Source of the DNA: Octopus sinensis
Lineage: Eukaryota
Direction: 5' to 3'
NCBI RefSeq assembly: GCF_006345805.1
Contig: NC_042997.1
Coordinates: 174,530,001 to 174,594,000, forward strand
Length of the DNA stretch: 64,000 nucleotides
This document shows, in pieces, positions 1 through 64,000 of the stretch (position 1 is its first letter; every line of letters starts with the position of its first letter). Under the pieces are notes generated by a model. It was not told the origin of the DNA. It was given only the letters and a program-made list of their open reading frames with translations, and did not search any database. The translations under genes were made by a program, and so were the position numbers.

Positions 1-517
1 GTTGTTGTTTATCAGCTCAGGTATGCACAATCCTATTGTGATAGAAGTTTCGGCCGTGACCCTCATTATTATAATTTTGTTGTTTCTGTAGTTGATATTT
101 CTGGTAGGTCGAGAGGTCTCGTAAAAGTTCTATCGTTGGCTCGTTGGCTCGTCACCATTTATTCTGCGAAAATTGCCTCTTCCGTAAATATTCTGAAGTT
201 GTTCTTACAATTTGGCATTAAAGTCCAGATCAGCTCCCACTTCCATCGAATTTATGCTTCCTAAAATTTACTTAGAACATCTCATTGTTTATTGTTTTCA
301 AGTTATTGCCTGCTTAATCTCAGTTGACCTCAGTTTTCCTACTCACTATATTGCTGATACCAACTCTTCCTTATGTGTATTTATTACGCTGGACGCTTCC
401 TAATATAATGCCTTTGAGCACTTAGTATAATTTTTAACTTAGTATAACTGGCGTACCAGTACGTTACCACACCAGGCGATTTGGTGCAAATATTTCACAA
501 GAGTTACGTTTTTTGTA

Positions 518-945
518 TCTTTTAACTTTTACTTGTTTCAGTTATTTGACTACGGCCATGTGGGAGCACCGCGTTGAAGGATTTTAGCTAAACAAATCGA
601 CCTCAGGACTTTTTTAAAGCTTGGTACTTAAAGTTAAGTCCTAGTAAGGAATTATTCCCTCGACATAATGCACTTGAACTAAACTGGAATGTTACATAAC
701 TATCAGTCTCTTTTTGCCGAACTGCTAAGTTACAGAGACGTAAACACACTAACACCGGTTGTCAAGCGGGAATGAGGGACAAACGCAGACATAAATACAC
801 ACATCGACATATACGCATATATAAATATACGACCAGCTTCTGTTCAGTTTCCATCCACCAAATCCGCGCACAATGCTTGGTCTGCCCGAGGCAATAGTGG
901 AAGACATTTATCCAATGTGCCACGCAGTGGGACTGAACCCGTAAA
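518..945 (-). mobile_element. tRNA-derived SINE family B (internal microsatellite, (aaagagt)n-type tail), 5'-truncated
   Basis: Aligns to the intact copies at 39291-39708 and 50092-50514. Confidence 0.8.
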
Positions 946-1118
946 CGTTCACGTTATATGAAGTAAGTAAATTGTTAGAATGGGGAAGCATTTACGTTCA
1001 TGTATATCACTGGTTATTACTTATAACACATATACTTCATAATGTTATGCAGTAGTTCAAGAACTACTACGCTACCGTTTCTATTTTTTTAACCAATAAG
1101 AGTGACCGACTAGCTTAC

Positions 1119-1518
1119 AAACTATCTTTTTCTAGCTTCCATAAATAGCAGCTACACACATCTTTTTGTATTTTTCCAATGCCTGGATAAGATTTGTCAG
1201 ATAAAATTTCTCTCGGAAATTGCTTTTAGACGATTCACCGTATATAAGTTCTACGAACGATACCAGCCTTGCCTTCCCTGCTCTTTTTTTTTTTTTACTG
1301 CCACCATCGTTAGAAATGTTAAACTATCTTACTCTACCTTCCATAAATAGCAACTACACACATCTTTTTATATTTTTCCAACGCCTGGATAAGATTTGTC
1401 AGATAAAATTTCTCTCGGAAATTACTTATAGACGATTCACCGTATATAAGTTCTATGAACGATACCAGTCTAGCTTTCCCTGCTCCTTTTACAGCCACAA
1501 TCGCAAGAAATGTTAAAC
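1119..1518. repeat. Tandem duplication, two ~200-bp units
   Basis: Units start aaactatct at 1119 and 1321 and are highly similar throughout. Confidence 0.95.
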
Positions 1519-2526
1519 GCTGAGGCGGCAACTCAACTTCTCGTGTAATCTAGTAGCTAGATATCAAGACTGTAAAAATGAACAGACTCGAATAGAGAAG
1601 ATATACTTGCAGTGATACGGTGCTCTTTTATATGCAGACTTGCTGCTATCATATCCGATGCAACGTGCATATTTCTAACAATGCATGTGCACAGCTTAGT
1701 TTCTTTTTACTTAGTAACCGTCAAATACGCTGGAAAGGAATACTTGGATTCTAAAAGTCCAGACTAAACTGTCATGTCCAATTATTACGCTGACTTCTCC
1801 CAGACATAGTCAAGATGGTGTGTTAGAAGGTGAACGTGATATGAAAGACAAATTCAGTAGAAAACGGTTGTCGTCTCCACTAAGCTGATTAAAGGCGGCA
1901 CATGAGACACTGGACCCACTTTCACGAATGTTCTCCGATAGACGGAAGATAGTTAATGAAGATACAACTACGTAAGTGATGGCTGGAGAAGTTTATTTCC
2001 ATACTCTCTCTTTCTCTTTCTTTATCTCTCTCTTTTTCTCTCTTTCTATTTCTCCTCAATTCGCTCTTTTTCTCCCCCTTATTCTCTCCACGACAACTAC
2101 GGTCATTTTCTCTCAATTTTTCTATACGCTCTCTCAGTCTCCTTACCTCTATTTCTCTCACTCTCATATACACATAATCTCGCAGTCATTCATTCACTTT
2201 CTCTCTCTCTCTCTCTCTCTCCTCCATTCTCTCTACTTCTTGCGATAAAAGAAACAAAAGGAGATTATATAAAAGTATTCATATTTCATGTATGGTTTCT
2301 CTTATTGGGTTTTCTACTTTCACTTTAGTCATGTCTCCTTCTTTCACTAAGGATGTTTTAACATATCCGAATACATACAGTTGGAAAATAATTAAATCAA
2401 GCAAGTAGAGTTTGATGAAGGAAAAAAGCCGATCTTAAAGTGTAAATATGTGCATTTATCTGCAAAAGCATGTACTCTGTATGTTTGCATGTATTTACGT
2501 TTGCATAGATACAAGCATCATTGTAA

Positions 2527-4395
<1,869 letters not shown>

Positions 4396-7300
4396 TTGCC
4401 GTGAATATTGGGCTGTGAATATAGTTATTCGTCAAAATACATTAAGAAAATTAATTCTGAATCTCTACATTTACAGTTTCAAATACGTCTTGCTTTTGCA
4501 GTGTTTCGTAATGCACTGTGGTGGTTTAGCAAACCATTGAATATGAGTGATTTGAATATATTAACAAGAACTGGTCGGCCGCGTAAAGTATATTCAATCG
4601 AATCTCTCGCGAGTCAACATGGGATCCCTTGTCGACATTGTAAATTTCTTCTGATTAAGGTATCTTTCGCCAGACGAATAACTAGCAGATTACCCGTCGT
4701 TTGGATAACAACTGCATTCGTGATTCTTCTAGCTATGAAACATATGTAGCCTGAATTTTATCTACTCTAATATATATAAATATGGGAAATTTTCGCAGCT
4801 CTAATGTAATAACTACATATAATACACTGACTACATATACTTAATATATATGTTTCGTGTATTTTCCGCTGGCTGCAATAGCGTGGTGGAGTGTATATAC
4901 CCTCAAAGTGCATGGTGTTAAAATACCTCCCAATCATACATGGTAACTCACATTCAATCCCATTTGGGAGTGATGGACACCAGGTGCTTCGCCATTTTTG
5001 TGGCTTGTCAACATCGCGTAACCCCACCCCAGGTTTGAAGGCAAGTCACCTAGCCAATCCACGACTTAATGCACATGGCTTGGAAAACCATGGGCTGGCG
5101 TGATTGTAATTGTAGTTGTAATTATGAAGTCAAACCAAACAGTGATATTTTAAAATCATTTAATGCTTATTTTTCAGGTTTGCATAATATATAAGAAATT
5201 CATCAGTTACGTAAACCTTACTCAGTTAAACCATTTCAATATATGTGTGTGTTTCTCTGTTTGTGTATGTGTGTGTGTGTGTGTGTCTGTGTCTAACATA
5301 AATGTATTCACACACACCCCGAGTATGACTCAAAAATTTAAATATTAATAGTATTAATATAAACCCGCTTGCAACCGAAGTCATTTGAACATTTTAAGGT
5401 ACGTGTGTTCATTTCTGCACACTTCCCTCCTTCCTTGACACAGTCACCGCCGTTGGTTGTCACGGATAAGGGATTCCAGGCTAACGAGTCGTATCTTGCC
5501 AATTATAATGTCAGCCACTTGAACAACCCAAGCAGTTAAACGGGATATTCCTGGGCAATTGCATAGGATTAAACTGGACCGCATGTCAGATCAACGAATA
5601 TTCATCTATTCACTATCAAATGTTTCCAAACTATATAAAACAATATGTGTATATGGATCGGGATTTGCTTAGAAGCAAAGCACTGTACCAGAATTTTCGA
5701 CTCGAGCCAGTTTCAACAAACTGCTCGCAATCCTTATCAGAACAACCGCGTAAATGGAGTCAGAACAAACTAGTTTTGGTTTGCATCAATTCATCGAATT
5801 TGTAACAGTGATGTCAAACTAAATAATGATATTTTGGAAGCATTTAATACGTACGTTTCAGATCTTGCGTAATGTATAAGAAATATATCCCTTTACGTAT
5901 GTATTTCATATTACGGTTTGACTTCATTTATACGAATTAACGCCTCTGATGAAAACCCAATAAGGTTCGAAACCCGATTAAGGTTGTTCATTTTTTTCAG
6001 TCTGAATTCAAATTCAGCCGAGTTTGACATCGCCTTTCTGAGCTAATAAAATAAGTACTAGTTGAACACTTAAGTCGTTCTAATCGACTTATAACCGATC
6101 CCTGAAATTGCTGGCCTTGTGCCAAAATTTGAAACTAATATTGATGGGAAGAGTAGAATCATTACATATCGTCGCCAGTATTTGGCTGGTACTTTATATT
6201 ATTGCTTCACCCAACCCTCGTAATGCAAAGTCCATCCCAGTAATATTTGAATGCAGAGCTTAAATCGATATAACTAAATGCGTCAAGGCATTTTATCCTG
6301 CACTTTCACTCCACCAGCCTAGGAAATCAATATTAAAAAGAAGATAACCGTTGGAGTACGTTATTTTCTAATTAATACTGTAAACGTGTGATTTATTGCT
6401 GAAGTTTATTTTTAATTAAAGAAACATTCGGCAATTAAGCAGAAAGACGTATACGGGCGAGGGTAATTGATAAAAGGAAAGTTGTTTAATTTTCACATAA
6501 AATTTATTCAAACAACTTAAGTAATATTGATGTTTTCTCTCGATAACATAAGTAATAGCCTGGCTAATGCAGTGGGGTGTGTATTTATTCTATCAACACT
6601 ACAATAATGATAATAATTATTTATATTTCTCATTGATGCTTGATGTAATTTATAATTTACTGTTAAATCGGCTATATAAATATGGAGTGTTAAAAATGAA
6701 ACAAAAATATCACTACTACGACGGTGACACTTTTTTATTATATTTAAGCGATATACGCGCTGTTTGAGGCAGTCTCACATATATTATACTACTGTTGCTT
6801 TAGGCGAATCTCTTACGCCAAAGCGTCGAGTAGTTCAAAATCTTGTCAAGTGAATGTTGGCTAAAAAGAAATTGTGTGGAAAGCTATCTGATAGATTATG
6901 CATGTCCTTAGGTAGTAGGCTTTATTTATCTCTAGATTTAACACTATCGCCTGGCCGTTTCCTGTCTTCAGCGAACTCTTACTCAGTTGTGAGGATTTGT
7001 ATCAGATCTAAAAGAAGGCGATAGAGGCGCTGAGTCATACTACACTAAGCCCACTGAGCCAGCGGGAAAAGCTCTATGTGAGTTTTTCAGTCTGCTGGAA
7101 ATAACAACCAAATCTCCCTACCCACCATCAAACCTCACTGTCTTACAAAAGAGAAGATACTAAGATAATACAATCATAGATACTCTAAATCTGAGAACAA
7201 TGCGATAGTCAAGGCTGGAAAGCCTTTGATTATGGAGATGCTTAAAGGGCTTAGGGCTAAATACAACAGAGGATTTGGTGTAGTGCTTTCTTCCTCTTTC

Positions 7301-7396
7301 CATTATCAACTTTGGGGTCGTACAAGTCATGGGCATTTTCTGTAGCTTTCTTATGTTCGCACGATCCCTTTCTGTCCTTTCAACTACTCCATATTC

Positions 7397-7492
7397 ACTA
7401 CACCCGGCGTTGCTCGGGTTTGTTTCGACCCTAATTTGCATTATGTAGCTTATTCTGTTTAAGTGAACATTTTTCTGGTTGAAATACACGTG
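7397..7492 (-). mobile_element. Helitron 3' fragment related to 34115-34501
   Basis: Reverse complement gtgtatttcaaccagaaaaatgttcacttaaa...agggtcgaaacaaacccgagcaacgccggg. Confidence 0.75.
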
Positions 7493-8222
7493 AGTGGTTA
7501 ACTGCAACTCTGGGTCTGTGATCACTTTTTCATTCAAATGATAGTAGGTTTACACATATACATACGAGTGTGTATACGCACAAACACAAGAAAAATTATG
7601 GTTAAAGATAACAGAAAAAAACATAAGGAAGTATACAAAGCATAAAAACCACGTACATACACGGATAAGCCCCTATGCACTCATACACACACACACACAC
7701 ACACGCACATATTTATATACGCATACATACACACGCATATACAAAAATTGAACGCCAAGAAAACCAACAGTTGCAGGTTTTCGGAGTTGCAGAGAACTCG
7801 TTGAAAAGGTTATATGCATGTAACGAAAGACTGACAGAACAAAGAATTAAAATTAATGAATAAATCAGCAAAAGCCGCTGTTTTTTTTTTTTTTTTTCTT
7901 GTAGACTGGCTCCCAGAATACAGCAATATAAACATATTGTCTTTCTGAAGCAGACAACATAAAACACCTAAATGTATTAATTTACACACATTGCTATCAT
8001 TCTATGAAAACTGTTTCCTATCACTGATAACACTTGCTGTCTATTATTGCAATAATATTTACTTTCGCAAAGCAGTAGAACAATTATTTTCATTTATTAA
8101 ATCAATTGTACTGAAAACGCATGGCCATCGGAATTTTCTCTAGAATTTCAATATTTATTTTATCAGCAGTTATATTTCGAAAGATAAAATCGACATCATG
8201 AAGAAGATTCTTCTATCATACC

Positions 8223-8638
8223 TATTTCTTTACTACCCACAAGAGGCTACAGACAGAAAGGACAAACAAGGACAGACAAACGGATTAAGTCGATTATATC
8301 GACCCCAGTGCGCAACTGGTATTTATTTAATCGACCCCGAAAAGATGAAAGGCAAAGTCGACCTCGGCGGAATTTGAACTCAGAACGTAGCGGCAGGCGA
8401 AATACCTATTTCTTTACTACCCACAAGGGGCTAAACACAGGGGAGACAAACAAGGACAGACAAACGGATTAAGTCGATTACATCGACCCAGTGCATAACT
8501 GGTACTTAATTTATCGACCCCGAAAGGATGAAAGGCAAAGTCAACCTCGGCGGAATTTGAACTCAGAACGTAGCGACAGGCGAAATACCGCTAAGCATTT
8601 CGCCCGGCGTGCTAACGATTCTGCCAGCTCGCCGCCTT
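8223..8638 (-). mobile_element. tRNA-derived SINE family A, head + two ~184-bp units
   Basis: A box tggcagaatcgtt and B box gagttcaaattcc. Unit repeated. 15-bp TSD agattcttctatcat (8205-19, 8642-56). Confidence 0.92.
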
Positions 8639-9208
8639 GATAGATTCTTCTATCATCCCATCTAACATACCAGAAAATGTTTCTTCCTTCGCCGACGAAG
8701 GATACTGTCCAACGCTTTTGACTCTCCACCTCCTCCTGAGAAAACAATGTAGTCTTCTCTGTGATCTGCTACAGACCCAAAGATTTTGAGTAGAACTGAA
8801 CAGACGGACATAGTAAAAGTCCTCAGTATACTTATTATAAAACAAATTTCTAGCCTTCGTATATACCGTGTCAAGCTTTTTTCTTCTCTTTTTCAGTTGG
8901 ATTTACATGGGTGATGCATGTATCCGTGGAATACTCATTTACTTACGCTACAATTCAATGAGTATTCTATATGTTTAACTAAGGCGATGGAATGACAGAA
9001 TTATTATAGCAAAGGGGTGTATTTGTTCAGGTTCATTACGTTCTGATTTTGGATCACCCCGCGGTCGCCTTCGTCTTTCAACCCTTCGGTATTGGTAAAA
9101 TAAAAATTAAAAAATAACAAATACAGTCAAGTACTGGGTTTGATATAATCTATTGCTTCCCTCCAGATATTTTAATCTTTATGTTTTATGTTATAAACAA
9201 TTATTATT

Positions 9209-9660
9209 TAGGATCGTGAACCTGGTAAGCAGAATCGTTAGCAAGCCGGCCAAAATGCTTAGTGGCATTTCGGCCGTCCTTATGTTTTGAGTTCAAATTT
9301 CGCTGATGTCTATTTTGCCTTTTATCCTTTCAAGGTCGATAAAACAAGAACCACTTGAAAACTGGGGTCGATGTAATCGATTTAGCCAGTCCCCCCCGAA
9401 ATTGCTGGCCTGGTGCCAAAATTTGAAGCCATTATTTAGGTTTGTGAAAGTGGAGAGCTGGTAGAGTCGTTAGCACGCCGAACAGAAATGTTTAATGGTC
9501 ATTTTTTTTTGTGGCTCAACGTTCCGAGTTCAAATTTTGCTGCGGTCGACTTTGCCTTTCATCATTTCGGTTCCATAAAATAAATAGCATTTCAATGCTC
9601 GTGTCAATTTAATCAACTGGCTCGCTCTCCGAACATTTAGCATTTGTACCTATAGTAGAA
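9209..9660 (+). mobile_element. Two adjacent family A SINE monomers with the alternative tail (ccccgaaattgctggcctggtgccaaaatttga)
   Basis: Heads at about 9225 and 9452 and the shared ttcatcctttcggggtcgataaa-like core. Related copies lie near 6000-6130, 10040-10170, 16780-16945, 42665-42870 and 61880-62108. Confidence 0.75.
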
Positions 9661-10174
9661 TGAATTATTTAAGGGGTTATTTGGCAGAATTGTAAGAGAT
9701 TCGGATACTGAGTAAGTTATTCTGTTGATTGAGCAACTAGAAATTCATCATCAGCATTCTTTGAAGGATTCGTATAGATACAATATAGATATATTTCCAT
9801 GCAAACTGTGGACCCGATCTTTGCAAACTACTCATATCACATTATGCTGTGTATACTACGCATCGTGTATTTTACGTTACCAGCTACACACAACATATAT
9901 AGCATTAGAAACACTGCAGTCAACATGCTGTTAGTTATAGCGATTTATTAAAATAAATTTCATTTTCGATTTACATAAAATTTTACACTTATATCATGAG
10001 GATTGTGACCATCAAGGGTACAAGAAGTGAAGTTAAGAGGAGGGGAATAATACTTTATATCAATTTCCAGTAGAGTGTTACTTAATTTTATTGACACTGC
10101 TGATATGAAAGGCAACGTTCGTCTAGGTAGGATTTGAACTCAAAACGTAAATAGTCGGAAGAAATGTCATGAGG

Positions 10175-10469
10175 TTTTTTGTTTGTTCTTTCTCGAGCCA
10201 TGCCTGGCTCATTAGGGCCGGTTTCCGGGTTTCCTTGGCGTATAGGTTCCCCACCGGTCCGTCGCAGGTGAGCTGCAAGATGCAGGAGGAAAGTGTGAGA
10301 GAAAGTTGTGGCGAAAGAGTCAGCAGAATTTCCCGATTACCTTCTGCCGGAGTGGCATGGAGCTTAGGTTTTTCGCTCATAAACACACACATCGCCCGGT
10401 CTGTGATTCGAACCCATGATCCCTCGACCGTGAGTCCGCTGCTCTAACCAATAGGCCATGTGCCTCCAC
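10175..10469 (-). mobile_element. tRNA-derived SINE family D
   Basis: Head tggcctattggttagagcagcgg...gggttcgaatc, GC-rich body and A-rich tail aaagaacaaacaaaaaa. Confidence 0.8.
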
Positions 10470-10597
10470 CAATATTTAATAGCAGCTGAGCAAGAAGAAA
10501 CTCGCAATAGATGCATTATCAGTTTGATAAATTTCTTAGAATATGTCTAAGTGACTCAAATGAGTTTTATTCATATTTATTCATATTTATTCAAATA

Positions 10598-10985
10598 GAA
10601 CTCGGAATCTTGGGGTTAGAAGCCCACGCTCTTAACCACTACGCCATATACCCGTGGATATGCGTAGTGGTTAAGAGCGCGCTACTAAATCCAAGATTCC
10701 GAGTTCGATTCCAAACAGTGATCTGAACAAAAACAACAACAACAACAACAATAATAATAATAATAATAATAATAACAACAACGATAACAACAACAACAAC
10801 ATCGAAAAGTACCTTAGGAATGAGAACCCAGGTTAGAAATTTTCCCAAGACACGTGAAAAAGCTTGGAGGGTATATCAGCCGAAACGTAGTGTTAACAAC
10901 AAACAAGATGAGGACAAATATCCGTCGAATGTAAATAATGTACATAATGTACATAATTCCTCATCTCTTGAATATAGAACTGGAG
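10598..10985 (+). mobile_element. tRNA-headed SINE family E with (AAC/AAT)n linker, preceded by an inverted partial copy of its own head
   Basis: gcgtagtggttaagagcg...gagttcgattcc head at about 10660-10712; mirror copy at 10598-10650. Confidence 0.7.
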
Positions 10986-11214
10986 TAAATAAATACGTTT
11001 TAATGCAAATATGAAAGACGGAAGGGGAAAATGAAGATATGAATGTCTTTCTGTTCTTCTTTTCGTTTTTCTTTTTCTTCTGAAACTCTATCTACTGGTG
11101 GTGGATAAATATAATGATATGTCTAACCGTTTATCTATAGCTGTTTGCTATTAATCATGGACTAACTGCTATTTAGTAGCGGGTCATTTGTAATTTAGTA
11201 GACCTATCTATTAT

Positions 11215-11772
11215 ATTTTACTTGTTTCAGTCATTGGACTGCAGTCATGTTGGGACAATGCTATGAACGGTTTAGTCGTACCAATCAAACCCTCCGTAAT
11301 TATTTTTCTTTTTAAACCTAGTATTTATTCTATCCGTTCTTTTGCCGAACTGCTAAGTTACGGGGACGTAAACAAATCAACACCGGTTGTCAAGCAGCGA
11401 CAGGGGACAAACACATACATACACAAAGATACGCACGTTTAAGTTCTGAGACCCCTTCGGTCACGACACAGACCATGAGATTGCGCCCAGAAAGTCCGGG
11501 CAAGGTTGTTTATGGAAGACCAGCAGTCGCCCATGCATACTCTCCATGCCACGATGTTATCCAAGGGAAAGGCAAAGGGGTCGATACAGCTTGGCACCTG
11601 TGACGTCGCAACTTATTTCTACAGCTGAGTGAACTGGAGCAACGTGAGATAAGTGTCTTGCTCAAGAACACAACACGCAGCCCGGTCCGGGATTCGAGCT
11701 CACAACCTCACGATCGTAATCTCGACGCTCTAACCACTGAGCCATGAGCCTTCACATGTCTAAGTATATACC

Positions 11773-11855
<83 letters not shown>

Positions 11856-12030
11856 CGTGTGCGTGTATGACGGGCTTCTTTCAGTTTCCGTTTATCAAAT
11901 CCACCCACAAGGTTTTAGTTGACCGGGGGTGATAGTAGAAGATACTTACCAAAGGTACCACGCAGTGGGACTGAACCCGAAACTACATGGTTGGGAATCA
12001 AGCTTCTTAACCACACAGCCACCCCTGCGA
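11215..12030 (-). mobile_element. SINE family B split by a family C SINE
   Basis: 3' half at 11215-11436; (CA)n(TA)n linker and head at 11765-12030. Confidence 0.8.
11437..11753 (-). mobile_element. tRNA-derived SINE family C
   Basis: Head tggctcagtggttagagcg...gagctcgaatcccgg, core gttcttgagcaagacactt. Partial relatives at 37200-37497 and about 62270-62400 (both minus). Confidence 0.85.
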
Positions 12031-12102
12031 TATGGTCAATAGCATTCTAGCGATGATAATTCCTTCATTTGGTATACCTGTGATTAACTTTCAACCCAGC
12101 CT

Positions 12103-12142
<40 letters not shown>

Positions 12143-12772
12143 TGTGCACGTTAAAGAAAATAAGATATTGTCTAAAGGAAACATAGCTATTATTTCTCCC
12201 ATGTCGAGAGACCACATAGACGGTTTCCTCGTTGGAGCGTTTTATCTACACTAGATATACTTCCTCAGTTAAGTGTGGAATGTTCATGTCTTGACTGACC
12301 TATGTGCATTAGATGAAACTTGTCGTTTAGTTGCAGTCTACGAGATTATTTGATTTATACAGTAACACCGATCACGACTAGTAAGTAAATAAAGCTGACA
12401 AACAATAATATTCCGATGCTGATTGTCTAATATTAGATTTGACAACATGTGTTACAAGGAGGATGGATAGATTTCTTTCTATGAATAAATTCAATATGGC
12501 CACCGCTTTTCAGTTGATCAAGAGCGAAGTGTTTAACATGTAAAGGGAATTGTGAAACATCAAATATTGTCCCCTATCTTGTTTCGTATCATAAAAATAA
12601 GTGATATTAATTCTATTTCTGCTTGCTATTGGGGAAATGTTTTTGTTTTTTTTAGTCATTTATTTTTGCTTTGTGTGTGTGTATGTGTGTGTGTGTGTGT
12701 TTGTTGCTGTGTGTTGGTGGTGGTTCAGAGTTACTGTTGCGCTTGTAATAGTAGTAGTGACGGTGGCGGGAA

Positions 12773-12805
<33 letters not shown>

Positions 12806-12867
12806 CAGCGGCGTCATCATCATCATCATCAGCAGCAGCAGTAGTAGTAGTAGTAGTAGTAGTTGTT

Positions 12868-12903
<36 letters not shown>

Positions 12904-12904
12904 A

Positions 12905-13175
12905 TTGATGTTTTACCCCCAGGACTTAAATATGTTGCACAAATAAATGACCAAAGGTATTCCGACCATGACCCTCTCGTATGTGTAGAAGGTATCAGAG
13001 ATTACACCATCTAACGTGTCCTTTCTTTTCCCAAATCAGTAGCGTTGGGGAATTCTGATCAGGCAGACATAGGAAAAAGGTGCATTCCAGCCGTGACAAT
13101 CTCATCTTTTCCCACTGTGTTTAGATCCTGTAACCACATTATCCAAATAAGTACTTTTTCAAAGACGGTGCTACA
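12905..13175 (+). repeat. Old interspersed family F (caaagg-attcc-gccgtgacc core)
   Basis: Two degenerate tandem units here. Similar segments at 1-120, 16110-16330 (+) and 6990-7160, 22690-22790, 31690-31890, 33490-33680, 62700-62790 (-). Cross-alignment by eye only. Confidence 0.5.
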
Positions 13176-13254
13176 AAATTTCAAAAAAAAAAAAAAAATT
13201 AGCTACTATTTCTAACTGCAATAACGCCCTCTTAGGGGCTCCCTCATGAGTCCC

Positions 13255-13415
13255 TAGTAGTAGTTGTAGTAGTAGTAGTAGTATTAGTAGTAGTGTGGTG
13301 GTGGTAGTGGTAGTGGTGGTGGCAGTGTTGTTGTTAGTAGTAGTAGTAGTGATAGTGGTGGTAGTGGGGGTGGTGGTAGTGGGGGTGGCAGAGCTGTTGT
13401 TGTTAGTAGTAGTAA

Positions 13416-13455
<40 letters not shown>

Positions 13456-14685
13456 GGTGGTGGTGGTAGTGTTAGTAGTAGTGGCAATGTAGTGATAGTG
13501 ATGATAGAAGTAGCAATAGTAGCAGCAGCAGCAATGGCGATAGTGGCGATAGTGGCGATAGTAATAGTAGTAGTGGTAGTAGTAGTAATAGCAGCAGCAG
13601 TAGTAGTAGCTGCAGTTGATTTTACTGTTGTAGTTGTTTTTATATCTTGACCAGCTAGATTATTAATAGTGATAGATGTACTATCCACTATTGATATCAA
13701 ATGATATCAGTGGTAGATCATAATTAGATTTCGTCCATAATGTATTCTATGGATACTTGTCCCGAACGTAGATGCTGAGTATGATAAATGATAAATCCTA
13801 CACCTTCACCTCACCTCACTGCCACCGCCGATTATTGCGATCATAAATGTCACCATCTGTAAATATAAAGATGTCTCCGAAGACAAACGGTCAACATAGT
13901 TTTGGCCTTTTTCTATATTCATTCCCTTCTTCATCTTCTCCTCCAACTTCTTCTTTTTCTTCTTTTTCTTCTTCTTCTTCTTCTTCTTCTTCTCTTCTTC
14001 TTCTTTCTTCTTCTTCTTCTTCTTTATTTTTCTTCTTCCTCTTCTTCTTTATCTTCTTCTTCTTTTGCTTCTCCTGTCTCTTCTCCTTTTTTTCTTCTCT
14101 CTTTCTTCCTCTCTCTCCCTCTCTTTTTCATCTTCTTTTTCTTCTCCATCTTCTTCTTCACCTTCTTCTCTTCTTCTTTTTCTTCTTCTTTTGCTTCTCC
14201 TGTCTCTTCTCCTTTTTTTCTTCTCTCTTTCTTCTTTTTCTTCTTCTTCTCTCTTCTTCTTCTCCCTCCTCTCTTCTTTTTCTTCTTTTTCTTCTCCATC
14301 TTCTTCTTCACCTTCTTCTCTTCTTCTTTTTCTTCTTCCTCCTCCTCTTCTTCTTCTCCCTCCTCTCTTCTTTTTCTTCTTTTTCATCTTCTTTTCCCTT
14401 CTCTTTTCCTTCATCATCTTTTTTTCTTTTTCTTTTCCTTCTTCTTCTTCTTCTTCTTCTTCTTCTTCTTCTTCTATGCGTCCTTTACTTTTTCATTTCC
14501 TTTTCTTTCGTAATTTTTCTTTTCTTCTAAGCCTTCATCTTTACTTTGTCACTTCTTTTTTTTATTCATGTTGTCCTCCTCCTCCTCTTCTTCTTCTTTT
14601 TCTTCTTCTTCTTCTTCTTCTTCTTCTTCTTTCTTCTTCTTCTTCTTCTTCTATTTCTTTTTCTTCCTCTTCTTCTTCGTCCCCA
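13255..14685. repeat. (TAG/TGG)n tract (13255-13620) and ~760-bp (TTC)n polypyrimidine tract (13925-14685)
   Basis: Directly visible. Confidence 0.95.
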
Positions 14686-15560
14686 TCTTTTTTATTCTCC
14701 CTAATATTTATCGCGTATATGCCCATAAACATGTGTAGCAGTAGTAGTAGTAGCAACAGCAACAGCAGCAGCCGCAACAGCAGTGGTTGTGGTGGTGGTG
14801 GTATTGATGATGGTGGTGCCGATGGCATTGGTAAAATGGTGAACTTGTCAAATATATCGCCTTTTACAAGAGCATCGCTGTTGTAAACAGTTTGAAGTAG
14901 TTTAACATAAAAACAATATATAGTTTCTACAACAAGTAGAGCAACGAACAGCTTGTCCTGGCGGGGTTATATTATTACATCACAACAAACAATGAATGGT
15001 GACAGTTCAATTTCATAATTACATGCCGCTATTGGCTTTCTTCGACATAATCTATTTGGAATAGGTAATGTCGTAAAAATGCTTTCAACGCATCCAATTT
15101 ATGATGCTATTTCTTGGCATAAGCGGCATAAATTCTTGGCAAAACTATTCTCGTCGATGTGGAGCTCTATGACAAAACGAAGTAGTTTCAATATTCGATC
15201 GTAACATTGCAATTTATGTAACGACGGAACTTTTAAGAGTAAATATAAAATTTAAAACAACGACTTTCATTCATATTGCCCTGTTGTATTTCATTGCTGC
15301 GCAGTTAAGGTATTTCTTTTTGCATCACACACACACACACACACGTGTGTGTGTGTATGTTTGTATGTGTATATATATATGTATGTGTATATGTATATAT
15401 ATGTATATATATTTACATATGTATATATGTATGTATATATATATATGTATATATATATATAATATATATATAGATACGTATTTATATTTACATATGTATA
15501 TATGTATATATATATATATATATATATAGATATGTATTTATATTTACATATGTATATATG

Positions 15561-15597
<37 letters not shown>

Positions 15598-16987
15598 ATG
15601 TGTGTGTATGCAAACACACACTCATACACAAACATATACATATGCACACACACGTATAAAATTCGAAAGGTGTGTAAAGTATCACAAGAGACAAGCTGGA
15701 CACACACACATACATACACGTGTGTGCGTGTATGTGCGTATGTGTGTGTGTGCGCGTGTGTGTGTGCGCGTGTGTGTTTGTCCATTTTATTTCTGTTTAT
15801 GTTTCTGATACTTTACACGTCTTACTCACTTTGATAAATTGGTAACAGAGTATTTTATGGCAGAGAAATTAAGATGGAACGGAGCTTCGTTGGTCACCTG
15901 ATACAAGCTTCGTAAGATAGCTATGGATACCGAGAAAAATGTTATGTCAACAATTTCGCTATTTTTCTTAGTTAAAATATTCGTAAGAAGGTAGCGCTTA
16001 GCCTCTGACAACGTTGGAATCGAAATCTGCCGAATATATGCTTGATAGTTTTTGGAGTCCTTCTACTGGGTCATGATTTCAAAAGATCTGAGACATCACA
16101 TCACCTACATTTGTTAATTGTTGTTCTTTAGTCCCAGGTTGACCCTAACTGAGTATACCGTTGATCATAAGCGTTTTATCCGTGATCGTCAAACCTTTCT
16201 TTATAAATCTATGGATAAGTTTCTCTTGTTCGTATTTCCGTTCCTGATTAAAGATAATATGTGTAATTTGAGGTTATTTAGCTGCTGTTTCCAGCAGGTC
16301 TAACGAATTACCTAGCATCGGCCTCTACACTCTTATAAGTAGCTATAATAATCATTACTAAATTTCAAAAACCAATTCACTTCTTTCCAATGAAAATTCT
16401 TTTGTATCTATTCAAAAATGGCCTAAACTATTTTATAATAATCAAATATTACTAATGAGGAACATAAAACATAGGGAGGTTAGATCATCAGTTAAAATCC
16501 CTCGCAACATTTGTTCTGACACTTAACGTTTTCAGTTCAAATCCAACCTTCCTTATCCATGGTTCATACAATAAACTGTCAAATCAAGTACTTGAGCCCG
16601 TATAATCCACTTCTCCACTCCTCTAATTTTAGATGTGGATATTGTCATTCTGATTGCATATCGCTTTGATATATAAAGCTTGGGATATTTGTGACTTACC
16701 TAAATCGAATGTTTACAGATTTTGTACAGAATGGTTTCAAATTGTAGCACAATACCAGTAAATTCGGAGGAGACGCTAAGTTGATCACATCGACCCCAAT
16801 GCTTATCTGGTATTTATTTTAACGACCCCGAAAGAATGGAAAGTAAAGTCAGCCTAGGAGCAATTTGAACTCAGGACGTGAAGACGGACAAAATGCCGCT
16901 AGCACTTTTCCCGGTGTGCTAACAGCTCTGCCAGTTTTCCGCCAGATTTTGTACATAATAATATTGCGCATTTAACGAATTTAAAGA

Positions 16988-18037
16988 TAACAGGAGCACT
17001 CAGAGAGTGCAAAACACCGCCAAGGCAACCAACTTCCTCACAACGAGTAGCCGGAGATGGTTTTTAAAATGAGAATACCTGAAATAAACTTGACTGCTCT
17101 CACAAACGAGAATACGTAAAATGAACCCGACCGCTCTCAAAAATTAAGTAAAAATACCAGAAAAATAATCTAGAATCCTTGTCCGGTACATGATTGATCC
17201 CAGCGGTAGTCATGGAATGTGAAGGTGAGTGTACGGGTCATGTTTGTAATGCTGTGTGCGTGTCATCTGCAGTGGGAACAGGGACAGTTTTCTCTATGAA
17301 GGCTTTTTTAGTCTATCCACTGATATAGTTCTTTTACAACCATTAAGGTCCACAGGGAAAATTTATCCGTGCGCGTAAGAAAACGGAAAGGACCTGCATA
17401 CGGTGCTGTTAACGGAGGTTTAACAACATCGTTGCGCACAAAAACATGAGTCCAAAAAGTGAATCTTCCTTCAAGGCAGAGCTAGAAATGCAATTGTGAA
17501 GTAGGTAAGAGGTTTTAAACCAGAGTGATATATTCAAAATTGGTAAAACTAAAAATTGTCAAGGATGAATTTATTATTGTTACTGAATATTTTAGTTATT
17601 TAATTTCTGAACGGTTGCGCTGCTGTTTGTTTATGTAGTTTGATTTCTTTATCCATCGGTTTCTACTAAGATAGAGACGCGAGTAAAATTAATTATAGAG
17701 AAACGAATATAAAACTTTGGAAACAGCAACGCAACAATAGTTTACGTGGAAACCATGAGCATGCTTTCATGGGAGATAATCAGGGATAGACTTGAAAGAA
17801 CATGAGATTGTGATACTTCGTATGAAATAATGTAAATATAACAAATATTCCAGAATCTTTGTCCGGTACCGGATTGATCCCCAAATCTAATCAGTTCGTG
17901 CCAATTACGAAGCCAAACATCCCTGAAAGTTTCATCCGAATCCATCCAGCGGTTCTTGAGATATCTTGTCCACGGACAAACAAACAAACAAACACGACTG
18001 AAAACAATACCTCCGCCTTCGCTAAGGCGGAGGTAAT
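16988..18037 (+). mobile_element. Helentron/Helitron2-type non-autonomous element(s), interrupted or composite
   Basis: 5' hairpin gcact-cagag-agtgc plus sub-terminal aacaccgccaagg. (caaa)n before a 3' 12-bp stem tacctccgcctt-cgct-aaggcggaggta (18008-35). Confidence 0.7.
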
Positions 18038-18291
18038 GACACCATGCACGCTAAAAATTGGTAATACCTTAGCTTCTTAGCAGTTTTTACATAGTTAAAT
18101 TATCAGAAATGGCCGTGACGTTTGTAAAATTTGTTAACATGATGTTGTATAGTATAATATTTATATTGATTAAGAAGAAAGAATTGTCAAAAGAATGTCA
18201 TAAACATATTTCTAAACATAGGCTTGCTAAATCAAAGCCAACTCGTAGCTAAAAACATAAAGAACATACTCAAGCAATATATATGATGTGA

Positions 18292-18368
<77 letters not shown>

Positions 18369-18419
18369 GCGTGTGTATGTTCTGGGTGATTGGTTACTTA
18401 GGTATGTATGCATGTGTGT

Positions 18420-18516
18420 ATCTCATTATTCAGTTTTATTTCAAGGTTTCTTGCCAATAGAAAAAGAGCCGGTTTCTAATCTAGATTCAAGGCTCCTTCA
18501 TTGGAATTTCAACATT
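18420..18516 (+). repeat. ~95-bp element abutting (TATG)n; second copy at 25493-25585 (-)
   Basis: tcagttttatttcaag...cttgccaatag...aaggctccttcattggaat occurs in both orientations, each next to a TATG array. Possibly a LINE 3' end. Confidence 0.7.
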
Positions 18517-18914
18517 TGTATGTATGTATGTATGTATGTATGTATGTATGTATGTATGTATGTACGTACGTACGTACGTACGTACCTATGTATGTATGTA
18601 TGTATGTATGTATGTATGTATGTATGTATGTATGTATGTATGTATGCATGTATGTATGTACGTATGTATGTATTTGTATATGTATATATATATATATATG
18701 GACAATATCACACGTGGATGGAGGATAACAGGTTTTATCATTAGATCACATTTGTTTCTACACTGAACTCCAGCTTTAAGTTACTCTTACTCTTTTACTC
18801 TTTGACTGTGTCCATGCTGGAGCATATATATATGTATACATGTATGTTTGCAAATATGTATATCTGTACATGCATCTGTATGTATGCATGTATGTGTGTG
18901 TGGATGAAAGCGAG

Positions 18915-19335
18915 TGGCAGCTGCAAAGCAAATGTCAGTATTGTGGATCAGGAACATACAGTTAACTATCCCGTGGAATTCATTTATATCCTCAACTCTA
19001 TCAATGCAAATACTTCAACTGAAAAGCTTCGTCCAGTAATACTGCTGTGTCATTTATGTGTACCTAAAACTGACTTACAGTAAAGCATTTTATACTACAC
19101 AACATCGCTATTACTATTGTCTCTGTGTGAAGCAAAAAGAGATGATGCTATGATATCCAAAATTCTATCCATGCCAACAGAGCTGCGTTTTTGGTTTCGA
19201 GGTCTTCAGATTCCAGATCATCCAAGTCTTGCTATTTCAATCAGCAAATCCCAAAGGCAAATAGTACTACATCCCGGGGAATACTACTTTGCTAATGGTG
19301 AATTGCTTGTAGATTGCTTAAGTGTTGGAGACATT
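18915..19335 (+). pseudogene. Helitron Pif1-like helicase C-terminal remnant
   Basis: Frameshifted VDQEHTVNYPVEF..LNS, PVILLCHLCVPK, MPTELRFWFRGLQIP, LAISISKSQRQ and YFANGELLVDCLSVG match the Pif1 motifs YPxEFLNS, PIILLRNL, FxRxQFP, AFAxTINKSQGQ and FSHGQLYVAxSRV. Confidence 0.85.
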
Positions 19336-19953
19336 CCCTTAATCTCGTTCTTTACATTATTGATGATAAAATCATAGGTATTGAGTATCCCGAGGTGATA
19401 ACATGGCAATCTTACGAATTGCCTAAACTATAATGGATGTTAATCTAAATTTATGTAAACAAGGGTTCGTCGCAATCTTATTATCATATCTGCAAGTATT
19501 GCAGTTCCAATATTTGTATTAGTGTTTCCTCTGGGCACTCTGGTTTCTGCACGTTATAGGAATAATTATATTATTCTAAGAGTGATTTACCTCCCGATAA
19601 TCCAGTTTCTATTCACTGCTCAAAATATTGTAAGAATTAAAATAGTTTAAGAATATGATAAAATATATTAAGTTCGAATGAAATATAACTGTTATTACGA
19701 TGAAAGTAAAGAAAGTTTGCTTTAGAAGCATTAAGATGTCTAGAAAGTTAAGGAAGTAATTTTTTATTCTCAAACGCAGGATAATGCTAATAATATAGCA
19801 TGAACAGGATAAACTTACCCATATTTTGCAGAAAAATGTGTCGGCAGCAGAGTTCTGTAATATGATGGAATTGCATATGTCATATATGCAATTAAACTGC
19901 TAATTATGCGAAAAACTATTCTGCTCATATATATATATATATATATATCTATA

Positions 19954-20009
<56 letters not shown>

Positions 20010-20054
20010 CTGTTTTGTGAAGAGATAAAATGAGTGTATAAGCGTGCTGTGATA

Positions 20055-20470
20055 CATTTCTTTACTACCCACAAGGGGCCAAACATAAAAGGGACAAACA
20101 AGAACAGACAAAGGGATTAAGTCGATTACATCGACCCCAGTGCGAAACTGGTACTATATTTATCTACCCCGAAAGGATGCAAGGCAAAGTCGACCTGGGC
20201 GGGATTTGAACTCAGAACGTAACGACAGACGAAATACTTATTTCTTTACTACCCACAAGGGGCTAAACACAGAGGGAACAAACGAGGACAGACAAACAGA
20301 TTAAGTCGATTAGATCGACCCCAGTGCGTAACTGGTATTTAATTGATCGACCCCGAAAGGATGAAAGGCAAAGTCGACCCCGGCGGAATTTGAACTCAGA
20401 ACGTAACGGCAGACGAAATACGGCTACGCATTTCGCCCGGCGTGCTAACGTTTCTGCCAGCTCGCCGCCT
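20055..20470 (-). mobile_element. SINE family A, head + two units
   Basis: Same architecture. 18-bp TSD tataagcg(tg/at)ctgtgata (20037-54, 20471-88). Confidence 0.92.
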
Positions 20471-21329
20471 TATAAGCGATCTGTGATAGGTACTGTAAGA
20501 GTTTTTGTAGAATATCAATAAACAGATCTGTTCGATAATTAGAATAATGTAGAAGGAGCCAATTAAAAGCTAAACTTTGTAACGATAGTTATAGCGCAGG
20601 GCGTAGTTTTGTGTAAGAATTTTGACCTGAAACATGTGGTGCCTATTTTGAAGATGCTAGAAATTCAATAGCGAGGAATAATTGCTTGATGCACTGGCCG
20701 AGCAAATAAAAACGCAACAGTTTCACGATTAGTTCAAGCATCTTAAACCTCTAGGAACGGGTGTATATCACGAGCGAGTGAAGGTCATATAGTTTGAGGA
20801 GTAAGTGATAACAAAATCTAAGGTATGAAAGATGTATGAGTTCTTTAAAAATATAACAGGAGCCTCCATTAGAAGTTCTCGTAAAACTGTTATCACATAA
20901 ATAAATAGTAATATTAGAACGACAAGGGAAAAACAAATTGCCCGATTTTTGTGAAAGAACATGAAAAAGGAGGGATTTGGAGGTACAAACTGATTAACTG
21001 AGACTCGATTTAAATTATAAATATCTTCAAAATGTGCTGATTTGGCAAGAATATCTGTTTATTTTTCTTCGGCAAATATTCAAGAATCAGCTAATTACAC
21101 TGCAAGTATTTATGTGTATCTAGCAGCATTTCTTCTTCCCTACAGCTATAATGTATGGCTTTCTATAAACAACTAAACACACACTGACGCACACATACAC
21201 ACAAACACACAGGCATACACTCACACAAGCACTGACGCACACACACACACACACTCACACATATAACCGTCTAAGAATCCATAAGTCAAAAACATATGCA
21301 CTCGTATATTTGTCAATAGAGTGGGTATA

Positions 21330-21600
21330 TTAATCGAAGTTTACCCGTTTGATATACTCATTACAGCCGATCTTCCCATCGGTATTTCGCTTGGGATTTA
21401 ACGGAGACATTGGGTGCACAGCTAAAGGAAAAACTCATGGTATTTTTCTACTAAGCTAAGGAAAATCTTACCTACGCTTAAAAAGAAGGGTGGTGTAAAC
21501 CACGACTCTTTCTGGTGGCGTTTTCTCTTGGAATGGTAAGGGTCTGGCATATTACTAATATTACAAAGCCTCATTATAGCAGGGGCCGGCGCCGCCCCGA
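21330..21600 (-). mobile_element. Penelope-like element ORF remnant
   Basis: KRKRHQKESWFTPPFFLSVGKIFLSLVEKY followed by SCAPNV resembles the PLE linker RKRxIxWFNPPF...GKxFLxLIDKHF...SYSCMPN. Confidence 0.65.
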
Positions 21601-21808
21601 CACTCTGGCCGCCAGCGGTTTTAAGGAAAGGATTAGTCATACGCTACACCCTAATCTCTAAATGCTACTATTGGGTTGACACAGAAACTTAAAATTCTGC
21701 ATGTAAGTCTCCATACTTGTATCAGTCAATAAATATAATCATCTATTTATAACGATAATGAGGCCTAGTTCTTGTGTCGTTACACGTGATATGTTTATAT
21801 ACATGCGC

Positions 21809-21870
<62 letters not shown>

Positions 21871-22359
21871 AACCATTGTACATATATGTGTTACAGCGAC
21901 GAGTGTTCCAGATGATCCGATCAACGAACAAGCCTGTTCATGAAATTAACGAGGTTCTTAGGGGACACAGAATTTGACAAAATTGGTCCTTTGAAATACA
22001 TGTACAACTAATTTTTGTTAAGTGGACATACTGTCAATATGTATGCATGTCATCTACATATAATTTACCTACCTTACTCCTTTCCATCTATATCTCTCTC
22101 CTCTTTTTTCCCCTTTCTCTGTACTGATACACACATACATGTGTGTGTGTGTATGTATGCATGTATGTATGTGCATATATGTGTGTGTGCATATATGTGT
22201 ATGTGCATATGTGTGTGGGGGGAGGAGAGAGAGGGGGAGAAAGACCCACAAAGTGTTGTAGGAAGACAGATGTATACATCTGTATATACAAACCAATATA
22301 TGTAGTATAGCATAGAAATATTTCTTTTTACCACTATTTGTCTTTTCTCGTTATATATA

Positions 22360-22447
<88 letters not shown>

Positions 22448-24093
22448 TGTGTGTGTGTGTGTGTGTGTGTGCGGTGCGCGTATGTGTCTTTGTATGAATG
22501 CTTGTGTTTCTCTGTGTGAATAAATGTAGCTTAAGCGAAAAAAGAATTCCGTGCAATTCTAATAGCTCATTTAATAGCTGGATATTTTATGCATCAGTTA
22601 CATTACAACTATTAGTTTCCCCGTTTCCGGTTCCTCAGGTAATAAAAAGGCAATGTAACATTAAATAATATAGTCCCACAAATCCCTAAAAACACGGAAT
22701 GGTAACGGTTGAAATGCTTTTGGTCATAATTTTTCTCAATAAAAGCTAACCTGACGTTAAACATCAACACCACCAGTAACATATATTATATAGAATTATC
22801 TAGTATTTTGATATGCATCTTCTTACAGGCTACTGCCGAACGAAAGTAATACGAGAGAGAAAAGTTTAGTATAAACACATTTCCTAATTGCTATGAAACC
22901 CTAGAGTTGCTCCGGAGGAGAGGGATAGGTTTCCAAAAGTCGGATTTAATGTGTTTGCTCTGAGATCTCTTCAAAACAGCGCACGGAAACGTTCTACTTC
23001 CAAACTAGGGGATTTTAACCATCAGGTTTAGTTTTGTGTCATTTATGGAAATAATCGGTCTGAAAATCACTTCTCAGGTTGTTATTTTGGTTGATGTTTT
23101 TGTTGGTGTTTTGATTCATATTAACTTTGATTAACTTTGATCTGCGGTCAACTTATAATATACGATATCTGAAAAACAATGATGGAATCATTGTTTTTCA
23201 GATATCGTATATTATATACCACATTAGCCAATATATTTATCTGAAGAACATTTGGCTTTTTATTTCTTACCGATCGAATGGCCGCACAGAGATTCCTTCG
23301 ATGCGTAACACCTACCTAGGTACGTATACCTATATATACATAGAGGCGTGACTGTATGGCAAGAAGCTTGCTTACCAGCCACATGGTTTCGGGTTCAGTC
23401 CCACTGTGAGGGACCTTGGGCAAGTGTCTTTTACTATAGCCTCGGGCCGACCAAAAGGCTCATATGTCTATAGCAATCATCCTGAATTACCATAGTGCCT
23501 TCGACATGTAACAACTCAATCACCAGATATCTAACCATGTCTACCTGATAAGTAACACCTATTCTGAAATGTATTAAAGCCTTGTTTTATATTTACCCAA
23601 TTCCGATACTCGTACAGATATCGGTGGATACTTATTTAGAAAAATTCTTGCGACGAACAAAGATTTATTTAGCTGTTTCCAAGGACTACTTGGTATGACA
23701 CTTGACATTGTTGGTTGAATAGTCTAAGCAGCTGTACAGTGATCGTCATCGAAGAGAATATTAAATAGAATTTTACATAGCATTGTTGATATTAAAAGCA
23801 ATAGTGATAAACAAAATGTACTCCGAAATTGCTCATTTGAAAAATAACCTGAATGCCAGTAACAGTTCAAAGAGGCTAGAAAAATAACACCGGATGCATT
23901 ACACAGGTAGTCTTGCTGTGTGCCATTGTTTGAAAGAAACCGTGTTAAAATTTATCTTACTCTACGAACAAAAGGCATCTTTCTCTTATGAAAAATTAGT
24001 CTTGTAGGTCGTTTTTAAGTAGGGCTAGTTAAAGTGGGTAATTATTTAAAAGAACAAAGGTCTTTGTGTGTGTGTGTGTTTATATATATATAT

Positions 24094-24139
<46 letters not shown>

Positions 24140-24161
24140 TAATATATATGTATGTATTACG

Positions 24162-24197
<36 letters not shown>

Positions 24198-24216
24198 CGT
24201 ATACCTATATATACAG

Positions 24217-24373
24217 AGAGACGTGACTGTATGGTAAGAAGCTTGCTTACCAGCCACATGGTGGTTTCGGGTTCAGTCCCACTGTGTGAGACCTTGGGCA
24301 AGTGTCTTCTACTATAGCCTCGGGCCGACCAAAACCTTATGAGTGGATTATGTAGTCGTATATACACACACAC

Positions 24374-24406
<33 letters not shown>

Positions 24407-24648
24407 TGTATGTATGTATGTATGTATGTATGTATGTATGTATATATGTATGTACATTTGTGTGTCTGTGCTTGTCCCTGTACCATCGCTTGACAACCGA
24501 TGCCGGTGTGTTTACACTCCCGTAACTTAGCGGTTCGGCCAAAAAAATAGAATAATTATTACACTTACAAAGAATAAGTCCTAGGATCGATTCGTTCGAC
24601 TAAAGGTGGCGCTCCAGCATGGCCGCAGTCAAAAAGTAAAAGTATAAA
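24217..24648 (+). mobile_element. SINE family B with (TATG)n linker
   Basis: Head, ccttgggcaagtgtcttctactatagcc core, 3' half and tail all present. Confidence 0.85.
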
Positions 24649-24649
24649 A

Positions 24650-24693
<44 letters not shown>

Positions 24694-25650
24694 GAAGAAG
24701 GAAGAATTGTTAAATAAGGGGTACTATATCCTCCTATTTTTGCGGGCGATTAACCTCTGGAAACGGCCGTTGGTAACCTATTTTAGCAATTTTTAACTAT
24801 CCTGACTTTTAATTTCTTTCCTCCTATCTTTTATTTCGCTTTCATCACAACTTCAGACCTTCTTCAATATATTTACGTATACATGTATATTTTAATGTAT
24901 TTATGTCTGCATCTAAATTTCTTTTAATCTATTAGCTTACATATATATTTTTAATACATTTATTTATTCATAGATTTTTTTAAAGCCTATGGATTTATCG
25001 ATTTTTAATGTATCAAAAATACTTGTTCTTTCAATTCATCTGAAATCGGAGTCATGTTTATGGATTAAATTACCTGGTCTTACGGTTCTTCACCTATATT
25101 TTTATCTTTTGTCTCAAGTTCCTCTTGAGCACTTCTAAGTGCAAACCTCAATTTTGTGAGAGATTTTATATATATGTATATATATATATACGCTCTGTAT
25201 ATTATATATACTATGAATATCATTGATAGAAGATATATTCTTAATCAAGCTCACTGGAACTGTGAAAATCATCTAAAACTCCCTAAAAGTTTATCATTTG
25301 AATATATATGAGCATGTCTAGATAGGCAACTATATGCATGAGAATATAAAGCATAAAGCAAAACATACAAATCTGCACACATACATACATATATGCATAC
25401 ATACATACATACATACATACATACATACATACATACATACATACATACATACATACATACATACATACATACAAGCAAAAATCCCCTATTGTTGATGTTC
25501 AGATTCCAATGAAGGAGCCTTGAATCTAGGCTAGAAACCAGTTCTTTCTCTATTGGCAAGATATCTTGAAATAAAACTGAACAATGACATACATAGATAT
25601 GGGATGCATATAAAAGACAGTTCTGCTGTAGAATACATACTTACGAGCAC

Positions 25651-25755
25651 AAGGAATATTGGTGGAACTTGCTCATCGAAATTTATAAAGAGTGCACACA
25701 TAATAGACTTGACACAATTATTTGGGATGAAAAGTCATGTACAATAATAGACGTA
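25651..25755 (+). mobile_element. RLE-type LINE endonuclease fragment
   Basis: KEYWWNLLIEIYKECTHNRLDTIIWDEKSCTIIDV resembles HNRPDI..WD...C.IID. Cut off by the SINE at about 25762. Confidence 0.65.
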
Positions 25756-25761
25756 AGGCTC

Positions 25762-25947
25762 AAGCATGGCTGTGTGATAAGAAGCTTGCTTCCCAACCAC
25801 ATGATTAAAGGTTCAGTCCCACAGTGTGGCAGCTTGGACAAGTGTCTTTAACCCTATCCTTGGGTCAAACCAAAGTCTCGAGAGTGGATTTGGTAGAAGG
25901 AAACATACAAAAGCTCGTCGTATATACACACACACACGCACACACAC

Positions 25948-26010
<63 letters not shown>

Positions 26011-26210
26011 TTTGTGTCTGTGTTTGTCTCCCCACCATCACTTGCCGAGTGATGTCGGTGAGTTTACGTCCCCGTAACTTAGCGGTTCAGCAAAAGAGAC
26101 TGAAAGAATAAGTACAAAGAATAGTTCCTGAGGTCAATTTTTCGACTAAAATCCCTTGAAGGCGGTGCTCCAGCATGGCCGCAGTAAAATAAGTGAAACA
26201 AGTAAAAGAG
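25762..26210 (+). mobile_element. SINE family B
   Basis: Same modules; (CA)(TA)(TG) linker. Confidence 0.85.
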
Positions 26211-26521
26211 ATAGAGTTAGTTGCTCTGCAGTTAGGGACAACTCTTCCAAAATCTTTGTGAAAGAAAATAACTATGAACTTCTTTGAAACCTGCAACTGC
26301 TTCGAAACCTGCAACTCCTCTACTCTGATAATAAATTTACATTCTTATCAATCGGTGCACTCATTTATGATAATAAATACCTAAGCTACAATGGGAAACA
26401 TTAGGAATTTCAAGGCAAGAAAGTAATTGGCTAACGCAATGTAATCTATAAGTGAAATAGTAAAAATATGCAAGACTTTCTTAAAGTTCGAAATTTTATA
26501 ATTATGATTTTTATTATCCAA

Positions 26522-26905
26522 CTAGCAGTATCGCCCGGCGTTGCTCAGGTTTGTAAGGGAAATAACTATAAAGCATTTTTAGAGAGTTATAGCCAAAAAA
26601 TAGCAAAAAAAATGGAAAAAAAATGATGGTAAATTTTTTTGAGAGTTAAAGAAGGTGGAGTTGCGTCTCCTAGACGGTCTGTGGTTTGGGTTTCTGATTC
26701 TCGACCCCATGTCGAATTTATCGATTTTTTTTAGAACTGGGGGAACTTTTCAAAATTTTCGCTGCGTTAGTTTTGAATTATGACATTGGGCTATGTGTGT
26801 GTCAAGTTTCATCAGAATCGGTTGAAAGCCGTGGTCAGGGTGAGGGTACGAGAAAACAGACACACAGAAAACGCACAGACAAACTGCCGTTTATATAGAG
26901 AGAGA
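26522..26905 (-). mobile_element. Non-autonomous Helitron
   Basis: On the minus strand A|TCTCTCTCTATATAAA ... cctgagcaacgccgggcgatactgCTAG|T. The last ~65 bp are nearly identical to 61633-61698. Confidence 0.88.
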
Positions 26906-27120
26906 TTTCTAATAATGGATCTTTCATTTATTTTTTCTTTGAAAACAAAAACCATCATTCCTGAAAGAATATTTTATCGTATATTTTTTACTTGTTCATA
27001 GCATAGAATTGTGGCTATGCGGGGGCAACACCTTGAAGAGTTTATTGGAATAAATCAACTGATTTTCAAGTCGAACTAAGTCGAACAAATCAATATACTT
27101 TTTAATGTAGTACTTATTCT

Positions 27121-27457
27121 TATTTCTTTATTGCCCACAATGGGCTAATTTATCGACCCCGAAAGGATGAAAGGCAAAGTCGACCTCGATAGAATTTGAA
27201 CTCGGAATGCAGCGGCGGACGAAATACCTATTTCTATTTCTTTATTACCCACAAGGGGCTAAACATAGAGGGGACAAACAAGGACAGACAAGTCGCTTAC
27301 ATCGACCCCAGTGCGTAACTGGTACTTAATTTATCGACCCCGAAAGGATGAAAGGCAAAGTCAACAACGATGGAATTTGAACTCGGAATGCAGCGTCGGA
27401 CGAAATACCACAAAGCATTTCGCCCGGCATGCTAACGTTCCTGTCAGCTCGCCGCCT
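27121..27457 (-). mobile_element. SINE family A, head + two units (distal unit internally deleted), nested in a degenerate family B copy
   Basis: Same junction. 12-bp TSD tgtagtacttat (27106-17, 27459-70). Confidence 0.9.
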
Positions 27458-28219
27458 TTGTAGTACTTATGTAGTACTTCAATGTGGTACTTGTTCTATG
27501 GGCCTTTTTTTCGAACAGCTAAGAGGATGTAGGCAAAGCAACACCGGTTGTCAAGCTATGGCCAGGGACAAACACAAACACACACACTTACAAACACACA
27601 AATATGCACGCACAAACGCACACACACACACACACACACATTACGAAGGGCTTCCTTATAGTTTCTGCCAAAATATTACTGACTCGGGTCTATCTATGGT
27701 AGAAGGCAGTTGCCCGTACACACACACAAACATACATACACACACACACGCACACACACACACACACGTACAAATATCCATACATACACATGTACGTACA
27801 CACATACACACATATACACACATACATTATGTAACTAAATAAGTGGCCTTATCAATTTATATATGGATGGAAGGATTGAGGGATGGAAGTGTAGATGTAT
27901 AGAGAAGGCTAAAGTCGTACATGTGTGTCCCCTCCCTCCGCCGAATAGGGAGGGGGTAGCGGAGGAGAATACAAGCGATTTCTTTAACATGTTTGTTTAG
28001 TTGAAAGGATGCTACTTTTCAGCTAAATAAATGTCAAGCTCTCAATGGCACTTGGCGAAACGACAGCCTGTGAAACATTCAAGACGATTTGAACGAAACA
28101 GCATCTGTGTGTTTAGTCGGTCTCGTTTTCATTGGTAACATTTTACATCCTTACCTACCGCTTGCATACCATGTTCCAGCCACACCCGTCGCAACCCAAC
28201 ACTCTTCTCTCTATTCCCC

Positions 28220-28223
28220 ACTA

Positions 28224-28283
<60 letters not shown>

Positions 28284-29170
28284 CTATCTACCTATTTATC
28301 TATTTATCTATTTCTCTTTCTCTCTCTCTCTATCTATTTATTCTCTCTATTTCTCTCTTTTTCTTCCTATATCTCTCTCCTCTCTCTATATATATCTATA
28401 TATCTATCTATTTCTCTCTCTTTCTCTCTCTCTCTCTCTCTGCTTCCCAGTATCTATCTACTTGTTTCTCTCTCTTTATATATCTATCTCTTTCTCTTTC
28501 TCTCTCTTTCTCTCTCTCCCTCCCTGTATCTATCTATTTATTTACCTATTTATCTCTCTTTATATATCTATCTATATCTCTTGCTCTCCCCTCCTCTCTC
28601 TCTTTGTCTCTCTTTCTCCCCCACCCCTTGACTATTTGTCCTTTTCAACCCCCTTGTCTTTCACTCTTATTCATCTATTTCCTTCCACCATACATCACTT
28701 TTTCTTCATTCTTCCCTCTATGTCAGTTTCTCTCTCTCATTCTCTCCGTTTCTCTCACTCTCATTTTGTCTCTTTCCATCTTTCTCATTCTCTTCTTTCC
28801 CCCCTCACTTTCATTCTCTTTATTCCCCTCACTATCATTCTTTCTCCTTCCCTTCACTCTTTATGTCTCCCCTTTTCACTATCACAATTTATTCAATATA
28901 TTTCCCCCTCAGTTCAGTAGTTTCCTTCTTTCTCTTCCTCAAACTGTCCTACTCTTACTTTCCCTCTCTTTTTATCTCCCTCACTAAATCCATATTAATT
29001 TCTTTTTTTCTTTTCACCTTACATCAGCAGGTCCCTTTCACAATTCTCCACTTGTTCTGCTGTTTTTCATTTACTTTGTTTTCCTTATTCAATGGTGTTT
29101 CTCTCTTCAATGTTTCCACCTCCCTCTCCCTGTCTCCTCTTCTATCCCCCCTCTCTCTCGCTCTATCTCT
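28220..29170. repeat. (CT)n/(CTAT)n-derived polypyrimidine tract
   Basis: Directly visible. Confidence 0.9.
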
Positions 29171-30294
29171 AGGACTTCCGTCGGTCAAGACTAACTATGC
29201 AATCTTCAAATATATGCATAGGTACAGGCCTGTGCAGAATGTTTTTCAAGATAACTGGCAGTTACACATAGATACAAATCTCCTTCCTGCAGAATACCGT
29301 TGTTTATCCACGGGATAGGGCACCGATTTCGGTTAATATACCTTGACGTTAATGTCATCTCAAGTGTTACAATCAAAGATTAAAAAGCGAGAACAGATAC
29401 TGCAAGGTACCTTGCACAACCCCTATAAAAGGTTCACTAATTCACCGCACTGGACTGCTACTAAAATATCGACCTCGAATGAATAAAAGGTAAATCAGTG
29501 AGATTTGAACTCTAACGAGTGTGCGAAACTGACATCTTTTTACCGTATACAACGTTTGCATGCGAATGCACAAACGCATGCCTACACAAGTGTAATGTTC
29601 GTTTTCATTGTGAACCTCTCATGTGCTTCCGAGAATCTAATTTATCTTAAAACTTGTTCAGGTTATATAGGACAGACAAGTATGACACTGGAACAGAAAT
29701 CCACAATACATAAGGAACAGATCTGGTTCCCGCAATACAGACATATTCCTTTGAGTGAACGCGTAGAGATATGTGCAGTTAATATCCAACCAAACTTCAC
29801 ATTTTTCCCCATCTACCAGTACAAAAAATAAAACAATTTCTGTACAAGAACGTTTAAATAAAGAAAATTTGTTCATCGAAAAATGCAGAACACGTCTAAA
29901 TATGAACGCGTAACCAACTTTGGTCTCAGTATATATTTTAATTCATGATCACATACCCATCACTCTACATATTCCATCTTACTACTTCAGCTTTTGAGTT
30001 TTCGTACATGTATTTATCTCCACCCCGAAAGATGAGCAATTACCTCCCTTCTCCCCAATAATAGCGATCACTAATTACCTCCCCTTTTCTACTTCTTGAT
30101 TTTTCTACTTGAATCATTCGTTCAAAAATTTCTTCACCGACGATATGAACTAAAATCTTCTTAAGTAAATACGAAATTACAATAATTTCAATGTCTTGAT
30201 TAGTGAAAGCGAAACCGGTCGACAAATACAATACTCTTTCATTTATAAAATATATTGAAAAGGATATTAAAACTATGTAAATTGTGCATTTTAC

Positions 30295-30414
<120 letters not shown>

Positions 30415-30807
30415 TACACACACACTACATAGGTATACATATATATGTATGTATATATGTATATATAAATGTTTTAAGTATTTTAAAAGCCCAAACAATC
30501 CAAATGATAATAAATTAATTTCACAGTTCGAGGGTTAGTATTATTACCTCGTATTACAATAGTTTATTTCCTTTCGATAAGAAATCTCCGGAAGGAAAGG
30601 TTAGCAATTTATTTTCTAGGACATTTCTTTCATGAGTACTCCTACATCTGAAATGCTGAAATATCAGAGGCCATGTAGAACTAACCGTCGACGTGCTTCA
30701 TTAATCTTTTTATGACTTGCATGGTTTTGGCTTTAAAATATATTTAAAACATTCATTGATACCAGACAAGGCTTCTTGGAAAATATACAACCCTAATATA
30801 TATACAT

Positions 30808-30982
30808 AGGAGTGGCTGTGTGGTAAGTAGCTTACTTATCAACCACATGGTTCCGGGTTCAGTCCCACTGCGTAGCACCATGGGCAAGTGTCTTCTACAA
30901 TAGCCTCGGGCTGACCAATGCCTTGTGAGTGAATTTGGTAGAGGGAAACTGAAAGAAGCCCGTCGTATGTATATATATATAA

Positions 30983-31038
<56 letters not shown>

Positions 31039-31240
31039 TGTGTGTGTGTGTGTCTGTGTTTGTTCTCCAACATCGTTTGACAACCGATGGTGGTGTGTTT
31101 ACGTCGGCAAAAGAGACCGATAGAATAAGTACTAGGCTTACAAAGAATAAGTCCTGGGGTCGATTTGCTCGACTAAAGGCGGTGCTCCAGCATGATCACA
31201 ATCAAATGACTGAAACACGTAAAAGACTAAAAGAGTAAAA
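30808..31240 (+). mobile_element. SINE family B
   Basis: aggagtggctgtgtggtaagtagc head through the aaaagagtaaaa tail. Confidence 0.88.
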
Positions 31241-34114
31241 AAGTGTGTGTATGTATGCACATAATGCTTACATGCGATCTACAGGGCATAAGTATAGCAT
31301 TTTGAAAGTACGTCCAGATGCATATATTAAAATAAACATACAAGCGTCACATATTCTTTCCTTGTATATGGATCCGTGTTTATAATATAGAAATATGCAT
31401 ACAAATTATATACATTAGAATTGTTACAATCCACTCACATTCTGTACCAGAAGTTCTGAAATCCTTATTAATTCGTAACACATTGCATCGTAGAATTACA
31501 TACAAATTTAACAAAAAAATTTAAAACTTATTAAAATAGAAGAAAACTATTGCTTACCATGTTTTATTGACCATACTTGTCTTTAACAAAATAATGAACA
31601 ACACATTCCTGAAACCTTTCAAACATTACTATAGATTTTTTTTTCTATAAAGCCTTACGTTTTGTTTTTAAAAACAGGCAGTGCACCGTTTCAGAACAAC
31701 TGTTTAATGGAGTCTCGTGACTTGTTGTAATTTGCATACAAACCTCCCATAAATCACACCTTGCTGTCTTAAAAAAGGAGGAGCACACGGGATGATGTAG
31801 TACTAGATACACTATGGCGGAAAAAGTACGGGATGTCCACGACCTGAAAGCCTTTGATAATAGATCATTCACTTTAATTAGAGCAGAATTGATTGATAAA
31901 AAATGGCATGCATTATGTTAATAGAGAACCGAACAAGTAACATTTTCAAAATAATTTCTAAATTGAGGTGCAGTTATATTTAACGAGCCCCAGCTTATTA
32001 CTGGTACTTTTTCGTAGCGAAACTGTTAAGCTGAAGATGAAACTGAACAACATATTAACTTCCTCAAGGTTAAGTAATCTACTAACCAGACTGCTCTAGT
32101 ATAGTTGGTATGTGTTCTCTAGAATGTCTGTAAGTCTGTAAAGGTGGTCAATAACATCTGATGTTTGTTATTTGGCAGATTCAGACGTGAAATACATTGG
32201 ACAGAGGACAGGAAGAAAAGTAACTTCACTGTTTTGGTTGCTATGAAAATAGCTATACACGAAGGCATTGATGCGTAAGTAAAATACGTGGGTTGGCTAG
32301 ATTGATAAATAAGTAAAGTAGGCAAATCCTTAACTTGAATAATTATATAACTGGCCGGCAGGCTGGTTCGCTTGTTGTATTGTATGACTAAATCGTTGTT
32401 ATAGCTGTATAGTGGATATGTAGATGAATGGTCGGTCGGTCGGTCGGTCGGTTGGTTAGTCAGTTGGCCGGCTGGTTGGTTGGTTGGTTAGCTAGGGTAA
32501 TGGTTAGTTAGACGCGTGTTTGTATTGATGATTGTGTAGTTGAGTGTCTCGGTGGCTGCTCGGTTAGTCTGAAAGCTGTATGAATGGATATATGTATGAC
32601 TGAACAGATAGAAATATGATGGAACGAATACGTAGTTGTTCCTATATTATTTCATGCATGGCTATACAAAGGAATAGCCGTTCTCAGACTACAATAAGCA
32701 GTTCTAAATACTGCCCTTAGCAATCAGATTGGCGCCGCAATTTATACCTTAACATTGCGAAATGAAATTATCCGAAAATATCTTTAATAATTAATCGATC
32801 ATCAACTCCAAATTTGTGATTCTTTTCTCTTGCTTTTAATAAAAGTGTTCAACTAGAGTGGTTTGCCGTCTTTGAGCAACCAAGCATTGCTTCATATACC
32901 GTTAAGTATAATCACATAGCCATAAAAGAATGATCAAAAAGAGGCTGGCTTGCTCGCTATTCCGAAATTTCAGAAGCTTCAAAGATCTGAAAAATCGATA
33001 AGGAATCTCTCTCTTCGTTTTCGAAAATGACTCCTTGATTAAAAACAATTTACTTCAAAAGTTGTAATCGGTTGATGGCGACCCGTCAGTGACAGTATCG
33101 GCAATCCATTGATGATATTCTACCGCATCTAATCGTATAGTAAATCAACATACAAATATGGCTGCTAATATAACGGTGCACACACACGCAAACTGGGCGA
33201 GTGAATAATATATTAGTAGCAAGTTCACATCTAAGTGAAAAAGAAGATTTAATTGTGAGAATCGAAATTCAGCAAAATGTGGGAAATATATTTCTAGATC
33301 TTCGGAGAATATTGCTTTCTGTCGAATAGTCTGAAGTCAAATTATTGTCGGAGTATCAGTGTTGTTTGAACCGACATCATATATATGACTGATAAATTAT
33401 TTAATACATCTCGTAAGTATGATTTTTTAAAATGTTTCAAGCATTGTTAGAACTCATATCGAAAACAGATGACTGTAACGATCCATCAAATATTTTCATA
33501 AGGGAACCTCTACGTATCCACAAACAAGAAATTGCAGCAAAATCTCATCTCCCTTAAATTACACTATATAGTCTTAAAGAAAGACTAAACACGATGATCC
33601 ATATAAAAGCTCTTACAAAAGATGGTTTGATCATACGTATCCTCGATCAAATTTGCACTGAGGCCAAACAATAAAAATAATTTGCAACTGTTCATAACTT
33701 ATAGCAATATTAATCTAAAATTCTGCAGTGTCGTTTCCAAAGTTTAAAACTCAGGTTCATGTCTCAGTTATTTAATATTCTAGTTCTTGGAACAAAGCTC
33801 AAGCCTAAACGACTCTATTCGAGTTCCCTGGAGCTTGTTTTATTTATTAATGTAGTTACTGTTATATAGTTCCTAGTCAGCACTGATCCCGCAGAAGTAT
33901 GAAATTGTTATGTATATTTAGGACTATATTACTCAGCATGTTTATCCTTAATGACCCACTGTCGTGAAAGGAATTACCCAATATGGAAAACAAAAAAAAA
34001 TGAGATACTTTTAATTAAGTATTTCCTCGATCGACGACAAAGCACGAATATAATACAAACTGACGTGTTTATATCAGGAGCTTCAACACAGTTGGAAAAT
34101 TATGGAATTGCAAA

Positions 34115-34501
34115 TCTATATATATAAAGCTGAAGTTGTCTGTGTATGGCAGGTTTGATAGGCTTCAACTAACACTATCTCCTCCGAGACCCTGCGGCAC
34201 AAGTTGACCAAAATTGAGAGTATGATAGAAGAAGGCCTGCTCTTCATTACATAGAAGAAAAAATTCAAATCGGACCATGTTAACACCAAAAATTATTTAC
34301 ATTAAAAAGGTGCTTTTTTTCTATGAAAATCCCTATTTTTTTACTGCAGTATCGCCATTTTTTTGGTGTATTTCAACCAGAAAAATGTTCACTTAAAGAG
34401 ATTAACAAGCTACATAATGCAAAATTTTTACTTTTCAAAAATTCCAATTCTAAAGGGTCGAAAACAAAACAAACCCGAGCAACGCCAGGCAATACTGCAA
34501 G
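34115..34501 (+). mobile_element. Non-autonomous Helitron (end mutated to CAAG)
   Basis: A|TCTATATATATAAAG start and cccgagcaacgccaggcaatactgcaag|T end. Confidence 0.85.
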
Positions 34502-34997
34502 TGAAACAGTAAATTTATAATCTAGTAATGTAATGAAAGGTTTGTCAGCATGAAATATTCTGAACCCCGCACCCTATGAAGTCACATTGAAAGCACTACA
34601 ATAATAACTTATGCTCCTTTGTTTCCTTAAGATTTGCTACTCACAAAATATTCATGCCATACTAGTTATTAAAGCTAATGCTGATATTGTCATAAGCTTC
34701 ACTCAGTTTCTAGCTGTTTACGTCTCGAAAGGAACCCGCTGCATCATGGCTCCTCCACTTTTATAGAGGAGCTGATCCAGAAAATAGGAATATGACTTTT
34801 CTGTTCATGAAGACCTTTATGTGGCTGGGTTACACTTGAAGCAATTTTTTAAAAAATAATTCATAATTTCAAACAAAAGTCTGCATGACGAAATTAATAA
34901 TTGATATAGCCTTCTGCTAAAACACACTCGCAAGTATATTGTGTTTGTGTCGGGCTGTCAAAGATTTTGCCGTGCATTCCAACCACAAAATATTGAA

Positions 34998-35421
34998 GGA
35001 TCTTTTCGGTTTGAACGGCAGGTTTTTTCTAGCGGTGTCATATGAAATTGTCACCCATAATTATGACCCTAGTATCGATCTATTACATTTCAATCTGTTT
35101 TAGGATTAGGGTTAGGGTTAGGGGTGGGGGAAAGGTATCTTTTTTTCTTCACAAATACAAATAAACCCAATCTGTTTCTTAAACGAGGGACATATTCATA
35201 CGACGCAGAATGTTTTTTTACCTCAATAGACGTCAGTGATTGGTTGAAATTGCAGAAATTGAAGAAAAAAAACAACAAATATCTTACAAACTATAGAATT
35301 TTCTCAATAAAGCCAAGAGAAAAAGATGTTTTATAAACACATTCTACCAGTATACGAAGTTTAACATTTTTTAGTTACCTAGAAATTATGTTAAAAACTG
35401 CCGTTCAAACCGAAAAGATCC
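34998..35421. mobile_element. MITE, 424 bp, GG termini, 8-bp TSD (Merlin-like; hAT/MULE not excluded)
   Basis: Perfect 24-bp TIR ggatcttttcggtttgaacggcag. TSD atattgaa at 34990-97 and 35422-29. Confidence 0.92.
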
Positions 35422-36292
35422 ATATTGAACATGAAAGTTGTGAAAAACTCAGGTCTGCTATAGTTGCGAAGATTGCCATGACTTCATCTGTGTACGTATG
35501 CATATAACACAGAATAGCTATGAATGAAGGGGGTGATACAGTCTACAACTCAACATTGGAAAGATAATATTCATTTGCAACAGCATATCTTCTTAGTTAA
35601 CATTACCAGTCAGTCTTTGTCTCCACTGGCTATGACTAATATAGCACAATCATTCAGACTCAGCGATGACAATTATGTAAAACAATAAATTAGTAGAAGA
35701 GTGAACAGTGTCACAGGATGTCTGTCATTGGCAGACACGGTTTACCAACCACGTCTTTATTGTTCATGATGACATATTTTGTAAAGCCTTTTGAACGTGG
35801 AAAGGTACAACAAAGCATAGTTTGCTTATTATACTCAGATAAAGGAATGAACTGCTGTCTTGATTTTCGAAGATGATGCTGCATAAATTCAATAAGTAGT
35901 AAAACCATTAATGAACCGCTTACGTTGTCCTGTCGGTGTTCTTTAACTTTGAATGATTTCTTTCCAAAATCAGTATGGTTGTGTTACTTCATATCAAGCA
36001 GTACAAAACTATTGCCGTAATTATGAATATGAAGCCTCTTTTACCGCAGACCTAGTACAAGACTTTCTCTGACAATTGGAATTTTTCTGCTGTAGATCTG
36101 TACCTGCTGCTTATTTTCTGTGAAATAAATCTGAAGAGACGTTGGATTTAAAAAGATAGGGACAAAAGGGAACCAACCAAATGTTAAGCCTGCACTTGAG
36201 CACTAGGCGGTTCTGTTATGACTCATTGTGCACAATGTCGCAGAACCAAATGTGATAACTTCAAAACAGGAATTTATATATATATATATATA

Positions 36293-36745
36293 TTTGTACG
36301 ATGTGGAAAATATACCGCCAACTTTGCCCAAACGACCTAAACATTAGCTTCAAGGTTCATCCAAGACTTGGACCACGGGTTATACGTCCCCTGCCAAATT
36401 CAAGATCACAACATACATGTACACTGCAACATAATTTCTTTTCCTCAACAGGCCCTGCCCTATTTAACATTGTCCCGAGGGAGATCAAAGAGGAAAAGGA
36501 TCCCATCAACTTCAAACAGAGTCTGGATAGATTCCTTCAAAGAATACCAGATAAGCCACCCATAATTGGATACAACTCGCCCAACAAGAACTCACTACTT
36601 GAACAAAACTGGATACAACTCACCCAACAAGAACTCACTGCTTGAACAAAACTTGACTTAAACAGGATTCGAATAATCCTATCAGGTGGTGCTATTAAGT
36701 TAGACATGGCCTGGACCAATCTCTGGTCGAAACATATCTAAGTTT
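36293..36745 (+). mobile_element. CR1-clade LINE 3' end (5'-truncated)
   Basis: NFFSSTGPALFNIVPREIKEEKDPINFKQSLDRFLQRIPDKPPIIGY..NKNSLL is a CR1 C-terminus. Tail (ctaagtttat)2. Internal 43-bp tandem duplication at 36567-36652. Flanked by (TA)n and (TATG)n. Confidence 0.85.
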
Positions 36746-36753
36746 ATCTAAGT

Positions 36754-36790
<37 letters not shown>

Positions 36791-36827
36791 TGTATGTATG
36801 TATGTATGTATGTATGTATGTATGTAT

Positions 36828-36858
<31 letters not shown>

Positions 36859-36894
36859 CATATATATGTGTGCGTGTGTATGCATGTATATATA

Positions 36895-37190
36895 CGTGGT
36901 CTGATCAATAAGTATCCAAACTGTTGCCTAGTAACGAAGCTGGAGCACGCAGAGCAAAACTTCTTGACACAGATTGACTTTGAACTCTGCTGTGCATGCG
37001 CCTTAAGTTTTAACATTGTAGCTAACTTCCACTGTTTACAGCAATGCTTGGAAGGAATGTGTGTAGTGTGTGATCGTCGCATTGACCATGACAGAGTAAA
37101 GTTGCGCAGAGAGTCTACATCAAATTTTGCCAAAAGTTTGGCGATACCTGCTCAGAGGCCTACGCAAAGTTTCCAAAAAGTTTTCATCCT
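36895..37190 (+). mobile_element. Mariner 5' fragment (TIR plus transposase N-terminus)
   Basis: TA+cgtggtctgatcaataagtatcc end. Frameshifted MTE/KVAQRVYIKFCQKFGDTCSEAYAK resembles the mariner QRxxIKFC motif. No right TIR found. Confidence 0.8.
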
Positions 37191-38221
37191 TCTCGACACT
37201 ATCAAGGAAATCTTGTGTAACTGAAACTTGAGTGTCGTTTTGGTCAGCTGATACATATATCACGTGACCGACGAGGCTATTAGATGTTGCTATACATCGC
37301 TTTTGCTTTACTCTTCACGTGACGCCACCCCACTGGGTAGACGAGCAGGCCAACAATCTCCTCTGATCAAAGGAGTGGAGCATTGTGAAATAAAGTGACT
37401 TGATCAAGAACACAACGCGCCGCCCAGTGAGGGAATCGAACCAAGGATTTAGCGATCGTAAGTGCAACAGCCCAACCTCTAGACCACGCGCCTTCACACA
37501 CACACACACGCACACGTAGAAACACACACACGCGCATACGCACACACACACACGCACACACATGCACACATACGCATAAATATGCAGACTCATTTATTTA
37601 GGAATGACTTGTATCATATATTACATTTACATACACATATAAATGAATACATACATACATTCGTACGTACACACAAAAGCACACACACACATATACACCG
37701 TTCACACAATCGATTAAGTACAATAAGTACTCACATACATATATGTATATGTAATACATAAATATGCTTGTATGTGTGCAAGTATATCTACTTGTGTCTG
37801 TATGCGGAGAAGCAGATTTTCTCTTAAACATGTATGATTGAATATTATGCAGTTTTTATAACTTATATATATTAAGGATTTTTCTCAGAAGACCTCCTGT
37901 ATATACAAATAATTTTGTAACTAAATTAGACATCAATAGCAAAATAATATATAAAACATACATGACACGGAATAAAGGATATGAACTACACGTAAATTAT
38001 ATTAATTTCCCTAAACCAACACCACCCACGTTATTGAATAGATGAACACCGAAAAACAAAGAAAAAACAAACAAACAAAAACAAAAAAATATTCATCAAA
38101 CAGAAAGCAGCATGCATTAATAATATATTATTATATTATTATATAATCATGTGATGTAATCAAATAATATAATGAAATAACACCATAGAATCTAATGTAA
38201 TAAATAATACATTTGTGTTTG

Positions 38222-38263
<42 letters not shown>

Positions 38264-38489
38264 TATAACACATATATATAACATATACATATATACTGTA
38301 TTTGATATATTGTACAAAATTATTTATATGATAGCATGATATAATATATCTACAGTGTGTTGAGTGCCGTTGAACTCAGGGCCGATTGCAGGAAACCTTT
38401 AGTTTCAGATATGCTAACCTTTTTTCCTCCACAACAATACATATATGAATCTATCTATCAATCTATCTATCTATCTATCTATCTATCTA

Positions 38490-38524
<35 letters not shown>

Positions 38525-38594
38525 TTATCTATCTATCTATCGATGTGTGCATATTACACATACATACACAGAAATACACTCATATAAATACATA

Positions 38595-38716
38595 TGTAGT
38601 CTGATCAATAAGTATCCGGACTGTTGTCATAATAACGAAGCTAAAACATGCTGAATGAAACCGCTCCGCAAGGACTGACTTTAAACTTTGCTCTGCATGC
38701 GCACTAAGTTAAGGAA
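38595..38716 (+). mobile_element. Second 5' fragment of the same mariner family
   Basis: gtctgatcaataagtatccggactgttg...aacgaagct...ctctgcatgcgcactaagtt aligns to 36895-37010. Confidence 0.75.
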
Positions 38717-39093
38717 CTTATATATCTACAGCTTTGGACATATAAACGAACACCTCAAAACAAATTTACAAACTTTAATATCTCCAATTTTGTGTGATCA
38801 TTTTGTCTTCCTTTCTTTCCTGACTAACAGAATACGTAAACATGCCTTTTATTGTAGCCACACAATAAAAAATTGAGGAAGTATGTATCTGCCAATATAT
38901 ACATACTGCACAACTACAAAAACTGTTAACCACAGCAAAACTTTTAAGAAGAAAAGAAAAATTCCAAAAGAAAAAGAAATTCAGAAATTCAAAAATCCAA
39001 CGAGGTGAGCATCTCTTCCTCCTACTATTCTCAAAGACTGGAATATCTACAATTTTCTGTGAATATCTTAGATCTCCCTCAAAATAAAAGAAG

Positions 39094-39957
39094 GGTACTA
39101 CTAGCGAATAGTGGTCCCGGTGCGCGAACTCGCGCACTCGCACATCCGCGCTTGCTAGACGTAAGTAGTCGATCCTAAAACGACTTACGCGTATGCTTGT
39201 ATTTCAAGGCTGAATGCATATCAAAGAAAATTTTTTAATATTTTTCGTAAAAAGTAAATAAAACGCAAAGTAAATAATTTTTTAAACTAAGCGCAGGAGT
39301 GGCTGTGTGGTAAGTAGTTTGCTTACCAACCACATTGTTCCGGGTTCAGTCCCACTGCGTGGTATCTTGGGCAAGTGTCTTCTGCTATAGCCCCGGGCCG
39401 ACCAATGCCTTGTGAGTGGATTTGGTAGATGGAAACTGAAACAAGCCTGTCGTATATATGTATATATACATATGTGTATGTGTGTGTGTTTGTGTGTGCG
39501 TGTTTGTCCTCCTAGCATTGCTTGACAACCGATGCTGGTGTGTTTACGTCCCCATCACTTAGCGGTTCGGCAAAAGAGACCGATAGAATATGTACTGGGC
39601 TTACAAAGAATAAGTCCCGGTGTCGAATTGCTCGACTAAAGGCGATGCTCCAGCATGGCCGCAGTCAAATGACTGAAACAAGTAAAAGAGTAAAGTGTAA
39701 AGAGTAAGTAAATAAATTATTTTTTAAAACAATGTATATATTTTTTTTATACAAATTAAATATTTTTCGAACAAAGTAAATAAAACGCAAAGTAAATAAT
39801 TTTTTAAACTAAGTAAATAAATTATTTTTATAAACAAACTAAGGTTAGGGTTAAAAGGGTTAAAAAGTCGCAGTAGGATCGACTACTTACGTCTAGCTAG
39901 CGCGGATGCGTGAGTGCGCGAGTCCGCGAACCGGGACCACTGTTCGCTAGTAGTACC
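39094..39957. mobile_element. MITE with about 84-bp TIRs, GG termini, 9-bp TSD (Merlin- or MULE-like), containing a nested SINE
   Basis: The left end ggtactactagcgaatagtggtcccgg...gtagtcgatccta is mirrored at the right end. Flanks taaaagaag (39085-93) and taaaataag (39958-66). Confidence 0.9.
39291..39708 (+). mobile_element. SINE family B nested in MITE
   Basis: Complete from gcgcaggagtggctgtgtgg to the aaagagtaag tail. Confidence 0.9.
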
Positions 39958-40699
39958 TAAAATAAGTTAGGTTACTTACATACCTACAGCTTTCGAACAC
40001 ACAAACGATCAGCTTAGGGGAAAAAAGCCTTTATATCTACAACTAATGAGTGTCGACTTATCCTTTCCTCTCTTCCTGAGTATTCGAAAATGTAAACATC
40101 ATCGTCCTTTTTATTCTAAGACCACTACCTTTTCTCTCTGTGCGGTCATACAAAAGAACATATTTAGTTAATCTTAAAACTTTCCTATCTACAATTTGAT
40201 TTCTGTTTTTTTGACTCTCCCTGAATATTCGAAAATGTAAACATCCTTTTCATTGCAAAATTTCTACTGTATTCTCCAATTGGACAGAGAAACGAACTTC
40301 TCTAGAAAACTTTAAAACTTTAATATATTACCCAAATACGGAAACACACCTTTTATTGCAACAGCACACTTTAATTCAGAAATTCAAAGATTCTAGGACG
40401 TGAATATCAGAATATATGTGTGTATATATATGTGTGTATGTGTGTGTATATATATATATTATTGTTTTTTTTTCTACGAGTAATTACAAATAGAACCATT
40501 GAATTGCTTCTTTTCAAGGCAGCGCTCCCAATATCCACCGGGAGTACATTAACACTACAACTACCATTATGATAGCAGTGAAATCTGAGGTCCAACTACC
40601 ACTCTTACCACTATCCCCACCCGTGTTACTGTTGCTGTTGCCGCAAACACTGCAGTTACTACACATAAAAATAATAATATCAGTGATATCAGTGATAAT

Positions 40700-41265
40700 A
40701 ATTATAATAATAATGAAAGGAATCGGGTGGAGCCTCATGGACTGATTAATAATGATACATCTAGTGATGGTGTCACAATAAAAACACTGTAAATGCGCAA
40801 CTTGATAAGCGCTACCTCGTATGAGTGAAAAAGAAAAAAACAAAATATTGTTAATAATGGTGGTAATGAAACTGAAGCCAATGATGGAGACAGTGGTACA
40901 CCCGGTAGGCTCAGAGATTCTGGTCCTGCCCCAGCCTGTCGATATCCAGAAAGGGACCACCACACATGGCGTAGATGGAGCAAGCAAATTAATGCTGTGG
41001 TTATGGAGAGTTACTACCTGAGATGCCCGGTAGATGAAAAGGGTGCTCAAATTAGGGGTTACCGACGATGTATGATCATTGGAGAGAAAATGGATTTTTC
41101 AACTCACGGAACAGAGACCATGTGATGAAGCTAGAGCAATAAGGAAAAATTCCTGGTTCACAGAAGTAGAGCTCGAAGCTATCAAAACCCGGGTCATGGA
41201 AAATAGCAGCAGAGATAACAATGAAAATACAGTTCTTACTAATAAGAGTAATCTCATAGCTCAGT
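40700..41265 (+). mobile_element. R4/Dong-type LINE ORF N-terminal fragment
   Basis: Frameshifted WRRWSKQINAVVMESYYL.CPVDEKG.QIRGYRR, FQLTEQRPCDEARAIRKNSWFTEVELEAIK, typical of R4/Dong N-termini as I recall them. Confidence 0.7.
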
Positions 41266-41266
41266 A

Positions 41267-42044
41267 TTAAATAAAACAGGTTGAAACAAAAATAGCAAAT
41301 AAAATAGCACGTGTGACGTACCAGTTAAGACAATTCTTTTCCTTTTTAATCATTACAGGTGTTCCTACAATCATTGGAATTGTAACCGTCTTGAAATGCC
41401 ACAACTTTTCGATTTCGATTACCAAATCTTTATATTTTCTGAGCTTATCAAATACTTTTACCGAGATATTATGGTCACAGGGTATGCTCATGTCAATCAA
41501 TAAATATATTTTTTTGCTTCTGTGTTTCACAACAATATCTGGTTGATTTGCCTTGATGCTCCTGCTTGTACATACTGGGAAGTCTCAAAGAATAGTTACA
41601 TTTTCTCCTTCAGAAAAAATTTGGGTGGTGCTAGTATCATTTGTCAGCAGTTTTGATTTTATAAAGCCGAGACATTATCTAATGTAGATAGATATTGGCC
41701 AACTGTCGTGTTTTTATTTGCACTCTACAGGTGCTAAAACCTTATATCCATAGTATAAAGGTGATCCACACTTCCGATCCAAATATTTCTTTATCGGCAC
41801 TATAAGTCTACACCATTTTTCATGCCATTGGCTTGATAGTTCCAGGTCAATATACTCTGATCTAGGGCAGCCAAAATAAAGTCTCCACTCTCTGACTTTG
41901 GCCCTAAGCTCCGTAGCCCCTGATGGGTGTGTTTCTGGTCTATATCAAATTGTTTCCTACGGGCCTCATATTTACCATCAGAGGTTTTTGTTCCCACCTA
42001 TCAGCCAATTGTTCAAGCGCATTTTGCATTGCTATTGATTTCAC

Positions 42045-42050
<6 letters not shown>
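41267..42050 (-). mobile_element. R4/Dong-type RLE non-LTR retrotransposon, 3' region, degenerate
   Basis: WEQKPL/GKY, FILAALDQSILTWNY, IYLLIDMSIPCDHNI..K..KYKDL..EI.KLW...TVTIPMIVG and K-IVLTGTSHVL, i.e. the zinc-knuckle region and PD-(D/E)xK endonuclease. Confidence 0.88.
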
Positions 42051-42645
<595 letters not shown>

Positions 42646-42904
42646 TTGCTATTAACTTTTTCAATATTGAGGCAGCGAGCAGACTGAGTCATTACCGCGC
42701 TGGGCAAAATGTTTAGCGACATTTCGTTCGTCTTTCCATCCTGAGTTCAAATTCTTCCGTGATCTACTATACCTTTAGCCTTTCCGGGTCGATGAATTAA
42801 GTACCAATTAAGCACTACCCACTTTTCCCCCAAAATTTCAGGTTTGCTGCCTATACTAAAAAGGAATTATTGTTTTTATACCGTTGTTATCACCTTATTT
42901 TTAC

Positions 42905-43293
42905 CATTTCAGAAAAGATATAATGATTTACAGTCTTTTAATGAGCAGAATTCTGTCAAACTTTCTTTATATAAGTATCTTTGATTAATCATCGCATCGT
43001 ACCTCTATTAATTCTTCTTGAATTTCTTCTCCGGCTGAATCATCATCATAATTAATTGGTTACATAATCTTGAGCTTTAGTTCAAACGAAGATAAATCAG
43101 AGAATCTTTTGTTCGTGTCAGTTTTTACCAAAAAGCATGTATCCAGAATATGTCTAAAGATCCATTTTGTTAAGTGAAGAGCGAATTTCTGCCAGCTCAG
43201 GCATGCTGTGAAATATTTTTTTAAAAATAAATATTCTTGAAAATTTTCCAATTTTTCAGTAAATGCTTTCAATACTATTTTACAATCAATCAA
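42905..43293 (-). pseudogene. hAT transposase remnant (Charlie/Spin, GTF2IRD2-like C-terminal region)
   Basis: LKAFTEKL, KRFSDLSSFELKLKIM*P, SAGEEIQEELIEVRCDD and LTEFCSL resemble RFxDF..PF..LQxELIELQCD..L.EFY. Confidence 0.6.
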
Positions 43294-43567
43294 TGTATTA
43301 AATTTTCATTGATGTTACACTTCATTAAGCTTTCGAAATATCTAAGCTGACTTCCTCCATTTCTCTCTCTCTCACTCTTGTTCTCTCTCTTTCTACGCAC
43401 ACGCACACACACACATGTTTGAGAGTGTGTATGTGTATATCTTTTATGTATTTTCTTGCACTTCTAGCTTATCTCCGCCTCCTTTACTTTGTAGAAACTT
43501 AACTAAAGTATCTAAAAAGTATTTCAATGTTCTCAAACAATTTTCTTTTGAGGTCCACCTGACGTAC

Positions 43568-43957
43568 TCTCTCTTTTACTCTTTTACTTGTTTCAGTCAT
43601 TTGACTGCGGCCATGCTGGAGCACCGCCTTTAGTCGAGCAAATCGACCCCAGGACTTATTCTTTGTAAGCCTAGTACTTATTCTATCGGTCTCTTTTGCC
43701 GAAACGCTAAGTTACGGGGATGTAAATACACCAGCATCGGTTGTCACGCGATGTTGGGGGGACAAACACAGACACTCAAACACACACACACACACACATA
43801 TATATACATATACATATATACGGCGGGCTTGTTTCAGTTTCCGTCTACCAAATCCACTCACAAGGCTTTGGTCGGCCCGACACTTACCCAAGGTGCCACG
43901 CAGTAGGACTGAACCCGGAACTATGTGGTTGGTAAGCAAGCTACTTACCACACAGCT
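43568..43957 (-). mobile_element. SINE family B (small internal deletion)
   Basis: Reverse complement of the family B modules. Confidence 0.88.
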
Positions 43958-44408
43958 AATCCTTCGACGTGTGTATTTAGAAAAAATGTTTTACATACCA
44001 TTCATTTTGATTCTATTTGGTTTTATTGATAGATTTCATAGCACTACTAAGTGAATAACATAGAATTGGATAACTGTCTTTTAGTACAGTATCGTGTCCC
44101 TGACAAATTCAATGTATTTCAATGATTCCAAGATATATCTTATGTGGGTGACGAGGCCTTTATTCATTCTGACCACCTATGTAGCACCATCAATTGCAAC
44201 CGATACCAAATTTTTTGAAGCATCTGTTTTTCCATAAACTTAGAAGATTAAAGAATTAAAATAAATCACCGTTAGTGTTAACATCTAAATATTTAAGAAA
44301 TGGCATAACTTATTTCAATTTACAGTCACCCTTACATTAACTTACGTAGTCCATGAGAACATAAAACATTTTATCACTTCAAAGTGAGAATAAGCATTTG
44401 AAATCGAA

Positions 44409-44474
<66 letters not shown>

Positions 44475-44568
44475 CATTATTATTATTATTATTTATTAAA
44501 TAGAAACAATAAAATGAAAACCACTCCTGAGTGGCTTTTTTTGGTGACTACCAAATTCATGTCCAGAT

Positions 44569-44879
44569 TTAATATTCACAAGGTGGTTGTTGAAATGTTA
44601 TATGTTGCCTGGTATGAATAGGCACACTTCTCATCAACATTTGCTTTATATCTACCAAGTGACTACTACTGCTGTTGCTGTTGCGGTTGCTGCCTCTGGT
44701 TCTGCCGCTACTCCTACTACTTCTGTAGTTACTGAAAATACTACCAGTCCCACCTCCTTTTACAGTTTGTATCGCCCCTTCTCCCAGATGTTTCAGTGTT
44801 GTGGTCAAGAACTGAGCGTATTCTTTGAAGCCATTAAATTCTGATCCTCTTAGACTGTACAATTGCATAAGTACCCCCA
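44569..44879 (-). CDS. Candidate terminal coding exon of an unidentified gene (about 102 aa, phase 1)
   Basis: Strong acceptor actctctcttcctttcttctctcag|. Open frame GVLMQLYSLRGSEFNGFKEYAQFLTTTLKHLGEGAIQTVKGGG...QQPPCEY*. AATAAA on the minus strand at 44492-97. No family recognised. Confidence 0.35.
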
Positions 44880-46292
44880 CTGAGAGAAGAAAGGAAGAGA
44901 GAGTACATACCACAATTATGAAAATACAGCCATCAACCAAAAACCAAATGAATTTACCTGTAAGGAACACCAGTTGTTAACAACTAGAATAAATGTCAGG
45001 AAAAACTTATATTTGAAACCCTAAGGCTTCTCTTTCTCTCTGTATATACATATTACACCACTTAAATTTAGTGGATATTTAAGCAATACGTTCGATAGTC
45101 GATAGGTTAGATGTGGAATTGATGAAAGTGCAATAACTCTTGAAATATGCATATACACCTATTACCTTTTTCCCATTTTTGATATTATTGTTTATATAGA
45201 CCTGTTCGTATACGAACCGTCGTAACTTCCGGGGATAGCTTTGAATTCAAATTAAAATCTATAGAGATAAACTTAAAAGTGAAAATATCACACATCTAGC
45301 ACAAAAGTAAGACACAGTATCGACTTCAAACCATCAATATACTTGATAGTATATTATGGTTGAAAAACGAAGTACTGTATCCTGCTAGCAATTAATGATA
45401 TAAGAAAGCTATTGCTTATATAACATTTCTCTTACTTCAGGAGAGTTTTCTTTCCCTCCCAACAGTGTAAGCGAAATCGCTTCCTCTAAAAAATCCTGCT
45501 TTATAGAGATAGCTGTCACTGTTGTATATTTTATAGTAACAATAATAATATCGTTGGAAGCGATGGGTTATTTCTATGAAACAGAGTGTATCAGTTATTT
45601 TGAATATCAATGAACTAGTCATATTTAACAGCTTTTTACAATATTTCTATAGAATTATCCTCAACACCTGGATTTTGTTTCATCCAGTTATTTGACAGGA
45701 TCCTTTTGTGTTAGTTTATTGTGATGGGTTGTATGTTCGAGGTATTAAGTTTAACTATGGAAGAAATACGATAATTTAGCACTGAATGTTAAGGAAGAAT
45801 TATTTGGAAAAGTAGTATACGTTATGTTATTCACAGTATTTATCCAATCACGCTGACAATAATATCATTTATAAGTATAGTTCATTGTTGTATTTGTTTT
45901 AGTGTGGAACACATGAAGCTGCTTTTTGCTAGTAAGAAAACAGTTAAGGAATTTGAGGATTACTGGAACAAGCATCTGAGCTTCTTTATATCTCATTTAA
46001 CTAAACTCAGTTATCATATAGGTTATTAAAGGTTAATGCGCCGGGTATTATTTACTTCTATCAGATTTGGTAGCAGATCAACCAGTGTTTTGTTAAGAAT
46101 GGAGATTCACGTTATGGTAGTAGTATTTTTATGGTTGCGTGGTAAGACGGTTGCTTCACAACCACATCGTTCCAGGTTCAGTCCCATTTCGTGACACCTT
46201 GGACAAGTGTCCTCCACTATAACCTGGGGCCGACCAATACCTTGTAAGTGGATTTGGTAGACGGAAGCAAGAAGCCCGTCGTATATATACAC

Positions 46293-46323
<31 letters not shown>

Positions 46324-46349
46324 ATATATATAATATATATATATATAAT

Positions 46350-46447
<98 letters not shown>

Positions 46448-46657
46448 CATGTGTGTATGTATGTATAGCAAAAGAGGAAGTTGTGTTTCAACGCAGGGAA
46501 AAAATATAGGAAAAATGTGTTGTTGAAAATGCATTTAAATTTCAAAGCTCGTAAATGTTTAAAATACATTTATTTACATATATACCAAACTAGTTTCAAC
46601 AATATTTTTTTGTTTATCAATGGTAAAAGTGTAAAATTAGAAAAACATCGTTATAAG

Positions 46658-46749
46658 TTTCAATGTTGACACATCAAAATGTTTCAATGTTGACAAACTG
46701 AAATTTTCAATGTTGATAAATTAAAATGTTTCAATGGTGATAAATTATC
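46658..46749. repeat. Minisatellite, 4 x 23-24 bp
   Basis: tttcaatg(t/g)tga core at 46658, 46682, 46705 and 46729. Confidence 0.85.
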
Positions 46750-47313
46750 ATTCATATTCAACTGTTGCTAATATATTCTTAGGATAACGGTCAAAGGGTG
46801 TATCGAGTTTAGATTTTATAGTTGAATAAATGAACGCATTTATACTCAAATATACCTGCTACAAAATATACATGATTTTCTCAAGATGAAAGTTAATGAG
46901 AAAATAGAAAATAAAATGATAAAATGATTGTATGTACACTACCGTCAGAAATTAATTAGCACCCTTGATTTGCTCTTCACTCAAGGTATGTGCTGTCACC
47001 TAGTGGCCATATCTCGAACTATTGCTTTGTTGCGAGTTCACTGTTGCGCAGAACGATGACGGAACTTTGTTTGCAGAGCGGTTTGAGAGTCTATAGCCTA
47101 ATGATGTTGACATAGCAGTGCAACAACAACTTGGAGTGCGGATGCAGACAAATCTTCCTTTGTTTAATAGATATAGGTAGCGCCTCGCAAGGACCGAAAT
47201 CACACCGTACTAAGTTTTCTCATCACGTAAGAAGTTTTGAACAGCTCGTAGGTTAATTGATTTGTGTATTTGCAAGATTTTTTTTCCTCACAAATTCTCC
47301 TACACTCTGCTTC

Positions 47314-47329
47314 GTGACGTCACTTCCGG
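47314..47329. promoter_or_regulatory. Overlapping ETS/CRE composite motif in the Tc1 5' region
   Basis: gtgacgtcacttccgg; reverse complement CCGGAAGTGACGTCAC. Lies about 160 bp upstream of the transposase ATG. Confidence 0.6.
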
Positions 47330-47361
47330 TTCACAAAACTTTCTGTTATACATCAAATAAG

Positions 47362-47488
47362 GTGAGAAATTCTGCTTTCTTTCATTTTTGTTTAATGAAT
47401 AATAACTCATAGCAGTTTTGTTATAGCATAACATTATTCAAATGAATAGTTTTAATGAAAATAACTCGTTTTTATCGTTCATTCCTAG
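47362..47488 (+). other. Probable 127-bp spliceosomal intron in the transposase 5'UTR
   Basis: AAG|GTGAGA donor, AT-rich body, and tttttatcgttcattcctag|ATG acceptor directly abutting the start codon. Confidence 0.6.
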
Positions 47489-48474
47489 ATGGGCCCAAGA
47501 CCTCGCATGACGGTACGAGGCTCTGTCGTGGCGTGGGAAGCTGTCGGAGGCTGCAATAGCCAGAAAACTTAGTGTAGCCAGGCGCACAATTCAGTGCTTA
47601 TTTAAGAAATACGAGGAAACCGGATCAGCAGCTGACAAAAAGGGTAGGGGGCGGAAGAGGCTGACGACCCAGCGGGAGGACCGAATGCTGATCCGAAAGT
47701 CACTGAACAACCGAAGGGCAACAAGCCGGCAACTGGCGGAGGAGATGCAAAAGGTGACAGGGAAGCAGTTGTCTACAACCACCGTCAAGACCAGATTACT
47801 GGAAGGTGGTCTAAAATCCTGTAGGGCCGCCCGTAAGCCGCTCCTTACAGCCCAAAACCGGAAGAGGCGGCTGCTCTGGGCCTGTGCCCACAAGACATGG
47901 ACCGTGCAGCAGTGGCGGACAGTGATGTTCACTGACGAGTCACGATTCAGTCTCGTCAGTGACAAGCCTGTCCATGTGCGACGCCGCAGGGGTGAGCACT
48001 TCAACAAAGACTACATTGCTCCCACCATGAAGCATGGTGGGGGTGGTCTGATGGTATGGGGGTGTTCAGCTACAGTGGTGTTGGGCGGCTCTATGCTGTC
48101 GAAGGCAACATCAACGCCACAAAGTACGTTGAGATAGTACGGAATGCTGCCCTACCCTCTGCGGGATACCTCTTTGGTGGCGAGGAGTACGTGCTCCAGC
48201 AGGAAAACGCGCCCCCACACACAGCCAAGCTCACAACCGGTTTCTTCAAGGACCATGGGGTGACGGTCATGATCTGAACCCTATTGAGAACCTCTGGAGT
48301 TGATTGGGTAGGGATTTGAATGTGCAGCAATACAGGAACCGACACGAGCTGTTTGGGGCACTTCTTGCTGCATGGAGGGCCATCCCTGCACAGTACCTGC
48401 AGGCACTCATAGACAGCATGCTGGCCCGCGTAGCAGCTGTCATTGCTGCCAAAGGAGGAGCAACAAGATATTGA
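47489..48474 (+). pseudogene. Tc1 DD34E-type transposase pseudogene
   Basis: MGPR...LSEAAIARKLSVARRTIQ (HTH), GRGRKR, RAARKPLL, WRTVMFTDESRF, KHGGGGLMVWGC, QQENAPPHTA, LNPIENLW, AAKGGATRY*. Lesions: frameshifts near 47540 and 48064, loss of the WPxxSPD motif with frameshift near 48273, an in-frame TGA after NLWS, and the second catalytic D read as E. Confidence 0.95.
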
Positions 48475-49488
48475 CTAAATTTCACGATTAATAACAATTA
48501 TGTGGTATGCTGGGATATGTTTTAATAAATTTTTGATTAAAAACGAGTTCGTTTCTGATAATAAGTTAATTAAATTAAGAAAATGTAAGAAAATGTAGAA
48601 ATTTGAGAAGTGCTAATTAATTTCTGACGCAAGTGTATATATGTGCTTCGCTGTTAAGCTTAGAGGAAAAAGTGGGAAGTGATGTAGTGAAGATGCAGGA
48701 ATTGGAAGGCATACAATTGAAGTTGAATTCGAAATTTAAAATAAAGCATTTACATGTAAGTCAGATAAGTACGTTCGTGTGTTTTAATAAGGACTGTACG
48801 AAAAATATTATCTAATTAAATGTTGACGTGTGGTTCTATAAAATTCGATAGGTACTGAAAAAAGAAGACAGGGAAACGTTTAATTATTATTTTGAAGGTG
48901 AAATAATTCGTGAGTTTTTAAAAGGAATCAGAAATATGACACGGGAAATAGCATTAAAGCTATGAAAAAGATTTCAGAAGCTGAAGCGAAGTAAGATAAC
49001 TAGATTAAATCAAATTAACTTTAATTAATTAAATAAATAAGTGGAACTTAAATACTAATGCGGTATTAAAAGGAACAATTAACAGAATAAATAAAACAAT
49101 ATTAAAACCCTTAGATCTAAAAGAGAATTATGCTATATAGATTAATTTAGATTAAGTCTAATAAATTAAATAAACGAAAAATGCTTACTATATTAAAATA
49201 AGAGTAAGAACAGAGATAGCGAAGATTTAGAAAATTTAAGAGATTAAAGTATAGAAGGAGAAAATTTTGATGTAAAGCATCACGTAATAAATTAAGCTAT
49301 TAGTAAATGGGTTCTAACACATATCTAGATAAGTGTAAGTGAAATGAAATATAGATATCGACTAGTTAATTGAATAGATATTTAACCAATTGACTAATAA
49401 TGAAGAAGTGGAATTAAACATGTGTGTTTTATTATAATTAGTGTAGTGTCTCTCCCAAAACACCACAAAATTTCTTTCAATACTCGAA

Positions 49489-50309
49489 TTCACATCAAGA
49501 ATCTTACAAACCAAATAAAAAACAAAATATAAATAACTATAAGAATGAAAATATAAAACAAATAAAAATTAAGATACACAGCCTAAAGGTGGAATTGTAT
49601 AGCTATTGCATTCAGGCTAATTTCAGTTTTTAAATATGGACAAAGTGTAGTATAAAAGTAGGAAAATCAAACTTTATACGGTGAAAATATACGACTGAAG
49701 GAAAATGTACAAAAATATTATATAAGTGTATTTTTATTAAATTATTACAAAAGTTAAATATAGCTCATGTAAAAATATTTAAAATAAGAGTAACAATTTT
49801 AGGATCTGAAAAGGATCCAATACCAAAATATGAAAATTTAGAAGACAGTGCATGATAAGTATAAGTATGTAACCGGTTACCTATATGTTAATATTCTGGG
49901 TTTGTAGAGGATGCAGGTATTTGGAAACGTATGAGCACAAAATGAAATTTTTTCATTATACGAAGGATGTATCATTTAGGAAGTAGATAGATAAACTCTC
50001 CATAAAGCTTAAATTGTACGATCAGTCCTTCCCGATATTTCTACTTAGTTATAGCGATATGCCAATATCTCTAATTAGTTCTTGATGCGTTACTCTCTTT
50101 TTCTCTTTTACTCTTTTACTTGTTTCAGTCATTTGACTGCGGCCATGCTGGAGCACCGCCTTTAGTCGAGCAAATCGACCCCCGGACTTATTCTTTGTAA
50201 GTCCAGTACTTATTCTATCGGTCTCTTTTGTCGAACATAAGTGACGGGGACGTAAACACACCAGCATCGGTTGTCAAGTAATGCTAGGGGGACAAACACA
50301 GACACACAA

Positions 50310-50340
<31 letters not shown>

Positions 50341-51257
50341 CATATATACGACAGGCTTCTTTCAGTTTCCGTCTACCAAATCTACTCACAAGGCATTGGT
50401 CGGCCCGGGGCTATAGCAGAAGACACTTGCCCAAGATGCCACGCAGTGGGACTGAACCCGGAACCATGTGGTTGGTTAGCAAGCTACTTACCACACAGTC
50501 ACTCCTGCGCCTATAGCCACTCCTGCGCCTATTATTATTGTTATTATTCTTTCCCTTTAATTCTTAAAAGCAATTTCGGTAACGGTTATTAGAATGTGAT
50601 TATTAGAAGGAATTTAAAAACGGTCAGAGTTAATCATATATATGTGAATAATTAAATATTTGTGACAACATTGGCTCGGTGAAATATTTCGCTCTCTTAT
50701 ACATGTAGATTCTAAAGTGCGAGTATTTTCGTTTATAGACTGAGGTCTGCTTCAACTTGCCATACTTTAAAAAAGTACAACCTTCCAAGCAGTTTCAGCT
50801 TCCAACATATTCTTCTCACTCCCACCAAGTGAATGGAAAAAAGCTATTTAAAAATCAACACTTTCATCACATTGAATTAAATTTTCCTCCCTGTTCATAT
50901 TTACATTTTGATCATATTTACATTTCCGTAGAGACAGACCTGAAGAGTGACTTAATATCATTTGTACCACACAATTACTACTCGGTGTTCCTCATCAGTA
51001 GTGTCTTATCCTTGAAATCTTTAAGACAAACAATGTAGTTGCATATAAGCAAAGCCTTCGAACGTATCTTAAAATCTCTCAGATTGTCCGCATACAGACT
51101 TCACATCAAGAATCTTACAAACCAAATGCAAAAACAGAATATAAATAACTATAAGAATGAAAATATAAAACAAATAGAAATTAAAATACACAGCCTAAAG
51201 GTGGAATTGTATAGCTATTGCATTCAGGCTAATTTCAGTTTTTAAATATGGTCAAAG
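49489..51257 (+). repeat. Direct repeat pair of ~157 bp (49489-49645 and 51100-51257)
   Basis: ttcacatcaagaatcttacaaacc...tttttaaatatgg(a/t)caaag occurs twice with few differences. Confidence 0.95.
50092..50514 (-). mobile_element. SINE family B, complete, 5' end duplicated
   Basis: Full head to tail; cactcctgcgcctat at 50500-14 and again at 50518-32. Confidence 0.9.
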
Positions 51258-51470
51258 CATACGGACTTCGTCTGTTTCTCACATCGCAGCTCTGCAATGT
51301 GTGCCAACAGGTTTTCCATACTTATACTCTACTAACATTGGTGTACTTCAAAGTTCTGTACCCTCTTTCTTCCGTACACTAGTTACATACTTCCTGCCAC
51401 ATCAAATAATCACATCCTTGCCGATGATGATGATGATTTCATTCCTTCTCACCCTTCAGTCATCAGGCAT
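50755..51470 (+). pseudogene. L2/Jockey-like reverse transcriptase remnant, interrupted
   Basis: FRRDRPEE*L (GFRxxRST-like), ISKAFERI..SL.LSAYRLH (DISKAFDRV), NIGVLQSSV (GVPQGSVL) and TSNNHILADD (YADD) in correct order. Confidence 0.75.
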
Positions 51471-52249
51471 CATCCATAAAACCGAAATACCTTACGCAAG
51501 ATAGTCATTGATTTCATGAAAAATTACCTGTAATTAGCACACAGCACTGTCTCTCAACAGATCAAAGATTGAATTGCAAGGGAACAGTTTAGTTATTCTC
51601 CTCCTTTGACTAGGAATAACACATAATTATTCCCAGCCACCACGAATTCTAACGCAGCATTGGTAACTCATGATACCTTACTGTAATGCTAGTATTTCAT
51701 CCCATTTTGGAGCCAGAAAATAATTCAACCTTTCTCTATTCCTCACTCTCCATATAGCTTAAATATATCCCAGATGAGTGCACTGCATATAAATATAGGG
51801 CAGCCATACAACTGCTTCTTATACAAACATGCTATACAGCATTCAAAAGAGGGCCTTTCGACAATTAACAAGGGTTAACTTCCCAGTCCCATTCAATTAC
51901 TCGTTTATAGACATTGTTTTTTCTTGAACTGCAACCATATCGATGACAACTATTACACCCCACAAACATTTATTTAAATGTAGGGCCGCCTCACTGAGTA
52001 AATATAAAATTTTCATTTATTATTCTTTAAATTTCATTTTGCAATGTCAATAAGAGACTGCGATTGAGAGGTGCTAATCGTTATCAACTAACCAAAAGCA
52101 GAGTAGATATACATTACAATACATTTGTGTTATATATACATTTGGGAAGATAATAGACGCCACACTGTCTCATTCTACCACTATCAATCTTTGTCTGTTG
52201 GAAATCGTTAGTGTGAAGTTTCAAACTGCGTTTCGTTAGTGTCTCCGCA

Positions 52250-52318
52250 CATATACATGTATATATCTATGAATGTACTTGTATGTAAGCATATATATAT
52301 ATATATATTATATATATA

Positions 52319-52410
<92 letters not shown>

Positions 52411-52429
52411 ATATATGTACATGTATGTA

Positions 52430-52509
<80 letters not shown>

Positions 52510-52571
52510 CTTCACGTACATTTATGTATATATATATATACATATATATGTTATATATGTATATATATATA

Positions 52572-52608
<37 letters not shown>

Positions 52609-52644
52609 TATATAAATATACATGTATATATGTATGTATGTACG

Positions 52645-52675
<31 letters not shown>

Positions 52676-52855
52676 TTGACTAGAGTCGAACATTTTGGTA
52701 ACGTGCATTGGTTCTAAGCATAACATGAATTACATAAATACATACATACACACTCACATACTTATACATACATGTAAGTATACTTATATGAGAATGAATA
52801 AATATAATGCATGTACTTATATATGTATATATGAAAATATGTGTGCGTGTATATG

Positions 52856-52888
<33 letters not shown>

Positions 52889-53416
52889 ATATGTAAGTGC
52901 ATGCACACATATGTCCATATATATCTATACATAAGTTTCTATACCTACGACTACATACGTAAGGATATTATATACGTATAACTGTGCTTATGTATGAATA
53001 TAAGCGCAAGCATACTTGCATACGTATGTAAAATACATGGGTACAAGCATGTCCATACATATATTCATAGATACATACTTATATGCATGCATGGATAGAT
53101 GCATAATAGTCTATGTAAAGAGAGCGGGAAATGATTTAGTTGAGTGTAATATTAAACAGAATTATAGTTTGCCGTTAAATACAATATAGAAAGTAGTATA
53201 TTTAAAGACATTTATCATTATAATAATGATATCAGATGCAAAAAGAGTAGTTATATGTAAAGACATTCATACATTCATATACATGTGTGTGCGTGTGAAT
53301 ATATATATAGGTATGTGTGAAGACATACGCATATACACGTACACATACACACGCACACACACATATATATATATAAATGTATATATATATATATGTATCA
53401 AAGAATAAAAGAATAC

Positions 53417-53455
<39 letters not shown>

Positions 53456-53631
53456 TATACAAATATACATATTTGTACGCACACAATTATACATATGTAT
53501 ACATAGATATGTGTGTTTGTGTACGCATGCATGCGTGTATGTATGTTTATATGAATACGCGGAAATGTGTTTGAAATACTCATTTATATACATACATACA
53601 TACATACATACCGACACACATTCATACATAC

Positions 53632-53682
<51 letters not shown>

Positions 53683-53889
53683 ATATATATATATACATGC
53701 ATATATATATATATAAATATATTTATATACGTACATGTGTGTGTGAATGTATGTGTGTATATATATATATATATCCATACATGTACATATATATAAACAT
53801 ATATATAATATATATATATATATTATATATATATATAATATATATATATACATATATATTTACATATAATATATATATATTATATATAT

Positions 53890-53937
<48 letters not shown>

Positions 53938-54425
53938 CATAAAGTTGAAGCCGGAAAAAGGGACAGATTAATAACAAAAGAGACAAAGAGACAACAAGGA
54001 GAGTGAGAAGGGGAGAGAATCAGACATATACGAGTATGTTAGTGGGTGGAGAGAAAGACATAAATATAAAGAGAACAAATTAACGAACCACTTAGTGGAT
54101 TAAAAAGTTTGGTTCCAATTCATCGTCGTCTTAAGCTAAATCAAATAAATCTATCAGCCGCAACTGAAATAAAGACAATAGAGTGTTATGGATTGTTCTA
54201 GATCACTCTTATTGTATTATTGCCATTTCAGTTAGTTTTCAAGTTTTCACACGCATACACACGTTAACAGACACATACATACACATACACACATAAAAGA
54301 TAATGAGAGAGGAGAATACACTTACATATACACTCGCATATGCATGAACGTTGATATATATATATACACACACACCACATATATATGTGTGTGTGTACAT
54401 ATATGATTATATATATAATATATAT

Positions 54426-54469
<44 letters not shown>

Positions 54470-55040
54470 TATGTATATATATACCTAAGAATATAAAATA
54501 TTTATATTATATGCATGTATATATATATATATGTATTATATATATATATTAAATATATATATATATACACGCACACAAATATGTATAAACTACAAATTTG
54601 TATGGGTAGTAATATATGTGTGTGGTATGTGTGTGGTATGTAAAATTTCATATATATGTATATGTATTGTATGTGTAAATATATTATGTTTGTTAACACA
54701 TTATTTATACTTATATATGTATATATGCATGTATATATATGCCTATATATATATATATGTATATATGAGTATGTATTTACATAAATGACTGTGTGCTTGT
54801 GGACATATTGATTTGTGAGTGGGTATAAGTCGATATGAAATTGCAATAACAATCACGGTAATTACTTAGCTATATTTTCCATCATTCCGACATCTATGCA
54901 AAATTGTATATAATGAGAGACGCACTCAAAAACAATCACATGTATTTAGATACACCGAAACACATATTCACACACTTACACACAAACACACACATATATA
55001 TTATGTTAGTGTGTGTGTATTTAAATCTTTGTATATCTGA

Positions 55041-55093
<53 letters not shown>

Positions 55094-55135
55094 GTATACA
55101 CACATATATGTATGTATATATATATATATATATGT
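52250..55135. repeat. Large (TA)n/(TG)n/(TACA)n microsatellite field
   Basis: Directly visible; source of many IY/CV pseudo-ORFs. Confidence 0.95.
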
Positions 55136-55605
55136 TGAATTGTGTCAGATGTATCAGGGAGAAGTACTCAATACAATTTGTATAATACAAGATTCATTTA
55201 AATTGAATATTCATGTCGCGATTCGACTTTCACACCAGAACGATCTTGAGGCTAGAACTTTTACATGTGGGTTCCGTGATTAAAATACATTTGTTTGAAA
55301 TGGCAATATTAACAAACACAAGTACTCGCACCCACACCACGGAATGGACATAATTTACCAAACTGATTTATGAAAGTTCTTACTTGAAGATCAAAGTGGT
55401 TTGAAGTTCGCGATGGAAAATAAATATTGTTTCCATGAACAATACTTCACCACACCCACAAAAAATTTTACCGTGGTAAAACCAGGATTTTCTACACTCT
55501 TTGTATTAGCTTGGAATCTGACAGTGTATTGATAGCCCAGAATTCGGGCTGAGCGCTTCTCTGGAAATAACCTACCTTTATACCAAGACACACATATATA
55601 TATAT

Positions 55606-55810
55606 AGTTAATCCAAACAAGAAAGCACAAAAAACACAACAACGTGAGGACGTGGAACAAATATAGTATTATTGGACGCTCAGGAAAGAGGAAAGAAGGA
55701 GGGTTTTAACGTTTCGAGCGGAGCTCTTCATCGGAAACATAGGAGAGGAAAGATCAGAGAAGGGAAGACAAAGGGAAAAATCGCCAACGGTACACACGCG
55801 GTCACATTTT
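55606..55810 (-). mobile_element. Penelope-like terminal (pLTR-like) repeat between (TA)n tracts, with hammerhead-like motif
   Basis: Minus strand CCGATGA-A-GAGC-tcc-GCTC-GAAACGTT at 55703-39; flanked by TA microsatellites. Confidence 0.45.
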
Positions 55811-56144
55811 ATATGTAATATATATATTATATAGATATATAATATATAATATATATATATATAATATATATATATATATTTTCTATATTATATATGAATT
55901 TATATCTATAAATGCCTAACATCTATACAGCCTTGGTTTTTTTAATCTTATTACGCAAAAAATTCATATATACACACGCTGACATGGAACCAACGTTGAA
56001 CCCTTTATTCACAATATTACCGAATGTGGAACTTAACTATAGTCTGTCTATAGCACTTATTCAGCATTACCTGACACCTTTGGGTCTCAATGACACCATT
56101 ACTTCTTATATATATATATATATATATTAATATATCAGAAAGGC

Positions 56145-56240
<96 letters not shown>

Positions 56241-56241
<1 letters not shown>

Positions 56242-56396
56242 CGCACCTTCCTTCCAATCACTGCTGTAAACAGCGGAAGTGAGCTAGAACGTTAAAACTC
56301 TGAACACAGTAGAGTTCATCTGTGTCAATTTCAATCTACGTGCTTCAGCTTTGTTTCTATGGCAACAGTCCGGATTCTTATTGATCAGGCCTTTTA
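56241..56396 (-). mobile_element. Third 5' fragment of the same mariner family
   Basis: Reverse complement ggcctgatcaataagaatccggactgttgcc...cacttccgctgtttacagcagtgattggaagga aligns to 36895-37060. Confidence 0.75.
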
Positions 56397-56799
56397 CCTG
56401 TTTCAACCATTGGACTTCGGCCAAGCTAAGAAACTGTTCTGAATCAACTTAAGTACGTATTTTTTAAAACCTGGTACTTATTCTATTGTTTCTTATACAA
56501 TAACGCGAAGTTACGGCGATATAAATACACCAGCAACGACAATCAAGCGTTGATGGGGGACAAACACAAACACAAAGACACACACACACACACACACACA
56601 CCACACACACACACACACACACATACATACAAGTATGTATACGACAAGGCTTATTTCAGAGTCCGTCTACTAAATTCGTATACATGATTTTGATCGGCTT
56701 TGGCCTATAGCAAAAGATACTCACCGAAGGTACCACGCAGTGGACTAAACCCGAAACCATGTGATTGGGAAGGAAACTTCTTTCCACATACCCACGCCT
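56391..56799 (-). mobile_element. SINE family B, older and more diverged
   Basis: Modules recognisable with many substitutions. Other partial copies at 23340-23456, 46131-46290 and 58020-58190. Confidence 0.75.
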
Positions 56800-57297
56800 A
56801 CCCCTGCGTATAAATTGTACACTTTAAATAGGTATAAATTAGCATACTTCTAGATAGTGCATTTTATTCCAGTGGTCGGTGTTTTGTATCTATATGTCTA
56901 TACTCACCTATTATACATTTCATTGCTTTGTAATTTTTTAAATATATCTCTAATTTGCCAACAGTTTTCATTTTGTTTTTCATTTTATGAATATCCGCAA
57001 TTTGCATTTATACATTTCTAGTTTTCTATGCTTTACTGCCCATTATTTCTATAGATTTTATATCCACTTTAATACGAGTTTTGCCATTTAAATTTGCGTG
57101 GTGTATTCTTAAATATAGCCACGAAACACGTGTCGTTATTCTACAAATTATATATGTTATTATTTTTTTTTTGCAATTTACTTAATCAATGACATTTTAT
57201 TGTTATTTTGATTTTAATATTTCTATTATATGTAATTTTCTAGATGGTGTAATTTAATTTTTCTTTTATATGATTAAAGGTGTTTTTTTTCTAATTT

Positions 57298-57361
<64 letters not shown>

Positions 57362-57576
57362 TGCATGTATATATATATATAATATATATATATTATATAT
57401 ATATATATATATATAATAAATATTAGGGAATGAATCCAAAATTACAGGAAAAATCAGATTTAGGGTTAAATCCAATTTTATAGTAAATTATAATTCGAGA
57501 CAAAACCACTATTTTAAAACCAAACAAGGAAAGACTTAATCAATACATAAAATTTTAATATAAATTAAATAAACCG

Positions 57577-57620
57577 CCACTACAAATGTTTCATATCTGC
57601 TACCGACAATCTTCAGGTGG
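57577..57620 (-). ncRNA. Minimal type I hammerhead ribozyme-like motif
   Basis: CCAC CUGAAGA u UGUC-gguagca-GAUA u GAAA C-auuu-G UA GUGG: complete core, stem I CCAC/GUGG, GUA cleavage triplet. Confidence 0.55.
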
Positions 57621-57704
57621 ATTTTCGATCTTCTAATCAGTATAACACTATCCGTTATATATATATACAGAATATAAATGTGTGTGCGCGTGTATGTATG
57701 AATA

Positions 57705-57938
57705 CGGGGAGATACTGTTTAGTTCCTGGCTTTAAGGGTATCGTGAAAGGGTATCGTGAAAGGGTATCGTGATTGGACGCCAAAACTTCCGTGTTCTTTT
57801 ACTGCGCTTAGAAAAACTGAAGGAAAGCTGCAATAAGGGTGTGAATCTGAGAGGGGAATGTGACTAATAAAATCAGAATTTACTGATCCTCCTGTATCTT
57901 CTTTTACTCAAAATCTGGAACTTTTCAGCCACTCCTCG
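57705..57938 (+). mobile_element. Mariner-derived MITE (234 bp)
   Basis: Imperfect TIRs cggggagatactgtttagttcctgg / cgaggagtggctgaaaagttccaga with TA on both sides. Internal remnant CNKGVNLRGECD* resembles the mariner C-terminus. Contains 3 x 13-bp aagggtatcgtga at 57734-57772. Confidence 0.75.
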
Positions 57939-57947
57939 TATATATAC

Positions 57948-57978
<31 letters not shown>

Positions 57979-58643
57979 TGTATGTATGTATGTATGTATG
58001 TATGAATGTATGTAATGTTTCTTTGTTTGTGTGTGTCTGCGTTTGACCCCTAACACAGCTTGACGGCCGGTTCGGAAAAAAAGACCCATAGAATAACAAT
58101 GAAACTTAAAAAACAATAAGTACAGAGGGCTGGATATATCCGATTAAAAACTTCTTCTAGACGGTACCCCTGTATGACTGCGGTCAATTCAATTATTACT
58201 CAGTGCAACTGTATTTCAAGTCAGCTAAATAGAAGTTGACCTGGACTGAATTTCAACTCAGAAACTTAAGAGGTGTGACTTTACATCATAATTCCTATTT
58301 TTCTTTTTTTTTTTCCTGTCTATCTAATCCTTGCAATCGCTCTCTCTCACTACCAGCCAATTTTTTCTACACTCAAACTTTTTTTATATAGATGTGTACG
58401 CTATATGTATATATGGGGGGGGGTATACATAAACATACACACACACACATAAAATATGCGTATCCAAATTAACATACACAAACGTATGTTACTGCAATAC
58501 GATTATTTTTACCCATTCATATTACGACTTTGCAATGTTATGCATATGCTGTCACAGACATTTTGTATTTAGCCCAACACAGCATTAATATGTTTACAGG
58601 AGTTCTTTAATATACATACATACATACATACATACATACATAC

Positions 58644-58688
<45 letters not shown>

Positions 58689-58737
58689 ATATGTATATAT
58701 ACATATACATACATACTTACATATATATATATATATT

Positions 58738-58781
<44 letters not shown>

Positions 58782-61298
58782 AACAGAATAGGCATATATG
58801 TACATATACGCTAATTGTATGTATGCATGTATGTCTATCTTTTCAGATACCAGCTTGCCGCTGTATAGAATTATATTCCTTAGTCTTGTACGAATCTTGT
58901 ATTTTGAGTGACAAGCTCACTATAATTGCGATATTTTCATGCTGTTTCTTGATGTTACATACGCCAACTCTAGGCAAAATCTCTGCAGTATTCATTTTAT
59001 CATTGAGAAGGATGGTTGGCACTGCAGATTAAAAGCTTCCGATCTTCTTATGCATTTCCTCTTCTATATCCAAATTTCATTTATATTCCGGCGTAATTTT
59101 GTAGTAAACACCTGATACACCTGATATACCTAATAGGTTCCAATTTTGATCTGTAATTCAATATGATATTTCGGCGTGAACATTTCTATATTTCATTCAA
59201 AGAATTCCTCATTGTCTACTGTGATCTTTAACATAATTTGCTCATCAAACCTGGCAGCTTGAATAGCGTTGCTTCCTTTGTTCATTGTTATGCTTTTCCA
59301 TTTATAATAGCAAATAATGAATTTAATATGCGATACAATGTGTTCTAATAAACGAATTTCTTGAAACTATTCTTCAGCCTAACATCATATATAAAAAAAA
59401 TACCTTTAAAAAAGCGAATGCACATTGGTAAAGTGTGTGATTAATTAAACAAAGTTTCCAAAAAGCGATCCAAGACGAGAAATTCAAAAGAGTGTAAAGA
59501 CGAAAAAAATGAAATTAGAAATAACTGAAGAATTTGAAAGGAGAATGACATGAGCTAATAAACAGAAAAACAGAAAATGTGAAGAATAAAAATAGTGCTT
59601 ATCTTAATTGAGCTGACGACTTTATCATCACGATGCAATTGAAGCTAGTAGATAAACATACATGCACACACACACACACACGAACATAAACACACAACAC
59701 ATCATCATAGTAGCATTGAAAAGAGGAAGGAAGACTGGTTTACTCGACCATACAACAAATAAATTATTTCCAATACAGACCGAAACTTTATATCGTGTGT
59801 GAACCAACATACAGATTGCAACTGCTGATCCTTAACCTCCTCACTTATATGTGACATATAGAGCATGCTTAACATCTTCGTATTCGATTTCACCAGAAAT
59901 GCATGCAAACCTATCTTACCAGCATTTATTTCCATTCATCTCTTTATCCTGGAATTATAAGGCCTACGAATCAGAATGTACCAGCCACCTATCCAACATG
60001 GAATACCATTCACAAAGCCACTCTGTTTTAAAAGTGCCCATAACAGCAGATTACGCTTAAGCAAAAGTTCTACATAAAACTGCAAATGATATCATTTAAT
60101 TGTTGATCGAACAAATTAAATAGTTGTCGTCATTGAAGATTACCGATATAACAAAAACCCTGTGAAGTAGTTGCGATCTGGTGATCTTAAGTCTGTCTCA
60201 GGTGGTCCTCTTCACACAAAACTAATCTAGCTAATAACAACAGTATCTCTGGCCATCAACATATACACACATCTGACCTGCCTTCAGGAACGAGAATCGA
60301 TAGCAAATATTTTGAAATGCATCAGTCATCAAATATTGCCTGAACGAGCATATGCATGCGACAAAAGGAGCAAGTAACCCCAAGAGTAATGAAAGGAATC
60401 ATCGATTCCTCATAAGTATAAGTTTTATAAGTATACAGTGGTTGTTTTTATTTTTCTGTTTCTAAAAGTGTGTGCTTATGCGTATGATGTGTATGTGTAT
60501 ATCTATGAGTGTGTGTGCATGTGTGTGTGTGTGCGTGTCTGTGTGTGAGTGTGTGTGTGGTTGTGTGTGTGTGTCTGTATGTGTATAAGACAGGTTTTGA
60601 GTGTGTGTGTGCATATGTTCCTTATGTATTCGAAAACTTACTTGCCGATTTTGACTATGGGGTAATCTTTCGGCTACCAAATAAACTTTATTTTCATTTA
60701 CATACTTGCATTACAAAAATTTAACATTATAATCTTTCTATAACTCAACTATCGTAAACGACATTTTATACCATCACCACAACGTCACATCTATATCTAT
60801 ATATAAGCAGATGCCTGTGTATTTGTATGTCTGTGCATAATGCCAATGAGGGAATGAGAGGGGATAGAAAGAAACGGAGAAGCAAAGTGAAAAAGTGGAT
60901 CTTTACTTCTCCTCCTCCATCTCCTCATTCGTCACAACGTTTTTCGATAGAGGGAGAAATGTAAATAGTGTAAATTTCGCACAAAAATGTTCTCACTCTC
61001 TACAAGATGAGACGGGGTAGATGTTGATGATTAGTATTCTACATTAAAGTAAAGATGATTACAGGTATCCACAGTAAGGTTACTAGAGACTCCTGTACGG
61101 TGACATTTTTTTCCGTGTGTCGTAATCAAGTGGTGATTAGCAGTATGCCTACTGAGTAAAAACCTCGCTGAGATCAACTTTGTCTTTCATCCTTCTGCAG
61201 TCGATAAAAGATGTACTAATCCTGGATGGTGGACTGCTGTAAGAAATTTGGAGTTAACGTTCCCGCACTTTTGAGTTCGAAACATACCATAGCCTACA

Positions 61299-61698
61299 TC
61301 TATATATATAAAAGAGAGGTTGTGTGCTGTCTGTCTCCTACGATTTAGATTCCTAACTACTCCCACATTTTGCGGTGCAGTTCAACCAAAACCGGGTATC
61401 TTATAGTTGTGATTCATATCGAGCCCTTCTGGGTATTAGCGCGCGTCTACGATGAGTCTACGATTTAAAAAAAAATTTACCATCAATTTTTCCCATTTTT
61501 AATGCATTTTTGGCATATATAAGGGAAGTAACTCTCTAAAAATTTATTATTAAATCTCAGAACGTAAAAAGCTTCAGTAACACCCCCCCCCCCTTTGTGG
61601 TTAGCCATATTGAGATGGCTATTATACTTTACATCTCTAAAAATGCTTATATAGTTATTTCCCTTACAAACCCGAGCAACGCCGGGCGATACTGCTAG
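61299..61698 (+). mobile_element. Non-autonomous Helitron
   Basis: A|TCTATATATATAAA start, 3' hairpin cccgagcaacgccggg, CTAG|T end, no TSD. Confidence 0.9.
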
Positions 61699-62882
61699 TA
61701 AGTAATAAATTCATTTCATTTCCCAGGGGCCAGTTTAATACTACCAACTAGCACTCAAAGTGTTAAGCATTAAGCAGGCAGTCGGCAGCCGAAAGGTCTC
61801 CGATTTGTTTATACATTTCTCTTTCGCTTCCGCCAGGTTCAGAGACCCTGTAAAGTGTTATGGGCGTTAGCTTTTCCCCTAACCTAAATGGAAATTATTG
61901 ATTTCAAATTTTGGCGCAAGACCAGCAAATTTTGGGGTAAGGGTTAAATTGATTACACCGATCCCCAGTGTACAACTAGTACTTATTTTACCGACTCCAA
62001 AAGGATGAAAGTCAAAGTCGACGTTGGCGGAGTTTGAAATCAGAACGTAAAGGCGGACTAAATGTCGCATTGCATTTTGCCCAGCACGCTAACTATTCTG
62101 CCATCTCAACAAAAAGTAAAATATTAGTCGTTGTCAGATCTCCGATTTGAAGATATCTTTATGTCTTCCTCTGGCTAGTTTTGGAGATCCGACAAAGTTT
62201 TACGGGCCGTATCGCAACCTCTGATTGAATTATACATTTAAAAAAAGTTGATATGTAGTTTGTAGTAGACGCATCTCATTTTCAGCTCAGTGGATTGGAG
62301 CAACATGAAGTGAAATGACTTGCCCAAGAATACAACGGGCTCCCCAATCCGGAGATCGTTCCAACAGCCTTACATGCGTAAGTCCAAGGCCACTCGCTCA
62401 ATCTCCCGTAAATGATATGAAGACTAACCTAGAGTAAACTCCAAGCTCTTTGACTGATTTTAATGATGTACAGTACACAGCGGTGCCAATATTTGTGCTT
62501 GGCCTCCGGTCTGAGAATACCCTACCCTCCACATACTTTCTTCTGCTAGTCGCAAAAACACTGAAAATGTTCAGGAGCATTGCGCTCACTTTTGCTTCTA
62601 AAAAATAGATGAAGCGATTATAGTAACCAAATCTTTCTTAAATTATACTCCTGCAACTTATTTAAAGAAGGAAATACATATTGGATTATTTAACTAGAGT
62701 AGATAAAATGTCTCAAAAGACTAGATGGGCATGGCAAGAATGTCTTTAATCTTAGCTCAGTTCGATCAGGGCAAAACAACAACTTATCAATGTTACTTGA
62801 GGATATTGAAATGCAAAAATCGTCTTCGTTTGGGTTTGTCCTCCCAATACTGAGAGAGCAACTAAACGAATCTCTGAAAAAA

Positions 62883-62921
<39 letters not shown>

Positions 62922-63814
62922 AGGCTTTCTTTTTTGTTCGTTCGTGTCGCTAAAATTTCTATCGATTTTTATGTATTTTAAATTGAATTTCTTTTTTCAT
63001 TTGTTTTTATGCAAAATTTTAAAAATTAATAAGAAATTTAATAAGACAAACAATTTGTGATGTTTAATGTTTTTGTTGATTTTATTTTTTTTTATTTTGT
63101 CGAGGGTTTTTTTTTTTTATTTTTTTACTTTTTTCAAACCCAAAATTTGTACGAGTAAAAAATTAATAAGAAACATTATGAAAGAAGCCATAAATTTATC
63201 AAAAATCAGCTAGAAATAGCGATTATCAATCACAAAAGACAATAAAATTACATCTACTACAACAGCACCGCCACCATTGCCACTACCATACCATTAGCAG
63301 CAGCAGTAGCAACTGCAAAACTGATTGCAATTTTCGCTCGTTTCATTGGCTAATTGTATATATTTTGTTAATTTATTTTCCTGGGGTTTTTTCGTGTTGC
63401 TTTTGCGTCTTTTTTTTTTTTTTTGTAGTTTCACTTTTATTTGTTTTATGTATTTTTAAGTTTCGCTTTCTTTTTTTTGCTGTAGTTTTTTTTGTTTTTG
63501 TTTTTTCTTTCACTTTTTTTTCTAAAAAGAAAATTATTCATCATGAACGAATCAAAGGAAAATGATAAGGACACGGTTCAAAAAAGAAGTTTTATTTGAT
63601 TTTTAAAGAGAAAAGAATTATCTTATAAGGTTTGCAAAGAAGTGTGTGTCGCAGCAATTATCAGAGATAATATCTAAATGAATATCTCAGCCAATTATCG
63701 CAGTTCGGAAACATTACACTAAAAGTCTGCTAGCATCCACCCGCCGGTACCCTTCTTTTAACAACTCGCTGCTGCTATTACAACTATCTCTATCGCTTCT
63801 GCCATTAGCCACAC

Positions 63815-64000
63815 ATCACCATTCTACCATCATCAGCTCCTCCTCCAATAACGTAACTAGTTCCATCATCACCACCACCACCACCATTCTTACTGCCACT
63901 ATCACCATCACCACCATCACCACTACCACCACCACCACCACCACTATCACAACCACCACCACCACCACCACTATCAGCACCATCACCACCACCACCACCA
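63815..64000. repeat. (CAC/CAT)n tract running off the window end
   Basis: Directly visible. Confidence 0.9.

What the first reader, a model, noticed from the sequence alone, without database searches (positions are those of the whole stretch)
8223..27457. Recurrent head+unit+unit SINE insertions with array-private variants: possible re-copying of one RNA during reverse transcription
Seen: three independent insertions (8223-8638, 20055-20470, 27121-27457), each with its own TSD (15, 18 and 12 bp). Each is one tRNA head plus two ~184-bp units joined at the same point. Both units within an array share variants that differ between arrays: ctcagaacgtagc/caggcg at 8 kb, ctcagaacgtaac/cagacg at 20 kb, ctcggaatgcagc/cggacg and tttatt at 27 kb. 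The junction is an inverted repeat GAAATA-NN-TATTTC, so the RNA 3' end (GAAAUA) is complementary to the internal start of the unit (UAUUUC). Inference: 3'-end pairing closes the RNA into a pseudo-circle. The LINE RT, on reaching the internal site, jumps back to the 3' end, giving rolling-circle-like multimers.
Basis: partly seen in the sequence, partly recalled or inferred. Interest (0 to 1): 0.8.

Follow-up and report, generated by a model that had tools for sequence, protein, structure and literature searches.

The report
Octopus SINE with variable tandem bodies
Three insertions of an octopus short retroposon each carry one tRNA-like head and two copies of its body joined at one fixed point; such arrays arise repeatedly and usually mix bodies from different source copies, so they are not one RNA copied twice.

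Summary
All three loci are minus-strand copies of one octopus SINE family. Each has a ~50-nt head and two ~184-nt bodies, and each array lies inside a single pair of target-site duplications (15, 18 and 12 bp). I added about 295 kb of Octopus vulgaris DNA, giving 21 elements of the family: 10 monomers, 8 two-body arrays, and 3 arrays in which family bodies sit upstream of a body from an older sister family. All 12 joints link the complete tail (GAAATA + GG, AG or TG) to TATTTCG/TATTTTG, apart from one mutated start. That site is the 3' arm of an anticodon-like hairpin.

Bodies cluster neither by locus (2 of 9 arrays) nor by position. Shared private variants lie only in the first 45 nt of a body. 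About half the arrays pair two different subfamilies. Unit numbers do not fit a rolling, geometric process (10:10:1, no homotrimer). The proposed tail pairing competes with a much stronger 12-bp hairpin.

Best reading (about 0.45): the reverse transcriptase repeatedly switches template at the top of the hairpin onto the tail of a second family RNA, with added homologous switching. The main rival is self-targeted nested insertion. This is a new variant of known multimeric SINEs, of moderate interest.

The parts
8588..8638 (-). 8-kb array: head. It has an A-box-like TGGCAGAATCG and the 5' arm plus loop of the anticodon-like hairpin.
8405..8587 (-). 8-kb array: head-proximal body (u1). It starts TATTTCG and ends GTAAAGAAATA-GG. 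Subfamily type 1 (ATG at positions 76/79/108).
8223..8404 (-). 8-kb array: 3' body (u2). Subfamily type 2 (TAA at positions 76/79/108), so this array is a heterodimer.
8205..8219 (.). Target-site duplication of the 8-kb array. The other copy is at 8642-8656 (15/15).
8642..8656 (.). Target-site duplication of the 8-kb array, second copy.
20421..20470 (-). 20-kb array: head.
20237..20420 (-). 20-kb array: head-proximal body (u1). The joint dinucleotide here is AG.
20055..20236 (-). 20-kb array: 3' body (u2).
20037..20054 (.). Target-site duplication of the 20-kb array. The other copy is at 20471-20488 (16/18).
20471..20488 (.). Target-site duplication of the 20-kb array, second copy.
27408..27458 (-). 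27-kb array: head.
27227..27407 (-). 27-kb array: head-proximal body (u1). It has a 9-nt deletion and its tail hexamer is doubled (GAAATAGAAATAGG).
27121..27226 (-). 27-kb array: 3' body (u2), with an internal deletion of about 75 nt. It shares six to seven rare variants with u1 in its first 38 nt.
27106..27117 (.). Target-site duplication of the 27-kb array. The other copy is at 27459-27470 (12/12).
27459..27470 (.). Target-site duplication of the 27-kb array, second copy.

Best explanation
The three loci are retroposed copies of an octopus tRNA-like SINE, called family A here. Its monomer is a ~50-nt head plus a ~184-nt body that ends ...CCCCTTGTGGGTAGTAAAGAAATA. Each locus was integrated as head + body + body inside one pair of target-site duplications.

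Across the genome sample, the family occurs about equally as monomers and as two-body arrays. The arrays are most likely assembled repeatedly during reverse transcription, in these steps:
1. The partner LINE's reverse transcriptase starts on the tail of one SINE RNA, of family A or of the older sister family B.
2. It copies that body up to the top of the 3' arm of the anticodon-like hairpin in the head (GG|UAUUUCG).
3. There it leaves that template and continues on the 3' tail of a second family-A RNA, which it copies through body and head.
4. The second RNA sometimes comes from the same source gene, giving arrays whose bodies share private variants, such as the 27-kb one. More often it comes from another source, giving heterodimers such as the 8-kb one.
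5. Homologous template switches within the first 45-100 nt of the body add mosaicism.

Shown: the anatomy, single target-site duplications, a fixed joint, variable unit number, heteromeric arrays and the mosaic pattern of shared variants.

Inferred: that the joining happens at the RNA/cDNA level, the order of the steps, and the reason the enzyme leaves at that point (a hairpin, a cleaved loop or a modified loop base).
For: - One target-site duplication pair encloses each whole array and there is none at the joint.
- The joint is the complete 3' tail abutted to one internal nucleotide in 12 of 12 joints from 11 loci, one of them (L056) with a mutated body start (CACTTTG). An RNA 3' end used as a template gives this signature. 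DNA breakpoints do not.
- Three arrays place family-A bodies upstream of a family-B body at the same joint. In two of them B-specific markers already appear by body position 12. The joint therefore formed independently at least twice and linked different RNAs.
- Subfamily markers assort about randomly between the two bodies of an array.
- Monomers are as common as arrays (10 against 11 in about 359 kb).
- Only the family-A tail is ever found at a joint. There are no B-B, C-C or B-A arrays.
- Frequency argues for an enzyme property. About 36% of family-A bodies (12 of 33) have their tail at an internal joint. Ordinary targets are loose (ATGATAG, TATCACAG, ACTAGGG, AACAGCTG, (TA)n). By my estimate, SINE-borne GGTAT sites are only a few percent of such sites in the genome.
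- CpG retention is the same in head-proximal and 3' bodies (82% and 84%). This fits a single insertion date, although the test has low power.
Against: - No RNA or cDNA evidence is available.
- The joint GG|TATTT looks like the family's own preferred genomic target. Three of 12 clear target-site duplications start GGTAT or GGATG (P=0.0045), and others start TATTT.
- Head-proximal bodies form a tighter set than 3' bodies: mean distance 0.095 against 0.124, with 3 of 256 label swaps as extreme. They also carry fewer private changes: 22 in 1595 nt against 36 in 1507 nt, P=0.048.
- Both of these points fit a later insertion into an older resident copy.
- Unit numbers of 10:10:1 have too many exact dimers for a constant jump probability.
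- Confinement of shared rare variants to positions 1-45 needs an extra assumption of homologous switching.
- No head-less monomer starting exactly at the joint was seen among 10 monomers.
- The sample is only 21 elements.
Confidence: 0.45

Rival explanations
1. Self-targeted nested insertion. The internal GG|TATTTCG mimics the partner endonuclease's preferred target. A new family-A copy is primed at that nick inside a resident SINE. Its cDNA is joined upstream through homology with the resident's own body start, so no second head and no visible target-site duplication remain. The head-proximal body would then be younger than the head and the 3' body.
For: - Three of 12 clear target-site duplications begin GGTAT or GGATG (P=0.0045). 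Several others begin TATTT or lie in (TA)n.
- The joint dinucleotide is GG in 10 of 12 joints, although heads carry GG or CG about equally.
- Head-proximal bodies are more homogeneous (3 of 256 permutations) and have fewer private changes (P=0.048).
- Shared variants lie only next to the body start, as a homology or duplication tract would.
- Family B, which is older (pairwise distance about 0.17 against 0.10), occurs only downstream.
- The CAA-tail subfamily is never upstream (0 of 12 against 6 of 18, P=0.057).
Against: - About a third of all family insertions would have to land on one site per resident copy, while other targets are loose. By my estimate this is a roughly 30-fold excess over the share of SINE-borne GGTAT sites.
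- Shared tracts reach position 30-38 in three arrays, whereas ordinary target-site duplications are 9-18 nt.
- The head dinucleotide differs from the joint dinucleotide in 5 of 11 arrays.
- No clean full-length nested product (head + short duplication + head + body + body) was seen; one unresolved head-fragment cluster at L053:7209-7400 begins like one but lacks the rest. No inverted tail-to-tail pairs were seen either.
- CpG retention is equal in the two bodies.
Confidence: 0.25
2. A few dimeric master genes. The duplication arose once or a few times and arrays are copied as dimers from dimeric Pol III transcripts. Diversity then comes from homologous template switching with other SINE RNAs. 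Monomers come from monomer masters, or from dimers by in-register deletion or internal initiation.
For: - The joint is nearly constant (GAAATAGG|TATTTCG), while ordinary tail-to-target junctions vary: GAAAT|, GAAATA|, GAAATAAGA|, GAAACA|.
- There is an excess of exact dimers over the geometric expectation.
- Distances among first bodies correlate with distances among second bodies across arrays (Mantel r=0.72, P=0.007).
- L053:1889 and L057:16604 share the same deleted subtype in the first body.
Against: - No fixed difference separates first from second bodies.
- No two arrays share both body types. L053:1889 and L057:16604 differ in their second body's tail type.
- Private variants shared by both bodies occur in at least four different lineages. 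That needs repeated duplication or conversion.
- The A-B arrays need a new join within 11 nt of the same point.
- The Mantel signal may only reflect a shared array age.
Confidence: 0.15
3. The 3' GAAAUA pairs with the internal UAUUUC and closes one RNA into a pseudo-circle. The reverse transcriptase then re-copies the same molecule, like a rolling circle.
For: - The complementarity is real, and only the family-A tail, which has GAAAUA, occurs at joints.
- Two arrays have bodies that are each other's closest relatives: window 27 kb and L051:9021.
- Private variants are shared in several arrays.
Against: - At least four of nine arrays are heterodimers for linked markers, and three arrays join two families.
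- There is no excess similarity in positions 46-182.
- Unit numbers are not geometric and there is no homotrimer.
- UAUUUCG is held in a 12-bp hairpin of -18 kcal/mol, and the tail is not paired to it in the predicted fold.
Confidence: 0.1
4. DNA-level duplication after insertion, by replication slippage or unequal crossing-over within or between inserted monomers. This has been proposed for tandem SINE arrays in bivalves and squamates.
For: - The 8-kb array's 3' flank begins GGTAT, which repeats the body start and could support slippage.
- Comparable TSD1-(SINE)n-TSD1 arrays are reported in Scapharca broughtonii (PMC11481361).
Against: - Heterodimers and A-B arrays cannot arise by duplication in place.
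- Seven of eight A-A arrays lack the flank microhomology.
- The duplicated segment ends exactly at the retroposon's own 3' end in every case.
- Flanking target-site duplications are intact, which excludes ectopic exchange.
Confidence: 0.03

Closest known systems
Octopus tRNA-derived SINEs OR1/OR2/OK (Ohshima & Okada 1994), cited as CORE-SINEs in PMC4758252 and PMC4824008
   Same: Same host group. Both have a tRNA-like head with A- and B-box-like motifs, a central conserved stretch, a non-poly(A) tail and variable target-site duplications.
   Different: The papers I could read do not mention variable numbers of head-less bodies.
Tandem-like SINE arrays of the TSD1-(SINE)n-TSD1 type in the clam Scapharca broughtonii (PMC11481361)
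   Same: Both have one target-site duplication pair around an array. The first unit has a full head and later units are truncated at one point inside the tRNA-like head. Both hosts are molluscs.
   Different: In the clam, internal units also lack the 3' tail, the arrays examined have more than three units, and unequal recombination was proposed. Here the tail is complete at every joint, arrays are almost always two units, the units are often from different subfamilies or families, and arrays make up about half of the family.
Multimeric and dimeric SINEs: jerboa Dip/B1 multimers and Alu-type dimers (summarised in PMC10702118); colugo mono-, di- and trimeric tRNA SINEs (cited in PMC4758252)
   Same: One family exists with different unit numbers, and heteromers with other families occur.
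   Different: Those multimers are made of full-length units, each with its own head, or are fixed dimers with position-specific differences. Here only the head-less part is repeated, and no position-specific difference exists.
Template switching and end-to-end template jumping by non-LTR reverse transcriptases: L1-made chimeric retrocopies, R2 enzyme in vitro, and SINE birth by switching (10.1101/081950). The first two are from my own knowledge.
   Same: Two RNAs are joined in the same orientation within one integration event, and the acceptor is entered at its 3' end.
   Different: Known chimeras have variable joints and are rare. Here the donor exit point is fixed to a nucleotide and about a third of bodies are involved.
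Tandem TE dimers formed by double insertion at a preferred target inside the element itself (described for Drosophila elements; from my own knowledge)
   Same: A self-borne target motif could make head-to-tail arrays. This parallels the nested-insertion rival.
   Different: Those dimers keep both complete elements and their duplicated target. Here there is no second head and no internal duplication.
Retrozymes: circular-RNA retroelements with hammerhead ribozymes (PMC11722881; 10.64898/2026.07.22.740005)
   Same: Tandem units of a few hundred nt, with a proposed rolling-circle RNA intermediate.
   Different: No hammerhead or any other Rfam family was found in the window or in the element. Each array has a head and target-site duplications.

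Membership tests
tRNA-derived SINE (LINE-mobilised retroposon) | Dispersed multi-copy element flanked by target-site duplications of variable length | tested here: met
   21 elements were found in about 359 kb, in the window and on several O. vulgaris chromosomes. Their duplications are 9-18 bp.
tRNA-derived SINE (LINE-mobilised retroposon) | 5' head derived from a tRNA, with internal Pol III A and B boxes | tested here: inconclusive
   A-box-like TGGCAGAAACG and B-box-like GAGTTCAAATTCC are visible by eye, and the first 97 nt fold with an acceptor-like stem (z=-2.5). However, ARAGORN and the Rfam tRNA model find nothing, even at E<=10.
tRNA-derived SINE (LINE-mobilised retroposon) | 3' tail shared with a partner LINE | tested here: inconclusive
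   No LINE 3' end carrying the tail was present in the 359 kb searched.
CORE-SINE superfamily | Conserved CORE domain downstream of the tRNA-like part | tested here: inconclusive
A whole-element alignment is not significant.
Fixed dimeric SINE copied as a dimer (Alu type) | Consensus dimer with position-specific diagnostic differences; monomers rare or ancestral | tested here: not met
   No column separates first from second bodies. Monomers are as common as arrays.
   This holds in 2 of 9 arrays only. In the others, 3-26 bodies from other loci are closer.
   Counts of 10:10:1 compare with an expected 13.4:4.9:2.8 (P=0.006). The only three-unit array is A-A-B.
Retrozyme / ribozyme-bearing circular RNA element | Hammerhead (or other self-cleaving) ribozyme in each unit | tested here: not met
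   There is no Rfam match at gathering score in the window, nor at E<=10 in 8380-8660.
SINE-derived tandem array made by unequal recombination (bivalve or squamate type) | Highly similar units of one family, expandable to long arrays | tested here: not met
   Units are no more alike than those from unrelated loci in positions 46-182. Heterodimers and inter-family arrays occur, and no array exceeds three units.
Chimeric retrocopy made by reverse-transcriptase template switching | Two different RNA-derived segments in the same orientation, acceptor joined at its 3' end, one target-site duplication pair | tested here: met
   A-B and A1-A2 arrays have a complete tail at the joint and flanking duplications where these can be scored. 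That the join happens at the RNA level is inferred.

The most novel reading that the evidence does not exclude
An octopus LINE reverse transcriptase leaves its SINE template at one exact nucleotide of a tRNA-like anticodon hairpin in roughly one event in three, and resumes on the tail of another SINE RNA. The cause could be a loop cleaved like a tRNA half, or a loop base modified like tRNA position 37 that blocks the enzyme. If so, host tRNA processing or modification would shape retroposon architecture. It would also provide a natural, countable record of in vivo template jumping.
Probability: 0.25. Interest if true: 0.65.

Novelty: new variant of a known kind. Interest (0 to 1): 0.45.

Why it matters
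SINEs make up about 12% of the Octopus vulgaris genome (PMC13282606), and most of them are unclassified. This family shows that a large share of copies are composites built at one fixed point.

That has three consequences:
- Repeat libraries and age estimates will misjudge these arrays if they treat each one as a single consensus.
- The copies give a countable in vivo record of template switching, or of self-targeting, by an invertebrate LINE machinery.
- They show a plausible first step from dispersed SINEs towards the tandem SINE arrays reported in other molluscs.

Tried and rejected
- I translated the SINE antisense ORF to fish for copies in the protein collection. There was one hit, an Octopus bimaculoides UniRef entry, and it has no genomic record.
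- A metagenome scan with the tail pattern gave 49 loci (L001-L049). All are chance matches of 20-25 nt.
- I searched with the channel-like exons of P0016 to reach orthologous loci in other octopods. This gave three weak hits. The one long contig (L059) holds no copy of the family.
- ARAGORN and Rfam found no tRNA, no ribozyme and no other family.
- I looked for a LINE 3' end carrying the tail in 359 kb and found none.
- A CpG-decay comparison of first and second bodies showed no difference, with low power.
- CpG decay of family-B bodies against their family-A partners was counted by hand and is not significant.
- Head-allele linkage, used to ask whether the head belongs with the first or the second body, had too few monomers to decide.
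- The apparent 'ATTAAGAA' head variant in L051 is better read as a shared target sequence of two adjacent insertions.
- I searched for inverted tail-to-tail pairs, which a pure endonuclease-motif model predicts, and found none.

Full report
**What is in the window**

The three regions are copies of one element on the minus strand. Read 5'->3', each has three parts:
- A head of about 50 nt: AAGGCGGCGAGCTGGCAGAAnCGTTAGCACGCCGGGCGAAATGCnTAGCnG.
- A first body of about 184 nt that starts TATTTCG and ends ...CCCCTTGTGGGTAGTAAAGAAATA, followed by two bases.
- A second body of the same kind.

The whole array, not each body, is flanked by direct repeats of 15/15, 16/18 and 12/12 bp. Tandem Repeats Finder confirms two copies of period 183-184 at 8 kb and 20 kb. 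The 27-kb copy has deletions in both bodies.

**What kind of element it is**

- The window is octopus DNA. A reading frame across the element matches only an Octopus bimaculoides entry. A decayed Tc1-like transposase at 47.4-48.6 kb is 93-94% identical to Octopus vulgaris proteins.
- The head carries A-box-like and B-box-like motifs. Neither ARAGORN nor Rfam recognises a tRNA, and no ribozyme is present.
- Similarity to the CORE domain is weak.
- Related families with the same head and central part but other 3' ends are also in the window.

**Widening the sample**

The public DNA scans held no octopus sequence. I therefore fetched O. vulgaris chromosome segments through Tc1-like genes. With the window this gives about 359 kb.

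Family A occurs there as 10 monomers, 8 two-body arrays, two arrays of an A body followed by a body of the older sister family B, and one A-A-B array. Unit number therefore varies within the family, and monomers are as common as arrays.

**The joint**

- In all 12 joints the complete family-A tail meets the body start (TATTTCG, or TATTTTG after CpG decay; one copy is mutated to CACTTTG). The tail is GAAATA followed by GG in ten cases, AG in one and TG in one.
- No other family's tail is ever found at such a joint.
- In the predicted RNA fold, the body start is the 3' arm of a 12-bp hairpin with GGGCGAAAUGC of the head (-18 kcal/mol in a 38-nt context). The tail can offer only five A/U-rich pairs, and it is not paired to that site in the fold of the monomer.
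The proposed pseudo-circle, however, competes with a much stronger local structure.

I aligned 30 family-A bodies.
- By locus: the array partner is the closest relative in only two of nine arrays (window 27 kb and L051:9021). For the 8-kb and 20-kb arrays, 11-24 bodies from other loci are closer.
- By position: no column distinguishes first from second bodies.
- Three linked markers define two subfamilies (ATG x11, TAA x9). Arrays are discordant for them in four cases, concordant in three and mixed in two, which is about what random pairing gives. The 8-kb array is such a heterodimer.
- Rare variants shared by both bodies of an array are real, but they lie only in the first 45 nt of the body: 10 observed against 1.0 expected, P<0.0001. 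In positions 46-182, 1 was observed against 1.7 expected.
- The variants listed for the 20-kb array are simply the family consensus.

**Unit numbers**

The counts of 10 one-unit, 10 two-unit and 1 three-unit elements reject a geometric series (chi-square 7.4, P=0.006). There are too many exact dimers and no homotrimer. Three exact dimers out of three in the window would itself have at most 1.6% probability under such a model.

**What is excluded**

- Duplication in place at the DNA level is excluded as a general route. It cannot make heterodimers or A-B arrays. Seven of eight A-A arrays lack the flank microhomology it would need. The repeated segment also always ends at the retroposon's own 3' end.
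- A single ancestral dimer cannot be the whole story. No position-specific differences exist. Private variants shared by both bodies occur in at least four lineages. In two A-B arrays, B-specific markers appear by body position 12, so the join was made again within 11 nt of the same point.
- Re-copying of one RNA fits at most the minority of arrays whose bodies are alike.

**What remains**

Two mechanisms explain a precise, recurrent join of a family-A tail to that site.

(a) Template switching. A DNA 3' end ...CGAAATA(CC), which is the nascent cDNA at the top of the hairpin, is extended on the tail of a second SINE RNA. This fits:
- the single target-site duplication per array;
- the complete tail at every joint;
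- joining of different RNAs;
- the high frequency (12 of 33 bodies have their tail at an internal joint) despite otherwise loose targets;
- the equal CpG retention of the two bodies.

(b) Nested insertion. The same DNA 3' end is a nick in a resident copy, made because GG|TATTT mimics the preferred target. The new cDNA is then joined upstream by homology. This fits:
- the excess of target-site duplications starting GGTAT (3 of 12, P=0.0045);
- the GG bias at joints;
- the tighter and less mutated set of first bodies;
- the confinement of shared variants to the body start.

Against (b):
- It needs an extreme preference for one site per resident copy.
- It needs homology tracts longer than ordinary duplications.
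- Its expected by-products were not clearly seen; the one candidate, a head-fragment cluster at L053:7209-7400, is incomplete.

I rank (a) first at about 0.45 and (b) second at about 0.25. Dimeric masters with recombination come third.

**Relation to what is known**

Multimeric and dimeric SINEs are known, as are SINE-derived tandem arrays. These include arrays in a clam that have one target-site duplication pair and head-truncated internal units (PMC11481361, PMC10702118). Template switching by non-LTR reverse transcriptases is also established.

The following features are not described in the papers I could reach:
- repetition of the head-less part only;
- a donor exit point fixed to a nucleotide of an anticodon-like hairpin;
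- a complete tail at every joint;
- free mixing of subfamilies and of two families;
- a share of about half of the family.

I therefore class this as a new variant of a known kind.

**Limits**

- The sample is only 21 elements, from loci chosen through Tc1-like genes.
- No orthologous loci, RNA data or partner LINE were available.
- Several contrasts rest on P values of 0.01-0.06.

Noticed in passing
window 47400-48600 (+): Decayed Tc1/mariner-type transposase gene with frameshifts and stops. It is 93-94% identical at the protein level to several annotated Octopus vulgaris 'Tcb1 transposase' genes. I used it to reach O. vulgaris chromosome segments.
   Followed up: partly
window 9229-9436 (+), 9452-~9650 (+), 16777-16943 (-), 42670-42816 (+), 61941-62107 (-), 6001-6133 (+): Copies of sister SINE families. 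They share the head and central part (75-80% identity) but end ...GGTGCCAAAATTTGAAnCCATT. All are monomers. The copy at 9229 has a target-site duplication TATTTAGGnTnGTGAA and sits directly in front of the head of the next copy.
   Followed up: partly
window 27121-27226; L051:16743-16872; L052:20386-20536: Three independent arrays carry a body with a large internal deletion of roughly the same central region (about positions 58-100, 85-160 or 98-150). In two of the three it is the 3' body. This may be another trace of template switching within a body.
   Followed up: no
window 27229-27240: The tail hexamer is doubled at the joint of the 27-kb array (GAAATAGAAATAGG). Two ordinary insertions end GAAATAAGA. 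The tail may therefore be a short tandem repeat, as in many LINE/SINE pairs.
   Followed up: no
L051:12139-12990 (-): A family-B monomer sits directly upstream of the A-A-B array. Both are bounded by ATTAAGAA-like sequence, which suggests two insertions into the same target.
   Followed up: partly
L053:7209-7400 (-): Two SINE fragments lie head to tail, each with a head but lacking most of the body: head + 17 nt, then AAA, then head + about 31-45 nt. They are interrupted by the antisense monomer L053:6984-7208, which also has 9 extra SINE-like bases at its 5' junction. I did not resolve this.
   Followed up: partly
L051:14500-14560 (-): The 5'-truncated head of the A-B array carries a 12-nt tandem duplication of the hairpin's 5' arm and loop (ACAAATGCATAG GCGAAATGCATAG), just before the joint site.
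   Followed up: no
window 13926-14678, 15370-15581, 18517-18697, 19930-20010 and many others: The window is very rich in microsatellites: (CTT)n of about 750 bp, (TA)n, (TGTA)n, (GT)n. Several family-A insertions in the O. vulgaris loci lie inside (TA)n tracts.
   Followed up: no
L059 (ENA ERZ21867824 contig, 20.7 kb): This contig was reached through a weak channel-domain match. It holds a reverse-transcriptase ORF but no copy of this SINE superfamily, so it is probably from another organism.
   Followed up: no
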